Below are positions 1 through 64,000 of a DNA stretch of 64,000 nt, piece after piece. How positions within the stretch are numbered: position 1 is the stretch's first letter; every line of letters starts with the position of its first letter. Below the pieces are notes generated by a model. That model ran no database searches. It saw nothing but the letters and a program-made list of their open reading frames with translations, and was not told the origin of the DNA. A program made the position numbers and the translations under genes. The DNA lies in IMG/VR virus record IMGVR_UViG_3300022916_000011, positions 13,966 through 77,965 of that record. One strand, 5' to 3'. This stretch comes from a virus.

Positions 1-312
1 CTCATCGACCCACATCAATTCATCTGTGTCATGGGAATCTCTTTCAATGAATGCGTTAAAGCAATCCACTACGTGCTTCACACAATGGAATCTAAACCCT
101 ATCTCTTCCAATCGTGCTAAGAGATTATCTTTGAACATCACACCAAGGAGTCTGGTATCGTTACAGCAGTGGATTCTTTTTTCACCATAGTCAACAAATA
201 AATGGCAAACCATTTGGGTTAGTGCTTTGGACATATCAAGGTACTGGTCAGCAACTTTATCTCCATACTGAGATAAAACATGATCATATTCCTCTTTCGC
301 ATAATTGTTCAT
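1..312 (-). CDS. hypothetical early-region protein, runs off window edge (MNNYAKEEYDHVLSQYG...)
   Basis: ATG at 312 preceded by GGAGGT SD; frame open to position 1. Confidence 0.7.
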   Translation of the reverse strand, partial: MNNYAKEEYDHVLSQYGDKVADQYLDMSKALTQMVCHLFVDYGEKRIHCCNDTRLLGVMFKDNLLARLEEIGFRFHCVKHVVDCFNAFIERDSHDTDELMWVDE

Positions 313-403
313 AACAACCTCCAATCTTCTAGGGTTTACATCAATGCTTCACTTCAAAGGGTGAAGTTATGGAAACCCTCACCCTTATCATCAAGCGTTG
401 AAG

Positions 404-853
404 TTACGGAGCGATATTCTCAGCAAATTTTCGCAAGTTACTCAATGCGGACATAAACTTGCTGAATTTCGGGTATGAATCGTGCAGGAGCTCACTGTAT
501 AACCACATCATATGTGGATCATTATACCCTTCATCATTCATGATTTCTATTTCCCGTACCAATGCTGAGAAATCATTGATCAGTTCGGGAGTAACATTGT
601 CGCTGAAGAAGAATAGGTCCCCATTAGCATCGTACTCTTGCGTGTATCCCAATTCTTCTAACCATTTTTCAACATCAGAGAGCATGGGATGATGTTTGAA
701 CTCTTCCCCGAATGCTCTGCACACATCGTCATAATGGAGTATCTTCACTTCATCAATGTTGTACCAAGGAATATCAGATGCTTTTTCCCCAATAACCATG
801 TTCAAACACGCTAACTCTGGTCTGTCCCAACAAGTCGCTCTTTCTTTTTTCAT
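404..853 (-). CDS. hypothetical acidic protein
   Basis: ORF; start moved to ATG 853, which follows GGAGGTtgtt. Confidence 0.75.
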   Translation of the reverse strand: MKKERATCWDRPELACLNMVIGEKASDIPWYNIDEVKILHYDDVCRAFGEEFKHHPMLSDVEKWLEELGYTQEYDANGDLFFFSDNVTPELINDFSALVREIEIMNDEGYNDPHMMWLYSELLHDSYPKFSKFMSALSNLRKFAENIAP

Positions 854-951
854 AACAACCTCCTTCATCTAAGGGTTTACAATCAATTCCTACATTCATG
901 CTCTTGACAATGTCCAGTCAAGAGCATGGTACGAGGGAACTAACTGATCGC

Positions 952-1311
952 TTATTTCACAGTTTTACCACAATCGGGACACACACCATCGTAGTGAGTA
1001 AATGAATACAGTGTCCCGCAATCATCACACCTGATAAGGCGATCATCGTCTGAGTAATCATCAAGGACCCACCATATACCCTGAGTCAGTTCAGCTTCTG
1101 CGGAAGTTTTAGCAGAGAGCGCACCATCCCAACCCCCTACCCATTTTTTGAACCAGAAGTGGAAGTCGTTCTGATCAAGCGCATCCAGTTTTTTGCGTAC
1201 CGTGTTACACTGTGAAAGGATGTCACTCGCATACATTAAACCATCATCAGCGGTCCAATCATTAACCTGTGATTCTACACTTTCTACGACTTCCAAAATT
1301 TCTTTTTTCAT
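952..1311 (-). CDS. hypothetical protein with C-terminal zinc ribbon
   Basis: CDDC...CPDC motif; GGAGGT SD before ATG 1311. Confidence 0.75.
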   Translation of the reverse strand: MKKEILEVVESVESQVNDWTADDGLMYASDILSQCNTVRKKLDALDQNDFHFWFKKWVGGWDGALSAKTSAEAELTQGIWWVLDDYSDDDRLIRCDDCGTLYSFTHYDGVCPDCGKTVK

Positions 1312-1325
1312 AACTACCTCCAATT

Positions 1326-1856
1326 TTACTTAGTTTTGACCAAACCAGACGATTTCGGTGGACACCATAACTTACCACGATCACCTGGACGTTTCTTCTT
1401 CTGGATGGGGTTATTCAACCACCCTTTCAGACTCTTCTTTTCTTTGGACAGTTTCTTGCTGCGCTGAATACCTGTTAGAATCTGGAACTTCTCGTTTCTC
1501 ACTGACTCAGCATGTTTAATAGAGACACCTTTGGAATGACAGTATTCACACAAACCGTCTGGAGCATAACACGTTTCATACCCGATAAAACCGGAACGTT
1601 TTTCGTCTGGTGGTGGTTCAAAATGGTAGGAAAGCATACCCAACCGTTTTCTCATTCTCTTGGAAGGTCTAATGCTACGAACTGAAGCATTCCCACAATG
1701 GACACACCTAGCAGAACCGATGTGATCATTGGACCCACTACCAGTAGCAGTTGTAACCCACGCAACCCTTGGAACCCACTGTTCTACATCTTTCGGGTCT
1801 GGACTAGGGGGGTTCAACCAATCTCTTCTTGGACGTATCATCTGAGTCGTACCCAT
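1326..1856 (-). CDS. hypothetical basic protein with CxxC pairs
   Basis: ORF with GAGGT SD; CVHC and CEYC motifs. Confidence 0.7.
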   Translation of the reverse strand: MGTTQMIRPRRDWLNPPSPDPKDVEQWVPRVAWVTTATGSGSNDHIGSARCVHCGNASVRSIRPSKRMRKRLGMLSYHFEPPPDEKRSGFIGYETCYAPDGLCEYCHSKGVSIKHAESVRNEKFQILTGIQRSKKLSKEKKSLKGWLNNPIQKKKRPGDRGKLWCPPKSSGLVKTK

Positions 1857-2222
1857 AACTGGAACCTCAATTAAGATTTTTAAGAAATTAACTGCTTGGA
1901 ACCATCAAACACCCCCACCATACAGAAGGTTTTAATGGCACCAAGCAATGACCTTGCTATTAACTACCTTTTAATGGATACAAGCGTAGTTCTTATAGAG
2001 GAATAGCAAAGTCATTCAAAAAAATTCTTTTTAAATGGATGCTCTGTCGGGTGAAATTCTTTTATCATGTACGTGTGGAACCCTAATCAAAACCTAACCT
2101 GTTTCACTACCCTGGAACCAAATGGTTGACCAGTATAAATAGTGGAGTCAAAACCGAGCGCAGCACAGAGACTCTAACTGGAGTAGGTTTGCTGAGTAAC
2201 CACGTAATTGGAATATCAGCTA

Positions 2223-2588
2223 TCACCCTTTATTTCTACACATCATCTTGGCTACATCACCACTGTCAACCGCACTTTCTCTGTCGGAACGGGTTGTCGC
2301 ATAACCCCAATGGAATACCGTGTCTCTCAACTTACTTACCTCATGCAACGGAAGCGTTTTCAGTCTTGCGGTAAAACAGTACATGGAACCTAAAGAATAG
2401 GTCAGTCTCTCTTTGGAAGCAGAATAGCTAAGGTCTTGAATGATAGCAAAAATGGAGGGTAATTTGAAGATACTATCAAAGCGGAAAGACTGTGTATCTT
2501 TGGAGTCAAACAACCTGACTAGATTGGTCTGGATTACGTTTTCAAGATGTGCTGATGAGATTAGAACGAAAGGAACCACCCTTGACAT
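2223..2588 (-). CDS. hypothetical protein
   Basis: ORF downstream of strong promoter; ATG 2588 with AGGT SD. Confidence 0.5.
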   Translation of the reverse strand: MSRVVPFVLISSAHLENVIQTNLVRLFDSKDTQSFRFDSIFKLPSIFAIIQDLSYSASKERLTYSLGSMYCFTARLKTLPLHEVSKLRDTVFHWGYATTRSDRESAVDSGDVAKMMCRNKG

Positions 2589-2757
2589 TGCAACCTGACG
2601 ATTACAACCACCCCTATGGATATTCTTCTCAAACCGCAAAGAAAAGGAACTAGACTTGCACCCCGTTGAATCAGTGACTTTCAAACTACCCATTCTGGAT
2701 CACCCCCTTTCTGAATGCTTTATTTTGTCGCTGGAAACTTCATTTGGTACTAACTTA

Positions 2758-2786
2758 ATACTACCAGAGTTCATTGGAAATGTCAA
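2758..2786 (-). promoter_or_regulatory. sigma-70-type promoter
   Basis: TTGACA-17 nt-TAGTAT on minus strand, AT-rich upstream sequence. Confidence 0.75.
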
Positions 2787-3621
2787 GTAAAAAAATGTAT
2801 AAAAATTATCTTTCTTGGGATAAAATTAAGTTAATTTCTAGGATAAAAAGTAACAGAAGGAATACCAATAATACTATGGACCTCGGAAGTAATCACTTGA
2901 TCTTCTTTTCCTAACATCTTCTTATATTAGATAAGGTGTCTCTTTGGCTATTACCATTGATGTAGGATGTACGTGCGTAGGTGATTCTTAGGGTTAGAGC
3001 TAGGATGTATGTTGATTAGTGCAGTTGTGTTAGGACATAGGTTAGCAGAGAGATTCAAAGGAATAATGTTGGGAGGTTAGGCTTAGTGCATAGAGTAGAG
3101 GGTTAGGAGTTGAGGAGTAGGTTATAAAGGTTTTTCTAGGAGAGGTATAAGAGTACAGGAATGAATATGCTGAGTATGCTCTGGATGGTAGCCCGTTCCT
3201 AAACATTGTTATGTTTCCGATGGTGTAGGCTGTAATCGATCCAAACTGCCTCTACAGAGGAATCTCAATATGATAAATCCTAATTTCAAAATGGACTGGA
3301 AATGTGAATGGGTATGCGAAAATACCCAATATATACCCAATAGTCCTTGATTCCATACCCAATCTTATACCCAATGGGTAGCCAAATATACCCATTTTTA
3401 CCCTCCATATTACCCAAAATAGCTCATTATATATAGTAATAGACACCTTGGAGCTGGAAAGATACCCCCTGAAGGGTAAGGGTCGCATAAATCGACCATG
3501 CGCTCGATCTTCAATGATTTCAACCACTTACAAAAGTATTTCCAACGTCAAACGCATCACCTCGTGCGTATTTGAGATTTTCCAAATTAAACCTTGATTT
3601 TCTCCTAGAAGTAGAGTAATG

Positions 3622-3634
3622 TAAATCATTGATT
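3622..3634 (-). promoter_or_regulatory. IHF consensus site
   Basis: AATCAATGATTTA matches WATCAANNNNTTR exactly. Confidence 0.45.
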
Positions 3635-4582
3635 AATGGACTATTTAAGTGGCTTACATGCCGATGCAGGACTTAAATACACAATAACAGATAGCCAAAT
3701 CACCTGTCAATCGGAAACTTTACCATTTCATTGCGGTAGGGAAGGGTAACTTAGGATGATAGTATAAAATAAAGGAATATTGGATGGCTTATAGTTAGGA
3801 GAATAGTGAGAGTTTGGAGGTTCGGACAAAGGAAACATTCCAACATCCCAAAAATTTTTTAGTCGCATAGGGTTTTGAATTTTTGGAAATGCGGAACTAT
3901 CGGATATCACTACATATATTATTTTTGGGGAAGAAGGGAAATTAGGCTCATATTTATTGGAAATACTAGCCTAAACCCCCCTTTATTCTCTCACTATTCT
4001 TGATTTACCCCTTCCTAACCCAAAATATAGATAATAGTGAGGTAAAAGAAGGGAAGTTAGGACCAAGTATATTAGACTATACTCCTTCACTTTTACATGT
4101 GTCTAGGGTTAAGGAGGGTTAATCAAAGTTTGGATATAGATTAAGTTTAAATATGCCATACTTTATGCCTAAGCCCAATGTTAAATTAACTAAATAAGTT
4201 AGGATGATGTTATGTTTTTCTTTATTCCTAAGTCTTAGCTAAACTTTGCTAGATTTCTAGGAATAACCCCCCTGAGTTAATTTTTAATACTTCCAAACTT
4301 TTTATCATAATAATCTTAGAGTTTGGAAGTTAGGAAATAGAATGGAAATAGGCCCCCACCCATACCCATGCATTACTTTTATCGTGGACGTTGATTGTGG
4401 TGGGGCTCAGACCCCTAGAGTTTGGACTCTGCAATTCATTTATACCCCTGATCCAAACTATCTAAGGTGATCCGGTGATTTTAGTACATTGTATAGAGTT
4501 AGGATATAGTTTGAAAGGGGCAGAATGTACCCCCACCCTCTTCCAAATGTTCGGAAGTTCGGCTGTTACTTTTTCTTAAGCC

Positions 4583-4616
4583 AAAAAAATACCCCCTCTA
4601 TGGTAGCAGGGGGTTT
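4583..4616 (-). terminator. intrinsic terminator
   Basis: ACCCCCT/AGGGGGT stem followed by U-tract, just after the stop of 4625..5011. Confidence 0.7.
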
Positions 4617-4624
4617 GTGGAATG

Positions 4625-5011
4625 TTAAATTTCTCGGGACACCCATTTGTCTTTATCGGTACGGAGGGTGATTACCGACTGGAACGAAACCAGTTTGAAA
4701 TCTTGACCGGAACCAAAAAAGACCACCCCATCAACCAGGATTACCGACCCCTGATCACGCATTCCCGCAAGGTGCGACCAGAGCGTGGACTTAACCTTCA
4801 GGTTGAAGTGATCGAGGACCCTCTTGTTCAGGACGGTCAACGCTTCACGGGTGTACTCATGACGATGGAGCGCACTGTTCAGGACCTGTGTACGGGTGTC
4901 GTACTTATGGATATTCACCATACCCCGCACCCCAAAATCAGGACGTTTAGCTTGGAATGCTCTCGTTACCGCAGTATGGACCGCATCGTTACCTCTGTCG
5001 TGATGTTTCAT
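4625..5011 (-). CDS. hypothetical protein, paralogue of 7129..7533
   Basis: shared blocks TRAFQ, NIHxYxTRTQVxNS, NKRxLxHFNLxxKST, SHLAGMxxQG, KWV; GAGGT SD before ATG 5011. Confidence 0.85.
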   Translation of the reverse strand: MKHHDRGNDAVHTAVTRAFQAKRPDFGVRGMVNIHKYDTRTQVLNSALHRHEYTREALTVLNKRVLDHFNLKVKSTLWSHLAGMRDQGSVILVDGVVFFGSGQDFKLVSFQSVITLRTDKDKWVSREI

Positions 5012-5067
5012 GGAATGACCTCGCTTTCTTGGGTGTTGAGTGAGGAACCCCCTCACTTCTTACTTAT

Positions 5068-5096
5068 AGTATATCAGGGTATGCAGGAAATGTCAA
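5068..5096 (-). promoter_or_regulatory. near-consensus sigma-70 promoter
   Basis: TTGACA-17 nt-TATACT on minus strand; hairpin AGTGAGG/CCTCACT follows at 5039-5057. Confidence 0.85.
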
Positions 5097-5137
5097 CAGA
5101 AAAATGCATTTTTCTTAGGAACCATGCACTTTTCTTT

Positions 5138-5530
5138 GGCTATTTTTTATACCCCCCCTTGTTTGGAAGTTCGGCTACTTTTCACTTAATTTCTTTTTTA
5201 AGGAAGTTAGGAACTCTTTTTTAAAGGAATTTTTTAGGATTATTAAACACTTACTTTTCGGACTACTTTTACTATTTTTTTCTTTTAAGGAAGTTAGGAT
5301 TCTTTTTAAAGGAAATTTTTTAGGCTTTCTTTTTCTTTTAAAATTTTTTAGGCTTTCTTTTTAAGGATTTCTTTCTTTTAGGAAGTTAGGCTGTTACTTT
5401 TTTTAAATTTTAGGATTCTTTTTAAAAGAAAACTTTTTAAGGATTTTAGGAAAGGCCCCCTCCGAATCTCAAAAATGAGTTAAACTTTTTTAGGAAGTTA
5501 GGAAACACCCCCACCCTAAAAAACAGCTTC
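5138..5530 (+). repeat. T-tract low-complexity field punctuated by AGGA/AGGC/CGGA
   Basis: repeated units such as ttttaggatt, ttttaggcttt, aggaagttagg. Confidence 0.8.
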
Positions 5531-5561
5531 CGGTATTTCAAGAAACTGTTTTTGTGGTGGG
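5510..5561 (-). terminator. hairpin closing the seven-gene array
   Basis: CCCACC..AAAAACAG / CTGTTTTT..GGTGGG stem directly after the stop at 5562. Confidence 0.5.
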
Positions 5562-5705
5562 TTACTTTCTACGGGGGTTGCGGTATCTTTTATCTGAGAA
5601 TTTTCTGGTTGATCCATCGGGGAGATCGGTAAATTTTTTGCACCTACCATTTTCAGCACTTTGACATTTGTTATATCGTATACAATCGAAACATGACCTT
5701 CTCAT
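5562..5705 (-). CDS. small Cys-rich basic protein (47 aa, MRRSCFDCIRYNKC...)
   Basis: manually translated; GAGGTG SD; same leader as neighbours. Confidence 0.65.
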   Translation of the reverse strand: MRRSCFDCIRYNKCQSAENGRCKKFTDLPDGSTRKFSDKRYRNPRRK

Positions 5706-5759
5706 AGCTGCACCTCTGGTATGGGGTTGTGGGGTTGCAGGTGCAACCCCCTGCTGCTG

Positions 5760-5942
5760 TTAAGGGGTATAGTAACTGAATGTACCCTGAATTGAACCGT
5801 CTTTGACAATCTCTACGCACCCACATGGGTACCATCTGATTACGTTGTTGGGGTCGGGGGTTTTTTTATCAGGGTACATACACATAACGTCTTTGTCTAC
5901 ATAGTCGCATTTACTACATTTGTGGGTTTCAATGGTCTGCAT
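5760..5942 (-). CDS. small Cys-rich protein
   Basis: CSKC and CGC motifs; GAGGTG SD. Confidence 0.75.
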   Translation of the reverse strand: MQTIETHKCSKCDYVDKDVMCMYPDKKTPDPNNVIRWYPCGCVEIVKDGSIQGTFSYYTP

Positions 5943-5996
5943 GATAACACCTCGAAAAAAGAATTTAGGGGTTGCAGGTGCAACCCCTGCTGCACG

Positions 5997-6221
5997 TTAT
6001 ACCCAATCGTATAGATATACCCTGTCAAAAGAAGTTAATTCAGCACCGTTGTTTTTTGCAATAGAGCGTAAATCGGTCAAGGTAAATCGTAACTGGTGTT
6101 TTTTATCAAGGTAACTTTGAACGTCAAGCATTTCTGCAATGTGAATAGATTGGTTATCTCTTGTCTCTTTTGCACCGCAATGATGCACCGCATGAAGCAC
6201 TAGCTCGACAATATTGACCAT
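5997..6221 (-). CDS. hypothetical protein
   Basis: ORF with GAGGTG SD. Confidence 0.75.
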   Translation of the reverse strand: MVNIVELVLHAVHHCGAKETRDNQSIHIAEMLDVQSYLDKKHQLRFTLTDLRSIAKNNGAELTSFDRVYLYDWV

Positions 6222-6250
6222 TGTGACACCTCGAAAATATGGGTTGACAG

Positions 6251-6367
6251 TTAGCTCACTATGAGGTCTAAAATCGCTTTGATCAATGGTGAGAAATGAT
6301 AACCGAAAGCGATACTACCGAAAAGACACGTTACACCTATGATGCTTTCAAATGCTAGTTGTGACAT
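6251..6367 (-). CDS. small membrane peptide (38 aa, MSQLAFESIIGV...)
   Basis: GAGGTG SD before ATG 6367; hydrophobic. Confidence 0.65.
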   Translation of the reverse strand: MSQLAFESIIGVTCLFGSIAFGYHFSPLIKAILDLIVS

Positions 6368-6443
6368 GGGAACACCTCTTATTTGGGGTTGACAGTTAAA
6401 CTTCAATCTGAGTTGCAGGGTTGCAACCCAGAATGAAACCGAA

Positions 6444-6686
6444 CTATGCAAGGTGAATATGGTTGTTCTCGTCAAGTACCATACACATGCACCTATCAGC
6501 AGCACTCTCGAAAACTTCAGGTGAAAGCATAACTTTTGAACGGTAGTTGTCGGGTACTTCAGAGAAGTTGTTAAAGTTGTATTCTCTCGAAAACTTCTCA
6601 CTGAGAAAGCGTGAAGATACTACACCGTGAATTGAGATTGTGTCGCTGATAAATCTGGTAACAATAGAGTCAAGTTCTGTAAACAT
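6444..6686 (-). CDS. hypothetical protein
   Basis: ORF with GAGGTG SD. Confidence 0.75.
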   Translation of the reverse strand: MFTELDSIVTRFISDTISIHGVVSSRFLSEKFSREYNFNNFSEVPDNYRSKVMLSPEVFESAADRCMCMVLDENNHIHLA

Positions 6687-6738
6687 GGTAACACCTCGAA
6701 AAAAGGGTTTAGGGGTTGCAAGCGCAACCCCTGAAATT

Positions 6739-7026
6739 TTATCTGATAGAGTCTTTACAGTATTGGTTCATTTCGCAGAAACTCTTGATAGCAGACTCAT
6801 GAAAATTTGTGGTATGACCAATTTCACCGAAAAAATAATTGACAAGTCTGGTAAGATTGTCAAGGTCAATTTCAGTTCTGATATAAACCATACCAACATC
6901 AATCAATTGACCATACTGAGAAATAATTTCTCTGATCATATAAACCATATCAATACTTTCATAGTTTTCAATAAATTTCTCAGCACTCACGTAAATTTGG
7001 TCGGTATCAATTTCTCGAATTTTCAT
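6739..7026 (-). CDS. hypothetical protein
   Basis: ATG 7026 with AAGGTG SD. Confidence 0.75.
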   Translation of the reverse strand: MKIREIDTDQIYVSAEKFIENYESIDMVYMIREIISQYGQLIDVGMVYIRTEIDLDNLTRLVNYFFGEIGHTTNFHESAIKSFCEMNQYCKDSIR

Positions 7027-7128
7027 AACTTCACCTTGAAATATGGGTTTGGTTGTTCTCACTTCTCAAGAGATTGCAGGGTTGCAACCCCTTGAGAAAT
7101 GGGGTTGCATTTCTGCAACCCCTGATTT

Positions 7129-7533
7129 TTAGCTGATTCTTGCAACCCATTTTTCATCATCTATGCGCATGGTGATAATGCTCTTGAAACTTGCGCTTTT
7201 GTAAATTGCGCTTGTGAAGAAACCTTTACCGTAAGAAACCCCATCTATGATGATGGTTGCACCCTGTTTTGACATACCCGCTAAATGCGAGTAAAAGGTA
7301 CTTTTGATTATCAAGTTGAAATGCTTCAAAGTTCTTTTATTCATTACCTCATGTTCTTCTTTGGTAAAATTGTGGTTTAGCAGCATAGAGTTCATCACCT
7401 GAGTTCTGGTGCTGTATCGGTGAATGTTAAAGACCGTCTTCACCCCAAAATGCTCTTGTTTTGATTGAAATGCTCTTGTAATGCTCTTGACTTTCACGGG
7501 TTTCTGAATCTCATTTCTGATAAATCTTCTCAT
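7129..7533 (-). CDS. hypothetical protein, first gene of sigma-54-type unit, paralogue of 4625..5011
   Basis: ATG 7533 with GAGGTG SD; aligns by eye with 4625..5011. Confidence 0.85.
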   Translation of the reverse strand: MRRFIRNEIQKPVKVKSITRAFQSKQEHFGVKTVFNIHRYSTRTQVMNSMLLNHNFTKEEHEVMNKRTLKHFNLIIKSTFYSHLAGMSKQGATIIIDGVSYGKGFFTSAIYKSASFKSIITMRIDDEKWVARIS

Positions 7534-7585
7534 TTTGTTCACCTCATATTTGGGTTGACGTTTTGTTGAACTGCAAAACTTATAA

Positions 7586-7602
7586 TGCAATCACCATACC
7601 AA
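7586..7602 (-). promoter_or_regulatory. sigma-54 (-24/-12) promoter
   Basis: TTGGTATGGTGATTGCA = GG-N10-GC with TTGCA, about 50 nt upstream of ATG 7533. Confidence 0.7.
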
Positions 7603-7640
7603 AAAACTTTTTATTGCAGTAAGAAAAATTAAAATACTTG

Positions 7641-7654
7641 TAAGTCACTGTTTT
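7641..7654 (-). promoter_or_regulatory. IHF-like site between sigma-54 promoter and enhancer
   Basis: AAACAGTGACTTA (imperfect WATCAANNNNTTR) in A-tract context. Confidence 0.4.
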
Positions 7655-7712
7655 TAAAGTAAAAGAAAATTAAAAAAAATTATTTTGCTGCATTGTATCA
7701 TGTGTTCAAAAA

Positions 7713-7828
7713 GTGTCTTATTTGAGACACCCCGAAAAATAAATATGAGACACATGCTTAACTAGCTGTTTTTGTTCACTTTTTTGTGTCTCACTGTTTT
7801 TTTACAATTATGGTACATATTGAGACAC
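7713..7828. promoter_or_regulatory. candidate upstream activator sites (TGAGACAC half-sites)
   Basis: near-palindrome GTGTCTTATTTGAGACAC at 7713-7730; half-sites at 7746, 7786 (inverted) and 7821. Confidence 0.6.
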
Positions 7829-8030
7829 TTTTTTATTCAATCAATTCAATATGTTAGCTGTTTTTGCTTCTGAAATTTCGCTCACACTGAACCAAATGGT
7901 CAAAGTCACATACTGGTATGGGTTGATGGGTTGCTTTACAGTGAAGGGTTGTTTTTGTGCTTCTCAGCGCATATTCTGGGTACAGGTAATGTCAAGAAAG
8001 ACCACCACGACCACTTGGTGTTGCCTCCCC

Positions 8031-8193
8031 AAAAATAGGCAGGAAATCCTCAACTTCATTCCTCAGCCTACTTCCAATCAAAAATAGGCAGGAAATCCTC
8101 AACTTCACTCCAATAAAAAATAGGCAGGAAATCCGGAGAAAAATAGGGGTCATTTCCAATTAACCCCCACCTAAAAAAATAGGCAGAAAAATC
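8031..8193 (+). repeat. direct repeats AAAAATAGGCAGGAAATCC
   Basis: 28 bp identical copies at 8031 and 8080; shorter or variant copies at ~8116, 8139, 8175. Confidence 0.9.
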
Positions 8194-8208
8194 ACCAGAA
8201 AATAAACC

Positions 8209-8238
8209 TTGACATTCTAGTAGTTGTAGTAGTAGAGT
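8209..8238 (+). promoter_or_regulatory. sigma-70-type promoter for the rightward block
   Basis: TTGACA-18 nt-TAGAGT. Confidence 0.5.
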
Positions 8239-8270
8239 AGTTCAAACATCAAAATAGAGAAGGGGGAAGG

Positions 8271-8429
8271 ATGATTAACATAGCATTCGGGTTAGGGGTT
8301 ATGGCCAGTCTTTATTTCACAGTAGGTTTTATCAGTTGCATCAAAGCAGCGGATTCAAGATATTCCACCTTTGGTTTCTGTTTAAGTATCAGTTGGGGGA
8401 TAACCGCTTATTTAGGGAGTTTGATATAA
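8271..8429 (+). CDS. small membrane protein (52 aa)
   Basis: manually translated; two hydrophobic segments; stop overlaps next start. Confidence 0.55.
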   Translation: MINIAFGLGVMASLYFTVGFISCIKAADSRYSTFGFCLSISWGITAYLGSLI

Positions 8430-8626
8430 TGGAAGAAGAGACTAAGATTGTAGTTGGTAAAGGGGATCATCGACCTAGTAGTAGGAATTGTATTCCTACA
8501 GATCTTGAGCTTTGTGCTGATAGTAGAAGAGAAGAATGCCCTTACTACATCAAGGTTATTGTTGATACTAAAGAGGTTAGTTTTTATCAAGGATTTTGTG
8601 GTTGGGGATTTAGAAAGGAGGAATAA
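8429..8626 (+). CDS. hypothetical Cys-containing protein
   Basis: TAATG coupling at both ends. Confidence 0.65.
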   Translation: MEEETKIVVGKGDHRPSSRNCIPTDLELCADSRREECPYYIKVIVDTKEVSFYQGFCGWGFRKEE

Positions 8627-8748
8627 TGTTTAGCTTTACGATTCATATTTGGCACTGGCGATGGAAACCTCATTTCTTTAGTTCACGGGAACTTCATGAG
8701 ATTATATTTAGTTGGTTATGTTTTTCTTTTGAGATAGATTGGAGTTAA
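8626..8748 (+). CDS. small Trp/Phe-rich protein (40 aa)
   Basis: AGGAGG SD; fills gap between neighbours. Confidence 0.5.
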   Translation: MFSFTIHIWHWRWKPHFFSSRELHEIIFSWLCFSFEIDWS

Positions 8749-8749
8749 A

Positions 8750-9106
8750 ATGAAAAGAATATGTGGATTTTGTCATTTACCATTTTCAGAAGATGCTATG
8801 ATTGGAATTGAGAGGGTAACTTTTGATGCGTTGGAACATCCTGATACTGAATTTTTTGCTTATCATGGCGACGAAAAAGATATAATACCTGTATGTGAAC
8901 CTTGCTATTCTGAAAAATCAGGAATTAAGAAAGAGTTTGCGAATTTGCCACCTTCTTTGCTGAAACATCAATATCCTTCAATAAAAGTAATAGAAAAAGA
9001 AAAGTATAGAAGTATGCCTTTAGTAAATCAGAGTGAAAGTATGATACGGGTTATTTTTACCTGTTCCATAAATGATTGGAGACAAATGCGTAAGGAGTTT
9101 TGCTGA
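8750..9106 (+). CDS. hypothetical zinc-binding protein
   Basis: CGFC and CEPC motifs. Confidence 0.7.
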   Translation: MKRICGFCHLPFSEDAMIGIERVTFDALEHPDTEFFAYHGDEKDIIPVCEPCYSEKSGIKKEFANLPPSLLKHQYPSIKVIEKEKYRSMPLVNQSESMIRVIFTCSINDWRQMRKEFC

Positions 9107-9453
9107 TGGATACTTATACAAAAGCAAAACTAGAAGAGGGTAAAAGAATTGGTAAAACTCCTTGGTGTGCTTCTGGTAATGTAGAAGCTTATTTATATAA
9201 TTATTTAAATCCACCTGGAGATAGAGAGCAGTACCCCCAAGAAACATATCATGAAGCACAATTAAGGTATGTAGAAGAAGGAGAAATTACACAGGAAGAA
9301 TATGAGGAAAGAATGAGGAAAGATTTAGAATTTCAGCATTGGCAATTAAGGAACATTGCTGATAATGCTTTAAAGAAAATGAAAGAAGTTGGAATTCTAG
9401 ATGAATATCTGTCGAAATATTATTTAAAGGATACAAATGATGGTCCAAGTTAA
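9106..9453 (+). CDS. hypothetical protein
   Basis: AAGGAG SD; TGATG coupling. Confidence 0.7.
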   Translation: MDTYTKAKLEEGKRIGKTPWCASGNVEAYLYNYLNPPGDREQYPQETYHEAQLRYVEEGEITQEEYEERMRKDLEFQHWQLRNIADNALKKMKEVGILDEYLSKYYLKDTNDGPS

Positions 9454-9661
9454 TCATACCATGTACACAGTGCAGAAGTGTTCTCTTACAGAGGATGAGC
9501 TTTATGGTAATAGTCATGCTAGTAAAGATGGATATGATACTGTATGTGGATTAGAGATAAACCATCATTGGTATATTATCAATAATACCTATGATGGGGA
9601 ATATAATTGTAAAAAGTGTGCTAAGATTTTAGAGGAGAATAGGATAAATGGAGTATTCTGA
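9437..9661 (+). CDS. hypothetical zinc-binding protein
   Basis: H..TVCG..CKKC pattern. Confidence 0.65.
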   Translation: MMVQVNHTMYTVQKCSLTEDELYGNSHASKDGYDTVCGLEINHHWYIINNTYDGEYNCKKCAKILEENRINGVF

Positions 9662-11945
9662 GAACGCTTTGAATGTATTCAAGAAATTGTACTTTAAGAA
9701 AGATGAAGGAGGAAATCTTTTAGAGGATAATCCTGATGAAGTATTTAAAAGGGTATCGGTATTTATATCTGATGATATAAATGATAGCATGAAATGGGAA
9801 AAAAGATTTTATGATATGATGAAAGATGGATATTTTAGACCGAATACTCCTTGTTTGATGAATGCAGGGGTACAAGAGAAACCACAGACAGCAGCATGTT
9901 TTGTTGGGGATATGGAGGATGACCTTTGCTCTATCCTGGATTTTGATCGTGAAGCAGCATTGGTTTTTGCTAGTGGAAGTGGGATAGGTATCAATTTTGG
10001 TACTTTGCGGGAAAGAGGAGCAGCTTTGAGTAGTGGAGGAGAAAGTAGTGGTCCTTTTGCCTTTATGAAAAAGTTAGCATCTACGGGTGAAGCGGTTAAA
10101 AGTGGGGGAAGAAGTAGACGTGCCGCTATTATGAGTATGTTCTTTGATGATCATCCGGACTTATTGGAGTTTATTACTATTAAAAATGGTGTAGATCAAG
10201 ATTTACGATCTATGAACCTTTCTGTGGCAGCAAGTGATGCTTTTATGAAAGCAGTTAAGGATGGTAGTAGTTGGGAATTGTGTGGTGTTATAGATGGTAG
10301 GATTAAAAGCACACATAATGCCAGAGATATTTTTGATCTGATTGCTACGAATGCACATAAAAGTGGAGATCCTGGTATCTGGTTCATTGATAGAGCTAAT
10401 GCAGATAATGGATTAAACAAACAGTATGGTAGTATCACCAGTACAAATCCTTGTGGTGAACAGTCCTTGTTACCTCACGGTGCTTGTGCTTTAGCATCTA
10501 TCAATCTAGCTAAGTTTGTAGTGGAAGATGGCAAATTTGATTATGAAAAGTTTAGAGAAATTGTTACATATGGAACTTATTTCCTCGATTTCATGATTGA
10601 AAAGAGTGGATACCCTACAAAAGATTATGAGGATATGGCTAAGAATACTAGACCACTTGGTTTAGGTATTATGGGTTTAGCGGATATGTTGTGTTTACTG
10701 GAAATTCCTTATGATAGTCAAGAAGCTTATATACTTTGTGGAAATATAGCGGAAGTGTTAACACAAGAGTCAATTGAAGCTTCAATGAAATTGGCAGAAG
10801 ATTATGGAGCGTTCCCAGCTTTTAACAATAATATTAATGGTATGACTGAATTATGTGAAAAGTTTGGTTTTCATGACGATGTACTCAATATTAAACCTCT
10901 TAGAAATTCTAGTTGGACTACAATAGCACCTACAGGTACAATTTCTATTTCTGCTGATTGCTCTCCAGGGATGGAACCTCTTTTCGGTATCACCTACACA
11001 AAGAATATAGCGGATTCAGATGAAAAATGGATATTTGTTAATCCAATTTTTGAAAGTTTACACCATGATAAATCTTGGTATAAGGAAGCAGTCGAGAGAA
11101 TTGAATTGAATCATGGTTCATGTCAAGGAATAGAGTGTGTACCTTTAGAAGTCAGGAGGGTATGGAAGACAGCACATGATATTGATTGGAAAGATCGTAT
11201 TGAAATGCAAGCACACCTTCAAACGTATATCTCTAATGCTATTTCATCTACTATAAACCTACCTAGATCGGCTACAGTAGACGAAATCAAAGAGATGTAT
11301 CTCCTTGCGTGGCAAAAAGGACTAAAAGGAATTACGGTGTATCGTGACGGTTCTCTTGACTGTCAACCAGTGGAATTTGAAAAAGAAAAAGAGAAACCAC
11401 AAAAGAAAGTAGAGAAATTGTGTAAAGGAAGACCTAAAATTCGTGACGGTAAAACTTATGAAGTAGCTACTGGACATGGAAATGTCTTTATTACAGTAAA
11501 TCATGATTGTAATGGCAAGATATTTGAAATATTTAATGCTGGTGGAAAAGGTGGAGGTAAAAATGCTGCAAAACTTGAGGCTATAGGTCGTTTAGTATCA
11601 TTGGCATTACAGTATAATGTTCCAATTGACGAAATTGCTTCTCAATTGATCAATATAGGGGATGGAAGTATTGCTTGGGATAAATTAGATCCAAATGATA
11701 CAAAATCAACACCTATATTGAGTATACCTGATGCTATTGGAAAAGTTTTGAAAAAGTTTTATTCTAATAAAAATGGTATGGAAGTGAATATGATCGTTGA
11801 GCAGGAAAGTATCATTTTAGAAGATACACCAGTTGAATGTGCAGAACCAGAGAATAAACAACTACTTTGTCCTGAGTGTGGGGGTAATGCAGAAATGAAA
11901 GAAGGATGTCTTTTCTGTCCTAGTTGTGGCTCAATGTGTTCATAA
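9648..11945 (+). CDS. nrdJ: adenosylcobalamin-dependent (class II) ribonucleotide reductase with C-terminal TSCPD-like and zinc-ribbon region
   Basis: PNTPCLMNAG, TNPCGEQ, RPLGLG, TTIAPTGTIS, KGITVYRDGS; C-terminal CPECG..CPSCG; no beta subunit nearby. Confidence 0.9.
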   Translation: MEYSENALNVFKKLYFKKDEGGNLLEDNPDEVFKRVSVFISDDINDSMKWEKRFYDMMKDGYFRPNTPCLMNAGVQEKPQTAACFVGDMEDDLCSILDFDREAALVFASGSGIGINFGTLRERGAALSSGGESSGPFAFMKKLASTGEAVKSGGRSRRAAIMSMFFDDHPDLLEFITIKNGVDQDLRSMNLSVAASDAFMKAVKDGSSWELCGVIDGRIKSTHNARDIFDLIATNAHKSGDPGIWFIDRANADNGLNKQYGSITSTNPCGEQSLLPHGACALASINLAKFVVEDGKFDYEKFREIVTYGTYFLDFMIEKSGYPTKDYEDMAKNTRPLGLGIMGLADMLCLLEIPYDSQEAYILCGNIAEVLTQESIEASMKLAEDYGAFPAFNNNINGMTELCEKFGFHDDVLNIKPLRNSSWTTIAPTGTISISADCSPGMEPLFGITYTKNIADSDEKWIFVNPIFESLHHDKSWYKEAVERIELNHGSCQGIECVPLEVRRVWKTAHDIDWKDRIEMQAHLQTYISNAISSTINLPRSATVDEIKEMYLLAWQKGLKGITVYRDGSLDCQPVEFEKEKEKPQKKVEKLCKGRPKIRDGKTYEVATGHGNVFITVNHDCNGKIFEIFNAGGKGGGKNAAKLEAIGRLVSLALQYNVPIDEIASQLINIGDGSIAWDKLDPNDTKSTPILSIPDAIGKVLKKFYSNKNGMEVNMIVEQESIILEDTPVECAEPENKQLLCPECGGNAEMKEGCLFCPSCGSMCS

Positions 11946-11952
11946 ATAGTAT

Positions 11953-11982
11953 TTGACTTTTTTGAAAAGATAATTTTATACT
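11953..11982 (+). promoter_or_regulatory. sigma-70-type promoter of the HNH gene
   Basis: TTGACT-18 nt-TATACT. Confidence 0.6.
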
Positions 11983-11985
11983 GCG

Positions 11986-12096
11986 GTAACTGAAGTGATG
12001 ATACCAAAGAGAAATAAAACAAACCCTGAGAATTCTTGCATCGTGAGGTGCAGGAGAGCTATCATCAGCTCCAGTTATTCTCAGGGTTTTCTTTTT
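11986..12096 (+). promoter_or_regulatory. structured 5' leader with alternative pairings (attenuator-like)
   Basis: stems 12021-12033/12077-12089 and 12034-12055 (GUGA loop); competing pairing 11986-12003/12060-12078; U-tract before SD. Confidence 0.55.
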
Positions 12097-12107
12097 GGAG
12101 GGTAGTA

Positions 12108-12845
12108 ATGAAAAATTTATGCGAATGTGGTTGCGGTGAAATAGTTAAGAGGAGATTTGTGTCTGGTCATAATAATAGAGGTAAAACTATTTCTGAATGG
12201 CAGAAAGGCAGGATAAGTGCAGCTAATAAGGGGAGGAAACATTCCGAAGAAACAAAGAAAAAATTAAGTAAACTTAGTACTGGTAGGAAACATTCCGAAG
12301 AAACAAAGAAAAAATTAAGTAAACTTAGTAAAGGAAAAAAACTTTCAGAAGAAACAAAGAAAAAATTAAGTAAACTTAGTAAAGGAAAAAAACTTTCAGA
12401 AGAACATAAGAAAAAATTGAGGGAAGCTAATAAGAATATTTCTGCTGAAAGACGGCAGAAATTGAGAGATGCGAATTTGGGGAGGAAACATTCCGAAGAA
12501 ACAAAGAAAAAAATAGGATTCAAGAGTAAAGGAAGAAAACGTACAAAAAAAGCAAAATTAAAACATTTTATTACTTTAATAGAAAATAGACAGAAAATAG
12601 GAATTACAACTGTAAATGGTGGGTACTGCCATGTTTGGAGTGATAGAGAGTACATTAATGATTTAAGAGGACCAGCGTGTGAACATTGTGGGATAACTAA
12701 TATGATGAATATTCATTTATGTGGATTTAGATTAAGTACACATCATAAGAATGGGAAAGAAAATTGTGCTCCCACAGATATTCAAACTTTATGTAATAGT
12801 TGTCACACTAAAGAACATCGGAGATTACATTGTAAAGAGGTATAA
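12108..12845 (+). CDS. free-standing HNH homing endonuclease with NUMOD3 repeats
   Basis: N-terminal CECGCG..FVSGHN; tandem [10 protein letters not shown] repeats; C-terminal CEHCG..HHKNG..LCNSCH. Confidence 0.85.
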
Positions 12846-12861
12846 AAATGTGGGTGATATT

Positions 12862-13227
12862 ATGAAATTTTATCGTTATCAAGATATATTCTATAGATCA
12901 GGACCAAAGATTGATTTGCTAGAATTTAAGTCAATCAAAGAAACCCCAAAAGGTTGGTGGATTGTGTCTAACTACGCTTATCCTAATTGGTTAGACGGCA
13001 ATCTTGTTGAAGAGATAGATGATAAAAGATGGGTATCGGCAACAGCAATGAAACGATTTGCATATCCAACAAAGAAGGAAGCACTTTATAGTTACAAGAT
13101 GAGGAAAAAAAGTCAAATTAGGATATTAAAAGCAAGACTATTGAATGCTGAAACTCTATTGGAAGAGATTGATAGAGTAGATTTTGAAGGGAAACCAAAA
13201 ACTTTTGAATTAAAAGGGGGTACATAA
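12862..13227 (+). CDS. phage hypothetical protein
   Basis: KETPKGWWI..KRFAYPTKKEAL pattern. Confidence 0.7.
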   Translation: MKFYRYQDIFYRSGPKIDLLEFKSIKETPKGWWIVSNYAYPNWLDGNLVEEIDDKRWVSATAMKRFAYPTKKEALYSYKMRKKSQIRILKARLLNAETLLEEIDRVDFEGKPKTFELKGGT

Positions 13228-13839
13228 ATGAATAAATTAAGCGAAATAGTTTGGGCAGTCGAGGTTTCTACATTTGAGGGTAAATTGTTTGAGGGATATC
13301 AAGTACCGCCAGATCCAACGGTCCTCAATAAAATTTATAATAATTCTGTTGCTATGAGCAGGAGAGATTGTGAGGAAAATCCTGAGTTCAAACACATTAT
13401 TCCTTATGTTGTTCTCACATCTGAAACCAATGATATATTCGTTACTAGAAGGACCAGTAATCAAACGGAGGGTAGATTACATGGAAAGGCTTCTATTGGT
13501 GTAGGTGGTCATGTGGGACCTATGCGGTATGTTACAGTAAAAGATTCCATTCATGTAGGAATGTTGAGGGAATTGCAGGAAGAACTTACTGGAATGGATG
13601 CAATAGGTACATCCTTTGATTTTCTTCCTAAATTGGTAGGTATATTGAGTGACAATTCTAATAGCGTGGGTGCTGTTCATTTGGGATTAGTTTATGAATT
13701 GTTGGTAGATCCTGATCGTATGGAAAGTATTAATATAAAAGAGACAGAAAATATGACAGGGGTGTGGATGCCTTATGATGATGCTCTCAAAGTAGAAAAT
13801 TACGAAAGTTGGTCGGCATTGGTTTTGGGGTTAATATAA
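13228..13839 (+). CDS. NUDIX-family phosphoesterase
   Basis: KHIIPYVV, EGRLHGKASIGVGGHV, RELQEEL, VHLGLV. Confidence 0.8.
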   Translation: MNKLSEIVWAVEVSTFEGKLFEGYQVPPDPTVLNKIYNNSVAMSRRDCEENPEFKHIIPYVVLTSETNDIFVTRRTSNQTEGRLHGKASIGVGGHVGPMRYVTVKDSIHVGMLRELQEELTGMDAIGTSFDFLPKLVGILSDNSNSVGAVHLGLVYELLVDPDRMESINIKETENMTGVWMPYDDALKVENYESWSALVLGLI

Positions 13840-14369
13840 TGGAAAAAGTTAAAGTAATAGTAGTGAACGGATTGTCACGTTCTGGTAAAGATTCATTTAT
13901 TGATGCTATACGCAAGAAAGTTCCTGCTTTAATCGAACATTCAACAATTTATACAGTTTGGGATTCATTACTTTATCTTGATATGATAAATCCTATCAAG
14001 AAAGGTCCAGAAGAGAGAGAATTTCTTGCTGCTGTGAAACAAGCATGGATCAATTACAATGAGGGTCCTTTTAAAGAAGTAGTACATATGGCAGATGAAT
14101 TAGAAAAGGAATACGCTTTCACATCTAATATAGACAGGGTTTTGTTAGCAGTTCATGTTAGAGAACCGGAAGAAATGAAGAAATTGAAGAGACACTTTGA
14201 AGATAGAATGTTTACTGTGAAAGTTACTAGACCTGAAATAACAGCGCAACCAGGAGATGAAAATGTGAACAATTGGAATTACGATTTTGAGGTGTATAAT
14301 GAGGGGGATTTGGAATACTTAGACACATTAGTTGATGCATTTATTAACTTCTTGAATGAAAGGAAGTGA
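13839..14369 (+). CDS. P-loop nucleotide (dNMP) kinase-like protein
   Basis: NGLSRSGKD Walker A; HVREPEE; YDFEVYN. Confidence 0.7.
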   Translation: MEKVKVIVVNGLSRSGKDSFIDAIRKKVPALIEHSTIYTVWDSLLYLDMINPIKKGPEEREFLAAVKQAWINYNEGPFKEVVHMADELEKEYAFTSNIDRVLLAVHVREPEEMKKLKRHFEDRMFTVKVTRPEITAQPGDENVNNWNYDFEVYNEGDLEYLDTLVDAFINFLNERK

Positions 14370-14596
14370 AAGTGGAAACTGATGGTTTAATGAGAACAGA
14401 ACTTTCTGGTTCCGTAATGTGTGAAATGTCTTCAAGATTATGTGATATTTTGCATGAAGCATACGTGGAAGGAACCCATATAGATATCAGACATCCTATA
14501 TTTGATTTTCCTTGTAAATTTGTAATTATTTCTGAAATAGTGGAAGCTTCACCAAATGGTGCTGTAGTTTTTTTTGAATTGCGGTCTTTTTCATAA
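14366..14596 (+). CDS. hypothetical protein
   Basis: GTGA overlap with upstream gene. Confidence 0.5.
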   Translation: MKVETDGLMRTELSGSVMCEMSSRLCDILHEAYVEGTHIDIRHPIFDFPCKFVIISEIVEASPNGAVVFFELRSFS

Positions 14597-14608
14597 AGGA
14601 GGGGAAAA

Positions 14609-15001
14609 ATGTTAAGTTTTCAGCCAATAAAGAATTGGTTATTTCAAAAGAAATGTGAGGATGACTATAAAGAAATGGTAACATCCTCTTCTACTGTTTC
14701 TACTGATGTCTGCTTTATTTGTGGAGAGGAAGAAAATGAAACACAAAAATTGGAGTACCTTTACGTTGAGACAGATCCTATTTATGGTATCATGAATAGG
14801 GCTATTTATCATAGGGATTGTGTCGAGCATATTGTGTGCAATTCTGAAAATTTACCAGAAGAAGGTAGAGAGCATTTAAAACAGGCTGTACAAATTGTAC
14901 AGCAATGGAAGAAAGATGAATTAAGAGCCAAAGAAGCTCAAGAGGAATTGGAAACACAACTATTAGATAGCAAGTTATTCCTTTGCAAGGAGAATAAATG
15001 A
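14609..15001 (+). CDS. hypothetical zinc-binding protein
   Basis: CFIC..YHRDC; strong SD. Confidence 0.7.
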   Translation: MLSFQPIKNWLFQKKCEDDYKEMVTSSSTVSTDVCFICGEEENETQKLEYLYVETDPIYGIMNRAIYHRDCVEHIVCNSENLPEEGREHLKQAVQIVQQWKKDELRAKEAQEELETQLLDSKLFLCKENK

Positions 15002-15085
15002 TATATACAATGATATTTGCATTGTTCATTTTGGTATTCATTTTGATAGATAGTTTCAGTAAATTAAAAATACGGGAGGGTTACG

Positions 15086-15379
15086 ATGAAGATTCAAACA
15101 ACACTAGGGATTATAGTTACACTAGGTACAATTGCTGGTGGACTAGTAGCAATAGACAGTCATTATGCGAAATCTTCAGAAGTGGAAGAGGTATCTGTCT
15201 ATATATGCAGGATAGAAAAACGACTAGATGAGAAGATACAAACAGATAGAGCTAATTCATTACAAGAACGAATGTGGCGTCTTGAGGATCGTTATACACC
15301 AGATAAAGCTAGACAAAAAGATGAGTACCGTAGATTGCAACAGGAAAGAGAAGATATTATTAGAAAAAAGGGAAAATAA
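15086..15379 (+). CDS. single-TM coiled-coil membrane protein (possibly holin-like)
   Basis: N-terminal hydrophobic helix, charged coiled-coil tail; GGAGG SD. Confidence 0.55.
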   Translation: MKIQTTLGIIVTLGTIAGGLVAIDSHYAKSSEVEEVSVYICRIEKRLDEKIQTDRANSLQERMWRLEDRYTPDKARQKDEYRRLQQEREDIIRKKGK

Positions 15380-15381
15380 CT

Positions 15382-15588
15382 ATGGAAGAGGTATTTTATG
15401 ATAAATTAGATAAGAAAGAGCATTGGGCTAAGAAAACCTTTAGAGAAAAAGGTGTTTCTATGGGGGATGTAGCCAGAGCATTGGGATTAAGCTATACCTA
15501 TGTCTGCGGTATGCTATCTGGAAATATCAAGATAACTGATGAGCAAGAGGAAAGAATTAAGGAATTGGCGGATTATTTGAACCAATAG
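15382..15588 (+). CDS. XRE/Cro-like HTH protein
   Basis: GVSMGDVARALGLSYTYVCGMLSG. Confidence 0.8.
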   Translation: MEEVFYDKLDKKEHWAKKTFREKGVSMGDVARALGLSYTYVCGMLSGNIKITDEQEERIKELADYLNQ

Positions 15589-15597
15589 GGGGTTGCT

Positions 15598-15828
15598 ATG
15601 GTGGAAGAAATAAAGTTAGAAAAAGAATCTTTGTGTCTGGATTGTGAACATTTGTTTGTTGCTACTGCTCAAGGGGAAAAACCAGAGTTATTCACTAGAT
15701 CGGTTTGTTTAAAAGATAAGGATCTTTTTGATCACTTATGGAATATGGCGCAGGATGTCTTTTTAGAAAAGAAAAATGACGCTTCTATTCCTCATATAAT
15801 TGAATGTTCGCAGTATTCAGGAGAATAA
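15598..15828 (+). CDS. hypothetical Cys-containing protein
   Basis: CLDC..C..CSQY. Confidence 0.65.
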   Translation: MVEEIKLEKESLCLDCEHLFVATAQGEKPELFTRSVCLKDKDLFDHLWNMAQDVFLEKKNDASIPHIIECSQYSGE

Positions 15829-15829
15829 T

Positions 15830-16702
15830 ATGAAGAAATTCGTGTTACTCGGTGCGGCAGGATTTGTTGCACCTCGCCATATGCAGGCGATAAAAGACGT
15901 TGGTGGTGAGTTAGTTGCTATAATGGACCCCTCTGATAGTGTGGGTATTGTGGATTCATATTTTTCTAATGCTGCGTACTTTAAAACATTTGAAAGGTTT
16001 GATCGTCATTGCTCCATGAGAGGGGATATAGATTACGTTTCTATTGCAAGTCCGAACCATTTACATGACGCACATTGTCGTTTTGCTTTACGAATTGGAG
16101 CGGACGCCATTTGTGAAAAACCTTTGGTATTAAGAGAGAAAAACCTTGATCAGTTGCTTAAATTAGAGAAACAAACAGGTAAAAGGGTTTGGAATATCTT
16201 GCAATTACGGTTAAGTGATGTTTATAAGAGGATTATTTCTCATATTAATGAAATAGACGATGGACATTTACTTGATATTTCATTGGATTACTTTGCTCCA
16301 AGGGGTCGTTGGTACGACTTTAGTTGGAAGATGTCTGAGGAACAGTCAGGTGGCCTTGAATGTAATATAGGGATTCATTTACTGGATCTTCTTTGTGAAT
16401 TTTTTGGTCATTGGGATATGGTTTCAGCTTATGACAAAGATATAATGGGAAGGAACATATACTTTTCTGTAGAATTTGCACATGCTACTGTTTATGTGGA
16501 ACTATCTCTTGACAGATCAGAGAAAAGGGAACTCACTATAGATGGAGTTTCTTTTGACCTTACCCCTAATATGAAAAATTTGCACACAAAGAGTTATGAA
16601 CAGATTTTAGCAGGGAAAGGTTTTGGTATTGAAGAAGCAAGGCAGGCTGTATCTTTATGCGATGAATTGCGTGATATATCTTTTGAAAGGAGGTATAAAT
16701 GA
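15830..16702 (+). CDS. wbpB: Gfo/Idh/MocA oxidoreductase, WbpB/WlbA-like UDP-GlcNAcA 3-dehydrogenase
   Basis: GAAGFVAPRH, DPSDSVG, SIASPNHLHDAH, CEKPL, NIGIH. Confidence 0.85.
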   Translation: MKKFVLLGAAGFVAPRHMQAIKDVGGELVAIMDPSDSVGIVDSYFSNAAYFKTFERFDRHCSMRGDIDYVSIASPNHLHDAHCRFALRIGADAICEKPLVLREKNLDQLLKLEKQTGKRVWNILQLRLSDVYKRIISHINEIDDGHLLDISLDYFAPRGRWYDFSWKMSEEQSGGLECNIGIHLLDLLCEFFGHWDMVSAYDKDIMGRNIYFSVEFAHATVYVELSLDRSEKRELTIDGVSFDLTPNMKNLHTKSYEQILAGKGFGIEEARQAVSLCDELRDISFERRYK

Positions 16703-17196
16703 GAGATGATATGAGAGAAACAGGTGACAATGTTCAAATTCATCCAACTGCAAGAGTGGATTACTGTTATATGGGGAAGAATATTAAAATTTGGCATAAT
16801 TCTCATATTTGTGACAGGGCAGAAATTGGGGATAATTGTATGATCGGTCAGAATGTCTACATTGGACCAGATGTTAAAATTGGAAAAGATTGTAGAATCC
16901 AGAATAACGCTTATATACCAGAAGGTGTCATTATTGGGGATTTTGTTTTTATTGGACCTGGAGTAACATTCACTAATGTTAAGTATCCTGATGCATTGAC
17001 AGATCAAAGTGGTAATTTTTTGACTACTAAGGTTATGGCTGGTGTGGTAATTGGTGCTAATGCGACAATCTTGCCAGGACTAGAGATTGGTAGTGAGAGT
17101 TTTGTGGGGGCAGGTTCTGTTGTTACAAAAGATGTTGAAAATGGAGAAACTGTGGTTGGTAATCCAGCAAGAAATTTTGATAATGGGAGAAAGTAA
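16699..17196 (+). CDS. wbpD: hexapeptide-repeat N-acetyltransferase, WbpD/WlbB-like
   Basis: IWHNSHI, IGQNVYIG, IQNN, FTNVKYP, VVGNPAR. Confidence 0.8.
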   Translation: MRDDMRETGDNVQIHPTARVDYCYMGKNIKIWHNSHICDRAEIGDNCMIGQNVYIGPDVKIGKDCRIQNNAYIPEGVIIGDFVFIGPGVTFTNVKYPDALTDQSGNFLTTKVMAGVVIGANATILPGLEIGSESFVGAGSVVTKDVENGETVVGNPARNFDNGRK

Positions 17197-17649
17197 ATGA
17201 AAGACAATGTTATACAAATTGAAAATGATATAAAGTTAGCTGTTGTGTGTATGCCTGGTTTAGAGTCATTTCTTCCAGATATTGTGCATAGTTTAGAAGA
17301 AAACTATTCTGTACAGACATGCTATAGTAAGGATATGAATGAAATTAAAGATGTTGTGGAATGGTGCGATATTGTATGGATCGAATGGGCCAATGAACTT
17401 GCTATCCATATTACCAATGAATTACCAATTGAAGACAAACAGGTGATTATAAGGTTGCATTCGTATGAAGCTTTATCCGGGTATTGTACGCAAATAAAAT
17501 GGGAAAAGGTAGATGGTCTTATACTAGTTGCACAACATATAAAGGATATATTAAAAAACCAAAATATTATTTTACCGGCAGATTTGAGAACGTACATTAT
17601 TCCTAATGGTGTAGATTGTGATAAATTCAGGAGGGTAGTTAATGGCTAG
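17197..17649 (+). CDS. N-terminal half of a GT-B (GT4-like) glycosyltransferase
   Basis: DIVWIEW, RLHSYE, ends IIPNGVDCDKF. Confidence 0.75.
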   Translation: MKDNVIQIENDIKLAVVCMPGLESFLPDIVHSLEENYSVQTCYSKDMNEIKDVVEWCDIVWIEWANELAIHITNELPIEDKQVIIRLHSYEALSGYCTQIKWEKVDGLILVAQHIKDILKNQNIILPADLRTYIIPNGVDCDKFRRVVNG

Positions 17650-18040
17650 AGGAAACTTTGTGAACTGGGATTCTTTAAAAGAAACTTATAACAGGATGCA
17701 TAATACGCAGTATAAAACAAGTAAAGAATGGGTCATAGAGCTATACAATAAGCATAAAAAATATGTCAGTCCTGTATCAGAAGAATTAGGGGTTAGTTTT
17801 AATACGGTTAGTAAATATTTGGATGGTCTGGGTGTTCTGGAAAGAAAACCTAAAGGTGGAAATAACTATATAAATAGACCTATGGGTAAAAAAGAGCAGT
17901 TATTTTTAGGAATAACGGAAAAAACTATGTTGGAGTTAACTAGAAAGCAAGTAATGGAAAGATGCGGAATATCGCATACTACGTTTAATAAATTGGCAAA
18001 AAAGTACGGAAGAACTTATTTGAAAGGAAGAAGCGCATGA
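17642..18040 (+). CDS. double-HTH DNA-binding protein between the glycosyltransferase halves
   Basis: VSEELGVSFNTVSKYL and QVMERCGISHTTFNKL; AGGAGG SD. Confidence 0.65.
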   Translation: MARGNFVNWDSLKETYNRMHNTQYKTSKEWVIELYNKHKKYVSPVSEELGVSFNTVSKYLDGLGVLERKPKGGNNYINRPMGKKEQLFLGITEKTMLELTRKQVMERCGISHTTFNKLAKKYGRTYLKGRSA

Positions 18041-20220
18041 AACCAATAGAGGGAAAGAGAATTGCATTCTTAGGGGCATTGTCTCACAAAAAAGGTATTC
18101 AGCTTATGGTTGAGGGGTTCAATGCCATTCATGAAGCTGATGAGGAGTATACTATTCACATTGGGGGTATAATTCAAGATGTACGCTATGGGGCTTATTT
18201 AGATCATGCTATTCTTGATTTAAAATTGCAAGATCATATTTATTATGATGGAAAGGTTGAAGATGTAGTCTCTTGGTTGCAGGATAAAGACTATATTTAC
18301 TGTTCTTCACCCTTAGAAGGTTGTCCAGTCGGGGTATTAGAAGCACTTTCTGTAGGATTAAAGCCTCTAATTCACTCATTTATAGGTGCTTCTGGTCTTT
18401 ACCCACAAAAATATATCTGGAGAACCATAAAAGAATTGGTTGCAATGGCTTTAGAGGGTAGGGGTGATCCAAAAGAATATAGGGATTTTGTTAAGAATAA
18501 TTATTCGTTGGATAGACAATTGAAGTCAATAAGCAGGGTGGTAGGTTCTGTAGCTAAGGATGTAAAGAAAACTGCTGTGCGATCTAAGAATAGTACTGTT
18601 TCTTGTGTAATTGCTGTTAAGAACGGGGAGAAAACCATTGAAAGAGCATTGGAATCTCTAATTTGTCAGACTAAGAAATTAGATCAGATCATTGTTGTAA
18701 ATGATGCTTCCACTGATAATACAGTGGAAATTGTGTCTAAATTTGCAACATTTCATAAAGATTCAACTATTAACGCTCAGATTATCACTTTGCCAGAAAG
18801 TAAATGGGTATTTTCAGCTAGAAATGAGGGATTTAAGCGTGTAGATACGGATTATTTCTTTTTTCTTGATGCAGATGATTATGTACCTGAAAATTATGTG
18901 TATGAAATGAGCAAAATGTTAGACAATAATCCTACAGTAGCAGTTACTTATTGTGATATGGTTCATTTTAATGAACTAGGGGAGGAGAAAGTTCCTGTAC
19001 CAGAATTTGATCCATCTATTCTTATGGAAAGAAATTTTATTGCTTACTCTGCAATGCAAAGGACGAAGAACTTTGAAGGATATTCTGAATATTTGAATGA
19101 TACCAGAAATCATTTGACGGAATGGGATCTTTGGTTAAATTACGTCAAGAGGGGTTTCCAGATAAGAAAGTGTACCCATACTAGCTTTCATTATTACCTT
19201 GCACCCACGATGGGCTCAGACACTCAAATGAGTAAAAATTATGAACAACCTAGACTTTCAATGCACATTCAGATGGCGATGGGGTTGGTTGCTAATCTTT
19301 CTGATATTCAGATTAAAGGGGATGAGAAAAGAATTCTTCTTGTATGTCAGGGAAAAGATTATTTGGATCGTTCAAAAATGGGTTTTGAACTTATGACTTG
19401 GTGCAAACCTCTAGAGGATTTTGGGGATGTATTTGTATTCCAGTATGATGTAGCAATAAAACATTTTGGTAAAGAAGGAATGGTTAACAAGCTGGAAGAG
19501 ACTTTAAATGTTGTAGACCCAACTGTAATTTTCCACCCAACATACGTGGATGATATTCCAGCTAAAACATGGGCTGAGATAACTAAAGCATTTAAAACAG
19601 TTTGCTGGAATAGTGATGATGATAGACGGTTCGACAGTTTTTCAAAAGAGTATGGGAAAAATTTTACTAATTCGGTGACTACTTACCCTGAAATATTTAA
19701 GAAAATGGATCATCCTGGTAGGATTTTAAGTGCTTGGGCAGTGAACACTTCTTATTTTTATCCTAGAGAAAAAACAATAGATGTTAGTTTTTGTGGTCAG
19801 AAGTATGGTGGCCGTGAAGAAATGTTAAGCGGTTTGGATGTGGAATGTTATGGGGGTGGTTGGGAAAATGGTTTTGTTGATTTTACAGAAATGGCAAAGA
19901 TATTAGGGGAGAGCAAAATTTCTATTAATTTCAGTTTGGGTGCTGATGGTAATTCTCAAATGAAACTCCGACCCTTTGAGATATGTGGTTCTAATACTTT
20001 GTGTTTAACTGAGAATGCACCTGGATTAGATAATTTATATGCGATAGAGGAAGAGGTTATCCTTTTTGAAACCAAAAAAGAACTAAAGGAATTGATCGAG
20101 TATTATCTAGAACATGAAGATGAAAGAAAAGCTATAGCCAAAGCTGCATATGAGCGCACTATATCTAAGCATACGTGGAAAAATAGGTTTGAAGAGATTT
20201 TCAACGTGCTTTACACTTAA
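18037..20220 (+). CDS. multidomain glycosyltransferase: GT4 C-half, GT2 and CgeB/YkvP-like GT
   Basis: KKG..EGCPVGVLEA; VVNDASTD..ARNEG..FLDADD; KISINF..KLRPFEI..HTWKNRF. Confidence 0.85.
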   Translation: MKPIEGKRIAFLGALSHKKGIQLMVEGFNAIHEADEEYTIHIGGIIQDVRYGAYLDHAILDLKLQDHIYYDGKVEDVVSWLQDKDYIYCSSPLEGCPVGVLEALSVGLKPLIHSFIGASGLYPQKYIWRTIKELVAMALEGRGDPKEYRDFVKNNYSLDRQLKSISRVVGSVAKDVKKTAVRSKNSTVSCVIAVKNGEKTIERALESLICQTKKLDQIIVVNDASTDNTVEIVSKFATFHKDSTINAQIITLPESKWVFSARNEGFKRVDTDYFFFLDADDYVPENYVYEMSKMLDNNPTVAVTYCDMVHFNELGEEKVPVPEFDPSILMERNFIAYSAMQRTKNFEGYSEYLNDTRNHLTEWDLWLNYVKRGFQIRKCTHTSFHYYLAPTMGSDTQMSKNYEQPRLSMHIQMAMGLVANLSDIQIKGDEKRILLVCQGKDYLDRSKMGFELMTWCKPLEDFGDVFVFQYDVAIKHFGKEGMVNKLEETLNVVDPTVIFHPTYVDDIPAKTWAEITKAFKTVCWNSDDDRRFDSFSKEYGKNFTNSVTTYPEIFKKMDHPGRILSAWAVNTSYFYPREKTIDVSFCGQKYGGREEMLSGLDVECYGGGWENGFVDFTEMAKILGESKISINFSLGADGNSQMKLRPFEICGSNTLCLTENAPGLDNLYAIEEEVILFETKKELKELIEYYLEHEDERKAIAKAAYERTISKHTWKNRFEEIFNVLYT

Positions 20221-20228
20221 TTTTTCTC

Positions 20229-20258
20229 TTGACTTTTACATGTATAATGTGGTATAAA
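20229..20258 (+). promoter_or_regulatory. sigma-70-type promoter
   Basis: TTGACT-18 nt-TATAAA with TG extension. Confidence 0.5.
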
Positions 20259-20277
20259 GTATGTAAATTAAATTAAA

Positions 20278-20322
20278 ATAAAGATTAGTAAGGGGAGGTT
20301 ATCTTCTCTTACTAATCTTTAT
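20278..20322. promoter_or_regulatory. long hairpin (~20 bp stem) just upstream of an SD
   Basis: ATAAAGATTAGTAAG..CTTACTAATCTTTAT. Confidence 0.7.
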
Positions 20323-20348
20323 AAAGAAAGGAGACAATAAATTAAATT

Positions 20349-20633
20349 ATGCGGAGAAAAAAGAAAATACCAAGAAAGAAGAAATATGATGTAGTATTGA
20401 ACAATCATGCTAAGAAAAGGGTTTGGGAAAGATATTCTATTGAATTTACTAATGCTGATTTGAACAAAATAATTGCCAAGATTCATAATGGGGATGCGGT
20501 GTTTGTAGAAGGAAAGACTAATACTAGAACTGTTCATAAGATTGAGTACGAAGGAACTGATTTTTTAGTTTTGTACAGCAGAAGTATGAAAAGAATTGTT
20601 ACATTTCTACCAATGGAGAATTATCATGCGTGA
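20349..20633 (+). CDS. hypothetical protein, possible RelE/BrnT-like nuclease fold
   Basis: HAKKRVWER N-terminal motif, IVTFLP C-terminus. Confidence 0.5.
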   Translation: MRRKKKIPRKKKYDVVLNNHAKKRVWERYSIEFTNADLNKIIAKIHNGDAVFVEGKTNTRTVHKIEYEGTDFLVLYSRSMKRIVTFLPMENYHA

Positions 20634-20829
20634 TAAGATTAAAGCTAGAATATTAGATGAATTAGAAATGAGAGGTTGGACTATAGTTGAGGGTACAGAA
20701 AACTTGATTCCACCGGATTCATTATGGGAAAAGAAACCAAAAGAGTTTTTCGTGTATGATGCTGTTGATGTGGAAGAATTACTGAATAAAGAATTTTTTG
20801 AAAAAGTTTTAATGGAGGAGGGGTTATAA
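20626..20829 (+). CDS. hypothetical protein
   Basis: coupled ORF with GGAG SD. Confidence 0.65.
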   Translation: MRDKIKARILDELEMRGWTIVEGTENLIPPDSLWEKKPKEFFVYDAVDVEELLNKEFFEKVLMEEGL

Positions 20830-21476
20830 TGGGGTGGGAAGATGATTTGATTGCTACATTAGAAGATGAAATAAAAAAAGATTCTACTTCTGGTCTTTAC
20901 GATGAGGATTTTTATAATGCACACGTTAAGTATAAACCCATTTATAGTTTCCTGGGGGATTTGATAGTCGCCACTCTTGAACCGAAATCTGTTATTGACT
21001 TGGGTTGTGGGTGCGGTTTCCTTCTAGAAAGATTGAAAGAGCATGGTGTTTCAACTCTTAAAGGGATTGACGGTAGTGATCAAGCTGAATCTGCTTGGAG
21101 TGAAGATATTAAAACCTTTGCAGAAGTACATGATCTTGTGAAATTCAAACCAGAAGGAAGGTATGATCTTGCTGTTTGTATGGAAGTAGCAGAGCATATT
21201 CCTCAAGATAAATCTTCTAGAGTCGTTAAAGTTGTGACAAGTGCAGCTAGTAAGTTTGTATGGTGGACTGCTGCTGTACCAGGACAGGGTGGTACAGGAC
21301 ATGTAAATTGTCAGAGCATTTGTTATTGGGTAAGGGAATTTGAAAATCAAGGGTTTGTACCCGCATGGGAATTAACCTATGATCTAAAAACAGAAATGTT
21401 GAAAATTCCAGAAATATGTATGTCATTCCCATGGTTTAGGGATAATTTAATTCTTTTTAAGAGGGTGGGAAAATGA
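20829..21476 (+). CDS. class I SAM-dependent methyltransferase
   Basis: VIDLGCGCG, CMEVAEHI, AAVPGQGGTGHVN. Confidence 0.85.
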   Translation: MGWEDDLIATLEDEIKKDSTSGLYDEDFYNAHVKYKPIYSFLGDLIVATLEPKSVIDLGCGCGFLLERLKEHGVSTLKGIDGSDQAESAWSEDIKTFAEVHDLVKFKPEGRYDLAVCMEVAEHIPQDKSSRVVKVVTSAASKFVWWTAAVPGQGGTGHVNCQSICYWVREFENQGFVPAWELTYDLKTEMLKIPEICMSFPWFRDNLILFKRVGK

Positions 21477-21601
21477 ATAATGATGAAGAAGAACAAATTC
21501 CTAATCTCAATAAGCATGAAAGTGAGTTGAGAAAACATAGGAAAAAGAGAAAGATAAAAAGTAAAATGTCCAAACGGTCAAGAAAGAAAAATAGGAGGTA
21601 A
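21473..21601 (+). CDS. small highly basic protein (42 aa)
   Basis: manually translated; ATGA overlap; K/R-rich. Confidence 0.5.
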   Translation: MNNDEEEQIPNLNKHESELRKHRKKRKIKSKMSKRSRKKNRR

Positions 21602-21603
21602 AC

Positions 21604-22302
21604 GTGGGACAAGTCTTTGCTTTTGGCAATTCTCATGTATCTATTTTTTCTGGAACTGATTCGATGGTTCCAATTTGGCCTAATCTTTCACAAGATAAAC
21701 TTCCTTGGTTTCGTACTTTTAGGATAGGTGCTGTTACTGCTTATCAGGCAGTGAAGCACATGAAATTGATTTATGAAATATGTGATTCTGTTTCTTTTAA
21801 AAAAGATGAGGATATTCTTTTATTTGTATTTGGTGAAGTGGATATTAGAGCGCATATAGTAGAACAAAGTAAAAAACAGAATAGACCACAAGTACAAATA
21901 ACAAAGGAAGTAGTACAAAGGTATTTTGAAGCTATAAAAGAGGCTAAAGATGAAGGTTATGAAGTAGCAGTTTTTGGCTGTATTGCTGGTTTTAAGTTAA
22001 AAGAAGGTGGGGATAAGCCACCTTGGCCTTACTCTGGTACATGTAAAGAGCGTAATAGCATAACACAAATTTTTAATCAGGAATTATGTAAAAAGTGTCA
22101 TACTAATTACATTCCTTTTATTTCTGTGTTTGAAGAAATGCTATTAATGAATGGAGAAACTGATGTTAGATATTTAGATATTAATGGTGCTGGATGTCAC
22201 CTCACTACGAAAATACTTCCATTGATTCTATGGCGATTTAGAGATTCAGGGTTAATTCCTTTTGATTGTAAATTGTGTGAGTGGGAGAGTAAAGGGGCAT
22301 AA
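21604..22302 (+). CDS. SGNH/GDSL-like hydrolase or O-acyltransferase
   Basis: FGNSH, FGEVDIR, D....CHL. Confidence 0.7.
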   Translation: MGQVFAFGNSHVSIFSGTDSMVPIWPNLSQDKLPWFRTFRIGAVTAYQAVKHMKLIYEICDSVSFKKDEDILLFVFGEVDIRAHIVEQSKKQNRPQVQITKEVVQRYFEAIKEAKDEGYEVAVFGCIAGFKLKEGGDKPPWPYSGTCKERNSITQIFNQELCKKCHTNYIPFISVFEEMLLMNGETDVRYLDINGAGCHLTTKILPLILWRFRDSGLIPFDCKLCEWESKGA

Positions 22303-22304
22303 AA

Positions 22305-23039
22305 TTGACAGATTTAGTTTACTTGCATGTACCAAAAACAGGTGGAACCTATACAGCAAGGAACGGTGTATTAGATCCTATTAATGATTTGAATCATAGT
22401 GTTTTCATAGATGGTAATTTTGATGATAAGGATTACCCACCTAGCCCAGGCTATTTAGCTAAAATGAAGAAAGATGTATCGGTAGTAAATAAACCAGATA
22501 GAATTTGTTTTGCTACCGTTAGGAATCCTTATTCATGGTTAGTGAGCTATTGGTTTCATGCAGGATGTAATATACCAGAAAATGAAAATCCTTCTCATTA
22601 TGATTACAGATTAGCAAGGAAGGGCTTCAGTACCTTTGTGGAAGGAATCGCTAAAAGAGATGTAGGGTGGCCATCTAAGAAATTTATTCATTTCGCTTTT
22701 TTTTCATATAAGGGTGATTTTATGATTGATAGACTAATTCATCAAGAGGATCTAGATAGTGAATTGAAAGAATTAGCTGCTGATTATAAACTTTCTTATA
22801 CACCACAAGACAGGGTTATGGTTGGCAAAGCCACAAAGAATTATGTAGATTATTACGATGATAATTTACGTTCTCTAGTTCGTGATGTTTGGGGTAGGGA
22901 ATTAGCTTTGTTTGGCTATGATTTTTGGGGAAGAAATTTCACTGGTATTTTGGATAAGGGCATTACAGAAAAACATAAGGAAGAAATAAAGTATGTTTGG
23001 AAAACAAATATTTTAAAAATAGGGGAGGAGGCATTATGA
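22305..23039 (+). CDS. sulfotransferase (Sulfotransfer_2-like)
   Basis: YLHVPKTGGT 5'-PSB motif; FATVRNPYSWLVSYW 3'-PB motif; YVDYYD..FGYDF tail. Confidence 0.8.
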   Translation: MTDLVYLHVPKTGGTYTARNGVLDPINDLNHSVFIDGNFDDKDYPPSPGYLAKMKKDVSVVNKPDRICFATVRNPYSWLVSYWFHAGCNIPENENPSHYDYRLARKGFSTFVEGIAKRDVGWPSKKFIHFAFFSYKGDFMIDRLIHQEDLDSELKELAADYKLSYTPQDRVMVGKATKNYVDYYDDNLRSLVRDVWGRELALFGYDFWGRNFTGILDKGITEKHKEEIKYVWKTNILKIGEEAL

Positions 23040-24106
23040 ACATTCTTTACATACCTTTGGAATTTCCAAATTGGTACTCTGCAAAGAAAATGACTTATCC
23101 GGTTGGGGTAGGTCTAAGTGAAGGTTTTGGTAAGAATATTGAGGTTACGGTTGTACCAGCATTTTACAATTCCGGTCTGTGGATGCAATATTTGCATCAA
23201 ATTACTATGGGACAAAAGTATGATCAGGTTTGGTTTGAAGTTGTGCATTCTAAAATTCCAATGCAGGTATTGGAATATATAAAATCTTTAGCTGAAATTA
23301 GGGTAGGATTTGTTATTGAAAGTCTCACTATTCATCCTGATGAGTATAAAAATAATCCAGACGGTACTAATTTAAGAACAGAAAATCTCAATGCGAAATT
23401 GCCATATATGACGCACGTTGTAGTTGTGGATGAGAGAGATTTAAAAACCTTCAAAATTCCAGTAATGTTTGATATTGCTAGTGTGCCTGAGAGTATGGTT
23501 AATCTTGAAGTGAATGAAAAAGCACTAGAAACTGATAATGTAATTTTTTATGGAACACCTTATGGAGAAAGAGAGCAATGGGTCAAAGCATTGGGTGATT
23601 CTCTTTTGTTAAATCCACAAGGTAATTCAGAAGAAAAGGGTGGAATGCCAGCACAATATGAAACCATCACCTCTGGTGCATTTAATAATATGTTCGGAAA
23701 AGAGGTTATTCCAGTTGGGTATTACAAAACATTTTGTGATTCTTGGATGGGTATTCGAAAGAAAATGTATCAGAATTGGATGCGTATACTCTGGAGTATT
23801 CAAGGGTATGGGGTCTTAAATCTTCCACATAGAACTAATGTTTTATCAAGCAGGGTGATCGAATCTATGGCTGCGGGTAAAGTTGTGTTTTCGCCCAGAA
23901 TGTACAATGGAGCAGATTTCTTGTTTAATAATGGTGAAAATATTATGTATTATGAGTCATTAGAAGAATTAGAGGAGTTGATCTATGAGATTGATTATGC
24001 GGATAAGTACATGATTGCTAAAAATGCCATCAATACTGTTCTGGAAAATTTCACCACAGAGAAAATGGTTCAACGAATTTTAAAATTCGTTAAGGAGAAT
24101 ATTTGA
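23036..24106 (+). CDS. glycosyltransferase (Glyco_trans_1_2/CgeB-like C-terminus)
   Basis: LNLP..SRVIESMAAG..IAKNA..FTTEKMV. Confidence 0.7.
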   Translation: MNILYIPLEFPNWYSAKKMTYPVGVGLSEGFGKNIEVTVVPAFYNSGLWMQYLHQITMGQKYDQVWFEVVHSKIPMQVLEYIKSLAEIRVGFVIESLTIHPDEYKNNPDGTNLRTENLNAKLPYMTHVVVVDERDLKTFKIPVMFDIASVPESMVNLEVNEKALETDNVIFYGTPYGEREQWVKALGDSLLLNPQGNSEEKGGMPAQYETITSGAFNNMFGKEVIPVGYYKTFCDSWMGIRKKMYQNWMRILWSIQGYGVLNLPHRTNVLSSRVIESMAAGKVVFSPRMYNGADFLFNNGENIMYYESLEELEELIYEIDYADKYMIAKNAINTVLENFTTEKMVQRILKFVKENI

Positions 24107-24297
24107 TGGAACATGCAGATTTTCCAATAGACAGTTTTGGTTTTATGAATGATCCTGCAACAAATGAGCAGAAAGAAATGATTGTTGAACTTTGTGAGGC
24201 TAGAGATACACCAATTGATCCTAATGGTAAATGGCCTGAACCTTTTACTAAGTGGGATGCTAAAAGGATGATTGATAATTTGGAAGGAGAGTCATGA
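24106..24297 (+). CDS. small DUF3072-like protein, paralogue of 28865..29056
   Basis: PATNEQ..LC..FTKWDAKRMID. Confidence 0.65.
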   Translation: MEHADFPIDSFGFMNDPATNEQKEMIVELCEARDTPIDPNGKWPEPFTKWDAKRMIDNLEGES

Positions 24298-24992
24298 ACA
24301 CCTTGGATAAATTGGTAGAATCGGGGTTACATAATGTTGAGGAACCTTTGAAGCTCCATTTGGGTTGTGGTCAGACTAAATTAGATGGTTTCATTAATAT
24401 TGATTTCCCTCAAGATAAACATAATGTTATGATTTCTGCTGCTGATGCAGAAGCAGATATAACAAAAGATTTGCTTTTTCCAAGATTTTCTGTGGATGAA
24501 ATACGGTTACATCATTTGTTCGAACATTTTCCACGTGTAGTAGCATTAGCACAACTTGTGAAATGGCACTTTTGGTTAAAGATTGATGGAATACTCATAA
24601 TTGAAACTCCTGATTTTATGGGGAGTATTCAGCAGATAGTTGATAATGATATTGAGTATGCTCAGAAAATGGCTATAGTACGTCATTTAGTTGGTGATCA
24701 AGCGGCAGAATGGGGATTTCATATAGATCAGTGGTGGAAGGATAGATTTGAAACCACTTTGTCTAGCTTCGGTTTTCATGTTACAGATATTAAATATTTC
24801 ACTTGGGAAATGTGGCCTCATTTAAAAAGTATTACAGTTACTGCCACTAAGGTTGCAGAGATTTCTATAGCGGAACAAATTAAAAAGTGTTTCCTATTAC
24901 TGAAAGATAGCATGGTTTCTGAAAGAGAAGTAGCAACTTTTGAAGTATGGCAACACCAGTTATTAGAAGAACTGAAGGAGTATACGGGATGA
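24294..24992 (+). CDS. SAM-dependent methyltransferase
   Basis: KLHLGCG..GFINID..HHLFEHF..ETPD. Confidence 0.85.
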   Translation: MNTLDKLVESGLHNVEEPLKLHLGCGQTKLDGFINIDFPQDKHNVMISAADAEADITKDLLFPRFSVDEIRLHHLFEHFPRVVALAQLVKWHFWLKIDGILIIETPDFMGSIQQIVDNDIEYAQKMAIVRHLVGDQAAEWGFHIDQWWKDRFETTLSSFGFHVTDIKYFTWEMWPHLKSITVTATKVAEISIAEQIKKCFLLLKDSMVSEREVATFEVWQHQLLEELKEYTG

Positions 24993-25744
24993 CATTATTA
25001 AATCCATATCCAAATAAAATAAAAAGAGAAATACTGACTACTGCTTACAATGCTGGAGAGGGTCATATAGCATCTTCTCTTTCTATTGTGGAATTACTAT
25101 ATGTGCTTTACGATAATGTGTTAAAGGAAGAAGATTATTTTATCTTATCTAAGGGACACGCTTCCCTTGGATGGTATGCTGTTTTGAACCATTTTGGTTA
25201 TATTACGGATGAAGATTCAGATTCATTTTGCAAACCAAATGGATTACCAGGACATCCTGATAGACTCAAAACCCCTTGTATTCATGCGTCTACTGGTTCT
25301 TTAGGACATGGTTTACCCATTGGGGTTGGCATCGCTTTAGGTCTTAAAGCAGCAAATAGAAGTGGGAAAGTTTACGTTCTGATAGGTGATGGAGAAGCTA
25401 ATGAAGGAGCTATATGGGAAGCTGCAAATTTAGCTGTATATCATGATCTGGATAATTTATGTTGTATAGTGGATTGTAATGGTTCTGCTGACAGGGCTTT
25501 GACAACTTATATACCAAAAGTGTTTAGTGCCTTTGGTTGGGTTACTAATGAAATAGTGGGACATAACATGTATGATATTAATCATGCTATTAATGATACA
25601 GCTATTCCACCTAGATTACCTTACTGTGTTGTTGCTATAACGACAAAGGGATATGGGGTTAGTTTCATGGAGAATAACCCTGAGTGGCACCACAAGACGA
25701 TGAATGAAGAACAGTATCAGCAGGCTATGAAGGAGTTAGAATAA
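24989..25744 (+). CDS. transketolase N-terminal (TPP-binding) subunit
   Basis: GHIASSLS, LSKGH, GHP, STGSLGHG, GDGE.NEG, TTKGYG..WHH. Confidence 0.9.
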   Translation: MTLLNPYPNKIKREILTTAYNAGEGHIASSLSIVELLYVLYDNVLKEEDYFILSKGHASLGWYAVLNHFGYITDEDSDSFCKPNGLPGHPDRLKTPCIHASTGSLGHGLPIGVGIALGLKAANRSGKVYVLIGDGEANEGAIWEAANLAVYHDLDNLCCIVDCNGSADRALTTYIPKVFSAFGWVTNEIVGHNMYDINHAINDTAIPPRLPYCVVAITTKGYGVSFMENNPEWHHKTMNEEQYQQAMKELE

Positions 25745-25962
25745 TGGATAATTCTTTTTGGGTAGATGCGGGGGAGGGTGTACATTTACGGATAAGAAAG
25801 TTTGAAAGATTACCCCCTTTTCCAGAACCAACAGAACTTATTTTAGATTGGGAAGGAATAAAAAGAGGTGGAGAAGAAATTCTTTTTTCTAAAGAAGAAG
25901 TAGAAAAAGTGGTAAAGGAATGTCCTTCTTTATTTGATTTCGTTATAGCTAATTTAATATAA
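25744..25962 (+). CDS. hypothetical protein
   Basis: coupled ORF. Confidence 0.6.
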   Translation: MDNSFWVDAGEGVHLRIRKFERLPPFPEPTELILDWEGIKRGGEEILFSKEEVEKVVKECPSLFDFVIANLI

Positions 25963-25975
25963 AGGAACTAGAATA

Positions 25976-26158
25976 ATGGCAAAATCAAATATCACTGTAG
26001 ATGTCACTGCTAATTTGTTTTCCCTATGTTCTGTAAAATGTGACAATTTTAGTTGTGTACACAGAAATCAGGACACCCATAATTGTAATTTGAAGCATAT
26101 AGAAATAGATGTAGCTGGAAAATGTGAAAATTATAGAACTGCGAATATGATGGCATGA
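25976..26158 (+). CDS. small Cys-rich protein
   Basis: C..C....C.H..C..C. Confidence 0.6.
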   Translation: MAKSNITVDVTANLFSLCSVKCDNFSCVHRNQDTHNCNLKHIEIDVAGKCENYRTANMMA

Positions 26159-26167
26159 GGGGTTAAA

Positions 26168-26452
26168 ATGAAAGCACCGATACGAGAAAGACGTTTAGGT
26201 AAATTCTCTATTACAAGGAATGTGATATACGACAATCCTGAGCTTGTTAAAAGAATAATGGGTGAATGTATTATTGTTAATGCAACTATGAAGTGGCATA
26301 CAGATGCTATTCATTATGTAGCTATATCAGATCATTTTGCTGTAGTAGAAGAAGGAGATAGAGAAATACCTATTTATTCAATCCAATGTGAAACAGAATA
26401 TGATGATACTGGTATGATAGTTAATATTGATTGGAAGTTTACGGGGGTGTAA
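26168..26452 (+). CDS. hypothetical protein
   Basis: ORF with GAGG SD. Confidence 0.65.
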   Translation: MKAPIRERRLGKFSITRNVIYDNPELVKRIMGECIIVNATMKWHTDAIHYVAISDHFAVVEEGDREIPIYSIQCETEYDDTGMIVNIDWKFTGV

Positions 26453-26453
26453 A

Positions 26454-26618
26454 ATGGGAGAAGGGATGATGAAATTAGAAACTGCACGACACATTGCGGC
26501 ACGGATATGGTGTGATCAAGAGTATCAACACATTGAGATGGATGTGAACCTTGCAGAGAAAATTGCTGTTATGCTGATGAACAATGCGAACAGTGAAGCA
26601 CCACCGGAGGAGGGATGA
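26454..26618 (+). CDS. hypothetical protein
   Basis: ORF (AARIWC..MDVNLA). Confidence 0.55.
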   Translation: MGEGMMKLETARHIAARIWCDQEYQHIEMDVNLAEKIAVMLMNNANSEAPPEEG

Positions 26619-26619
26619 A

Positions 26620-26844
26620 ATGGGAATGTTTGATTGGGTATTTATTGTATGTCCTGAGTGTGGTGGCAATATAGGATTTCAGTCTAAAGCAGGGGAATGT
26701 GATTTGCGAGAATATGATGAATATGACATGCCACCTGAAATTGCTGTTGATTTAAAAGATGAGGAGATGCGGTGTGATCAGTGTAAAGCCCGTGTAAAAT
26801 TGAGAGTTCAAGTAATTACTAAAGTAGATGTGGAGTTGCTATGA
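26620..26844 (+). CDS. phage zinc-ribbon protein
   Basis: MGMFD..CPECG..FQSK..CDQC. Confidence 0.7.
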   Translation: MGMFDWVFIVCPECGGNIGFQSKAGECDLREYDEYDMPPEIAVDLKDEEMRCDQCKARVKLRVQVITKVDVELL

Positions 26845-27698
26845 GAAATCAATTCGTAAGGACAATGACAGATATAATGAATGAGGATCAAAACCCTTAT
26901 CTTCTCTTAGGTGATATTGGAGTGTGGGGTTTCAGACATCTATTAGAGAAATACCCTCTGAGAGCAAAGAATATAGGTATCTGTGAGCAGGCAATGATCA
27001 GTCTAGCATCAGGGTTATCTATGGTTGGTTTTACCCCTGTGGTGCATTCTATAGCACCGTTTCTAGTGGAGAGAGCATACGAGCAAATTAAGATTGATTT
27101 TGGATATCAAGAGTTAGGTGGTAATTTTGTTTCTGTTGGAGCTAGTTATAATTACAATAAACTTGGAAGTACACATCACTGTCCAGCAGACGTTTCTATC
27201 CTCAGTCAAATACCAAATATGCAAATAGTTGTGCCAGGTTCGGCGAAAGAGTTTGACATTTTGTTTAAGGAAAGTTATAATAATGGTCTACCTACCTACT
27301 TTCGCCTGTGTGAGCATACTAATGGGGATAACTTGAATGTCAAATTTGGTGAGGTGCTCCCACTTCATGGAACTGGCACAAGGTTCACAATGCTTATCAC
27401 AGGTCCTGCCTTTGACTACGTTAAGATAACTGGTTATATGGGTTCTGGAATAAAAGTGTTATATTGCACTACACCAGTACCATTAGATTTGTATACTATA
27501 GGTAGGAATATAGAAAGTAATAGACTCATGATTGTTGAGCCATACTATTCAGCTATGTTACCAGAGATAGTAAATGCTTTTCCTGGTTTAGAGGTAATTT
27601 CTGTAACACCCGATAAAGCATTTGTAGATGTTGGTTTTGATCAGGAAAAAGATATGGTTAATCGCATTATTTGGAATGTGAGGAGATTGAAATGGTAG
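26841..27698 (+). CDS. transketolase C-terminal (pyrimidine-binding) subunit
   Basis: NIGICEQ, RAYEQIK, GSTHH, PTYFRL. Confidence 0.85.
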   Translation: MRNQFVRTMTDIMNEDQNPYLLLGDIGVWGFRHLLEKYPLRAKNIGICEQAMISLASGLSMVGFTPVVHSIAPFLVERAYEQIKIDFGYQELGGNFVSVGASYNYNKLGSTHHCPADVSILSQIPNMQIVVPGSAKEFDILFKESYNNGLPTYFRLCEHTNGDNLNVKFGEVLPLHGTGTRFTMLITGPAFDYVKITGYMGSGIKVLYCTTPVPLDLYTIGRNIESNRLMIVEPYYSAMLPEIVNAFPGLEVISVTPDKAFVDVGFDQEKDMVNRIIWNVRRLKW

Positions 27699-28672
27699 AT
27701 ATAAAAGATTTTTTCCCCAGTGTTGCTAGTAGGGTTCGTAACATTGAAAAACTAAAAGGTAGGAAGGTACTAGTGACAGGGGCAAGCGGTCTAATTGGTA
27801 ATCATATTCTTTCAACATTAGATGACGTTGAAGCAGATACACATATTTTACACCATGAGACTGTTCCTTACTGTATACGTAAGAGAATGACTGGTCATTC
27901 TTGGTATTCCTTAACTTTACCTACTAGAAGTTTTGATTATATTTTTCATTTAGCGGGATATGGACAACCAGACAAATTTAGTATAAATCCTTATACGACA
28001 ATCGATTTGAATACGGGGGTTTTACTACATTTAATTACTAAAAATTTAGAGTTTGGTGGTTCTATCTTATTTGCCAGTACTTCAGAGATTTATAGCGGTT
28101 TGACTGTAGAAGCTACTGAAGATATGGTTGGAACTACTACGCCAGCACATCCCAGAGCTTGCTACATTGAAAGTAAACGTTGTGGTGAGGCTCTTATTCA
28201 TGCTTTGAATGAAAAGGGTTACAATGGTAAAATTGCTAGGATAGCTTTAGCATATGGTCCTGGTTGCAGATATGATGACACCCGTGTTATGTCGGATTTC
28301 ATTAGAATGGGTTTGGAAAATAAGCACATAGCACCAAGGGGTGGATTGAGAAATGTACGTACATATAATTATGTTACTGATACCGTCCAAATGCTCTTTA
28401 ACATCCTATTGAATGGGAAGCAGACCGTTTACAATGTAGGTGGTGAAAGTTCTCTTACAATAGGGAGATTAGCTTTGCTAATAGGAAAGGAAGTAGGTGC
28501 AAAAGTGGAGTTAGTTGATTTAATACACACCGATGCATCCCCTACATTTGTTGGTATTAGCACTGATAGATACAATGAGGAATTCCCAGATATGAAAATT
28601 ACAAATATAAATGATGGTTTGGATAGGACAATAGAGTGGTTTAGGTATTTGGAGGAGTCAAAAAATGGCTGA
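27692..28672 (+). CDS. NAD-dependent epimerase/dehydratase (UDP-glucuronate decarboxylase-like)
   Basis: VTGASGLIG, ASTSEIY, RACYIESK, YGPG. Confidence 0.85.
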   Translation: MVDIKDFFPSVASRVRNIEKLKGRKVLVTGASGLIGNHILSTLDDVEADTHILHHETVPYCIRKRMTGHSWYSLTLPTRSFDYIFHLAGYGQPDKFSINPYTTIDLNTGVLLHLITKNLEFGGSILFASTSEIYSGLTVEATEDMVGTTTPAHPRACYIESKRCGEALIHALNEKGYNGKIARIALAYGPGCRYDDTRVMSDFIRMGLENKHIAPRGGLRNVRTYNYVTDTVQMLFNILLNGKQTVYNVGGESSLTIGRLALLIGKEVGAKVELVDLIHTDASPTFVGISTDRYNEEFPDMKITNINDGLDRTIEWFRYLEESKNG

Positions 28673-28868
28673 TATACCATTTGCAGTTGGTTTGAATAAA
28701 GGAAATAGGGCGGTTATTAAACTACAATTTATTAATGGAGTGGTTCCTCTTGTATACTCTCATATGTGTATAACAAAAGATGGAAATAGGTATGCGTTTA
28801 GAACAGAGGAAGATGCTAAATTAGCTGCTAATTATAATGATTGGAAATATATAGAGGATAGCAAATGA
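28665..28868 (+). CDS. hypothetical protein
   Basis: GGAGG SD. Confidence 0.6.
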   Translation: MADIPFAVGLNKGNRAVIKLQFINGVVPLVYSHMCITKDGNRYAFRTEEDAKLAANYNDWKYIEDSK

Positions 28869-29056
28869 AACATGAAAATTTTCCAGTTGAAGGTTTTAAC
28901 TTTATGGATGAAGCTGCTACTGAAGTACAAAAGGATATGATTGCAGAACTTTGCAAAGCTAAAGATATACCGATTGATCGACATGGTGTATGGCCAGACC
29001 CTTTTTCAAAATGGGATGCTGCAAATATGATTGATAGCTTAAAGGAAGGAGATTAA
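28865..29056 (+). CDS. small DUF3072-like protein, paralogue of 24106..24297
   Basis: AATEVQ..LC..FSKWDAANMID. Confidence 0.65.
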   Translation: MKHENFPVEGFNFMDEAATEVQKDMIAELCKAKDIPIDRHGVWPDPFSKWDAANMIDSLKEGD

Positions 29057-29058
29057 AA

Positions 29059-30006
29059 GTGAAAAAATTATTAGTTACTGGAGCTGGTGGTCTATTAGGA
29101 AAAGCAATTTGCACTGTTGCGCAGAATGATTTTGATGTAATTTCCTTAAAAAGGGAAGATTGTGATTTGATTAATTTCCAAGATACAAAAGCTATTTTTA
29201 ATTATGTAAAACCGGATTATGTAATTCATACGGCAGCCGTAGTTGGAGGTATAGGTTCTAATATGAACCATCCAGGTAAATTTTTCTGTAGTAACATTGC
29301 AATTAATACTAATATTTTGGAATGTGCCAGATTAGTGAATGTGAAAAAACTTATATCATTTTTATCAACGTGTGTCTTCCCCGATAATGCACCTTACCCA
29401 TTGAGCGTAGAGAACATCCATGATGGTCCACCGCACCCTTCTAATGCGGCTTATGCTCATGCTAAACGAATGCTTGATGTACAGAGTAGAGCTTATAGAA
29501 CAGAATACGGGTGTGATTTTATTACACTAGTACCTACTAATTTATACGGTTTTCATGATAATTGGGATATTGAGAATGGTCATGTTATTCCATCCTTAAT
29601 TCATAAAGCATTTATTGCAAAGAAAGAGGAGAAACCTCTTATTGTATGGGGCAGTGGAAAACCTTTACGAGAATTTATTTTTGTTGACGATATGGCAAAT
29701 ATTTCTCTTAGGTGTTTTAGTGAATACATTTCTGCTGATCCTTTGATAATATCTACAAGTGAAGAAGTATCTGTAGGAAAAGTAGCAGAAAAGATAGCTA
29801 AAAGAGTTGGTGTGAAATGCATTTTTGATACCGATAAACCTGATGGTCAGATGAGGAAACCTTCTGATAATTCTGTTTTCAAAGAAATATTTCCTGACTT
29901 TGTTTTTACTTCTCTAAAGCAGGGTTTAGGACATACAATAAATGAGTTCGAATATCATTGGATTAACAAATTACCAATGAGAGGAGTGTCCTATGATAAC
30001 AAATGA
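29059..30006 (+). CDS. fcl: GDP-L-fucose synthase-like epimerase/reductase
   Basis: AAVVGGIGSN, LSTCVFP, YAHAKR, PTNLYG..HVIP, WGSGKPLREF, KPDGQ. Confidence 0.85.
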   Translation: MKKLLVTGAGGLLGKAICTVAQNDFDVISLKREDCDLINFQDTKAIFNYVKPDYVIHTAAVVGGIGSNMNHPGKFFCSNIAINTNILECARLVNVKKLISFLSTCVFPDNAPYPLSVENIHDGPPHPSNAAYAHAKRMLDVQSRAYRTEYGCDFITLVPTNLYGFHDNWDIENGHVIPSLIHKAFIAKKEEKPLIVWGSGKPLREFIFVDDMANISLRCFSEYISADPLIISTSEEVSVGKVAEKIAKRVGVKCIFDTDKPDGQMRKPSDNSVFKEIFPDFVFTSLKQGLGHTINEFEYHWINKLPMRGVSYDNK

Positions 30007-30874
30007 GATATGCCGATTTGTGGATAATTATGTGAAGAATATTTATTGGAAAGATGGAATAGGAGATTATAGAACTAATCCATATTACCCTTTAGATAAA
30101 GAGAAAAGAGATAAATGGATTTTGTTTATATTGAAAGAACTAGCGAACCCTTTGGAACAGACAGGTAAACATAGAAAGCAGCAGTGGGAAGATGGTTGGC
30201 AGGAGTCTTTAGACTTGAAAGAGTACATTCCAGGTTATTTTGGTAAATACCCTATTATGAGATTCAACGGTGAATTTGTACGTTCCAATCATTTAGATAA
30301 TGATTTAGAGTATCATTTCTTTGCTGGTTTGCAGGAGTATTTGTTTGGTGCGCTTTTGCAACATGTAGAAAATGTATATGAGTTTGGTTGTGGTACAGGA
30401 CATAATTTAGTACGAATGCGAGCCGTTAATAAAAAAGCTAAATTATATGGGTTAGATTGGACTCAGTCCGGTGTTCAGAGTGTGAACAATTTGGAACCTA
30501 TGCTGCACAATGTTGAGGGTGTGTTATTTGATATGTTTCTTCCTGACCTTAATTTCTCTTTGAAACCGAATAGTGCTGTTGTAACTGTAGCGTCTTTAGA
30601 ACAGTTGGGAACAGGGTTTGAAAAATTTGTACATTATGTAGTAGAGCAGAAGCCTGATATTGTAGTTCACATAGAACCTTTTCAGGATCTGTTAAATCCA
30701 GATAATTTGTTAGATTATCTGTCTTTGCAATATATGAAGAAAAGGAACTACATAGATGGGTATGTGCAATATTTGCAATCGTCTGGTAAGGCGGAGATTA
30801 TAATGTATGAAAGATCCTATATTGGCTCTTTATTTGTTGATGGATATACAATTTTGGTGTGGCAACCTTCATAA
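29993..30874 (+). CDS. class I SAM-dependent methyltransferase
   Basis: YEFGCGTGHNL, GLDW, SLEQLG, HIEP. Confidence 0.8.
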   Translation: MITNEICRFVDNYVKNIYWKDGIGDYRTNPYYPLDKEKRDKWILFILKELANPLEQTGKHRKQQWEDGWQESLDLKEYIPGYFGKYPIMRFNGEFVRSNHLDNDLEYHFFAGLQEYLFGALLQHVENVYEFGCGTGHNLVRMRAVNKKAKLYGLDWTQSGVQSVNNLEPMLHNVEGVLFDMFLPDLNFSLKPNSAVVTVASLEQLGTGFEKFVHYVVEQKPDIVVHIEPFQDLLNPDNLLDYLSLQYMKKRNYIDGYVQYLQSSGKAEIIMYERSYIGSLFVDGYTILVWQPS

Positions 30875-30876
30875 GA

Positions 30877-30908
30877 AATAAGGGGGTAGGATTTTCTACC
30901 CCCTTATT
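30877..30908. terminator. bidirectional terminator between convergent blocks
   Basis: AATAAGGGGGTAG/CTACCCCCTTATT stem. Confidence 0.85.
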
Positions 30909-30911
30909 ATC

Positions 30912-32597
30912 CTATCTGTCTGTATCTTCACCTCTACCATCCTTACCGTCAAGTTGTCGGGAAGAACCTTTTACATTATCAGTAATACCTTTAGCAGAAG
31001 GATCAGCATCAGATTTGCCAGGATCTCTATCTCTGTCTCTAGCATTATTTTGTCTAATATCTTTTGTGGATCTATTTTCAGTTTGATCGTTTGCTTTTAA
31101 AATATCTTCTTCTGTTAATTTATCAATGGCATTGCGAATATCTACCATTAAGGCGTCAGGTAAATCCGGTAATGCTCTTTTAGCTACTGTTTTCATTAAT
31201 TCTTTTTTGAAGGTAAGTTCAGGGATTATACGATCAGCCATAATAGCATTTTCAAGACTTTGACTGAGATCATCAATGCTGAAGTCAGTGGACCTTGTAA
31301 TTTCCACCTTATTAAAATCTTTCTCTTTATTTTGCCATTTCAACCAATATTTAATAATACCTAGTTCTGTCTCTGTGAGATTAGAGCTTTTCTTACCTAG
31401 TACAAGACCTAGTTGTTGAAATTCATAGCGCATTGCTACCCCTGATCTAGCAGCACTACCACTAGTTCTTTGGGCATTAAGACCAGACAGATGAGCCAAT
31501 TGAAATGTTTCTTCTACCTTTTTGTCTACCCAATTTAGAATAGCATCTATAGGTTCATTTACTTCTGCATTTAGCCAATCTGGTTTTCCTGCTTCACCTA
31601 GAGATGGATCAAATTCAAGAATAGCCGTAACTCCAGCTTCATTATTAATCTCTTCACCTTCTCTAGCCATAGGACGTCTTGCTTGAGGGAAACCAGCAAA
31701 TTTGATAACTTCTTCTCCATAAGAAACATTTCGAATAATACTAGCCGTAATTCTTGATATTTCTTTAATATCAGATTCACCAATGTAAGGATCTTCAATA
31801 TTCTTGATATTTTGAAACCACAGGAAAGGTATTTCATTTAATGGATTAGGTCCTTCTGAAACCATAATTGGATCTTCTGTGGAGGTTAATGCACTTACAA
31901 TTTTACCTGGATGTTGTGCATATTTATTATCTCCAGGTTTAGGTTCATAATCTGAAGTATCTGTATGTTTATGAATCCTCATAGTGGTTCCACCAGAAGT
32001 TTCAGGAATAGTCCATATTTCCCATTTATCTGGCCACCAAAGTAAATACCTATTATCGTAATCAAACAATTTGAGATAGGTCAGTTGAGGTCTATTAGTG
32101 CGTTCATCCCTTTCATGTTCCCAATCTAATATATTAGGTAATGTAAAAGTAGAGCAATAAGGATAAATGCCATCAGCTACATCTTCTTTGAGGATTTGAT
32201 TTGTACTTGTAGGTTTGTCAACTAAGATTCCTACTGCACCGTATATACCTGCTAATTTTTGAGATTCATTCAAATACACATCAAAATTGGTTCCATATAG
32301 ATCAGCATCTTTGGTAAATAACTTCCACAATTTATCATCTACTAAAGGACCTAATTCTCTCAAAGCAGGCTTTTCTGTAAGGTAGAAATTAAATAGATCA
32401 ATAACGATACTGGAGTAATTGAAACAGGTTCCTTCATCTTGTCTAGATTTCCAATTTTTTTGGGATTCTCTCATATGTTTTTGTAATGCAAAATTTATAA
32501 AACGAGTACCTCCAGAATAAGCTAGGCCCCAAAATGTCCAATCGCTTATCATATCTGCATAAGTGTCGTGGGTTTCTAATAGTTGTTCTACATCCAT
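30912..32597 (-). CDS. portal protein
   Basis: follows TerL; AYSGG, DADLYG, ILVDKP, SGVAMRYEFQ; SPP1-like size. Confidence 0.85.
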   Translation of the reverse strand: MDVEQLLETHDTYADMISDWTFWGLAYSGGTRFINFALQKHMRESQKNWKSRQDEGTCFNYSSIVIDLFNFYLTEKPALRELGPLVDDKLWKLFTKDADLYGTNFDVYLNESQKLAGIYGAVGILVDKPTSTNQILKEDVADGIYPYCSTFTLPNILDWEHERDERTNRPQLTYLKLFDYDNRYLLWWPDKWEIWTIPETSGGTTMRIHKHTDTSDYEPKPGDNKYAQHPGKIVSALTSTEDPIMVSEGPNPLNEIPFLWFQNIKNIEDPYIGESDIKEISRITASIIRNVSYGEEVIKFAGFPQARRPMAREGEEINNEAGVTAILEFDPSLGEAGKPDWLNAEVNEPIDAILNWVDKKVEETFQLAHLSGLNAQRTSGSAARSGVAMRYEFQQLGLVLGKKSSNLTETELGIIKYWLKWQNKEKDFNKVEITRSTDFSIDDLSQSLENAIMADRIIPELTFKKELMKTVAKRALPDLPDALMVDIRNAIDKLTEEDILKANDQTENRSTKDIRQNNARDRDRDPGKSDADPSAKGITDNVKGSSRQLDGKDGRGEDTDR

Positions 32598-32609
32598 TTT
32601 ATTTCTCCT

Positions 32610-35156
32610 TTATTTCCAATAAAGTTTTGATGGTGGCCTTCTTACGTATCTCGGTTTATTCACCCATTGTAAAAATTGACTTGTTGAGTCTACCATATCG
32701 TCATGTTCAGTAGAAGGGAAATTTGTTATTTGATATTCATAATCAGATAACCAATGGGCTTCTTCTGGAAGAAATACCTTTCCAGCTTCAAATAAAGTTG
32801 TTACTGCGTCAAAGCGTAATATTTTGTTCACATTGTTGGTACTGATGGGGATAATGGGAATTCTAGTTTCCATTTTTATATCTTGAATTAAAGATTGCCC
32901 ACTAGCTCTATCTTCAACCAATACCCCTGTGGCTTTGTGAACTTCGTATAGTTGTAAAAATCTTTTTTTAAGTTCTGGAAATTCCATTCTTTTGTTTATT
33001 ACATCTAATAGGTAATATCCATTTTCACCTATACCCCACACTGTGGCAGCAGATGGGTCACTTATTTCTGAATCTTTAAATGCCGTATCCCAACTTATAA
33101 TGATTCTATTTAGTTTTGGTAAAATTGAATATCTTTTTAACCAGGCATGTTTTACCATACCCCCTTCTCTACTTACTGGATGCTGTTGGTACTGAGCATT
33201 CCATTCGTAAGAACCAATAATTTTTTCTATAGCATTTAAAGATGACTGAGGATAAGCTTCTGGCCATAGAGCATCCCCAACTTCTCTACCGAGAATATCA
33301 TTCTCTTCTGCAATAGCTTTGAGATCAAGAATTGTCCAATCTTCTTGTGGATGTTCCTTTAGTACATAACCGCTAAGATCATTTTCATGCCATCTAGTAT
33401 TAATCATAATAATTCTATTATCAGGCATCAATCTAGTATAAGCAACTGCTCTGTACCATTCGTGGAGGTCTTTTCGAATTGTTTGGGATTCTATTTCTTT
33501 TCTGGATTTGATAGGATCATCTATAATAAAGCAGTTGTGGGTTAAAATGAGATAGTTATCGTTAGTTATCGTTCTTTTATTGTGTACTGCATGTGCAAAG
33601 AAGTTACTTGTTCCCTCAACTTGGATGTCATAGACTGGGATCGGATCTGTGCTAATTCTTTCAATTTGGGAAATGGTGTCCTCTTTGATTTGTGATGAAT
33701 TATATGACAACTGAGACATAGTGTTATTAGATTTTCTGGTGCATTGTTGGTCTTGTCCCCATCTATGTGATGTAGTAAGAGAGTTTCCCTCTTTGTTTTG
33801 TTCCCTGTATTGCCATCTACCGTCGATACTTTCCCCATTTGAATATTGCATACAGCGCATTGATTGTTGTCCCTCTCTAGTATTAAAGGGCGCATTTTGC
33901 GTGATATGATGTTGTATTCTTTCCCATGCCGATAATTGGAATTCTGTGTTCCAAGCATTTTCTGAGAATGTGTTTGATTGGCACATTCTCGGGAGCAATG
34001 CTGCGTTAAGTAGCTTAATGGGGAAAATGTTTTCCCACATTGAGGACATATTATTTTTGGCATTTTCCTTCGCTCTCTGGACTCTTTTCTGCATTTGTTG
34101 GAACAGAATTTTCGTATAGGCGTTTCTGTTGTTTTTCCGCAGATTACACATTTTCTTTTGTTTTTTACAGCGTGATGTTTTTGGGAACATTCTATTGAAC
34201 AATACATATCTTTGTGCTTTCTTTTTATTGCTGCACGTACTTCGTAATTCTTTTTTACTACTTCTTTTCCGCACCATGCACATGTTATTTTTGTATCGGC
34301 TTTTCGAAGCATATGATAGCAGGATCTGCAATGAAGAGAGCCTATAGTTTTTCTTTTTCCACACTCCGGACATACTTGGGATTTTCTTGTCTGTAATAAT
34401 TGTGATGGTGTCTCCCTTTTGTATATCTTTCGTTTTAATGTAACCTTGTCCCTGTATGAAGAATTTGTGCTCTCCAGTTGCTCTAATGTAATTCCCTGAA
34501 TTTGTGGTGATTTTGTAGAGTTCATTTGTAATTTCCTTTCTAGCAGCTATTATTTTTTTGTATACTAAAGTGTTACTAGTATGGTCTAAAGATAATATTT
34601 TTATTTCTTTGCTAGATAATAACTCTACGAGGGTAGCAATGTCAACAGTTTTTATTGAAGAATCAATCTTCACATTTAGCATTGTTTCTGCTGGAAGACA
34701 ATTTGCTCCACGTCCAGTGGCACCACCACCAACACTGATGTTAAAGTACTCTCCACCCTGAATAGTAGAGAAATGAGACACAGATTTTGAATCTGAAGAA
34801 ATAGCACAACCAGGAAATATTTCTCTATGTAAATCTGAGTCAACTAAATTTCTGACTTTTCGTCCAACATCGTCACCACGTTTCTGATTGTAAGTTGACC
34901 ATATAATTTGCCAATCTGGATTTCTACCTATGAACCAGGCAGGAAACATTTCAGATGCTAATAAAGTTTTACCATGCCTAGGGGGAGAAAAAATTAGTAA
35001 CCTTCTAATATCTCCTCTCTCTACAGCTTCCAGATACATGGCAATCATTTCATGCATTAACCCAATTTTATATTTTGGGTACATTAAACGTGTGAAGCTT
35101 AAAAGTTTAGAGTGCGCAAATTGTTCGTTGGAAGGACCTTTTTTAATTGCCATCAT
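32610..35156 (-). CDS. terL: terminase large subunit containing an intein
   Basis: PPRHGKT Walker A, FIIDDP Walker B, TRWHENDL, QYQQHP, SWDTA, HDDMVDS. Confidence 0.92.
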   Translation of the reverse strand: MMAIKKGPSNEQFAHSKLLSFTRLMYPKYKIGLMHEMIAMYLEAVERGDIRRLLIFSPPRHGKTLLASEMFPAWFIGRNPDWQIIWSTYNQKRGDDVGRKVRNLVDSDLHREIFPGCAISSDSKSVSHFSTIQGGEYFNISVGGGATGRGANCLPAETMLNVKIDSSIKTVDIATLVELLSSKEIKILSLDHTSNTLVYKKIIAARKEITNELYKITTNSGNYIRATGEHKFFIQGQGYIKTKDIQKGDTITIITDKKIPSMSGVWKKKNYRLSSLQILLSYASKSRYKNNMCMVRKRSSKKELRSTCSNKKKAQRYVLFNRMFPKTSRCKKQKKMCNLRKNNRNAYTKILFQQMQKRVQRAKENAKNNMSSMWENIFPIKLLNAALLPRMCQSNTFSENAWNTEFQLSAWERIQHHITQNAPFNTREGQQSMRCMQYSNGESIDGRWQYREQNKEGNSLTTSHRWGQDQQCTRKSNNTMSQLSYNSSQIKEDTISQIERISTDPIPVYDIQVEGTSNFFAHAVHNKRTITNDNYLILTHNCFIIDDPIKSRKEIESQTIRKDLHEWYRAVAYTRLMPDNRIIMINTRWHENDLSGYVLKEHPQEDWTILDLKAIAEENDILGREVGDALWPEAYPQSSLNAIEKIIGSYEWNAQYQQHPVSREGGMVKHAWLKRYSILPKLNRIIISWDTAFKDSEISDPSAATVWGIGENGYYLLDVINKRMEFPELKKRFLQLYEVHKATGVLVEDRASGQSLIQDIKMETRIPIIPISTNNVNKILRFDAVTTLFEAGKVFLPEEAHWLSDYEYQITNFPSTEHDDMVDSTSQFLQWVNKPRYVRRPPSKLYWK
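33534..34700 (-). mobile_element. intein (389 aa) inserted just before TerL Walker B
   Basis: GAN|CLPAET start, ATGEH block B, VYDIQVEGTSNFFA block F, ILTHN|C end. Confidence 0.9.
33566..34525 (-). CDS. zinc-finger HNH endonuclease in the +1 frame inside the intein
   Basis: many CxxC and CSxxC motifs; HHIDGDKTNN..NLITLCLSCH..HH; SD GAAAGGA 8 nt before ATG. Confidence 0.85.
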   Translation of the reverse strand: MNSTKSPQIQGITLEQLESTNSSYRDKVTLKRKIYKRETPSQLLQTRKSQVCPECGKRKTIGSLHCRSCYHMLRKADTKITCAWCGKEVVKKNYEVRAAIKRKHKDMYCSIECSQKHHAVKNKRKCVICGKTTETPIRKFCSNKCRKESRERRKMPKIICPQCGKTFSPLSYLTQHCSRECANQTHSQKMLGTQNSNYRHGKEYNIISRKMRPLILERDNNQCAVCNIQMGKVSTVDGNTGNKTKRETLLLHHIDGDKTNNAPENLITLCLSCHIIHHKSKRTPFPKLKELAQIRSQSMTSKLREQVTSLHMQYTIKER

Positions 35157-35961
35157 CTCCCTTTCGTCCTACCAATTCACCTTCAAGAATGTCATCTCCA
35201 CCACCTAATTTTTCAGCTAATAATTTGCCACCTGGAGTATTCATTAATTTTGAAGGTGTGATTTGTGCAGCTTCTATGATGGCGTCTGTCTCCTCTTTTG
35301 AATGGACAACATCTATTCTTCCTCTGATCATATTTTTATTTTCATTGTAAGTATCTGGAAGTAAACATCTGGCAGCAAAAATGATTGCTGCTGTGTCCCC
35401 CGATGCCACTTTTGCTAATAGACTGGATTCTACTAAGTCCTTTTTCTCCTCATCAACAGATAACATTTCATCTTTGAACGACTCATCTATCTCCATCCAT
35501 TTTACAACTTTACCCCTAGATATACCGACTTCATTACATGCTTCTGTCAAGTTGAAACTGGAATATCTGTAAGCTTCTTTTAGAGCATCTTTCAGAACCC
35601 TTTCATCTTCGTTGTTAGTTATGATAACCTTTTTGTCTATTTCCTTTTCCTCAGTTACCATTGTTGGTTTGTAGAATGCGGCAGGATCTTTCTGTTTTCT
35701 TATATTGTAATATTGCTCTTTGAACATGGGATCATCTTCAGCCCATGTGTAAATAGTATTTTGAGATTTGACTCCGGCTTTCTTCAAGGCTTTAGAAATG
35801 GTCATTCCCTTACTTTTGTAGTGATATAGGAAATTTCTTTTCTTAGTCCTTATCTCTATTATATCTTCTTCAGATAATTCTTTTTTAGGTTTAATGCGTT
35901 TTTTAAGCCGTTTTCTATTGGAAAATGCTTTATCATTTGTATCAATTCTTTTAGTTCCCAT
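35143..35961 (-). CDS. terS: terminase small subunit
   Basis: position; two HTH-like repeats; GDTAAIIF motif. Confidence 0.75.
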   Translation of the reverse strand: MGTKRIDTNDKAFSNRKRLKKRIKPKKELSEEDIIEIRTKKRNFLYHYKSKGMTISKALKKAGVKSQNTIYTWAEDDPMFKEQYYNIRKQKDPAAFYKPTMVTEEKEIDKKVIITNNEDERVLKDALKEAYRYSSFNLTEACNEVGISRGKVVKWMEIDESFKDEMLSVDEEKKDLVESSLLAKVASGDTAAIIFAARCLLPDTYNENKNMIRGRIDVVHSKEETDAIIEAAQITPSKLMNTPGGKLLAEKLGGGDDILEGELVGRKGDDGN

Positions 35962-35989
35962 AAAAAAATCCCCCGTTAATACATTTTTT

Positions 35990-36095
35990 TCTTGACAACC
36001 GCTTTTAAGTTCCCTTAGTATGGTACAGGCTATAATAATTTGGAATCATTTGTCAAGAAAAACTTGACAAGCAGGGAAATTAAGTGTTACCCTTT
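35990..36095. promoter_or_regulatory. divergent promoter region (several TTGACA boxes)
   Basis: TTGACA at ~35993 (+), ~36051 (-) and ~36064 (+) between TerS and scaffold. Confidence 0.5.
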
Positions 36096-36258
36096 AAATA
36101 AGGAAATTAGAAGGTCCTCGAGCCTCTGTTTGATAATCGAAATTTGCTATTATTAACTTTTTACTTTCAACTAAAGAAAATGGAATTTTTCTTTAGTACG
36201 GTTATTGGAACCTGGAAAGGTAATTTGAACTGTCTGGAAAGACAAAGGAGATCGTATC

Positions 36259-37107
36259 ATGGCATTACAGTATAAGTTGGCCCAAGAGGGTAAGTTTATT
36301 GAGTTGAGTGAAGAGGGACATCCTCTGGTATTTGATGATCAAGATGAGGATGAGAAAACATTTCCACTGGATGGTATTCACCTTTATTCTAAAGTGCCTA
36401 CACTTCAAGCGGAAGCTAAGAAGTATAGGGAAGATAAGGACAAACTTCAACAGAAAATGGGTCTTTTGGGAGATCACGAACCAGAAGAACTTTCTATTAA
36501 GTTAAAGACTTTAGAAGATTTCGGGGATATCACACCAAAAGAGGCAAAAGAAGCTAGGGACCTACTTAAAAATCTTGAAGATGTGGATGAAAAAAATGCG
36601 GTTCAGATTGAAAAGGTGAAAGCTGGAGTAGCAGAATCGTATGAAGGAAAGATCAAAGATATTGACACTCAACATCAACACCAAATTTCATCTCTTGAAA
36701 CCAATATACAGAGAAAGGACGGAGCCATTAGGAACCTGATCATCAAAGGTGCTTTCGACCGAAACGAGTTTATTAAGGATAGAACTGTGCTGACGCCTGA
36801 TATTGCTTATGACAGTTTCGGGAAGTATTTCGTTGTTGAGGATGGGGAGAATGGTATATCTGTCTATGCTGTGGATCGGTCTGGTGAGAAAATTTTTAGT
36901 AAGGCTAAGCCTGGTGAGTATGCATCACCTGATGAAGCCATCGAATTGATCATCAATGATTACCCGCAAAAAGACAATATTATGAGGACTACTTCAGGTG
37001 GCTCAAACTCTGGTGGTAACGCCAGTGGAGGATCAGCTAAACGTCAGAGAATGGCAGAGTTGACTTCGATGCCGGCTGGGGAACGCCTTAAAGCTCTTAG
37101 ACGATAA
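36259..37107 (+). CDS. capsid scaffolding protein (DUF6651-like)
   Basis: EAKKYR coiled coil; IFSKAKPGEYASPDEAIE; Gly-rich tail; precedes MCP. Confidence 0.8.
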   Translation: MALQYKLAQEGKFIELSEEGHPLVFDDQDEDEKTFPLDGIHLYSKVPTLQAEAKKYREDKDKLQQKMGLLGDHEPEELSIKLKTLEDFGDITPKEAKEARDLLKNLEDVDEKNAVQIEKVKAGVAESYEGKIKDIDTQHQHQISSLETNIQRKDGAIRNLIIKGAFDRNEFIKDRTVLTPDIAYDSFGKYFVVEDGENGISVYAVDRSGEKIFSKAKPGEYASPDEAIELIINDYPQKDNIMRTTSGGSNSGGNASGGSAKRQRMAELTSMPAGERLKALRR

Positions 37108-37130
37108 AATTTTAGCAGGAGGATTTAAAA

Positions 37131-38063
37131 ATGGCATTAACACTCGTTGAAGCGGCAAAGATCGCTATGGGTCGGGATGAAGCTCTGAAAGCTACTGTTA
37201 TGGAACTGTATGCTAGAGGTTCCGATATTTTGCAGTTTCTGCCCTTTGAAAATATTACTGGTAATGCTCTCACCTTTAACCGTGAGAAAAATTTACCCAC
37301 TGCCGGGTTTAGAGGAGTGAATGAAGCTTACTCTGAGGGAACCGGAGAATTCGATAAGATTACTGAATCTCTGGCAATCGCCGGTGGTGATTTGGACGTT
37401 GATGTTATGCTGGTGAAAACTGGTAATTCCGATCAGCGTGGAGCGCAGGAAGCTTTGAAAATTAAAGCCCTGTCGCTTGCTATGACTAAATCTATTCTTA
37501 AAGGTGATTCTGAAACTACACCTAAAGAATTTGATGGTCTCCAGGTTCGTCTTACTGGTGATCAGGTTGTTGATGATGGTGCAACTGGTGGTGGTGATGT
37601 CCTTAGTTTGGTTAAGCTTGATGAGCTTATTGATGCTGTGGATGAACCGACTCACCTTTTGATGAACAAAACTATGCGTAGGCGGCTTACTGCTGCTGCA
37701 AGACTTACCACCGTTGGTGGCTATATTACTTATGATGTAGATGCTTTTGGTCGTAGAATTACCAAGTACAATGATCTGCCGATTCTGATTGCTGATAAGG
37801 ATAATGATTACAACGATATTATGCCTTTCACCGAAGCGGCTGATAGTGGTACTTCTCAGTGTACTTCCATTTACTGTGTCTCATTTGCAGAAAATGGTGT
37901 TATGGGCTTGCAGAATGGTGTTATGGATGTTAGGGATCTTGGTGAGATTGATACCAAACCTGTGTTCCGTACTAGGATTGAATGGTATATTTCTCTTGCC
38001 GTTCTGCGTCCCAAAGCTGCTGCCCGTTTACGCTACATTAAGGATGGTGCCGTTGCTGCGTAA
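37131..38063 (+). CDS. major capsid protein (HK97 fold)
   Basis: MALTLVEAAK, ILQFLPF, FRGVNE, GGDLDVD, EFDGL, RTRIEWY..AARL. Confidence 0.9.
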   Translation: MALTLVEAAKIAMGRDEALKATVMELYARGSDILQFLPFENITGNALTFNREKNLPTAGFRGVNEAYSEGTGEFDKITESLAIAGGDLDVDVMLVKTGNSDQRGAQEALKIKALSLAMTKSILKGDSETTPKEFDGLQVRLTGDQVVDDGATGGGDVLSLVKLDELIDAVDEPTHLLMNKTMRRRLTAAARLTTVGGYITYDVDAFGRRITKYNDLPILIADKDNDYNDIMPFTEAADSGTSQCTSIYCVSFAENGVMGLQNGVMDVRDLGEIDTKPVFRTRIEWYISLAVLRPKAAARLRYIKDGAVAA

Positions 38064-38117
38064 TCAAAGGGTTTTTCTTTGATTTTTTGTAAATCTTGAA
38101 ATAGAGAGGTATTAAAA

Positions 38118-38564
38118 ATGGCAAACAATACTTTTACGGTTGATGGAAGAACTAGGTTGGTGGATGACCTTCTGGTTCTTAAAGCCAAAGGTACAGTAGC
38201 AACTTCTATGGTAGGTGAAAGTCCCGTTGGTACGGACAAAACCTTTGATACTGGTGGTGGACGTACTGCTGGTAATATTGTACTGCTTGTTTATGCAGTG
38301 CCTAATATTCTCGCTTCTACCAAAATGACCTTTAGGCTGCAGGGTGGAAAGAATACTTCTTTCTCCACTCTTACTGATCTTCATATTATTGAGTTGGGTG
38401 ATTCTACTCAGATTACCAGTGCTGTTGATTTGGGCGTTGGTAAGTACATTATTCCTTTCAACAATGAGTTTGATGGAACGGTTTATCGCTATCTGCGACA
38501 TTACCTGACCATTGGTGGTACTTGTGGAACTGGCGTAAAGTATGAGTATTACCTCACAAAATAA
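38118..38564 (+). CDS. capsid cement/decoration protein
   Basis: follows MCP; beta-rich; YRYLRHY motif. Confidence 0.7.
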   Translation: MANNTFTVDGRTRLVDDLLVLKAKGTVATSMVGESPVGTDKTFDTGGGRTAGNIVLLVYAVPNILASTKMTFRLQGGKNTSFSTLTDLHIIELGDSTQITSAVDLGVGKYIIPFNNEFDGTVYRYLRHYLTIGGTCGTGVKYEYYLTK

Positions 38565-38574
38565 GGAGTAGATA

Positions 38575-39810
38575 ATGAATGATACGGGGCAAGTATCTAT
38601 TTCTATCTGCATGATGGTAAGGGACGAAGAAGAGAACCTTCAACGTTCCTTACCATCTTTAAAAAATTTAGCAGATGAACTAATTGTTATTGACACAGGA
38701 TCAAAAGATAAGTCTATTGAGATTGCTAAGTCCTTTGGTGCTAAAGTTTATGAACATCCTTGGGAAGATGATTTTTCGAAACACAGGAATCAATCTGTTT
38801 CATATGCTACCTCAGACTGGATTTTCATTTTTGATGCTGATGAAGAACTAATTGTACCCAATGAATCTTCCATTAGGGAATTGAAGCAGTGGTTACTTAA
38901 ATTAGAAGAACCTTGTTGTTCTGCTGCTATTGTTTTACATGATATTCAACAAGATAGACAGGTAATGCGTTTTAATTCTGTTCGTCTTTTTAGAAGGGGT
39001 CATGTTGAATATTTAGGAACAGTTCATAATGCCCCTAAAGTTATAAATGGGGATTCAAAAGCGCCAATTTGTAATCTAATTGAATTGAATCATTACGGGT
39101 ACGATTTAACACCAGAGAAAGCATTGATTAAAAGAAAACGTACTGAAAGCCTTCTCTTGAAAAGAATTGAACAAGATCCAGATGATGTGGCTGCTTATTT
39201 TTATTTGGTTCAAGCATACACAGCATATAGCGAGTATAACACAGCTATTAAGTATATTTTTAAGTATGAGGAAGTTGTTAAGAAAAATGGAGTTGAATTT
39301 AATGGTTCAATTTTTTGTACTGCCGTTTCAGTTTTCAGAAAAGTGAGTGATAAAGAAAATTGTCAAAGGTGGTTGTTAAAAGGGTTAAAGAAATTTCCAC
39401 GTGATTTAGATTTACTGATGAATTTGACCGAATTTGGTGTTTGGCAAAAGAAGTTGAATTTGGTCATTCAGGGTGGAAAAGGATTTATGGAAGTGTATGA
39501 AGAATATTCTAATAATCCTTTAGCTAGTGGAAATAGATTTACTTACGCAAATGTACCAGAAGCAGCAGCTTATTGTTTATTCCACTTATCATTAGGTTTG
39601 CTTCAAGAGAGTAGTGAGTATCTAAATAGATTAGGTGTAGTTTTAAATGATGCCGATCCTAAGTATGCTGCTGGAATGAAGGGTGATGTCGCAACTGTTC
39701 TAGATAAATTTGGTTGGCACAGAGATGGTTGGAGTAGTTCTGCAAAGCCCAATATGATTGGTAGAGAATCTAAAAGGAAAATAGTGAATTTGAGTAAAAG
39801 CTTAAATTAA
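38575..39810 (+). CDS. GT2 glycosyltransferase with TPR-like C-terminus
   Basis: CMMVRDEE, DTGSKD, DDFSKHRN, DADE, RLFR..VH..HYGY. Confidence 0.88.
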   Translation: MNDTGQVSISICMMVRDEEENLQRSLPSLKNLADELIVIDTGSKDKSIEIAKSFGAKVYEHPWEDDFSKHRNQSVSYATSDWIFIFDADEELIVPNESSIRELKQWLLKLEEPCCSAAIVLHDIQQDRQVMRFNSVRLFRRGHVEYLGTVHNAPKVINGDSKAPICNLIELNHYGYDLTPEKALIKRKRTESLLLKRIEQDPDDVAAYFYLVQAYTAYSEYNTAIKYIFKYEEVVKKNGVEFNGSIFCTAVSVFRKVSDKENCQRWLLKGLKKFPRDLDLLMNLTEFGVWQKKLNLVIQGGKGFMEVYEEYSNNPLASGNRFTYANVPEAAAYCLFHLSLGLLQESSEYLNRLGVVLNDADPKYAAGMKGDVATVLDKFGWHRDGWSSSAKPNMIGRESKRKIVNLSKSLN

Positions 39811-39822
39811 AAGGAGTTTGTC

Positions 39823-40056
39823 ATGATAACTATTTATGAGCAAAAAACTGGGAAACCGTTCACTGTTGAACACATGATTGATGCTAAGGAATCTGTTGCA
39901 AATGGATCTTACACTTTTACAGCCCCTGTAAAAGAAGAACCTAAGCCTATAGTTGAACCTGTTGTTAAAAAAGTAAAACCAGCTCCTATTAAAAAAGTTG
40001 AAAAACCAATTGTTAAAGGGAGTATTAAATCAAAAAGTATTTTGAAAAAGAAATAA
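39823..40056 (+). CDS. small head-associated protein with K/P-rich tail
   Basis: AAGGAG SD; position in head operon. Confidence 0.6.
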   Translation: MITIYEQKTGKPFTVEHMIDAKESVANGSYTFTAPVKEEPKPIVEPVVKKVKPAPIKKVEKPIVKGSIKSKSILKKK

Positions 40057-40070
40057 GTTGAGGTTCTATC

Positions 40071-40577
40071 ATGGCCCTAACATTAGTAGCAACTGCTAAA
40101 TCAGCCTCGGCAAATGCCTATTGTACTTTGGCATCCGCTTCAGATTATCTTCAAAGAAATATTCACACGTATTCTGCTTGGAGTAGCTTAACAACTGCTA
40201 ATGCAGAGGCAACTCTTATTTGGGCCACGTCTCTGTTAGATAAACAAATTGATTGGAACGGGAATAAAACTACGACAGCGCAAGCTCTACGTTGGCCTAG
40301 GGAAAGTATCTCTGATTCAGATGGGGAAGCTGTAGATGAGGATACAATACCGAAATTTCTACAAGAAGCTACAGCAGAATATGCCAGGTTACTTTCTGTA
40401 AAAGACAGGACAGCAGAAGATCCTACTAAAGGTTTTTCAAGACTAGAAGCTGGAGGTCTAGCAGCATATATAAATGCTAGAGATAGAGTAGGGATTATTC
40501 CCGATTTGGTTTTTGATATGATAAAACCATACGGTGTTTTGGGTGTGTCGAATAGCCGAGTACTAGAGAGGCGTTAA
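40071..40577 (+). CDS. head-tail adaptor (DnaT-like family)
   Basis: ANAYCTL..QALRWPR..IP..ATAEYA. Confidence 0.8.
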   Translation: MALTLVATAKSASANAYCTLASASDYLQRNIHTYSAWSSLTTANAEATLIWATSLLDKQIDWNGNKTTTAQALRWPRESISDSDGEAVDEDTIPKFLQEATAEYARLLSVKDRTAEDPTKGFSRLEAGGLAAYINARDRVGIIPDLVFDMIKPYGVLGVSNSRVLERR

Positions 40578-40579
40578 CT

Positions 40580-41188
40580 ATGGGTTTGCAATCAGTTTTT
40601 CAGAGTATAGCGGAGACTATCATTGACGCTTTTGATGATGTTCCGCAATATTTTTATTTTCACTCTTTGGGCACTTCCACTTATAATGCTACCACTGGTG
40701 CTAATGTAGAAAGTGGTGCTATTGAAATAAGTGCGGTGACTGATTTATCCATGGTAGCTTCTACTTCTTTAAAATCTGTGAGTACAGACCTTTCTGCTTA
40801 TAATATTCCAACGGATGATGTACAGTGGTTTAAGATTTCTGGTTTCACAAGTGCAACCAATAACGGTTATGCTAGAGCTACGGCTGCTACAGATACGGGA
40901 ATTACTTTAACTCAAAAGACTGTAGAGACTGAAGCAGCAGGAGATGAAATAACCATAACTGGACCATTTTATAAGGTTAAAGGTGTATTTCGTCATTATG
41001 GTTTAGAAGAAATAAGAGATACTCCAATACAAATCGAGGATTTACAAGTAGTTATTGCAGCTAATGATTTAGCAGTCACCCCCAAGAGTGATGATTGGTT
41101 GTTGTGGAGTGATGTGAAGTATCGCATTATGTTAGCAGACAGTGATCCTGCTTTTGCCACTTGGAAAATGTGGTTGAGGAGATTGTAA
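40580..41188 (+). CDS. head closure protein with inserted beta domain
   Basis: YNATTG..; P...D....YRI..DPAFATW. Confidence 0.7.
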   Translation: MGLQSVFQSIAETIIDAFDDVPQYFYFHSLGTSTYNATTGANVESGAIEISAVTDLSMVASTSLKSVSTDLSAYNIPTDDVQWFKISGFTSATNNGYARATAATDTGITLTQKTVETEAAGDEITITGPFYKVKGVFRHYGLEEIRDTPIQIEDLQVVIAANDLAVTPKSDDWLLWSDVKYRIMLADSDPAFATWKMWLRRL

Positions 41189-41697
41189 TGGCTGGTGATT
41201 ATAATACTTCTTTCACAGTAGATAAAAGAAGAGGTGGAAAAGAACTAAATTTAGATTGGTACATCAGTCGTGTACCACATCTGGCTGCTGCAATTAAGAA
41301 GAAAGTTGGAGAAGAGTTATTTAAAGCGGTTGTTAGTGCAGAAAATGTTCCTTTTGTAACTGGTAGATATGTATCCAGTCATAGAATAGGTATTGGAGCT
41401 GAAGATAATTCTTTTTCGAAAAATGGTGCTGGTTCTTTAGATGAGGCCAGAAGCAAAGTATTGGCATCGCAATTACCTAAATTGGAGTCTATTAAATCTG
41501 AGGATAATGTTTTTCTTACAAATTCAGTTCAAACTGAAAAAGGGTATTCTTATGCTAAACAGGTAGAATATGCTGGTTGGTTAGGTACTGAGAGTTCAAC
41601 AATGCCTTATTTGGTTTATGAAAAAGCTTTACTACAAGTGAAACCAAGAATACGTCAATTCATAAAAGACCTTAAAGGAAGTTATTTTGGTATTTAA
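41188..41697 (+). CDS. neck/tail completion protein (HK97 gp10-like)
   Basis: PFVTGRY..NSV..YAKQVEY. Confidence 0.7.
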   Translation: MAGDYNTSFTVDKRRGGKELNLDWYISRVPHLAAAIKKKVGEELFKAVVSAENVPFVTGRYVSSHRIGIGAEDNSFSKNGAGSLDEARSKVLASQLPKLESIKSEDNVFLTNSVQTEKGYSYAKQVEYAGWLGTESSTMPYLVYEKALLQVKPRIRQFIKDLKGSYFGI

Positions 41698-41699
41698 CT

Positions 41700-42119
41700 A
41701 TGGGATCTTTTCAAGATTTACGCCAATATATTGAAAGTCGATTAACAGATAATTGGAGTGCTACGGATGTGGCCATTGATAATATAGATTATACTCCATC
41801 TGCTGATACAGCTTTTATTCATATAATAATTGATGAAGGTATTGGAAGACAAATAACTTACAATTCTGGAGAGAATGCTACTCATAGATATGAAGGTTTC
41901 ATAATGGTATATGTGAATGTACCATTAAAAAGTGGAACTAATACTGCTAGAGGTTATGCAGATTCTATAGCCACTATTTTTAGAAACGCTCAATTTTCTA
42001 CTATGGATATACTTTGTAAAACTCCAAAGATCATTCGAATTGGTGAAGTAGAGGGGATGTTTCAGTACAATGTTTTGACTCCTTTTCAAGTTGATATAAC
42101 ATTGGATAATGCATCGTGA
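41700..42119 (+). CDS. tail terminator protein
   Basis: size and position; GTNTARGYAD. Confidence 0.7.
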   Translation: MGSFQDLRQYIESRLTDNWSATDVAIDNIDYTPSADTAFIHIIIDEGIGRQITYNSGENATHRYEGFIMVYVNVPLKSGTNTARGYADSIATIFRNAQFSTMDILCKTPKIIRIGEVEGMFQYNVLTPFQVDITLDNAS

Positions 42120-42301
42120 TTAAATTTAAGTTAATTTCCCCATCTAAAGAAAACGAATGTAGATGTTGTAATTGCAATAAATTGTTAGCGAAAATAAAAC
42201 AGGTTGACAATTTAGCCATTATAGAAATAAAATGTACCAAGACTACATGTAGGACTTTAAATGTTTTTAGAATTGAAAAGAATGCGGGTTATGTAAAATG
42301 A
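42116..42301 (+). CDS. Mu Com-family zinc-ribbon regulator
   Basis: RCCNCNKLLAK..IEIKC...CRTLN. Confidence 0.75.
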   Translation: MIKFKLISPSKENECRCCNCNKLLAKIKQVDNLAIIEIKCTKTTCRTLNVFRIEKNAGYVK

Positions 42302-42486
42302 ATATACCCTTGGAAGTAAAGATTAAAGCAGTAAAGGAATTACCGTTGGACTGTAAAGGGCAACCTAAATGTAGTAAGATGTCATTTTTTCAGATAGAAT
42401 GCTCATGTGAATGTTATAAAGAGAATCTGGAAAGATTAGTAAATTTGGTCATAAGCGAACGTCAGCCGCTTGATATATGTAGTTAG
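42298..42486 (+). CDS. small Cys-rich protein
   Basis: ATGA overlap; CSCEC. Confidence 0.5.
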   Translation: MNIPLEVKIKAVKELPLDCKGQPKCSKMSFFQIECSCECYKENLERLVNLVISERQPLDICS

Positions 42487-42553
42487 TTAGGGTCGGAAGC
42501 CCCTGGATAACAGAGATGATGTTAATTTAAACTATCTTTGAGGAGGATAGACC

Positions 42554-43735
42554 ATGGATAGTAACAGAACAGCACTTCATTTTAAGGAGGAGACCACTTG
42601 GGGGACCGCTGCAAGTGGGACTTACCAGACGCTAAGATTCACAAGTGAATCTTTTGCCTATAACATTACTAATGTGACAAGTACAGAAATTCGAAATGAT
42701 CGCCAGATCACGGATTTGATTCAGACTGATGCCGATGTTACTGGCGGGTTTAATTTTGAATTTAGCTACAATACCTTTGGGGACCTGCTTGAAGGTGCCC
42801 TATGGAGTGATTGGTCAACACAGTTGGCTATTTCTGCTTTGGGTATTGGTATTGATGTGGCAGGTACACTTACTGCTGGAACTGGTGCTACTGATGATAC
42901 AGCTAACTTTTCTTTGGTTACTGTTGGTCAGTGGATTGAATTGCGTGGTAGTTCTAATGCCACCAATAATGGTTATTACCAAGTCTCAGCGAAGGCTAGT
43001 TATACTAGCATAAGTGTCCTTCCTGTGCCTGATGCTACTGTGGCATCCGCATCGGATACCGTCACCATTGTTGGCGCTTATTTGCGTAATGGAACTACTG
43101 AACATAGTTATACGTTCATTAGGGAACATGCTGGTCTTACTTCACCGGCTACGCAGTATTTTTCCTTTCTTGGCGCAGTGTGTAATTCTTTCTCACTGTC
43201 TGTCCAGTCTGGTGCAATTTTAACAGGAAGTTTTGACTATATTGGGAAGAATGCAAATTTGTCCTCTGTTTCTTCTACAGCCGATGCTGCTACTGGAGTT
43301 ACTACCACTTCTGTTCTTAATGCGGTTGTTAACGTGGCAGAAGTTAGAGAAGCTGGAGATACAGTGTCAGATTGTTTGGTACAGGGTCTTGATATTTCTG
43401 TAGCAAATAATGTACGTGGCTTGAAATCTATTGCTAATCTCGGTAATTGTGATATTGGCGTGGGTAAGTGTGATGTCACTGGTACACTGAATGCGTTCTT
43501 TAAGGATAATTCTTTGTATGATAAGTATTTAGCTGGTACTGCCACTTCTATTTCTTTTAAAGTAGAAGATACGGCTGGAAATGCGTACATTTTTGATATG
43601 CCTCAGATTGAATTTGAATCTGATTCTGTCAATTCTGGTGGTCAAGATCAGGATGTTATGGAAGCGGTTGGGTTCCGTGCTTATAGAGATCCGACTTACA
43701 CCTACACCATTCAGGTCAGTAAATTTGACGCTTAA
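42554..43735 (+). CDS. major tail tube protein
   Basis: EETTWG..LRFTSES..STEIRNDRQ..GNAYIFDMP; strong SD. Confidence 0.85.
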   Translation: MDSNRTALHFKEETTWGTAASGTYQTLRFTSESFAYNITNVTSTEIRNDRQITDLIQTDADVTGGFNFEFSYNTFGDLLEGALWSDWSTQLAISALGIGIDVAGTLTAGTGATDDTANFSLVTVGQWIELRGSSNATNNGYYQVSAKASYTSISVLPVPDATVASASDTVTIVGAYLRNGTTEHSYTFIREHAGLTSPATQYFSFLGAVCNSFSLSVQSGAILTGSFDYIGKNANLSSVSSTADAATGVTTTSVLNAVVNVAEVREAGDTVSDCLVQGLDISVANNVRGLKSIANLGNCDIGVGKCDVTGTLNAFFKDNSLYDKYLAGTATSISFKVEDTAGNAYIFDMPQIEFESDSVNSGGQDQDVMEAVGFRAYRDPTYTYTIQVSKFDA

Positions 43736-43745
43736 TCTTGGATAA

Positions 43746-43809
43746 GATCAAGTATCTATCTTTCTCTGTTGGTGTGTGCCCCGTGTCAACACTGATAGAT
43801 GCTTGGTCT
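43746..43809 (+). terminator. long hairpin after tail tube gene
   Basis: AGATCAAGTATCTATC/GATAGATGCTTGGTCT stem. Confidence 0.55.
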
Positions 43810-43823
43810 GCTAGGGGTTAAAA

Positions 43824-44096
43824 ATGACTATAGTATATTTGGATGATTTTGATCCTAAAAATAAGATTTGGAATACAGTTCTTTCCACTAAGTTGGAGAA
43901 TTTCGATACATCTGTAGAATATCCTAGTAAATATGGTGGGGTAACTAGAATTAGATATGTGAAAGAACCTGGAGATATTGTCGTAATGAAAGAGGTTGAA
44001 AAGAAGGAAGGTAAAAAAGACTTGACAGTAGAAAATGTTGTTGTTAACATGGAAGAGGATGAAGTAGAAAAAGTTGGAGAAGAATCTTTTTATTAA
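43824..44096 (+). CDS. hypothetical protein
   Basis: ORF within tail operon. Confidence 0.55.
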   Translation: MTIVYLDDFDPKNKIWNTVLSTKLENFDTSVEYPSKYGGVTRIRYVKEPGDIVVMKEVEKKEGKKDLTVENVVVNMEEDEVEKVGEESFY

Positions 44097-44120
44097 TTTC
44101 AATTAACGGGGGAATGCAAA

Positions 44121-44531
44121 ATGGCGGATATTAGGAAGCTTTATGCAACTAATGAAGATAAAGAAACCGATGGTGTCTGGCAGGATCTGGGTGACGGCAT
44201 TGAAATGCTGATTGCTCGTATTGGTAATCCTAAATACCAAAAACTTTTTCAAAGACTTAGTAAGCCTCACCGTAAAGCGATCAGGCGTGGTTCTTTGAAA
44301 GAAGATGTTGCAGAAAAGTTGATGATTGAATGTATGGCAGAAACTGTTCTTTTGGGTTGGAAGAATGTTGAGATGGATGGAAAACCTCTTCCTTATTCTA
44401 AAGAGAACGCCATTAAAATTCTCACAGAGTTCAAAGATTTGAAAGATTACATTAATGATTTTGCTAATGAGATGGAAGCTTACATGCAGGAAGATGCTGA
44501 GGAGGCAGAAGAGAACTTAAAAAACTCCTAA
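44121..44531 (+). CDS. tail assembly chaperone G
   Basis: DGVW..IARIGN..LLGWK..YSKENA; upstream of TMP. Confidence 0.85.
   Translation: MADIRKLYATNEDKETDGVWQDLGDGIEMLIARIGNPKYQKLFQRLSKPHRKAIRRGSLKEDVAEKLMIECMAETVLLGWKNVEMDGKPLPYSKENAIKILTEFKDLKDYINDFANEMEAYMQEDAEEAEENLKNS
44519..44525 (+). other. -1 ribosomal frameshift site A-AAA-AAC
   Basis: the -1 frame is open from here into 44606..44911. Confidence 0.8.
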
Positions 44532-44911
44532 GTTGGACCCTCAAGAACAAAGGTCAGTTAGAATGGTTTGAGAAGTTAGAGGAAGAGGGTCACGATATAG
44601 GAAGTGTGTTAGACGATAAACCAGAACTAACACACGATTTAGTTCCTTTTTGGAATGCGTTTCAAGTTTTAAGTAGTTCAAGAAGTACCGGCATGGGTGT
44701 CGGTGCAATTCCGCTTTCTGCATTTGAGTCTTATTTTCGTATTTGGAGAATAACTGATTTAGAAGATCAGTTAGAATATATCAGATTTGTAGGAGCATTA
44801 GATTCTGAATATTTAGCTTTTCAAAATAAGGAAAGTAAGAAGTCGCAAGAGAAAAGCGGAGCTAAAAATGCAAAGAGCGCCTCTAGAGTGCCAAAAGCAA
44901 AAGGTCGGTAG
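44525..44911 (+). CDS. tail assembly chaperone GT extension (frameshift product)
   Basis: W.AF..LSSSR..GMG.GAIP..LDSEYL. Confidence 0.8.
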   Translation, partial: LLSWTLKNKGQLEWFEKLEEEGHDIGSVLDDKPELTHDLVPFWNAFQVLSSSRSTGMGVGAIPLSAFESYFRIWRITDLEDQLEYIRFVGALDSEYLAFQNKESKKSQEKSGAKNAKSASRVPKAKGR

Positions 44912-44948
44912 TCACCAGGATTGGTTTGTGACTTCACGACCTTTTTTT
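44899..44948 (+). terminator. terminator-like hairpin immediately upstream of TMP
   Basis: GGTCG..AGTCAC/GTGACT..CGACC plus T7 tract. Confidence 0.6.
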
Positions 44949-44965
44949 ATGGCAGGTGGTAAATT

Positions 44966-47900
44966 ATGTCTAATGTAGATGGAATAAATATACCAGTAAC
45001 TTCTTCTGGAGTTGGGAAAACCATATCTGATTTGGAAAGAATAAAACTCCAAATGAAGAATATGACGACCTCCCTTGAGCAAGTTAAAAAAATGTTGATG
45101 GTAGCTTTTCCAGTTGATAGTGCTAAACAATTTTCCACTGCTGCTAAGAGTGTGCAAAGAGAAGTACAGCAAATTAGTCATTTTTTAGAAAATATGGGAA
45201 CAAAGGCTAATACAACACTTTTGAAAGCTTCCACAGCCGTTGGGATTTATGAAAAGAAGTTAACTACTGTTAATAAGACTTTAGAAAAAAATGTAACTGT
45301 ACAAAAAAATACTGCGGCGGCGGTTAAACTTCTTTTTGCTAGAATACATGCGGGAGTAGTTGTTAATAAAAAATTAGAAACTTCTACTAATAAAGTAACT
45401 TCTGCATTTCTTAAACAGATAGGGGTATCTGCAAGATTAACAAATAAATGGGATGCTTTTCGTAAATCTATTAGTGCAAATAGATTAGTGCAACAAGCAT
45501 TGAATAAAACGAGTACTGCTGCGGTTTTAAACAATATGAAGTTAACTTCTTCCTATCAAAATTTATCAAAAAGTATTGCCAAGAATACCTCAGTTACTAA
45601 AGCAAATAAAACAGAACAAGCCAAATTAAATACTACTATCGCTAAAACGAGTAAAGGTTTTGCTGGTTTAATTCCCCATGTTGCTGCGGTTACTCTTTCC
45701 TATATGGCTATGCGTAGAGTTACTAGAGCCATTACAGGTACTATAGGTCTAGGTGTAGAATTTGAACATGAAATGTCTATGGTTAGGGCTATTACTGAGG
45801 CGACCACTGCACAATTTGAGGTTTTAATGGATGTGGTGAAAAAGGCTGGAGAGACTACAGTTTTTACAGCTAAAGAAGCCGCTGAAGCTATGAGATTTTT
45901 AGCTATGGCTGGTTTTGCAGTAGATGAATCTATTGCGGCTCTTCCTGATGTTTTAAATCTTGCCTTTATTGGGCAATTAGAATTGAAACGTGCCACTGAT
46001 ATTTCTACTGATGTTCTCAGAGCATTTGGATTAGAAGCAGAACAGCTAGGAATGGTTGTAGATGTGTTTACTGCTACAATTACTAATAGTAATACCAATA
46101 TTGAAATGCTTGGACAGTCAATGAAATTTGTTGCTCCTGTCGCTTCTAAATTAGGTTACAGTGTACAACAAGTTTCAGCTATGCTTGGGGTCATGTCTCA
46201 ATCTGGTATCAAAGCTGGTATGGCTGGTAGGTCTTTACGAATGGCTATGATGCGCATGAGTGATGCTGCTAAGTCTATGGGTATGGAAGGAGCTAACTTA
46301 TTAGATGTTTTAAGAAAACTTGCTAGTAAGAGTTATTCTCCAGATAGATTAGTTGGAGAACTCAAAACAATGTTTGGGCTTCGTTCTACTCCTGCTATTC
46401 TAGCTCTTATGCAAAATCTTAAACTTTATGATGAATTTTATGAAAAATTAGAAAATTCTGAAGGAGCTGCTAAAAAGTTTACAGATTCTTTAAAAACTGT
46501 GTGGCGTGCTTTTAAAGAATTGTCCTCAGTAGTACAGAGTTTAGCCATTGAAGTATTTGAAGAATATCAAGAAACACTGGAAAGTGTACTTAATAATGCT
46601 ACTGAATGGTTTAGGGAAAATAAAGATGAAGTAAAAGAATGGACAAAATATATTGTTGAAAGTATACCACAGGTAATTGGGTTAACTGTGGCTATGTGGG
46701 GTCTTGGCAAAGCTTTAGCTATAGTTACAATTTTTAGAGAAATGCATGTAGCAGTTACGGCTATGAATGCTGCTAATGCTCTTCCTATGTTTGCAGATCA
46801 AGTGACACGTGGCGGTAAAGCATTAGCTATGGCAAAAGGATTTGCAGCAAAATATGCTTCTCAATTGTATCTGTTAGGTGGAGCTATTGCTGCTGTAATA
46901 GCTTATAAACTATCTGAATGGTTGGCTGAACAATGGGAATGGTGGGATAAGAATATATGGGGGTCAAAAAAGTATACGGAAAGTTTAAAGGAAGGTATAA
47001 AGCAACAACGAGCATTTTTAGCACTAAAAACATTAGATAAATCTCCTGAACAGGCATTTGAAGTTTTCAATTTAAAAACAGCTAAAGTGGCATTAAATTA
47101 TCTTAAAACTGAATTATCTGATCTTAGAGAAAAAAGAGATACTATTTTAGATAATATTCAACAACAGGAATATCAACTTGATTTAATTGATACTGATAAA
47201 GAAAAAGTGGCTTTAAAAAATGTAGAAGCTCAGATTTTAGTAATGGCAGAAAAAGCTGCGAAAGTACAATATTTAGTGGATAATATGAGAAGTTCGGGAG
47301 GAACGTATGAAAATAGCGACTATTATAAAGGTAGTGCTTTGGCTGCTACGAGAGAAAGAGAAAAATTAGAGGAGCAAACTAAGTATAATGAGGCTTTACG
47401 AATAGCAAAAGAACAGTATGAAAGTGGGGAAATTAAATTACCTTCTTATGATAGGAAGAAATTTTTAGATAAATTAGAAGAGGATCTTAAAACAGAAGGT
47501 GCGTATTTATTGCTTGCCGCCAGAGATAAAGAAGGAGCTAAAGAATATATTAGAGGAATGCGTACTAATGCTGGAAGAGTATATGATGCTAGAATGAAAC
47601 AAGATGAGGAAATAGCTTCTAAATTAAAACAAATTAAAGATCCTATGGAAAGAAGTAAAATAGAAGCTAATGTATTTACTCTAGGTACAGAATTTACTGA
47701 CCGTATGAGTAAGGTTAAAAAGTATTCTGAAGAATACATGCTTTTGTTTAATAATATGCGTAAAGGGCAATCTAAAATATTAAACAAAAGTATTAGTGAT
47801 CAAATTAAAGCTGAGAATGCATTAGTCACCGCAGTCAAAAAAGCGCAAGGTTCCATTATTGATAATAAAGCTGCTATGCAAAAACAGGAGACTGATCTTA

Positions 47901-50900
47901 ATACCAAACAATTGAATGATTCTTTGGCTGTTATTAAAACTGATACAGCTAATCAAATAGCGGAAGCTATAAAAAGAGGCGATTCCATAGTTGATTTAAA
48001 GGAACAGCAGCAAATATTAATTACAAATAATCAACGAGATTTTGAGTTATCTTTAGCGCAATCACGGGAAGCAGAAATAACTAAGGAAGCAGAAAAACAT
48101 GATATAATAATAAAAAATTCAAAGGCTTCTGGGGATCAACTTAAAATATTAGAGGAAGATAAAAAATCTAGTATAGACCTTATTGATAAAAAATTTGATA
48201 GGATAAGACAAGAAAGAGCATCTTCTATTGTTAAATTTTATGAACAACAAACAATTAAAGAGGAGAATATTGCACAGAATCGGGCTGATAAAATTTCAGC
48301 TATAAATGAAAAAATTACTATTAAAACAGTAGAGACTGTTAGAGATACGGAATTAAAAAGACTTTCCATTTTGGCTGACGCAGAGGAACAAGAAATAGCA
48401 ATATACGAAAAGTCTGCTTTAACTAAAATAAAATATGCTTTGAAAAATAATGAGGATATAAGTCAATTAAGAAAAGAATCTATTGCGGAAGTAGAAGAAC
48501 AAAATGTTGCATTGCAAAAAATATGGGAAACGTCTAGAGAGACAGAAATACAAGCAGAAGAACGAATTTGGGCTTTAAAGAGAAAATCTGGAACTAGTGA
48601 TCTAGAATATAATGCAGGATTACGATCTGCTAAATTGGAAATAGACGAAAATTATAATGAAAAAGTTAGAGCTTTAGAATTGAAAAAACTTAAATTTATT
48701 CAATCTATTAATGCTGCTGAGTTAGCCGATCATCAAAGGAAATATCAAAAAGCATTAACTTATTATGATAAATGGGTAAAACAAATAGCTAAAAAAGCTT
48801 TGCAGGGCCTTTCTAAAGACCAAGCTATGGCTACCACTATGAAAAAAGCTAAAGAGACATGGGCAGAACATGTTAGAAATCTTTTTAATGTTGGAAGGAA
48901 TGATGAAGCTAGAGATTTAATGAGTAAATGGCCCGAAATTCAAAGAATCCAATTAGAGGAATTAAGTAAACAACAAGATCAATATGATAATGATAGACTT
49001 GTAGCAATGAAGTCCCTTTATAAAGATTTGAATGAAGTCTCTGGCAATTACTTTGACGCACAGATACAGATTATTGAACTTGAAAAAGAGAAGTATATTG
49101 AATCTCTTAAAATAAAAGCGGATGAAAATGGAAAATATACACAAAAACAAATGCAATTACTTGAGGCACTGAATAGATGGCAAATCCTTAAAAATCGTGA
49201 ATTAGTACAAGAATACCTCATAGCTAACAAGGGTTTAGCTGGTGGTATGGTTGCATACCTTGTTGAAATGAAAACAGCATGGGAAAATTACTACCAAGAG
49301 ATAGGCCAATTTGGTTATGATTTTCTGGAAAGTTTCGGTAGTGCATTTGAGGATAGCTTTGTTAAAGTATTTACTGAAGGAGTAGATGCAGCAAAAGATG
49401 TTTGGAAGGATTGGCTTGACGATTTGTTAGATAGTTTCCTTAAAATGATAGCGAGACTTATAAAAGAATTGGTCATGTCAGGCATATTAGAATTGCTAGT
49501 ATCCGCTCTTGGAAGTGGAAGCGGAAGTAGAAGTATCAGTATCAGTGGTGGAGGAAGTGGAAGTGGCGTTGGAATGGGAGGCGTGAGTGTAGGTGGTTCT
49601 TCAATGAGTTGGACAACCATTGGTAGTATGCTTGCCAAGGGATATGAGTTGTACACCGGGAAGAGCTTATCTCTTAATGGTTTGATAGATAGTCTTTCTG
49701 GTAGTTCTTCCTCAACTGCTGTTACTACCACTCAACAAGGTCAAAATTGGGCGGGTGATATTGGTAGTTGGGGAAAAGATTATGCAAAAGGTTTAGGCCA
49801 GACAGGAACAATGACTGCTGCTCAAGTTGCAGGCGCTGAAGCTGCCTATGCAATGAATACTGGTTACATGAGTGGTATGGCAGTTGATTCAGCCGGTATG
49901 GTTGGCAACATGGCGAACATGGGTGCAAACGCTTCCACTACTGGAATGGGTGCTGGTGCTGCTTCTGGTATTGCTGCTGCTGTTGTTGCTATTATCATTG
50001 GTGGTTACATGGTTTTCGATAATAATACGAAACCAGATGCCAGCGTTTGGGTAAAAGCTCAAGCGGAAATGTCAAAATTACAATCACATTTATTCGATGT
50101 TGCTATAACTGGAGTTGGTGCAATTGGGTATTCTGAATCAGATGCAAATAAAGATGTAAACTGGATGTCTAGCGTGTTGGCTGATCATTTTAGTATGTAT
50201 GAGGAGATATATAAGAATGTATCTTATGAGAGTCAACGAAAAATCAAAAAGGGACTAGAAAATATACCTTGGGAAGAATTATCGTTTACTCTTATCAAGA
50301 TGGCCCAGGATCACGTTACACCTAAATTATCTATAAGCAGAAAAAATCCCTATTGGGTAAGGCCACCTGATGCTAATCCAATATTCGATGATCTTAATCC
50401 TACCTCTTATAGTGGAAGTTTATCTGGTACAGGTAGGGGTAATGCAGCGACACAATTACATGCTTTAATGGGGAAATACTTTGAGGAGTATGTTGAAGAG
50501 GCACTAGTCAATATTAAGAAAAAAGATGTTTACAAATTAATGAATGATAATATTCTCGGGATGTTATCTGGATTAGATAAGGATCTTTTCATGAATGATC
50601 CTGAGGAATTTTTTCATGCATTTAATGAATCAATGAAGCAAATGGTGAAAGCGGAAGTTGTATGGACAGACTTTAACCATTGGTTAGACGGTACAACTGC
50701 TGGAATGACTAAAGCTCAAGAAGCAACGACATTAGCTACTGCTGAACTAGAAGGTTATGCAGCGCAGATGGAAGCTTTGGGTGTCACTTTGAGTGAGGCT
50801 GAACTAGCTGCAAAATTTAAAGACATATATAATGGAATGACAGAGGGTATAGGTAATCTTGGTGCAATAGCGAAACCAGTAACAGGACTTGATAAATATC

Positions 50901-53900
50901 TTGCTAAAATCAATGGTCAATTTGATGCCTACTTGGCACTATTGGAACGCTATGGTGTTGATTTAGATAAAATTACTGATCTAGAAGAGAAACGCAAAAA
51001 GAAGCTGGAAGAAGCCGCTGAAGAATATATGGAATCTTTTTGGAAAGGAATCGAAGATACCATAAAAGGTGCGGAAGGATTGGTTACAGCATTTGAGGAA
51101 GCTGTTATAAGTATTAATAACACCTTTGCTGGAGTGTACGCCACTATGGCGGAAGATAAAGGCCTTGATGCACGAAAAATAGAAGATATTCATAAATATT
51201 ATAATGATGCAAAAAAAGCAATACAAGATGAAATAGACAAAATCATGGATGGTTTGGCTGACAGTATTAAAGAAGTTGCAGAGTTAATTAATATTTTGGA
51301 AACTGGTGGAGATATAAGTGCTGTTATAACATATTTTGAAGAGTTGTTTAAAACCTTTGACGAAAGTGGTGCAGACCTTACTGGAATTATTTCAGATATG
51401 AAAAATTCCTTTAAGTCTGTTATAAATGAATTAAAGAATCAGGCCAATCAATTATATGCATGGTCCCAAGAATTTGGTGGGTTCAATTTTGAGAGGGCCG
51501 CTAATCAAGCTAGTAAATTAATGACACTTCTTTCAGATTTCGTTAGAGATATGTCCGATATGGATTCTGCCGATATGAAAGTTGCGTTAGGGGAAATTAA
51601 AACTAGCATACAAGAGTACAGAGAAGCCGTTGAAAGGGCACAGTTTGGAGAACAAGATTATGAAATAGTAGATTACCTTAATGATGTTTTAGATTACTTA
51701 GATGGACTAGAAACCGTTATTAACACATTTACTCTCGATTTGGAATCGTTATCACAAGTTCCCATGAAAGATTTATTTCCCAGTATTACAGAGGATTTAA
51801 ATGCATTTGTTGGTGGGTTGAAAAATTGGTATAATAAACTTGAGGATGCAAATGGTGTTTTTGATGGCCTTCAGGAAATGACCAATGCACTGTCTAATCA
51901 AATAACAGCATGGGTGGATAGTTTATCAAATGAGGATATTTCGAATGAAGATGTATTGAGTGGTCTTGCTGCAATATCAGATTCAATAGATGATACGATT
52001 ACGGCTGTTCAAGATATGCGTAGAAAACAATCTAATGCTGGAAATACTGAATGGGTTTACGTTCTTGATTCTTATATTACATATTTAAAATCATTGAAAA
52101 CTGCTGTTGAGTCTTTTGAGGATCGATTATCAGATGCTAATTTGAGTGAAGCTAATAGACAAGAAATAAGTGATATTTTAACAGATTTAGGTAAAGGTGA
52201 TTATACCTCTGCTATTGCTTATTTGCAAAAGCAACTGGATGAACTTATAGCTGGTGGAGGAGATTCAGAAACAATCCAAAAGTATAAAGATGATATTGCC
52301 GAACTTCAAAGATTACAGGATGAGTTTATAGCAATAGAAAGACGACAGCTAGATGCGATCAAGAGAAGTCTGGGATTAATTACTGATTATGAATACAGAA
52401 TGGGGAGATTGACTGAACTTCAAGATCGGTACGGTAATTCTTTAGGTTCACTTGTCAAAAATTTTGAGAGTTGGACCCTTGAAGAATTGAAAGCAGAGGC
52501 CGACAGGTTGGGTATTACATGGCAGGAGATGGCTGAAGATGTTGCATTTCTTGTTCAACAGGAACAGAACCTTTACGATATTAGAAAGGCTCAAGCTGAA
52601 TTGGCTGGTAAAGACACTGGACTGTGGGAAATTGCAGAAAGGTACAATCTTGATTACGATAAAATGGATAAAGATTTTGCACAGAAAATTGTGAATCAAT
52701 TTTTATCCATGACAGCAGAAGAAGTGCAAGCGTGGGCAGATAATCTGAGCGTTTCCGTAACACAATTAGTTGCAGATATTATGACATTAGCCAATGCATT
52801 TGATTTGACTGCCGATGCAATAGAAAGTTTGGCAGACGATATTAGAGAAAATCTTGAAAATCTAAGATTACAAATTCAAGATGATATGGGTATTGGTGGT
52901 GGTCATGCAGCAAGAGCGGCTTCTATATGGAATCAGATAGAAGGATTAGGTGAAACAGATCCTATGACGGAAGGTGTTCTTCTTGAAATGACTGAACTCT
53001 TAGGTGATTGGTATTCAGAAGGAAAAGCTGCTGAAGATGAAAGAATTGCTGGAATTAGGGAAGAACTAAATGAACGTAAAAGTGTCTTAGAAGAAGAACT
53101 ACGTTTAGCGCAAAATTTTCAAAATGTTGTGGAATCTTTGGAAGATTTGATTAAGTCGATAAAATATAGCACCTTGAATGTTTCTTTACCATATGAGAAG
53201 GCAGAAGAAGCACAACAAGATTATGATACTTTACTTGCTGCTGCTATGACAGGCGATTTAGAAGCAATGCAAGAATACAGTGGTTTTGTGCAAACTCATT
53301 TGCAGCAACAACAGGAGGAGTTTAAATCTTCAGATATATATCAAGGTATCTACGATAGTGTAATGGCTGACATTGAAGCTGTAAAGGCCAATGCTGAAGC
53401 TCAGTCTTATGATGAGGCTATACTGGCAGAACTGGAGAGCATTGACGCACAACTTGAAAATTTAGAACCTGACTATTCAGCATTGTTAGCTCAGTTTGAA
53501 GGTATGGCAGAAACAATAGAAACAGCATTAAGAAGGCTTGAAGCTGGAAGTCTTGTTATAACTTTTGAATGGGATACTGCTGGAAGTGCTGAAGCTATTG
53601 AAGCATTGAAACAAATTCTAGAATTTTATGGGTGGGAAGATGATGTAATGATCAGTTTTGTTGCCACCATGCTAGAAAATTTTGGTGGTACTTTTGCTGA
53701 AAGAATGGAACTTCTTGGTTTTCTTGTAGATCCAGCCAATGGTGGAAGCTGGACTTCAACTGCAACCATTATGATGTTGGCATCTGATGAATTTTGGGAT
53801 GAAAATACGTGGACTGATAATCTAGAATTGATTGGATTTATTTATAGTGAGAATGGAAAAGATTGGAATGCGGAAGCGGTTTTAACCTTTCTGGCTAATG

Positions 53901-56026
53901 AAGGAGCTTGGGATTCAAGTACTTTTGAAGAAGCTATGACAGGATTAAGATTTTTAAGAACTAATGCTGAAGGTGGTTGGAACTCTGACGCTGTTATTAC
54001 TTGGATTAACAATGATGGAGTATGGAATTCTGCAACACCTACTGAATTAATGAGTGCCCTTAATTTTGTATTAGGGGAATCTGGTTGGGATTCAAAAGCA
54101 TCTTGGGCATTTCTAGCACAATTATCTGATGAAGGCATTCCGTGGTCCCAATTGAAACAAACATTTATTGACTACGGTGCTGATGTAGAAACAATTGAAA
54201 AATATCTCAAAATCACATACTTGAATGATAGTAATTTAACCTTTGCAACTTGGGATGATTTTTATGATGCTTGGGTTGCAATGGGGATGTCTGATTCTTG
54301 GGCTACTAAATATCTACAAGCTGTATATGAAGATAGTGGCGAAGAGGGTTTAAAGTATTGGACTGATTTCATCATTGCTTTTGAAATGGGTGATATTGAT
54401 GATGCTACGGCTGAAAAAGTACTTGCGGCTGTTTATAATGCAACTGCTGGTCAACCTGATCTTGCTTTATGGTCTGATTTTAAAACAGCAATGGCAGATG
54501 CGAATGTAGGAGAAGATTCAACAGCATGGAAAACAATTGAAGCAGCATATAATGATAGTTCAGGAGCATTTCCAACATGGAGTGCTTTAGAAACTGCAAT
54601 GACAGATGCAGGCATAGCTACTTCAACCATGAAAGAAATTCAAGGTAGATATGATAGTGGAGATATGACATGGAGTGAACTTGAAGATATGTTGGCGGCA
54701 ACAGGCACTCCAGAGTCAGTAATCCGTGATATTAGATCATCGGTTGTTGGAACGGTTGAAGTTGAATTAACTGAGATGGCTGTGTGGCAAACACAAACAG
54801 CGTTATTGCTTGGTATTTTCAATAATACAATGTTGACAGCAAAATCGTTAGGTGATTACCAAAGTCCTGGTAATATGATGGGCTCTTGGAGTTTTGATAC
54901 TTCTTCATGGTCAAGTACTTTTGCTGGTGCTGGTGGTTTGTGGGATTATACAGCAGGAGACGGCTCTGGAGGTGGAGGTGGTGTTGCTCCTGAATTTCAG
55001 AAAGTTTATTTGTATGGTGGTAACGGAGCAAGGATTGATGGCAATGCTGAAGGATTAATCAGAACTGAGACTTTTCCGACCAATTCTTGGGCTGTTGAAA
55101 TAGTCAATCAAGGAAATCACATAGAGACTTCACGAAATTATCTTGCAAATATTTCTGCACAGCAAAGTGCTTATATGGTTTATTTGCTGCACATTTACAA
55201 TAGATTACATGATCTCAGAGTTGGTGGTACAGTGGCTACAACTGGTGGTAGTTCCAGCGATCCAACTATGATAGCATGGCTGAAAAATATATATAACATA
55301 CAGACAAACACACGTGATTGGTTGACAAATTTGTATAACAGACAGTATGATACACGTGTTAAGCTGTATGGTGGTAACGGAGCAAGGATTGATGGCACTT
55401 CTAATGGCTTGATACGAGGAGAAATGTTCCCCACTGCTACTTGGGCGAATGAAATAGTGGATCAGGGGAATAATATAGAGACTTCACGAAATTATCTTTC
55501 GAACATATCGGGGTATGCTGGTTATTTGTTGCACATATATAATAGATTGCATGATCTCAGAATTGGTGGCACAGTATCAACTACTGGTGGTAGCAAAAGT
55601 GTTTACGTTACTGGAGGGTATTTAAGTTCTGCTGGTTCAGTATGGCACACAAATAATTACACAAACACTGTTACGGCAGTCAGAGGCGTTGGTGGTTATA
55701 AAGAAGGTGGTATTTCTACTGGATCAGAATCTGGACATATGGAATTATTACATGGTACTGAAGCAGTCATTCCAATGAAAAATATGTCTATACCAGTGCA
55801 ATTTTTAAATGGTGGTTCTACGCAAGATGGTGCGAAAAGTGAGGAAGAACTTCAATTACTCAGAGAGCAGAACGAACTTTTGAAAGAGATAGCTTCAAAT
55901 AAGGAAAGATCAATTGAGCTTGATGGGAAAGTGTTGGGTAGCTATGTAGATGCCAGGGCTGATAATGTTCGTGTAACAGCTAATAGAACTAAGGGTAATG
56001 AAACCAGGAGACTATACAGAGTATAA
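44966..56026 (+). CDS. tape measure protein (3686 aa)
   Basis: TP901-type domain (FTAKEAAEAMRFLAMAG, SMKFVAP); long coiled coils; C-terminal GG..G..LHGTEAVIP. Confidence 0.9.
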   Translation: MSNVDGINIPVTSSGVGKTISDLERIKLQMKNMTTSLEQVKKMLMVAFPVDSAKQFSTAAKSVQREVQQISHFLENMGTKANTTLLKASTAVGIYEKKLTTVNKTLEKNVTVQKNTAAAVKLLFARIHAGVVVNKKLETSTNKVTSAFLKQIGVSARLTNKWDAFRKSISANRLVQQALNKTSTAAVLNNMKLTSSYQNLSKSIAKNTSVTKANKTEQAKLNTTIAKTSKGFAGLIPHVAAVTLSYMAMRRVTRAITGTIGLGVEFEHEMSMVRAITEATTAQFEVLMDVVKKAGETTVFTAKEAAEAMRFLAMAGFAVDESIAALPDVLNLAFIGQLELKRATDISTDVLRAFGLEAEQLGMVVDVFTATITNSNTNIEMLGQSMKFVAPVASKLGYSVQQVSAMLGVMSQSGIKAGMAGRSLRMAMMRMSDAAKSMGMEGANLLDVLRKLASKSYSPDRLVGELKTMFGLRSTPAILALMQNLKLYDEFYEKLENSEGAAKKFTDSLKTVWRAFKELSSVVQSLAIEVFEEYQETLESVLNNATEWFRENKDEVKEWTKYIVESIPQVIGLTVAMWGLGKALAIVTIFREMHVAVTAMNAANALPMFADQVTRGGKALAMAKGFAAKYASQLYLLGGAIAAVIAYKLSEWLAEQWEWWDKNIWGSKKYTESLKEGIKQQRAFLALKTLDKSPEQAFEVFNLKTAKVALNYLKTELSDLREKRDTILDNIQQQEYQLDLIDTDKEKVALKNVEAQILVMAEKAAKVQYLVDNMRSSGGTYENSDYYKGSALAATREREKLEEQTKYNEALRIAKEQYESGEIKLPSYDRKKFLDKLEEDLKTEGAYLLLAARDKEGAKEYIRGMRTNAGRVYDARMKQDEEIASKLKQIKDPMERSKIEANVFTLGTEFTDRMSKVKKYSEEYMLLFNNMRKGQSKILNKSISDQIKAENALVTAVKKAQGSIIDNKAAMQKQETDLNTKQLNDSLAVIKTDTANQIAEAIKRGDSIVDLKEQQQILITNNQRDFELSLAQSREAEITKEAEKHDIIIKNSKASGDQLKILEEDKKSSIDLIDKKFDRIRQERASSIVKFYEQQTIKEENIAQNRADKISAINEKITIKTVETVRDTELKRLSILADAEEQEIAIYEKSALTKIKYALKNNEDISQLRKESIAEVEEQNVALQKIWETSRETEIQAEERIWALKRKSGTSDLEYNAGLRSAKLEIDENYNEKVRALELKKLKFIQSINAAELADHQRKYQKALTYYDKWVKQIAKKALQGLSKDQAMATTMKKAKETWAEHVRNLFNVGRNDEARDLMSKWPEIQRIQLEELSKQQDQYDNDRLVAMKSLYKDLNEVSGNYFDAQIQIIELEKEKYIESLKIKADENGKYTQKQMQLLEALNRWQILKNRELVQEYLIANKGLAGGMVAYLVEMKTAWENYYQEIGQFGYDFLESFGSAFEDSFVKVFTEGVDAAKDVWKDWLDDLLDSFLKMIARLIKELVMSGILELLVSALGSGSGSRSISISGGGSGSGVGMGGVSVGGSSMSWTTIGSMLAKGYELYTGKSLSLNGLIDSLSGSSSSTAVTTTQQGQNWAGDIGSWGKDYAKGLGQTGTMTAAQVAGAEAAYAMNTGYMSGMAVDSAGMVGNMANMGANASTTGMGAGAASGIAAAVVAIIIGGYMVFDNNTKPDASVWVKAQAEMSKLQSHLFDVAITGVGAIGYSESDANKDVNWMSSVLADHFSMYEEIYKNVSYESQRKIKKGLENIPWEELSFTLIKMAQDHVTPKLSISRKNPYWVRPPDANPIFDDLNPTSYSGSLSGTGRGNAATQLHALMGKYFEEYVEEALVNIKKKDVYKLMNDNILGMLSGLDKDLFMNDPEEFFHAFNESMKQMVKAEVVWTDFNHWLDGTTAGMTKAQEATTLATAELEGYAAQMEALGVTLSEAELAAKFKDIYNGMTEGIGNLGAIAKPVTGLDKYLAKINGQFDAYLALLERYGVDLDKITDLEEKRKKKLEEAAEEYMESFWKGIEDTIKGAEGLVTAFEEAVISINNTFAGVYATMAEDKGLDARKIEDIHKYYNDAKKAIQDEIDKIMDGLADSIKEVAELINILETGGDISAVITYFEELFKTFDESGADLTGIISDMKNSFKSVINELKNQANQLYAWSQEFGGFNFERAANQASKLMTLLSDFVRDMSDMDSADMKVALGEIKTSIQEYREAVERAQFGEQDYEIVDYLNDVLDYLDGLETVINTFTLDLESLSQVPMKDLFPSITEDLNAFVGGLKNWYNKLEDANGVFDGLQEMTNALSNQITAWVDSLSNEDISNEDVLSGLAAISDSIDDTITAVQDMRRKQSNAGNTEWVYVLDSYITYLKSLKTAVESFEDRLSDANLSEANRQEISDILTDLGKGDYTSAIAYLQKQLDELIAGGGDSETIQKYKDDIAELQRLQDEFIAIERRQLDAIKRSLGLITDYEYRMGRLTELQDRYGNSLGSLVKNFESWTLEELKAEADRLGITWQEMAEDVAFLVQQEQNLYDIRKAQAELAGKDTGLWEIAERYNLDYDKMDKDFAQKIVNQFLSMTAEEVQAWADNLSVSVTQLVADIMTLANAFDLTADAIESLADDIRENLENLRLQIQDDMGIGGGHAARAASIWNQIEGLGETDPMTEGVLLEMTELLGDWYSEGKAAEDERIAGIREELNERKSVLEEELRLAQNFQNVVESLEDLIKSIKYSTLNVSLPYEKAEEAQQDYDTLLAAAMTGDLEAMQEYSGFVQTHLQQQQEEFKSSDIYQGIYDSVMADIEAVKANAEAQSYDEAILAELESIDAQLENLEPDYSALLAQFEGMAETIETALRRLEAGSLVITFEWDTAGSAEAIEALKQILEFYGWEDDVMISFVATMLENFGGTFAERMELLGFLVDPANGGSWTSTATIMMLASDEFWDENTWTDNLELIGFIYSENGKDWNAEAVLTFLANEGAWDSSTFEEAMTGLRFLRTNAEGGWNSDAVITWINNDGVWNSATPTELMSALNFVLGESGWDSKASWAFLAQLSDEGIPWSQLKQTFIDYGADVETIEKYLKITYLNDSNLTFATWDDFYDAWVAMGMSDSWATKYLQAVYEDSGEEGLKYWTDFIIAFEMGDIDDATAEKVLAAVYNATAGQPDLALWSDFKTAMADANVGEDSTAWKTIEAAYNDSSGAFPTWSALETAMTDAGIATSTMKEIQGRYDSGDMTWSELEDMLAATGTPESVIRDIRSSVVGTVEVELTEMAVWQTQTALLLGIFNNTMLTAKSLGDYQSPGNMMGSWSFDTSSWSSTFAGAGGLWDYTAGDGSGGGGGVAPEFQKVYLYGGNGARIDGNAEGLIRTETFPTNSWAVEIVNQGNHIETSRNYLANISAQQSAYMVYLLHIYNRLHDLRVGGTVATTGGSSSDPTMIAWLKNIYNIQTNTRDWLTNLYNRQYDTRVKLYGGNGARIDGTSNGLIRGEMFPTATWANEIVDQGNNIETSRNYLSNISGYAGYLLHIYNRLHDLRIGGTVSTTGGSKSVYVTGGYLSSAGSVWHTNNYTNTVTAVRGVGGYKEGGISTGSESGHMELLHGTEAVIPMKNMSIPVQFLNGGSTQDGAKSEEELQLLREQNELLKEIASNKERSIELDGKVLGSYVDARADNVRVTANRTKGNETRRLYRV
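55010..55593 (+). repeat. duplicated ~80 aa module near TMP C-terminus
   Basis: LYGGNGARIDG..IETSRNYL..LLHIYNRLHDLR.GGTV.TTGGS twice (~55010-55252, ~55365-55593). Confidence 0.9.
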
Positions 56027-57840
56027 TGGCAATCCTGATTGAAATATCAACTGACAAAGGTATCATCTGGAAAGATACCTTAGATGTCATATGGTTGAAT
56101 ACCACAAATCATGTATGGAATGACGATTTAGGCAATAGTGTAAGACGAATGAGTTTAGATGGAGAAGCTCTAGATCATTACTGGGATGCTTATATTGAAT
56201 CATTTGCTTCACCTCAGTATCAAACCGCAACTAATTATGGTGGATTTGTACGAATTGGTTTTGGTGAAATATCTCTTAGTTTAGATGCTTTTGTAACTGA
56301 AGGAATACCACCGAAACAACTAACATTGCTTGCTAAATATACTGCCACTACTGAATCAGCAGCAGTAGAATTATTTGAAGGGGATATCTACTTAAAAGGA
56401 TATGATATAGATACAGCATCTTATACATTAAATGATCCGAAGTATACTCAGAATTTATTAGATCAAGGTGCTGATTATAATGGAGATACTGTACCATATC
56501 CAAAAGCTTTTGGTGTTGTGACTCATGCAGCACCTTTAAGGGTAGCTGATAATGCGGGAAGACCAACTTACCATTTAGGTGGGGTTGAAACTGCAACTAC
56601 TGCCAAGACTATTACTTCTTTTAGTTCTGCTTCTTCTGGAACTAAGACTAAAGTTTATACTTCAGCAGCACATGGATGGAGTACAGGAACAAGTGTATAC
56701 ATATCTGGAACCATTAATTTTGATGGTACACATGTCATAGAGAGTGCTACTGGATCTGAATTCGTAATTGATGAAACATATCCAACAACCAATTCAGAAA
56801 CGCTTCCACTTCATGCTAATGTTTTTGTATTAGGTGGTTTTGCCATATTTGATGATGGTGTTCCAATTCAATCAAATGTGGTTGTTAATGGTGATGGTAC
56901 ATTTTCTCTTACAGCTTCTCCAGTAGGTACTGTAACAATGTCTGGTACAGGAGAAGATACAACTTTAGAAGATATAATGGATTGGGGAAGGATCAGGTTG
57001 AGTGGAATACTTTCTTTAATCACAACCAATGCTAGAGTTGTCTCACCAGATATTTCTCATTGGGCTACATCGCAAATGCCAGTAATTGATTTTATGTCAA
57101 ATTTATGTGCATTCTTTACACACTACTTTTACATCAAAGAAGATGTAATGTACTTGGGAGATATGCTTTTAGACAACGGTACAGACACAGCAGATGAGTT
57201 TGATTACTTTGATGCCACTTATACTGCTGGAGAACCTACTAGTCAAGTTAGTTCTAGTTGGACAACTTATGAAGCAGAGAATGGTTTTGTTGATGAAGTA
57301 AGGACTGCTAGATTTATCAAGACAATAGAAAATACTGTTGTTAAATCTATACACGCTCTGTCTACAGGAACTACAGATTCAACATCTTCATTTAGATTGA
57401 TAGACTCTAGCGCAACATTTATTACTGATCTCGTTGAACTTGGGCATGTTGCTCAGAATACTACCGATGGTACATCCACAACAATAACATCAGTAAATTC
57501 TGAAACATCTCTGACCATGAAAGATGATATTTTTATTACAGGAGAAGAGTATACGGTTGGTCCATCTTACCCGTATGGTAAAGAAATCTCTGTGACACCA
57601 TACCATGATACAAAAAGTAATGTATTGGCGGCATTAACGAATATTTTAGCCGTACTGAACTATAATACCATTGAAATAAAAATGCCTATAACAGCAACAT
57701 TACCAGAACCTGGAGAGAGACTTACTTTTACAGATACCCAATTATTAACTGATGTTTCCACTTATATACGGGTGAGAATGTTAACGTATAATTTTAATAA
57801 TGAAGAAATTATTTTATCTGGTGAAGGAGTAACAAGTTAA
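56026..57840 (+). CDS. tail tip/baseplate structural protein
   Basis: follows TMP; PKAFG.V..A motif; Thr/Ser-rich inserts. Confidence 0.7.
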   Translation: MAILIEISTDKGIIWKDTLDVIWLNTTNHVWNDDLGNSVRRMSLDGEALDHYWDAYIESFASPQYQTATNYGGFVRIGFGEISLSLDAFVTEGIPPKQLTLLAKYTATTESAAVELFEGDIYLKGYDIDTASYTLNDPKYTQNLLDQGADYNGDTVPYPKAFGVVTHAAPLRVADNAGRPTYHLGGVETATTAKTITSFSSASSGTKTKVYTSAAHGWSTGTSVYISGTINFDGTHVIESATGSEFVIDETYPTTNSETLPLHANVFVLGGFAIFDDGVPIQSNVVVNGDGTFSLTASPVGTVTMSGTGEDTTLEDIMDWGRIRLSGILSLITTNARVVSPDISHWATSQMPVIDFMSNLCAFFTHYFYIKEDVMYLGDMLLDNGTDTADEFDYFDATYTAGEPTSQVSSSWTTYEAENGFVDEVRTARFIKTIENTVVKSIHALSTGTTDSTSSFRLIDSSATFITDLVELGHVAQNTTDGTSTTITSVNSETSLTMKDDIFITGEEYTVGPSYPYGKEISVTPYHDTKSNVLAALTNILAVLNYNTIEIKMPITATLPEPGERLTFTDTQLLTDVSTYIRVRMLTYNFNNEEIILSGEGVTS

Positions 57841-60800
57841 TGGCAGTAATACACATAGGAACTGCAACCACATTAGCATCTGTTCCAATAGCAGATTGTA
57901 GTAATGGTGATGTGTCATATATATGGTTGAATGAATATCAACGTAAGATGGTATTCTTTAGTACAGCTACGGATGTTGCCAATACTACTGATCACCCATA
58001 TTATGTAAGACCTAGTGATTATTCAACTGCCGGTGTTTGGGTTGAAGATGTAGGTGCTGATCAACCAGAAGCTTGGAGTGCTGATCAGGTAGTTACTGGA
58101 AATCTAATGTCTACGAATTATTCATTAGCTACTGGAAGTGCTTATAGTCTCGATGGTGCATATTTTAAATTAGGTGGTTCTAATGTAGATGCTGCTGGCG
58201 CTGCAAATGGTGTATTTCTAGGTTTAGATTCCAGTCTATATAAAGTTTATATTGGAGATGGTTCTGATCAATATTTTAAATATGATGGAACAAACATTAG
58301 TTGGAGTAGTGCTAATTCTTCATTATCTACATCTGGTATTCTTTACGCTACTGGTGCAAGCATAAGTGGTAGTATGAGTGTAACAACAGGGGATATAGGT
58401 GGATGGACATTAGCTACTGGTAATTTACACAGTACAAATATTTATCTTAATTCTGCTGATGAGAAGATAACGATTAATAATGCAACATTTGGAAATGCTG
58501 GAATTCAATTAGACTATAATGGTGGTTCACCGCAAACATATATTGGGGATGGTGCTAATCAATATTTGAGATATACTACCGTAGATGGTTTAAGTTGGAG
58601 AGGTACGAATGCATCATTATCAACTGCTGGAGTTTTGAGTGTTTCAAATATTTTACTAACTGGTGGTACTGCTGCTGGATTTACTGTTAGTGATTCGGAG
58701 GGTTTCTACGTTGGCTCTGGTGCCACTAGAGTACAAATGAAAGGTGGAGTTGGTATCTGGTCTGGTGCTACTGCTTTTGTAGACGCACCATTCAGAGTGA
58801 ATAATGCAGGAAATTTATATGCCTCTAGTGCTACTATAGCTGGAAATATAACGGCTAATTCTGGAACTGTTGGTGGTTTTACTATTGACTCTGCTGAAGG
58901 ATTATATGCTGGAACAGGTGCCACTAGAGTTCAAATGAAAGCTGGATCAGGATTCTGGGCGGGTGCTACTGCTTTTGATGATGCTCCTTTCAGAGTTGAT
59001 CAAACTGGATTACTATATGCTACTGGTGCTTCTATAACCGGATCTGTTACAGCAACAACAGGTGTAATAGGTGGATGGACTATAGCATCAACACAACTTA
59101 ATAATACGAATTTATGGCTTGATGCTGGTAATAAACAGCTTGCCATTGGTAGTCAAACATTCGGTGCCGCTGGATTGCAACTTGAGTATAATTCTGGAAC
59201 ACCACGGGTTTACTTTGGAGATGGATCAAATGCTTATTTTACATTTGATGGAACTAAAGTAATGTGGAAGACAGCAAATTCGCAACTTAATTCAGATGGA
59301 ACTTTAACTGTTTCTGGTAGTGTTATTGAAGGCAGTTTTAGTGTTACAGACAATAGTACCATTGGTGGTGACATGGTTATTGGTACTGCTGGAGCTATTT
59401 ACACTACTGGGAAGACTATTTATGCTGATGATGATGCTGGATTTTGGCTAGGGTATGACGGTGGAAAGTATAAACTCTATGTTGGTAGCGCAACTAATAA
59501 TATAAAATGGGATGGAACAAATCTTAGTTGGATTGGTGTCAATACATCGTTAGATACCAGTGGAAATTTTTCTGCTACAGCAGCCACAATCACAGGTGTT
59601 GTAACTGCCAATACAGGTTATATAGGTGGTACTAGTGGGTGGACAATTGCTGCTGGTAAAATGACTGCTTCAGGTATAGGTGTGGCCACTTCTACTGGTG
59701 ATGCTACTTATGCTTTTTGGGCAGGACATGATACTCCTGCTTCTGCTGAGTTTAGAGTTTCACATGCTGGAGCTTTAGTTGCGACTTCAGCAACAATCAC
59801 AGGATCTATTACTGCATCTTCTGGAAGCATTTCTGGAAGTTTTACAGTTGGCAGTACATTGATAGTAAATTCTTCTGGTAAAATATATTCCACAGGAAAA
59901 ACAAGTTATGCAGATACAACAGCAGGATTCTTTTTAGGCTATGACACAGTAACAACTTCCGCTTACAAATTTAGTATTGGTGATGGAAATCGTTACATAA
60001 AATACGATGGTTCAAATCTTACTATTAGTGTTGATGCGAATTCTGGAGGCAGCGAAGGTGTAATATATAAAAATGGAGTACGTTGGTTGTACGATTTTAA
60101 TCCAGCACACAATGGGACAGTTAAGCCCGCTGGATACAATACTTTTTTAGGTTATGGCTGTGGCAATTTGACGATGGGCAGTACCGCAACATATAGTTGG
60201 GAAGCTTCTTATAATGTCGGCATTGGTTATTATTCTTTAGATGCGAATACGAAAGGGGCATACTCAGTAGGTATCGGTTTTCATGCATTGGGAAGTAACA
60301 CTGAAGGGTCAAATAACAATGCTGTTGGTTATTACGCTTTGGGTTTGAATACGACCGGTGTTCAGAATAGTGCATTTGGTTTTTACGCTTTAAAGGCCAA
60401 CACAATAGGGGTCAACAACACAGCCGTCGGTGATGCGGCTTTATACTTTGCCACTACGGCTGATAATAACACAGCATTAGGAATGCACGCCCTTTATGGG
60501 TTGACAACCGGAGAAGAAAATATAGGTATTGGAGTTGACGCAGGTACATTTCAAAGTAACGGATCGAGTGTATTGGAAACTCCGGAAGATTCAATCTATA
60601 TTGGCAACTTTACAAAATCTGGTTCGGATGCCAGTGGCGGGGAAGATGCAATAGATAATGAAATTGTCATAGGCTATAATGCCACTGGTAATGGTAGTGA
60701 TTCTATAAAATTAGGTAATACTTCAATTAGTGCTTTGAACTGTCAGGTGGCTTTGACTGTTGATTCTGATAGGCGAATAAAAAGAAACATTGTGGAGAGT

Positions 60801-61178
60801 TCACTGGGGTTAGATTTTGTAAACCAACTATCTCCCGTGACTTTCCAACAAAAAAATCCAATGGATTACCCTGATAATATAAAGCCATCTAATTTTAAAG
60901 ATCGTATGATAAAAAGACCTGAGAAGAATGCTAGTAAAGCGCACAAAGAAAAATTACAAAAAGCAGATAAAAGACCGAGGGACAATGACAGAGTTTATCT
61001 GGGGTTGATCGCACAAGATGTTGAGGAAGTGTTGGAGGATCTTGGTTTGCCATTTGATTTTGTTTCTACAAATAGGGATGGTAAGAAGGCTATAACATAT
61101 GAATCATTGATTATGCCACTAATTACGGCGGTTCAAGAATTAACAGCAAGAATAGAAACTTTAGAAGGAGGAAGTTAG
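57840..61178 (+). CDS. tail fibre/spike with C-terminal intramolecular chaperone (peptidase S74)
   Basis: G.IGGW repeats, N.A.G..AL repeats, DSDRRIKRNI..GLIAQDV..AVQEL. Confidence 0.85.
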   Translation: MAVIHIGTATTLASVPIADCSNGDVSYIWLNEYQRKMVFFSTATDVANTTDHPYYVRPSDYSTAGVWVEDVGADQPEAWSADQVVTGNLMSTNYSLATGSAYSLDGAYFKLGGSNVDAAGAANGVFLGLDSSLYKVYIGDGSDQYFKYDGTNISWSSANSSLSTSGILYATGASISGSMSVTTGDIGGWTLATGNLHSTNIYLNSADEKITINNATFGNAGIQLDYNGGSPQTYIGDGANQYLRYTTVDGLSWRGTNASLSTAGVLSVSNILLTGGTAAGFTVSDSEGFYVGSGATRVQMKGGVGIWSGATAFVDAPFRVNNAGNLYASSATIAGNITANSGTVGGFTIDSAEGLYAGTGATRVQMKAGSGFWAGATAFDDAPFRVDQTGLLYATGASITGSVTATTGVIGGWTIASTQLNNTNLWLDAGNKQLAIGSQTFGAAGLQLEYNSGTPRVYFGDGSNAYFTFDGTKVMWKTANSQLNSDGTLTVSGSVIEGSFSVTDNSTIGGDMVIGTAGAIYTTGKTIYADDDAGFWLGYDGGKYKLYVGSATNNIKWDGTNLSWIGVNTSLDTSGNFSATAATITGVVTANTGYIGGTSGWTIAAGKMTASGIGVATSTGDATYAFWAGHDTPASAEFRVSHAGALVATSATITGSITASSGSISGSFTVGSTLIVNSSGKIYSTGKTSYADTTAGFFLGYDTVTTSAYKFSIGDGNRYIKYDGSNLTISVDANSGGSEGVIYKNGVRWLYDFNPAHNGTVKPAGYNTFLGYGCGNLTMGSTATYSWEASYNVGIGYYSLDANTKGAYSVGIGFHALGSNTEGSNNNAVGYYALGLNTTGVQNSAFGFYALKANTIGVNNTAVGDAALYFATTADNNTALGMHALYGLTTGEENIGIGVDAGTFQSNGSSVLETPEDSIYIGNFTKSGSDASGGEDAIDNEIVIGYNATGNGSDSIKLGNTSISALNCQVALTVDSDRRIKRNIVESSLGLDFVNQLSPVTFQQKNPMDYPDNIKPSNFKDRMIKRPEKNASKAHKEKLQKADKRPRDNDRVYLGLIAQDVEEVLEDLGLPFDFVSTNRDGKKAITYESLIMPLITAVQELTARIETLEGGS

Positions 61179-61179
61179 A

Positions 61180-61437
61180 ATGGAAACAGTCGGGGCCAAA
61201 GTGGTCAATGGTTATTTTGCAGCTTGGAATGGTAATCTCTTAATGATAGCAGATAGTGACTTTGAAATTAAATTCAATGGTGTGTGTAGTCCTCAACTTT
61301 CAGGTATAACGGATGTTGATGCAATGGGTGATGATCTTGTAGCAGTTGGATATGTTTCCAATGTACCAGATGTAAGATTTGGTGGACAAAGAATAGATAC
61401 AACAACTTGGACTGCTAGTTTTTTACTTGGCAGATAA
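61180..61437 (+). CDS. hypothetical protein
   Basis: AGGAGG SD. Confidence 0.6.
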   Translation: METVGAKVVNGYFAAWNGNLLMIADSDFEIKFNGVCSPQLSGITDVDAMGDDLVAVGYVSNVPDVRFGGQRIDTTTWTASFLLGR

Positions 61438-61500
61438 AAAAATATTGCTAATCCATAATTCGTTATGGTATTATTGAAATCAAAAACGGGGGAAAAATAA

Positions 61501-61665
61501 ATGGAAGAACAAGAGCAACAGACAATTCCTATAGAACAGGTTCTACAGATGCAATTTACGAAGGTTGGACAATTAACATTTGAGATTGAAATGCTACAGC
61601 AACAATTAGTGGCATTTGAAAATGATAATAAAGAGTTACGAAAGCAGCTTGAAGGAAAAGAGTAA
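61501..61665 (+). CDS. small coiled-coil protein (54 aa)
   Basis: manually translated; TAATG coupling to next gene. Confidence 0.6.
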   Translation: MEEQEQQTIPIEQVLQMQFTKVGQLTFEIEMLQQQLVAFENDNKELRKQLEGKE

Positions 61666-62618
61666 TGAAACATGTAATTTATCCAGAGAAACAAGGTACT
61701 CCTACAGTCACAAGTGAAGATGGTTCTTACCCTATTGAGAACCTAACTGCTAATGACTATAGGAAGAAATTATGGAAGGCAGTAGCCGCTGTTCAATCAG
61801 CGACTATACGTTTGCCTATTACAGCAAATGCTGAAGCTGTTTCTCTGTTTAACACAAATGCTGAAACTGCTATTTGTACCATAACATTAGATTCATCTGA
61901 GCAGACTTTAAATGCGGCTGCTGCAACAAATGACGGTGGGGGGTTAGTAGGTATACCCCTCACTGGTCACGGTTACTCAGAGGGTCAATCTGTGCTTCTG
62001 AATGGGACCACCAATTATGATGGTGTTCATGTTTTACCTTCCCAAGCTACTGGTACAGCAAATGAATTTGTAATCACCGACACCTATGCTGCTGAAACTT
62101 TTGCTGGAACAGAAACTGCCTGTATCATTGTCGAAACCACTACGCACACCCTTGAAACCGCTACACGCACTTATGATAGTTTTTGGCAAGAGTATACTGA
62201 ACAAACAGCAGCACATAAGGCGACTATTAAATTAACTGCTGGTTCTGGTGAAACTGTTGAAGCTGGAATAGTAAGAGCCGGTGCTATGAAAACATTTATT
62301 AACCCTAATTATGGTGCTTCACAATCACCTAAAGATTACTCAATTAAAAAAGATTTACGTAATGGTGCTAAATATACAAAGAAAAGAGACATAGTAAGAA
62401 ATTTTTCTTACACCATAGAAATATTAAGAGACACAAAATTTAATGATCTAATGGATCTATACGATTATTATGGACCAGATCCATTTGCAATGTTGATTGC
62501 CGATGAAATAGATGATAACCTTTGGACTGTATTTGGAGCTTTTACTAGTGAACCAAAAGGTAGTCATAAATATTTCACGCATAGCGATGTCAGCATTTCC
62601 ATTTTGGAGGCAGTCTAA
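61665..62618 (+). CDS. tail structural protein
   Basis: YPIENL..; beta insert GHGYSEGQSVLLNGTTNYDGVHV; PFAML. Confidence 0.7.
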   Translation: MKHVIYPEKQGTPTVTSEDGSYPIENLTANDYRKKLWKAVAAVQSATIRLPITANAEAVSLFNTNAETAICTITLDSSEQTLNAAAATNDGGGLVGIPLTGHGYSEGQSVLLNGTTNYDGVHVLPSQATGTANEFVITDTYAAETFAGTETACIIVETTTHTLETATRTYDSFWQEYTEQTAAHKATIKLTAGSGETVEAGIVRAGAMKTFINPNYGASQSPKDYSIKKDLRNGAKYTKKRDIVRNFSYTIEILRDTKFNDLMDLYDYYGPDPFAMLIADEIDDNLWTVFGAFTSEPKGSHKYFTHSDVSISILEAV

Positions 62619-64000
62619 TGGCTTATAATTTTTTTGGTGCAGTATCTCTAACAGGCGGTGGTACAGGGGCACTAGACGCCATAGATGGAACTTCCTTAAA
62701 GACAGGTGATGGTGCTTGTGTAATTACATCTTCTGGTTTTTATATTTTTTATTTAAGTGCATCTTCTGGTGCTTCTGAATCAAGTCCTGATGTGATTAGT
62801 CCAGATGCTAATGCAGGAAGTAAGCGTTGGATATTACAGGGATCTGGAATATTTTATATTAATGATACAGACGCATCAAATCAACTTCAGTTGAAATGGA
62901 ACGAAGATGATAGTTTAGATCGAATATTGAACTTTAAGGTTAACTCTGGAGATAGAACCCTTGACCTTTCTGAAAATTTAACATTAGCAGATGGCTACGA
63001 TTTAACTATTACGGTTGAGGATGCTGCATCTTCTGTAGTTCTGGATAATATCAATTTTGAAGTTGAAAATACTGATGGAACTCAGCGCACTATAAAGATC
63101 ACTTCTGCAAAAGCTGGAAACACTACCCTAACAATAAATGAAGATTTAACAATCGTTGATGGTAGTGCTGCTATACTTCATTTTTCTTCAACTGCTACAT
63201 TGACTGTGAGTGGAAGTGTTGATGCTTATAATCACAAAGCTGCACATATAACAAGTGGCAATGATGAGATTGACGGTGATAAATTAGACATTGATTGGAA
63301 CCCAACGTACTCTACCCCTGCAACTAGTCCTTCTGAAGCAGATAGTGTTGATAATTTAACGGCGCATCTTTATGGTATAGATCAAAAGTTAAGCGTTGTT
63401 TCTTCCTCTACTCATGCAACATCACATGATCCAGAAGATGGTTCAGATGCATTAGATACGGCAGCTCCTTCCGAAATTTCCACTGTTGTTGCTGGTGGTG
63501 TTGGTACTTCACATAGTTTTCCAAGAGCCGATCATATTCATGCCATTAATCATGCTATCACTGATAATCACATTGTAACGATTGATTCTGCTAGTGCTGC
63601 TTCTGGTGAATACGGGAAATTTACTGCTAATGGTTTAGAGAGTAAATCGTTTGCGGAAGTAATGGGAGATCTAAGTGCAACGGCTGCTACTGCTTTTGAT
63701 ATGAATAGTCAAAGGATTACATCGGTTTTAGATCCTATTAATTCTCAAGATGCTACCACAAAAGCCTATGTTGATTCTGTTGCTCAAGGTTTAAACCCTC
63801 ATGATGATGTTGCTTGTGCTACTACAGGAAATATCACCCTTAGTGGTGAACAAACTTTGGATGGTGTTTTAACTTCTACCAGTAGAGTTCTTGTTAAAAG
63901 TCAGACTGATCCTATAGAAAATGGTATCTATGTATCTGCATCTGGAGCATGGACAAGAGCAACAGATATGGATGCTGACGATGAGGTGGCAGGTTCTTTC
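62618..64000 (+). CDS. tail fibre-like structural protein, runs off window edge
   Basis: LTGGGTGALDAID start; DATTKAYVD..ATTGNITLSGEQTLDGV..ENGIY..WTRATD near the window end. Confidence 0.75.
   Translation, partial: MAYNFFGAVSLTGGGTGALDAIDGTSLKTGDGACVITSSGFYIFYLSASSGASESSPDVISPDANAGSKRWILQGSGIFYINDTDASNQLQLKWNEDDSLDRILNFKVNSGDRTLDLSENLTLADGYDLTITVEDAASSVVLDNINFEVENTDGTQRTIKITSAKAGNTTLTINEDLTIVDGSAAILHFSSTATLTVSGSVDAYNHKAAHITSGNDEIDGDKLDIDWNPTYSTPATSPSEADSVDNLTAHLYGIDQKLSVVSSSTHATSHDPEDGSDALDTAAPSEISTVVAGGVGTSHSFPRADHIHAINHAITDNHIVTIDSASAASGEYGKFTANGLESKSFAEVMGDLSATAATAFDMNSQRITSVLDPINSQDATTKAYVDSVAQGLNPHDDVACATTGNITLSGEQTLDGVLTSTSRVLVKSQTDPIENGIYVSASGAWTRATDMDADDEVAGSF

Follow-up and report, generated by a model that had tools for sequence, protein, structure and literature searches.

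Dunn and Studier are said to have given, in 1983, the names SRL and SRR to the arrays of short repeats that flank the 160-bp terminal repeat of phage T7. Reading the T7 ends directly, we find co-oriented CCTAAAG words on both sides of the terminal repeat, upstream of the A1-A3 promoters; we know of no established function for these arrays. In phage T5, the left terminal repeat contains untranslated repeat regions and the injection stop signal, and its repeat blocks carry paired DnaA boxes (Davison, bioRxiv 10.1101/866236). A word of two or three bases can also be read throughout a phage genome, as in phage CAjan, where dPreQ0 is found at GA and GGC (PMC7544227).

The locus described here belongs to a large uncultured phage represented by a 78-kb IMG/VR contig, a single assembly that is flagged linear, has no end repeats and is estimated to be ~48% complete. 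Our window, by which we mean the whole 64-kb stretch of DNA that was analysed, comprises bases 13966-77965 of this contig, and its gene content includes RNR, large terminase, portal and tail genes. No DNA match to the contig was found among 50,697 phage records, and the best matches of its portal protein, which are to Pelagibacter phages, reach 27% identity; by these sequence comparisons, the phage is no T7 relative. Matches to the large terminase are mostly intein-bearing Brucella phage genes and are uninformative on packaging type. Throughout, positions are those of the window, and GGM denotes GGA or GGC (TCC or GCC when read on the opposite strand).

A strand-polar field of GGA and GGC words

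The field that concerns us, and the features around it, are as follows.

5138..5530, plus strand: polar field, an AT-rich, gene-free spacer with words that are mostly TTWAGGM; 22 GGM on the plus strand and 2 on the minus strand
5165, 5202, 5289, 5381 and 5493 (5165..5503), plus strand: five copies of an 11-base doublet, GGAAGTT[AC]GG[AC]
4052, 4325 and 4553 (4052..4563), plus strand: three outlying copies of the same doublet, left of an inserted gene unit
2831..4582, mostly plus strand: gene-poor island rich in TAGGM and AGTTAGGM, a leftward continuation of the motif field; 59 GGM on the plus strand and 31 on the minus strand
5510..5561: long hairpin (arms 5510-5526 and 5546-5561) flanked on either side by A and T runs, closing a leftward 7-gene operon
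5443..5472, minus strand: weaker sigma-70-like site inside the field, 10/12 match; both minus-strand GGM words lie in its spacer
5068..5096, minus strand: near-consensus leftward sigma-70 promoter, TTGACA-17-TATACT, TG-extended, 11/12 match
4625..5011, minus strand: 128-aa gene served by promoter 5068-5096; GGA occurs once and GGC never on its message strand
4592..4613, minus strand: hairpin with a T run after it, resembling an intrinsic terminator, at the end of the unit of the 128-aa gene

An earlier note on this DNA had described a T-rich spacer of about 400 bp most of whose plus-strand GG pairs are AGGA, AGGC or CGGA, and the counts bear this out. The field contains 173 T, 106 A, 58 C and 56 G (T 44%, G 14%), and every one of its 22 plus-strand GG dinucleotides is followed by A or C (GGA 16, GGC 6, GGG 0, GGT 0), with 20 of the 22 in the context [AC]GG[AC] (AGGA 14, AGGC 4, CGGA 1, CGGC 1). 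From base composition alone, the chance that all 22 would be followed by A or C is ~5e-9. The strand-specific motif count that the note had proposed as a check gave 22 GGM on the plus strand against just two on the minus strand (GCC and TCC as read on the plus strand, at ~5456-5465), and across 20,000 mononucleotide shuffles of the field the plus-strand GGM count was 3.3 +/- 1.6 with a maximum of 12. In absolute terms, 22 GGM per 400 bp is the same as in the richest coding windows (21-22); what is odd about the field is that such a count is reached at 14% G, without GGG or GGT.

The local consensus around the words is TTWAGGM, with T or A preceding the word. Eleven copies of this 7-mer lie in the field, all on the plus strand, where the rate in the rest of the window predicts ~0.1; the two strands of the 64-kb window together hold 43. 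By form, TTTAGGM occurs seven times, TTAAGGA four times and the doublet five times, again all on the plus strand, and all eight copies of the doublet in the 78-kb contig are on that strand, within 4052-5503. The words are irregularly spaced (5-39 bp) and show no power at the helical period of 10.5-11 bp. A phased A-tract bend or UP-element array was rejected as a reading of the field because its 22 T tracts lack any 10-11 bp periodicity, and an SPO1-type phage promoter reading of AGTTAGGM was dropped because, by eye, no common -10 element follows the copies.

The field also contains internal repeats of 28 and 55 bases with 71-89% identity, for which Tandem Repeats Finder returns weak 14- and 28-base periods and nothing else. 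The diverged repeat copies retain each AGGM, and one A to C change still falls inside the word. An assembly or homopolymer artefact, which the note had named as what would overturn its reading, is ruled out because T runs do not exceed 7 bases and the pattern is a rule on the base that follows GG.

At its right end, the field overlaps the left arm (5510-5526) of the hairpin, which the note had also reported and which is real; from its sequence, it looks like a two-way terminator. At the left, promoter 5068-5096 stands ~40 bp from the field's edge, so that the field occupies the place between terminator hairpin and promoter. No plus-strand promoter for the field was found.

The note had taken the field for a left boundary; it is the peak of a one-stranded domain of ~4 kb and neither a discrete boundary nor a stand-alone element. 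Over ~1336-5530, plus-strand GGA is 2-5 fold enriched and minus-strand GGA is at 0-0.4 of expectation, except in an island at 2836-4582, and the field is the domain's maximum for plus-strand GGA (5.1 fold). The doublet and the 8-mer AGTTAGGM extend left past 5138 to ~3793. GGC and GCC are missing from both strands over 136-3135 and 4583-5137. In the leftward early genes (1336-3135 and 4583-5137), the message strand is nearly devoid of GGA and GGC and carries TCC in 2.5-3 fold excess in all three frames. Because the plus-strand enrichment of GGA extends to all three codon frames, it is not a matter of codon choice, and it speaks for positive selection. Within 3322-3415, ATACCCA(AT) occurs five times on the plus strand at spacings of 11, 22, 12 and 21 bp, with an inverted copy at 3309; helically phased and beside an AT-rich patch, this set appears from its sequence to suit an origin or operator better than the field does.

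Of known systems, the T7 array between the terminal repeat and the early promoters comes nearest to the field, and the likeness is a formal one. Read in the sense direction of the early genes (minus strand), the field becomes a series of KCCTAAA-type words ahead of an early promoter, in the same relative orientation as CCTAAAG in T7. Both are sets of co-oriented short words with the core CCTAAA, at irregular spacings of ~10-30 bp over a few hundred gene-free bases, and both lie upstream of strong host-polymerase early promoters, on the early sense strand. The likeness rests on a 6-base core. Unlike in T7, from which the phage itself also differs, the field is longer, T-rich and equipped with an 11-base doublet, and it is complementary to an adjoining word-free zone, whereas T7 has no such zone and its repeat contains the word.

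The word-free zone and its edges

Four further features define the zone and its borders.

5621..8022, both strands: word-free zone, comprising the leftward 7-gene operon and its control region
8023..8208, both strands: right-hand array, with three to five units of an A run plus TAGGC or AGGA on the plus strand, and 10 GGM on the minus strand
8209-8238, plus strand: rightward sigma-70-like promoter, at whose -35 the right array ends
5507..5526, plus strand: C-rich box with an A run; a direct copy at 8163-8182 is identical at 17/20 positions (85%)

Where ~84 copies would be expected, the zone holds two GGA and no GGC, TCC or GCC, and these four are the sole trimers of the 64 with three or fewer copies there. 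GGT and GGG are common, with 61 and 35 copies. Of the zone's plus-strand GG pairs 2/98 have A or C next, and of its minus-strand pairs 0/81. In the field, A or C always comes next; field and zone are complementary, and by this complementarity it is the word itself that is under selection.

The control region of the 7-gene operon contains four GAGACAC half-sites, at 7724, 7747 and 7822 on the plus strand and at 7786 on the minus strand, which look like candidate operator sites. Several of the operon's genes are followed by nearly identical GC-rich palindromic hairpins (5731-5750, 5968-5987, 6712-6731 and 7101-7122), variants of which occur at 6413-6429 and 7074-7090, and after each come a T run and then the next ribosome site, in the GGA-avoiding form GAGGTG.

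The note had regarded the field as the counterpart of the array on the zone's right side, and to the extent that the word missing from the zone makes up the one as well as the other, with a plus-strand TAGGM core in each, this is upheld. Its further claim that the two share the same polarity fails: the right array has 8 GGM on the plus strand against 10 on the minus strand and holds the doublet core in inverted orientation (8059-8075). AAATAGG is found in it five times on the plus strand and never on the minus strand. Since the right array is not polar and plus-strand GGM are common to the right of 8023, the two sides of the zone are not mirror images.

The boxes at 5507-5526 and 8163-8182 bracket the zone, ~2.66 kb apart. 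The 8-mer CCCCCACC occurs five times, always on the plus strand (1912, 4353, 4530, 5508 and 8164), where a rough composition estimate gives ~0.1 for the contig; two of these copies flank the word-free zone, and an A run goes with each.

The 128-aa gene at 4625-5011 and the first gene of the 7-gene operon (7129-7533) are paralogues with 53% identity, and one of them lies directly downstream of each array. They belong to a tiny unnamed family, with just ~4 distant homologues among 1.8 billion representatives; their domain also matches repeated stretches (17 and 11) within two long proteins. The structure model has three helices followed by strands, and its best structural matches are mostly winged-helix regulators, which suggests a weak winged-helix-like topology for the 128/134-aa paralogues. 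Because these matches are weak (Z <=4.9, Foldseek E >=0.5), the fold assignment is not secure.

Candidate explanations for the field

We tentatively favour the explanation that the field is an array marking, at the level of DNA, the boundary of a segment hidden from a putative reader of the GGA/GGC word, a factor that seems to read these three letters. The field would then be a strand-polar array of GGA and GGC (complement TCC and GCC), the word that is banned from both strands of the adjoining 2.4-kb immediate-early cassette and also from the message strand of the leftward early genes. Together with the 8023-8208 array, it would bracket a segment that must stay invisible to the word's reader, most likely because no phage DNA is exposed in the cell earlier than this segment, which would be a leading end or a terminal repeat collapsed by the assembly. 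That the zone may be such first-entering DNA or a collapsed terminal repeat, with the field as its inner edge array, we infer from the T7 likeness and from the 17/20 boxes. The array would act as an edge, by pausing entry, by serving in end processing or by blocking, in one direction, whatever moves rightward into the cassette.

The position of the field would also suit docking sites of a sequence-specific DNA-binding protein by which the strong early promoter at 5068-5096 would be regulated (early shut-off, for instance), with one of the 128/134-aa paralogues as a possible binder. The field starts ~40 bp upstream of the -35 element and another TTAGGA lies just outside it at 5115; the right array likewise stops at the -35 of the promoter at 8209, TAGGM words also stand upstream of the leftward promoter at 2758-2786, and the paralogue model points mostly to winged-helix regulators. 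We consider this reading unlikely, as the structural matches are weak, the words are irregularly spaced, 400 bp is long for an operator, and a binder of duplex DNA leaves unexplained both the one-strand ban in gene bodies and the two-strand ban over 2.4 kb. It is unlikely, too, that the field has no function of its own and is a by-product of the minus-strand word ban, T-rich composition and duplications of a 28-86-base AGGA-containing unit. Such an origin would account for the internal repeats, for a one-strand ban that the flanking genes have in common with the field and for an absolute GGM count no higher than in rich coding windows, but not for 22 of 22 GG pairs followed by A or C at 44% T, nor for diverged repeat copies that keep every AGGM, and the all-frame enrichment in neighbouring genes weighs against it as well. 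The low GC content of the spacer, in turn, would be expected of a transcription-activated replication start zone, in which the spacer melts and the KCC words on the displaced minus strand serve as primase start sites for a leftward fork. No 200-bp stretch of the 78-kb contig has less GC than 5186-5385 (23%), the cumulative GC skew minimum falls near the field, the polarity fits a lagging-strand template with the fork moving with early transcription, and the information content of KCC equals that of known phage primase words, which are GYT in T4 and GTC in T7. Yet a start zone is improbable, given that the annotated parts of the contig show no gene for a primase, a helicase or an initiator, that DnaA boxes (TTWTNCACA) are absent from positions 1-16000 and number 6 against 10.9 expected in the whole window, that helical phasing is lacking, that 3322-3415 offers a better iteron candidate, and that it gives no reason for 2.4 kb cleared of start sites on both strands. 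An iteron-type origin in particular was rejected because in place of 17-22-bp repeats at helical spacing (~11 or 22 bp) there are unphased words 5-39 bp apart; the adjacent, easily melted AT-rich part that such an origin has is present in the form of the low-GC stretch.

The note had further suggested a T5-like injection stop. What stands of this is the general style: as in T5, long untranslated stretches, dense in direct and inverted repeats of several families, adjoin small early genes (here leftward) that host polymerase reads from strong host-type promoters, and a pair of related, partly inverted repeat blocks brackets a variable coding stretch, like IRC and IRD in T5. Of the specific features tested, none was found: DnaA boxes are lacking from positions 1-16000, no A1 relative turned up in the 78 kb (of a contig ~48% complete), hhalign gives the 128/134-aa paralogues a probability of 0.3% for likeness to A2, and there is no sequence similarity to the T5 iss. 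A strict stop signal of the T5 type, at which DNA entry would halt until early proteins admit the remainder, is very improbable. At the RNA level, a plus-strand transcript with ~20 GGA could be imagined as a CsrB-like sponge, or decoy, that titrates a protein or nuclease binding GGA. Like CsrB and RsmZ, the field has many GGA on one strand within ~400 nt, there is a hairpin at the 3' end, and the early messages avoid GGA; unlike them, it has no plus-strand promoter and no Rfam match, it folds no better than shuffles (z 0.14) and neither does the opposite strand, the GGA words do not lie in hairpin loops, and the words include GGC, which is no CsrA word. We regard a sponge as extremely improbable. 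A transcription barrier, which the note had also raised, is possible and would fit the polarity of the field.

A protective DNA mark on the word was considered and rejected. The case for it is the likeness to CAjan, where a word of two or three bases that includes GGC is read genome-wide by a phage system (PMC7544227). In the 78-kb contig, no TGT/DpdA and no N6/N4 or C5 methylase was found, an upstream radical-SAM match is weak and generic, and palindromes that contain the word are not spared. Palindrome depletion across the contig amounts to strong restriction-site avoidance (CGCG 0 against 27 expected and GGATCC 0 against 10, with many further 6-base palindromes all but missing, among them CAGCTG, CTGCAG and GGTACC at 0 against 12, 1 against 17 and 1 against 15), and the fact that GGATCC is avoided like palindromes without the word argues against a mark on GGM. 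Guanine ADP-ribosylation by DarT1 was likewise rejected as the word's reader, as it has no defined motif.

To return to the boundary array, some observations weigh against it. The single contig shows no terminus, coverage step or terminal repeat, and the two sides of the zone differ from each other. In the other early genes the word is banned from one strand, which suggests that RNA or single-stranded DNA is read and not duplex; a simple model of first-entering duplex leaves that ban unexplained. It is possible, if doubtful, that we are looking at a leading early cassette from which one three-base word has been removed and which is fenced by strand-chosen arrays saturated in it; an undescribed activity, one that reads a strand and has a target of three bases, would then have to exist. 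Candidates for the activity would be a nickase, a primase-like enzyme, a defence nuclease or an RNA-level reader, for which the polar field would be a one-way gate or a decoy. If this reading holds, field and zone together would be a sequence-defined handle on how a large uncultured phage protects or stages its first-exposed DNA, and on which cellular or viral activity reads a target of only three bases.

Relatives and similar arrays elsewhere

Two metagenome scans for relatives gave no matches, and no usable relative came from viral-contig scans for which the paralogue, distant homologues of it or the neighbouring RNR served as protein seeds. Relatives of the portal are found on fragments of 5-10 kb, from which the region of the field is absent. 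Copies of the 128/134-aa paralogues with more than 90% identity do occur on other contigs, with lengths up to 104 kb. Scans for the motif pair and hairpin pattern recovered unrelated phages only. On one unrelated viral contig, positions 8880-9300 are densely set, in apparently coding DNA, with arrays of TTAGGGAAG-type words in direct and in inverted orientation, and these are probably the origin iterons of an unrelated phage.

Follow-up and report, generated by a model that had tools for sequence, protein, structure and literature searches.

What keeps GGA and GGC, together with their complements TCC and GCC, out of 2.4 kb of a phage genome, and does the phage merely avoid these words or use them? 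We examined a window of 64,000 nucleotides (positions 13,966 to 77,965 of IMG/VR record IMGVR_UViG_3300022916_000011), whose coordinates are used throughout, within a contig of about 78 kb that represents roughly half of the genome of an uncultured, long-tailed phage.

Content of the site-free zone

A recount of the core zone (5622..8022) returned exactly the counts that an initial sequence-only reading had given for 5624-8022: the + strand holds one GGA (6369-6371) and no GGC, GCC or TCC, so that both strands are cleared of the duplex site GGM/KCC (GGA/GGC on one strand, TCC/GCC on the other). The zone is bounded by sites at 5613 (TCC) and 5621 (GGA) on the left and at 8023 (GCC) on the right. 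The remaining genome predicts about 90 sites (66.9 GGA/TCC and 23.4 GGC/GCC), and a first-order Markov model fitted to the zone alone puts the figure at about 84, in line with the earlier estimate of about 80, and the Poisson probability of one site or fewer is ~1e-35. Site-to-site gaps within the zone measure 1654 and 748 bp, whereas no gap elsewhere in the 77,965-bp contig exceeds 176 bp. Runs of GG and CC, said to remain common, have normal totals, with GGT (61) and GGG (35) raised about 1.8-fold and ACC and CCC likewise, and GA steps outside GGA show no depletion.

The clearing extends over coding and non-coding DNA alike, as had been proposed, with no site in the seven zone ORFs and none in the 489 non-coding bp (7534-8022). 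Resampling of the ORFs by genome codon usage gave 34 sites (minimum 22, n = 500) and within-gene permutation of synonymous codons gave 16 (minimum 7), against 0 observed, so that no codon-preserving null fell below seven; glycine and alanine occur in these ORFs at half their genome frequency. GATC, GTAC, AGCT, TCGA and GCNGC all persist in the zone and the avoided unit is a non-palindromic sequence of three bases, which upholds the earlier view that classical restriction avoidance fits poorly. CGCG, absent genome-wide (0 against 26.7 expected), is a separate and classical case of avoidance. The features of the zone are as follows:

7129..7533, - strand: g1, 134 aa, weakly winged-helix-like predicted fold, paralogue of gP
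6739..7026, - strand: g2, 95 aa, no family match
6444..6686, - strand: g3, 80 aa, no family match
6251..6367, - strand: g4, 38 aa, hydrophobic peptide
5997..6221, - strand: g5, 74 aa, no family match
5760..5942, - strand: g6, 60 aa, Cys-rich
5562..5705, - strand: g7, 47 aa, Cys-rich and basic, final ~60 nt beyond the zone
5731-5750, 5968-5987, 6412-6429, 6712-6731, 7074-7090 and 7101-7122, intergenic: hairpins GGGGTTGCA-n2-4-TGCAACCCC
6369..6371, + strand: the sole zone site, TCC on the sense strand, between the g4 Shine-Dalgarno sequence and ATG (GAGGTGTTCCCATG)
7534..8022: site-free control region
~7585-7600, - strand: sigma-54-like TGGTAT-n5-TTGCA, in the control region
7692-7719, - strand: extended -10 promoter candidate, in the control region
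7723-7828: four TGAGACAC sites, in the control region

No match was found in PHROGs (g1-g7) or Pfam (g1 and g2 only), nor for the neighbouring small ORFs that were tested. The predicted model of g1 has a helix-helix-helix-strand-strand core whose weak structural matches are nearly all winged-helix domains (Z 4-5.4); Foldseek PDB and Atlas searches with g1 returned nothing usable, and Rfam and tRNA scans of positions 1-10000 were empty. Signals within the zone conform to the ban, with the intergenic hairpins (within 5731..7122) built from allowed words only and of the kind that had been noticed, and with the reported GAGGTG Shine-Dalgarno sequence borne by six of the seven genes, the exception carrying AAGGTG. 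Three motif words occur in the last ~100 nt of the zone operon, and the one at + strand 5613 falls within g7, where it reads GGA in the sense direction. That the zone is the first-expressed DNA is unproven, because its own promoter candidates are sigma-54-like or extended -10 only, not strong sigma-70; we infer, rather than observe, that its genes are early.

Even spacing and strand placement beside the zone

Both edges of the zone are packed with motif words, and two leftward units with consensus sigma-70 promoters adjoin it:

8023..8200, + strand: right boundary array with three ATAGGCAGGAAATCC copies (at 8035, 8084 and 8120)
8209..8238, + strand: sigma-70-like promoter of the rightward operon, TTGACA-18-TAGAGT
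3072..5503, + strand: repeat field, mostly non-coding, with 11 same-strand copies of GGAAGTTMGGM
4581..5137, - strand: unit A, with promoter TTGACA-17-TATACT (5068-5096), gP (4625-5011) and terminator (~4585-4615)
1320..2908, - strand: unit B, with promoter TTGACA-17-TAGTAT (2758-2786) and ORFs 2223-2693 and 1326-1856
1..3200: most regularly spaced part of the window, continuing leftwards through the preceding part of the contig (G000:C1:1-13965)

The right array contains 18 motif words in 178 bp, and the repeat field, interrupted by the gP unit, ends at the left boundary of the zone.

Outside the zone, duplex GGM/KCC sites on either strand are evenly spaced at one per ~25-40 bp. Mean spacing across the left arm is 24-30 bp, with a coefficient of variation (CV) of 0.31-0.47 and a longest gap of 51-78 bp. 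The 223 sites of -3464..2900 have a mean spacing of 28.5 bp, a CV of 0.31 and a longest gap of 51 bp, against a CV of 0.90 (minimum 0.76) and gaps of 155 bp (minimum 103) under a second-order Markov null, and 16 left-arm ORFs (CV 0.42, longest gap 51 bp) likewise depart from synonymous-codon permutations (CV 0.84, minimum 0.76; gaps 124 bp, minimum 84). Regularity weakens but persists in the far-left 13.7 kb (CV 0.47) and in the right arm (CV 0.68-0.79 against 0.91-0.93 under the null). Because this spacing is more even than the null models allow, the phage maintains the sites and does not merely avoid them. GGM/KCC ranks first for regularity in both arms among 128 strand-symmetrised three-base motifs, and no regularity was found in spacing tests of GGK, GGN, GA or AGG. 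The signal rises on pooling both strands and both words, which identifies the duplex site as its unit. Spacings peak at 24-41 bp, those under ~15-18 bp are avoided and the longest gap is bounded; no 10.5-bp phasing was detected, and the dominant site strand switches near window position 0. Whatever the mechanism, keeping a three-base site at intervals of about 30 bp through tens of kilobases of coding DNA constrains protein-coding sequence strongly.

Units A and B retain the even spacing and obey a different rule from the zone. Their sense strands are cleared of the G-containing words only (GGA, GGC and GCC) and are enriched in TCC; restated, C-containing words are barred from the template strand and GGC/GCC are excluded in both orientations. 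Over the 2146 bp of the two units, the + strand carries 64 GGA, 2 GGC, 2 TCC and 0 GCC, which gives a site orientation of 66:2, against 129:429 in adjacent leftward genes, and a GGC share of 3%, against 24% elsewhere (p = 8e-6). Codon resampling of the sense strands of their three genes gave 18.8 GGA, 7.4 GGC, 6.0 GCC and 14.5 TCC, against 2, 0, 1 and 41 observed, respectively. In unit B the + strand GGA recurs every 24-51 bp, and since this evenly spaced word is antisense, neither coding nor translation accounts for the spacing; the purge of unit B ends at the stop codon, where no terminator was seen. The paralogues g1 (zone) and gP (unit A) share 53% identity and follow different site rules.

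The same scan in related phages, suggested at the outset, recovered neither feature in ~45 loci or contigs, all from distant relatives or other genome regions. A DNA-level search of phage records found no match, a search of IMG/VR for the hairpin pattern gave single chance matches without a purge, and single-protein scans of IMG/VR with TerL and ribonucleotide reductase (RNR) returned nothing. Portal alignment yielded 80 loci, of which the closer set (64-75% identity) consists of short loci remote from the zone, and four long contigs from distant relatives (portal 44-49%, GC 42%) have neither a cleared zone nor even spacing. No comparable zone or spacing was present at 30 metagenome loci from an RNR alignment, some with upstream flanks. 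The g1/gP family has four remote homologues only, none of them located in IMG/VR or JGI contigs.

A candidate phage-directed DNA mark

Our preferred reading, tentative and at somewhat under even confidence, takes GGM/KCC to be where the phage directs a covalent mark to its DNA, probably a bulky modification of a base, and the zone to be an island free of marks. The phage itself would use the site for a sequence-specific mark, for example a bulky post-replicative base modification, and the zone would remain usable on the incoming genome. If virion DNA enters fully marked, and if host RNA polymerase or regulators are impeded by marks on the wrong strand, any gene that must act before replication would have to be free of marks, as in the zone, or carry them on the harmless strand alone, as may be the case in units A and B, and the remaining genes could await new, still unmarked copies. 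Either C or G might be the marked base, and an adduct might derive from a 15-kb glycan gene cluster. An adduct on C would account for the exclusion of C-containing words from the template strand. It is improbable, in our estimate, that site placement amounts to a full infection timetable, in which bulky adducts every ~30 bp, perhaps glycans from the 15-kb sugar cluster, would shield the DNA, template-strand marks would silence genes until replication yields unmarked copies, and immediate genes would be spared by being site-free or by carrying the site on the harmless strand only.

The sequence-only reading had named a modification context, a protein-binding site or a host-defence target. The even spacing and the G-word strand rule favour a base-specific DNA-level mark over simple avoidance, but the contig (~48% complete) holds no modification gene and the motif is GGM, not the GA plus GGC of CAjan. 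DpdA/TGT (PF01702, with controls responding), C5-methyltransferase (PF00145), 5mYOX/TET (PF12851), JBP and ThyA-like genes all lacked a match in the 78-kb contig, whose completeness of 48% by CheckV makes such absences weak evidence. With regard to the preQ0 pathway (FolE, QueD, QueE, QueC), one weak, generic radical-SAM protein (L001:2495-3280) was noted. Sugar genes, on the other hand, are plentiful, with at least four glycosyltransferase domains besides sugar-nucleotide enzymes, epimerases/dehydratases, an acetyltransferase, methyltransferases and a sulfotransferase:

18037-20220: GT1/GT2 fusion
22997-24106: glycosyltransferase
38575-39810: GT2-TPR protein

This glycan cluster may instead serve virion or host-surface glycosylation.

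Several known systems offer partial parallels. Two reports describe post-replicative DpdA modification, at GA and GGC in CAjan (PMC7544227) and at GA in iggy (PMC10484667), and full-text term searches of the two papers retrieved neither a motif-free zone nor even spacing. The candidate mark would share with DpdA systems a post-replicative phage origin and a motif of two to three bases that includes GGC, and GGT is no target either here or in CAjan; unlike DpdA phages, the contig (~48% complete) has no DpdA/TGT gene and GA outside GGA is not depleted. In other phages a C5-methyltransferase acts at GpC, followed by TET enzymes and glycosyltransferases (PMC8256090, bioRxiv 10.1101/2023.12.21.572611). 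Such systems, post-replicative at a short motif and placing sugars on cytosine, recall the many glycosyltransferases and sugar enzymes found here, but PF00145 and PF12851 were not found in the contig, the known motif is mostly GpC, and no comparable genome layout is described. Phage T-dioxygenases likewise act post-replicatively, at NTC or NTG (PMC13229309). Our literature search found no paper describing short-motif-free zones of this kind.

Certain observations speak against the mark. It leaves unaccounted for both the clearing of the two strands in the zone, given that one-strand placement works next door, and the avoidance of spacings below ~15-18 bp. Motif words do stand in the last ~100 nt of the zone operon, including the sense-strand GGA of g7, and the cleared zone and the spacing are both missing from the ~45 distant or non-equivalent loci and contigs described above. 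Host polymerase can read the glucosyl-hydroxymethylcytosine DNA of T4, so that a major-groove adduct cannot simply be assumed to block it. If the mark is real, sequence alone would reveal the target motif of a modification, the relevant strand and the pre-replication genes in uncultured phages, through a computational screen of the spacing CV and longest gap of all three-base motifs, and it would explain how heavily modified genomes are readable at the start of infection.

Possible alternatives: avoidance, coating, RNA and replication

An attack on the site is an unlikely alternative. The zone would avoid a GGM-reading cutting or nicking activity, whether from a host defence or from a nuclease with which the phage degrades host DNA, and would be the DNA that survives unprotected, like the first-step-transfer (FST) DNA of T5. 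Full clearing of both strands and sharp edges agree with this, and the phage does practise classical site avoidance at CGCG. Family-less small genes beside a repeat-rich non-coding field recall the FST border of T5/BF23, as do small takeover-type genes and opposed units, and defences against T5 relatives are effective only with sites inside the FST region (PMC10644984). Of the strong promoters and repeat-rich stop region expected beside FST genes, consensus sigma-70 promoters stand at 5096 and 2786 and a repeat field at 3072-5503, and the zone itself has sigma-54-like or extended -10 candidates only. However, the sites absent from T5 are ordinary 5-13-bp restriction or CRISPR targets and T5 has no three-base ban, even spacing or strand rule; neither a T5-like terminal repeat at the contig ends nor A1/A2/dmp homologues among the tested zone and neighbouring small ORFs were seen, the contig being a linear fragment with both ends inside genes and no end repeats. 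The one-orientation sites of units A and B also resemble strand bias as a means of evading Type III enzymes, of which T7 is an example cited in PMC10644984, but the T7 case concerns a 5-6-bp site whose bias spans the whole genome, with neither even spacing nor an island wholly free of sites. Under attack, moreover, the sites ought to be minimised everywhere, and they are instead regular, with longest left-arm gaps of ~50 bp, and packed in arrays at both zone edges; nor does orientation account for the exclusion of GGC/GCC alongside the enrichment of GGA. We know of no bacterial or phage nuclease with three-base GGM specificity, the nearest being chlorella-virus nickases.

It is doubtful, too, that GGM sites are docking points, about one per 30 bp, for a DNA-coating protein that leaves the zone uncoated, for which the predicted winged-helix-like g1/gP family would be the candidate. 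The spacing does resemble close-packed footprints, with its 24-41 bp peak, few short intervals and bounded longest gap, and paired-site arrays (GGAAGTTMGGM in 11 copies, ATAGGCAGGAAATCC in three) flank the zone. Yet GGA and GGC of the same orientation should be equivalent to a bound protein, and units A and B hold 64 of the first and 2 of the second; a protein would have very little to recognise in three base pairs, 10.5-bp phasing is absent, and the matches of the g1 model, nearly all winged-helix, are weak (Z 4-5.4).

There is a small chance that selection acts at the RNA level, with early mRNAs avoiding GGA and GGC as targets of a ribonuclease or RNA-binding repressor (for instance a CsrA-like, GGA-reading protein or a toxin endoribonuclease). 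The sense strands of all three leftward units lack both words and Shine-Dalgarno sequences are shifted to GAGGTG, but the antisense strand of the zone and its 489 non-coding bp are equally cleared, and the sense-strand ban on GCC fits a duplex site better than a single RNA motif. The regular sites of unit B are, besides, antisense, regularity is strongest with strands pooled, and the purge of that unit halts at the stop codon with no terminator seen.

Primases recognise strand-specific trinucleotides, and the dominant site strand switches near window position 0; that GGM/KCC is a primase or fork signal, with priming excluded from an origin-like zone, is nevertheless the least probable of these readings and very improbable in itself, as priming needs neither even spacing nor pooled strands, the switch mostly tracks gene direction (except in 0-5600), and neither replication genes nor an iteron or AT-rich origin layout was identified in the zone.

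Further candidates were rejected: the 3686-aa ORF that might have been an N4-like virion RNA polymerase using hairpin promoters is a tape measure protein; against CRISPR PAM avoidance, CC/GG steps persist and no PAM equal to GGM/KCC is known to us; deaminase hypermutation conflicts with the intact genes and unlowered GC of the zone; and avoidance of RNA structure conflicts with the enrichment of GGT/ACC and GGG/CCC.

The site-free zone and its signals

Across window positions 5622-8022, the duplex site GGM/KCC (GGA or GGC on one strand, TCC or GCC on the other) was nearly absent. Exact counting found one GGA (6369, a TCC on the sense strand) and no GGC, GCC or TCC, against 90 sites expected from the rest of the genome and 84 from a first-order Markov model of the zone, in agreement with the sequence-only reading, which had described this purge at 5624-8022 and estimated about 80 expected sites. 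Site-to-site gaps in the zone were 1654 and 748 bp, against no more than 176 bp elsewhere in the contig. When every three-base word was tabulated without preselection, precisely GGA, GGC, GCC and TCC stood out, whilst GGT, GGG, ACC and CCC were raised ~1.7-2.2-fold, consistent with the earlier remark that GG and CC runs remain common.

Seven short ORFs (g1-g7), all leftward and all with the GAGGTG-type ribosome site already recognized from sequence, occupy the zone; GGGGTTGCA..TGCAACCCC hairpins lie between them and a 489-bp control region adjoins them. With proteins fixed and genome codon usage applied, 34 sites were expected in these ORFs (minimum 22 of 500), and 16 (minimum 7) when each gene's own synonymous codons were reshuffled, the codon-preserving check proposed earlier; the observed count of 0 supports depletion. 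Together with Gly and Ala at half their usual frequency in the zone proteins, these nulls indicate that the ban is paid at codon choice, codon junctions and probably amino-acid choice. At the right edge, site density leaps at 8023, into three ATAGGCAGGAAATCC copies. At the left edge lies a mostly non-coding field (3072-5503) with 11 same-strand copies of GGAAGTTMGGM. The last zone gene, g7 (5562-5705, minus strand), extends ~60 nt beyond this edge, and three motif words fall within the last ~100 nt of the zone operon, one inside g7.

No strong sigma-70 promoter was found in the zone, where the candidate signals were:

7692-7719: candidate extended -10 promoter
7585-7828 (layout), ~50 nt ahead of g1 (7129-7533, minus strand): candidate sigma-54-like TGGTAT-n5-TTGCA with exact -24/-12 spacing

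The TGGTAT box noted by the sequence-only reading has the correct spacing for a putative sigma-54 element. It is followed by an A/T-rich stretch and preceded, 120-230 bp upstream, by four TGAGACAC sites, one inverted (a pattern 4-fold over chance in the window), forming a candidate sigma-54-type layout in front of g1. As the zone promoters are only such candidates, we infer, rather than observe, that its genes are the earliest expressed.

Even site spacing and the strand rule

Outside the zone the sites form a ruler. Among all 64 trinucleotides compared, GGA and GGM had the most uniform spacing in each section of the genome, and regularity rose on pooling GGA with GGC and again on pooling both strands (far left, p from 3e-16 to 2e-29). 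Pooled-site CV was 0.31 in window 1-3200. From -3464 (negative positions being contig sequence left of the window) to 2900, 223 sites had a mean spacing of 28.5 bp, a CV of 0.31 and a longest gap of 51 bp, with only 6% of spacings <15 bp, against a CV of 0.90 (minimum 0.76) and longest gap of 155 bp (minimum 103) under a second-order Markov null. Synonymous-codon permutation of 16 left-arm ORFs gave a CV of 0.84 (minimum 0.76) and a longest gap of 124 bp (minimum 84), compared to 0.42 and 51 bp observed. The right arm was weaker yet beyond its null (CV 0.68-0.79 vs 0.91-0.93), and GGM/KCC ranked first in both arms among 128 strand-symmetrised motifs. Comparable regularity was absent from ~45 related loci or contigs, which represent distant relatives or other parts of the genome, and site spacings showed no 10.5-bp phasing.

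Two leftward units near the zone (tier 2), headed by near-consensus sigma-70 promoters with TG extensions, follow a different rule:

5096 to ~4585, leftward: unit A (gene gP, 4625-5011); purge limits 4580-5138, promoter to terminator
2786 to 1326, leftward: unit B; purge limits 1319-2909, promoter to stop codon

On their sense strand, GGA (2 observed vs 33 expected), GGC (0 vs 14) and GCC (2 vs 15) were depleted and TCC was enriched (58 vs 35.5). With proteins fixed and genome codon usage, their genes were expected to carry 18.8 GGA, 7.4 GGC, 6.0 GCC and 14.5 TCC, and carried 2, 0, 1 and 41, respectively. The banned sense words are precisely those of the four that contain G; put another way, the template strand is free of precisely the C-containing words. 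GGC/GCC sites, in which either strand has both G and C, are excluded regardless of orientation, comprising 3% of tier-2 sites vs 21-24% elsewhere (p = 8e-6 and 8e-5). This base logic would suit a reader sensitive to one base kind on one strand, and is not predicted by orientation-only models (polar protein roadblock, Type III evasion). Successive plus-strand GGA spacings in unit B run +30, +30, +30, +37, +39, +39, +24, +37 and onward; being antisense, this ruler is a property of DNA rather than of proteins or translation. Leftward genes in window 1-5600 carry GGA on the antisense strand, the reverse of all other genes, uncoupling the strand of the site from the direction of the gene. Near window 0-1320 this arrangement gives way to the usual one, and both orientations alternate there with spacing unchanged.

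gP and g1 are paralogues (53% identity), and their codon alignment displays one protein family written under two word rules. The predicted model was moderate (pLDDT 76), and its weak structural matches (Z 4-5.4) were almost all winged-helix domains. The family is rare, with only four remote homologues among 1.8 billion representatives; two of these are long, one of 1355 aa with 17 matched stretches and one of 1082 aa with 11, and look like repeat arrays of the g1/gP domain.

A putative mark and its rivals

Sites kept regular, enriched on the permitted tier-2 strand and packed in arrays favour a mark over an attack target. We favour the reading that the phage itself places a mark at GGM/KCC, the zone being a mark-free island and the tier-2 units a compromise that would keep the ruler and spare one strand. 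A bulky cytosine-borne adduct kept off the template strand would be the mechanically simplest version, whilst the counts agree equally well with a mark carried on guanine and excluded from the sense strand. The bulky modification suggested from sequence stands in part: regular sites and strand and base logic fit a mark, but no modifying enzyme of the DpdA/TGT, C5-methyltransferase, TET/JBP or ThyA-like kinds was found in the contig (~48% complete, CheckV). A mark does not account for both-strand clearance in the zone, avoidance of short spacings or the motif words ending the zone operon. Rival readings, in falling order of likelihood and all less likely than a mark, are T5-like avoidance of a nuclease, a protein coat on the sites, an RNA-level reader and a priming signal. 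Avoidance of a nuclease would minimise its target genome-wide, the opposite of the pattern observed. A single RNA motif fails to predict the tier-2 word set, and the unit B ruler is antisense.

Post-replication DNA modification at 2-3-base motifs is known in phage systems (PMC7544227, PMC10484667, PMC8256090, PMC13229309, bioRxiv 10.1101/2023.12.21.572611). Motif-free zones, rulers and strand rules are unmentioned in the full texts of both DpdA papers (PMC7544227, PMC10484667; term search), nor were they found in broader literature searches. Two metagenome contigs with a related ribonucleotide reductase (RNR; 68-70% identical) contain a 724-bp stretch without CG[AC] (L109:3527-4251 and L122:3546-4270; log10 p ~ -5), which ends within the first ~120 bp of the RNR gene. 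It could represent a minor zone for a different motif, or simply an AT-rich spacer.

The phage contig

The single viral contig (77,965 bp, 36.6% GC, 48% complete by CheckV), of which bases 13966-77965 form the window, encodes tailed-phage proteins (portal, intein-sized TerL, scaffold, major head protein, adaptors and tape measure protein) and a class II-type RNR. Replication genes were not seen on this partial contig, nor were tRNAs in a scan of 1-10000. Further features were:

15800-30874: sugar-nucleotide and glycosyltransferase cluster, ~15 kb
32610-35156: TerL, 848 aa; terminase profiles match two separated stretches, 10-154 and 544-835
38575-39810: GT2-TPR gene within the head module
44966-56026: tape measure protein, 3686 aa, implying an exceptionally long tail

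The split TerL match is compatible with a sizeable insertion, for example an intein. The sugar cluster comprises a MocA-type oxidoreductase, hexapeptide acetyltransferase, GT1/GT2 fusion, methyltransferases, sulfotransferase, split transketolase and epimerases. Across all 77,965 bp, CGCG occurred 0 times vs 26.7 expected (second-order estimate), unlike GCGC (46), CCGG (36) and GGCC (48), as would be expected if a restriction system specific to CGCG were being avoided in the classical manner.

Follow-up and report, generated by a model that had tools for sequence, protein, structure and literature searches.

A terminase intein with a putative HNH homing endonuclease gene in the overlapping +1 frame of a metagenome-assembled virus

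The gene for the large terminase subunit (TerL) described here contains an intein whose middle portion is overlapped, on the same strand but in another reading frame, by an open reading frame for an HNH endonuclease. The gene lies in a 64,000-nucleotide stretch of a metagenome-assembled viral record estimated to be 48% complete (hereafter the window), from a genome with a GC content of 36-38%. The whole is best explained as a composite homing element of two overlapping genes, an intein and an HNH nuclease, a reading to which we assign a probability of about 0.85. As we picture it, one continuous TerL precursor would be translated and the class-1 intein would remove itself by protein splicing, with a TerL-frame linker of ~229 aa joining the Hint halves without a fold of its own and constrained solely to contain no stop codons. 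The nuclease would most likely be initiated alone, at an internal Shine-Dalgarno (SD) sequence and ATG ~58 codons into the intein, and would most likely cut or nick its presumed target, intein-less terL alleles; repair would then copy the whole intein-plus-HNH cassette into the intein-less gene.

An element of this kind draws two proteins from one DNA stretch, one frame being under full purifying selection and the other barred only from carrying stop codons. It illustrates how free-standing nuclease genes and inteins may join into composite mobile elements, and it links contiguous, mini and split inteins in one family. In practice, annotation will overlook the HNH gene or take the intein for a degenerate one. 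If splicing is confirmed, the long disordered linker would show the size of insertion that a Hint domain may tolerate.

Organization of the intein and the overlapping HNH frame

The features of the locus, in window coordinates, are as follows.

32610..35156 (-), TerL precursor ORF, 848 aa, uninterrupted; phrog_38 terminase large subunit (E=1e-97), Pfam Terminase_6N/6C
34701..35156 (-), N-extein, aa 1-152; Walker A PPRHGKT, C-terminal end GATGRGAN
33534..34700 (-), class-1 intein, 389 aa, TerL aa 153-541, from Cys1 to the terminal His-Asn
34386..34700 (-), N-terminal Hint half, intein residues 1-105, blocks A/B; pLDDT ~88-95, conserved in the homologue alignment
33696..34382 (-), shadow linker in the TerL frame, intein residues 107-335; stop-free, sequence not conserved
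33534..33695 (-), C-terminal Hint half, intein residues 336-389, blocks F/G; pLDDT >90 except in the insertion loop, supported by the homologue alignment
33552..33593 (-), insertion of ~13 aa between blocks F and G, HAVHNKRTITNDNY, holding the HNH stop codon
32610..33533 (-), C-extein, aa 542-848; starts with Walker B CFIIDDP and contains the nuclease domain
33566..34525 (-), HNH homing-endonuclease ORF (putative), 319 aa plus stop, +1 frame of TerL; phrog_1271 match
33692..33772 (-), HNH catalytic core, HNH aa 252-278, HH..N..N..C..CH...H; invariant columns
34534..34540 (-), SD-like GAAAGGA, 8 nt 5' of the HNH ATG

The intein is inserted immediately before Walker B, and its +1 Cys belongs to CFIIDDP. 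Its motifs run in the order Cys1 (CLPAET), TGEH, VYDIQVEGTSNFFA and THN/C. Cys153 of TerL, in CLPAET, is the N-terminal nucleophile and intein residue 1, invariant across 14-17 homologues, while block B TGEH, VYDIQVEG..NFFA and THN/C are all present and align with those of relatives. Identical junctions occur in 17 loci, and a profile search with Pfam Intein_splicing (PF14890) gave 64.4 bits (cut-off 35.8). A first-pass annotation of the window had placed a TerL intein with intact splicing blocks at 33534-34700, and these coordinates proved exact. The intact motifs, and TerL being essential, suggest that the window's intein is competent to splice. The ~13-aa insertion between blocks F and G is common only to the window and its nearest mini-intein relative (P0005).

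An AlphaFold2 (AF2) model of the intein consists of two confident Hint halves around a stretch of ~229 aa, in which residues 107-132 and 138-335 have pLDDT <50. Foldseek matched the model to mini-inteins including those of RadA, DnaB and RecA (probability 1.0, rmsd 2.3-3.4 A). That the TerL frame retains the remnant of a LAGLIDADG domain was rejected, as the stretch has no Pfam match and is predicted to be disordered.

The HNH reading frame begins with an ATG at 34523-34525 and ends with a stop codon at 33566-33568, the +1 frame being open from 34548 to 33569. Its start lies at TerL offset 631 (631 mod 3 = 1), and the ORF covers intein residues 59-379, on the strand of TerL and between the splicing blocks. 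The first pass had proposed this 319-aa ORF, its position and its GAAAGGA motif, and all were recovered exactly. The encoded protein combines several zinc ribbons of the Cys4 type with an HNH domain at its C terminus. It is matched by phrog_1271, 'HNH endonuclease' (E=1e-31), and its profile matches the HNH regions of DotN, IscB and McrA in the PDB at E ~1e-3; scores for Pfam HNH_3 (20.2 bits, cut-off 24.8) and Pfam HNH (16.4 bits, cut-off 21.4) both fall under the curated threshold. In the AF2 model residues 46-316 are mostly confident and the first 45, which overlap the intein N-half, are disordered. The best Foldseek matches of this model in the PDB, the HNH domains of ScoMcrA, Cas9 and Cap5, are weak (E 0.03-0.1). 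An alignment of 14 HNH homologues has 27 invariant columns, of Cys, His, Asn and other residues, and the window has all 27. In the core H252, H253, N265, C270, H274 and H278 are invariant columns; N261, C273, C223 and C226 vary little or not at all, and CxxC zinc ligands flank the catalytic motif.

Homing endonucleases commonly decay once fixed, and the ORF could be such a relic, unexpressed or inactive in the window's phage, with only the TerL and intein reading of consequence. The mini-inteins of P0004 and P0005 show that HNH has been lost in this lineage, and the insertion that carries the HNH stop codon is lineage-specific. We nevertheless regard a relic as very unlikely: all 319 codons are intact in a genome of low GC content, where the same stretch read in the third sense frame meets more than 30 stops, every family-invariant residue is present (27/27), and the SD and ATG are intact.

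Selection and translation in the two frames

Neither the TerL frame nor the +1 frame contains a stop over the HNH stretch, and the codon order of the HNH gene reflects this. Ninety-nine HNH codons begin with AA, AG or GA and could thus complete a stop in the TerL frame, and none of them follows an NNT codon (0/99, against 64/220 elsewhere). When synonymous codons were shuffled with the HNH protein sequence kept fixed, the TerL frame was open in 0/20,000 permutations, with a mean of 16 stops expected and 0 observed; resampling by local codon usage gave a mean of 36 TerL-frame stops. The earlier estimate that both frames would stay open by chance at a rate of ~1e-5 was therefore conservative. 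Stop avoidance in the TerL frame was also seen in 17/17 contiguous loci. In two split-intein relatives (L023 and L024) the corresponding frame has 39 and 22 stops, against permutation expectations of 41+-3 and 25+-3, i.e. no stop avoidance. Both frames are maintained; the dual-coding element is real and is kept by selection.

These data bear also on the suggestion that two compensating indels, arising in assembly or sequencing, mask a canonical intein with an in-frame HNH domain. The record is a metagenome assembly, but stop avoidance at the level of codons is not what an artefact would give, and the identical +1 arrangement is present in more than 20 independent loci, among them those of Brucella phages, Clown and S-EIVl. 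With stop avoidance and independent homologous loci both refuting it, the chance of an artefact is practically negligible.

Frame-specific selection was measured on family members, the window's own copy being without a close relative; no match to its terL region was found in the phage collection by nucleotide search. In pairwise comparisons among family members the HNH frame has a mean identity of 41.7% and 24 invariant columns, whereas the TerL frame over the linker has 21.6% identity and 2 invariant columns, close to the 22.9% identity of the non-coding third frame. Substitutions in the exteins peak at TerL position 3, and those in the HNH core at TerL position 1, which is HNH position 3; for the pair L016/L018 the values at the three positions are 0.13/0.03/0.62 in the exteins versus 0.47/0.22/0.15 in the HNH core. 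Judged from these alignments, purifying selection in the overlap is confined to the HNH frame, and the absence of conservation there that would have counted against dual coding was not what we found. The low TerL-frame identity, the lack of a Pfam match and pLDDT <50 uphold the first-pass view of the intein middle as a shadow frame without LAGLIDADG. Comparative evidence and the AF2 model support the TerL-frame middle as a disposable linker, constrained only to stay stop-free.

The proposed HNH start, M1, is the only one that takes in the conserved first zinc ribbon. In 14-15/17 loci start codons cluster within a span of 4 codons at the homologous site, a count of +1-frame starts that was confined to the N-terminal region since conserved internal HNH Met/Leu codons would otherwise be counted. 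The TerL codons that give these starts differ (N-E, V-E, L-V, D-G), and purine-rich motifs are present at the homologous SD site in most relatives. As the SD-like motif and start lie inside intein-constrained coding sequence, their conservation is not fully independent evidence. No RNA hairpin hiding the HNH ribosome-binding site was found, the region being unstructured (z=+0.89). On this comparative evidence the HNH protein is probably translated separately from the +1 frame.

A programmed +1 ribosomal frameshift would instead yield a fusion of N-extein, intein N-half and HNH. Such a product would accord with the 8 stop-free HNH-frame codons that precede the ATG, with the disorder of the first 45 HNH residues where they overlap the intein N-half, with the best start lying elsewhere in L006 and L007, and with the N-terminal truncation of the Brucella copy. 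We consider it distinctly improbable, given that a conserved slippery site was not seen, that start and purine-rich motif keep their position in most loci despite differing TerL codons, and that the homologous HNH of the split L023 and L024 stands as a gene of its own, ATG included. The A-run 5' of HNH was rejected as a frameshift site, since it leads into two +1-frame stops. Separate initiation of the nuclease, together with a disposable linker, is the mechanism that the first pass had proposed, and its basis is now frame-specific conservation, the switch in periodicity, a positionally conserved internal start and the disordered linker of the AF2 model.

Relation to described systems

The first pass had further taken this arrangement for a distinct architecture. 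That part of the claim finds no support, as homologues had already been deposited and annotated in Brucella phages. An HNH gene out of frame within TerL was reported in brucellaphages in 2015 (PMC4422536), and out-of-frame intein endonucleases are treated as a class in two preprints (bioRxiv 10.1101/2025.01.02.630785 and 10.64898/2026.09.14.751524), both of which credit Gorbalenya 1998 with the first out-of-frame intein nuclease. The element is a further case of these known nucleases and a new architecture is not supported; because both its kind and a homologue are in the literature, what the window contributes is one more member with detail for comparison, not a new principle.

The closest parallel is in the Brucella phages Tb, Pr, Wb and others (e.g. 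NC_019447, F355_gp07/gp08), which have a homologous TerL intein and an overlapping 'putative HNH endonuclease'. The site before Walker B, the junctions (Cys1 ... HN/C), the +1 position of HNH and the open TerL frame are alike, and the HNH proteins share 34.5% identity over 72% of the query. The Brucella HNH differs in its length of 228-235 aa, in lacking the first zinc ribbons and in beginning, as annotated, at a GTG located more 3'; the phages are also unlike in GC content and host, and of the two inteins only the window's has the 13 aa inserted between its F and G blocks.

A described TerL intein with an EndoVII-like nuclease resembles the window in having the nuclease on the same strand, in another frame and between the splicing blocks, and its authors propose that a free-standing nuclease gene invaded the intein. 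There the nuclease is short, EndoVII-like and reported to be in frame 3, unlike the multi-zinc-ribbon HNH protein in the +1 frame of the window. The authors' table enters the Clown intein simply as 'HNH'; we found the Clown HNH to be in the +1 frame and homologous to that of the window. In a cyanobacterial dnaX intein (Phillips, DeSimone, Gogarten, bioRxiv 10.64898/2026.09.14.751524) an out-of-frame LAGLIDADG nuclease overlaps a weakly constrained host-frame middle, the nuclease frame is under purifying selection, and mini-intein and empty alleles coexist, all as in the present family; the host is cellular, the host gene another, and the nuclease LAGLIDADG and not HNH.

In fractured genes (Dassa et al. 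2009, PMC2677866) the two parts of a split intein are separated by a free-standing nuclease gene. One such locus in that study is a phage terminase, and HNH genes were predicted to be able to do likewise. L023 and L024 match this layout exactly, their nuclease being homologous to the HNH of the window, whereas in the window the host frame is unbroken, the precursor contiguous and the nuclease overprinted. In the DNA methylase of phage ShiLan (Arsenault et al. 2025, PMC11855218) an out-of-frame HNH likewise lies in an open host ORF; there is no intein splicing domain in that case, and the host-frame product is thought to stay as a loop.

Relatives, alleles and mobility

A search with the HNH protein alone retrieved 2 weak loci, and an alignment query retrieved a wider set. 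The same intein, at the same insertion site and with the +1 HNH, was found in Brucella phages, Gordonia phage Clown, Synechococcus phage S-EIVl and ~20 metagenomic contigs, so the alternate-frame HNH genes that the first pass suggested seeking in other inteins do exist. The more than 20 independent loci include 41 separately deposited Brucella phage records. Among the nearest TerL relatives P0007 is an intein-less allele, and in protein-level comparison P0004 and P0005 are mini-intein alleles without HNH; P0006 is also among the nearest relatives, and further TerL proteins of ~840 aa (P0021, P0030, P0059) match PF14890 alone. L023 and L024 are split-intein ("fractured") TerL genes, in which a stop codon closes the intein N-half and the C-half has a start of its own, an arrangement absent from the window, where the TerL frame is continuous. 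Between L011 and L012 the HNH core differs by 3-6% and extein wobble sites by 27-32%; divergence of the intein and HNH so far below that of the exteins is a signature of lateral transfer.

Every strong HNH relative sits within TerL or between TerL pieces, which would also be expected of a terminase-associated packaging factor, comparable to the HNH proteins encoded beside terminase genes and kept in terL for co-expression, and a functional link to the terminase was raised in PMC4422536. This role for the HNH protein seems very unlikely. The closest TerL relatives do without HNH, whether intein-less (P0007) or mini-intein (P0004, P0005), the protein occupies the place of an intein endonuclease domain, and the low divergence of the L011/L012 intein-plus-HNH unit relative to the exteins speaks for mobility. 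Packaging HNH proteins are generally small, ~100 aa, and the ~300 aa and several zinc ribbons seen here are unlike them. A homing nuclease remains the preferred reading.

There is about an even chance that all contiguous members form one old and widespread TerL-intein lineage. By record name its hosts would include Actinobacteria, Cyanobacteria, Alphaproteobacteria and unknown low-GC hosts, with HNH always in the +1 frame and never in-frame, ~230 host-frame codons under selection only to stay open, and interconversion with split-intein (fractured TerL) and mini-intein forms. This family-wide picture is, as far as we found, unpublished. Under it a high-GC phage, in which chance alone leaves 0.4-8% of synonymous versions open, was probably the source of the overprint, which was later carried into AT-rich phages, where it would persist only by continuous selection against stops.

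The TerL intein and its overlapping HNH gene

The window comes from an IMG/VR virus contig, 77,965 nt long and an estimated 48% complete, that contains one intein and one HNH. Both lie in the gene for TerL.

Features of the terL gene in the window
32610-35156, minus strand: TerL ORF, 848 aa, uninterrupted; phrog_38 (E=1e-97), Pfam Terminase_6N and 6C
33534-34700, minus strand: intein in TerL (residues 153-541), matching Pfam Intein_splicing
33566-34525, minus strand: HNH ORF, 319 aa, in the +1 frame of TerL (offset 631 mod 3 = 1)

The Intein_splicing match scored 64.4 bits (cut-off 35.8), and the blocks from Cys1 to THN|C were recovered in the minus-strand TerL ORF at the coordinates of the first-pass annotation: a Cys start (CLPAET), TGEH, VYDIQVEG..NFFA and a THN end, followed by the Cys of CFIIDDP. 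The HNH ORF was likewise as first read in position, length and frame, with the Shine-Dalgarno-like motif GAAAGGA 8 nt upstream of its ATG, and it matched PHROG 1271 'HNH endonuclease' with E=1e-31. The third sense frame over the same stretch contains more than 30 stops.

The AF2 model of the intein superposes on solved mini-inteins with probability 1.0. Its pLDDT is approximately 88-95 at residues 1-105, exceeds 90 over the greater part of residues 336-389, and falls below 50 at residues 107-132 and 138-335. The HNH model is confident at residues 46-316 and disordered at residues 1-45, which overlap the N-terminal half of the intein. As this model gave weak matches to solved HNH domains, the probable assignment as an HNH nuclease rests on the PHROG profile and on the invariant HH..N..N..H and Cys ligands.

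A 13-aa insertion (HAVHN...DNY; 33552-33593, minus strand) between blocks F and G of the intein mimics a second 'HN' terminus and contains the HNH stop codon; it is common only to the window and to P0005, a TerL relative with a mini-intein. The terL gene is flanked by a 561-aa ORF downstream (30912-32597, minus) and a 272-aa ORF upstream (35143-35961, minus), the end of which shares 14 nt with the start of terL. Judged by position, these may be portal and small terminase. The terL block is oriented opposite to most of the window, and the GC skew switches sign at 32-36 kb.

Coding information and stop avoidance across the family

Searching with the HNH by tblastn, we found 51 phage records at E<=1e-5, including Gordonia phage Clown, Synechococcus phage S-EIVl and 41 Brucella phage records, in which the matches fall under a TerL annotation. 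The HNH genes in the weaker matches, which include haloarchaeal viruses, are free-standing. As in the window, the TerL frame of Clown, S-EIVl and Brucella phage Pr is open, their HNH is in +1, and their intein directly precedes Walker B at the same site. The +1 arrangement also holds for every strong match, both from IMG/VR (L006-L022) and from metagenomes and genomes (L036-L039, L047), and no in-frame version of the HNH was seen among these matches. The alternate-frame HNH ORF reported in the window therefore recurs in its relatives.

Homologues from the phage collection, IMG/VR, metagenomes and genomes were compared in all three sense frames over the stretch bounded by the first invariant Cys and the last invariant His (17 loci). 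Mean pairwise identity was 41.7% in the HNH frame, with 24 invariant columns, 21.6% in the TerL frame, with 2 invariant columns, and 22.9% in the non-coding third frame. When closer pairs are compared, the most substituted position is TerL codon position 3 in the exteins and TerL position 1 (HNH position 3) in the HNH core; for L016 and L018 the values at TerL positions 1/2/3 were 0.13/0.03/0.62 in the N-extein and 0.47/0.22/0.15 in the HNH core. This dN/dS-type check of both frames, called for in the first-pass annotation and run here on family members, places the conservation in the HNH frame, with a shift of the substitution peak inside the HNH core.

A stop arises in the TerL frame when an HNH codon ending in T directly precedes one starting with AA, AG or GA. 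None of the 99 such risky codons followed a T-ending codon, and 64 of the 220 other codons did. Permuting synonymous codons within the HNH ORF gave a mean of 16 TerL-frame stops and an open frame in 0 of 20,000 permutations; when codons were resampled at the usage found in neighbouring genes, the mean was 36 stops. From the codon counts and the permutations together, we conclude that selection acts on synonymous sites of the HNH gene to keep the TerL frame open. None of the 17 loci analysed has a stop in the TerL frame. Synonymous permutation never left that frame open in loci below approximately 60% GC, and did so in 0.4-8% of permutations at 61-71% GC; because permutations stay open only in high-GC loci, an origin of the overprint in a high-GC setting is plausible.

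Two loci in which TerL is fractured carry homologous HNH proteins (E=4e-28 in L023 and 1e-21 in L024). The N-extein and intein N-half run to a stop, the HNH is a gene of its own, and a new ATG opens the intein C-half and C-extein; the two TerL pieces of L024 do not share a frame.

Fractured TerL loci, each with an HNH homologue separating the two halves of a split intein
L023:2265-4895
L024:3-2241

The frame kept open elsewhere holds 39 stops in L023 and 22 in L024, as expected from permutation (41+-3 and 25+-3), and stop avoidance is thus seen only where a continuous TerL precursor is needed.

Probable production of the HNH protein

In the window, the nearly invariant first zinc ribbon (C52, C55, C69) has a single start codon upstream of it, M1. 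At the corresponding position, immediately ahead of the intein's 'TTxxG' strand, 14-15 of 17 loci have an ATG or TTG within a 4-codon window (the background of +1-frame start codons in exteins is 6.6% per codon), the TerL codons there varying between loci (N-E, V-E, L-V, D-G). This start is usually preceded, at a distance of 5-13 nt, by a purine-rich motif, and the window's RNA is unstructured around its SD and ATG. The placement of M1, the conserved start window and the unstructured RNA favor internal initiation, the best reading of how the HNH would be made; production as a +1 frameshift fusion is unlikely and found no specific support. We infer that the intein would splice and that the HNH would be translated and cleave its target.

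The mechanism first proposed, a separately translated +1-frame HNH with the TerL-frame middle as a disposable linker, is largely supported by HNH-frame conservation, the shifted substitution peak, the open TerL frame relative to permutation, the disordered linker model and the conserved start window.

Alleles, probable transfer and published precedents

The nearest TerL relatives include several allele types.

Alleles among TerL relatives
P0007, 468 aa: intein-less
P0004 (603 aa) and P0005 (621 aa): mini-inteins at the same site, Hint halves in common with the window's intein, HNH region absent; overall identity to P0001 74-75%
P0006, 841 aa: full length, with a homologous shadow region

Another relative, P0008 (606 aa), has its mini-intein immediately behind the Walker A lysine (HGK|C) and lacks one at the Walker B site, so this TerL family has been invaded at at least two sites. 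Several relatives of 838-1408 aa have LAGLIDADG domains (PF14528). Between L011 and L012, differences amount to 3-6% in the HNH core and 27-32% at extein wobble positions, which suggests recent lateral transfer of the intein-plus-HNH cassette between high-GC phages or prophages.

The claim of a distinct architecture is not supported: the element belongs to an already described kind of intein. In GenBank, the TerL of Brucella phages already carries the annotation 'intein present', and a 'putative HNH endonuclease' is annotated as overlapping it. Actinophage inteins with nucleases that are EndoVII-like and out of frame, or antisense, are published, with the proposal that free-standing nuclease genes invade inteins (Gosselin et al., bioRxiv 10.1101/2025.01.02.630785). 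The supplementary table of that work lists the Clown intein as 'HNH' with no out-of-frame flag, whereas we could read the Clown HNH (L001, TerL 1615-4374) only in the +1 frame. The text of Phillips et al. (bioRxiv 10.64898/2026.09.14.751524) describes a dnaX intein with an out-of-frame LAGLIDADG and credits Gorbalenya 1998. Fractured genes were described, and HNH-mediated ones predicted, by Dassa et al. 2009; L023 and L024 are the HNH version of that arrangement. The family-wide comparison appears to go beyond published work in showing that the +1 frame is constant and that stop avoidance depends on GC, and in adding split inteins as negative controls and the mini-intein derivatives; most of it is confirmatory.

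Other out-of-frame candidates were observed. L029 encodes a TerL of a different type (1190-3886, Pfam Terminase_3) with an intein at another position, inside which an HNH_3 ORF (L029:2569-3210) lies in the +2 frame, apparently an independent example of an intein nuclease encoded out of frame. An HNH ORF at L028:3001-3645 is embedded out of frame in an 836-aa ORF (L028:2657-5164) that has no Pfam match. A further one at L058:1905-2477 lies out of frame in a 658-aa host ORF (L058:799-2772), and L059 is similar, with a host ORF of 610+ aa.
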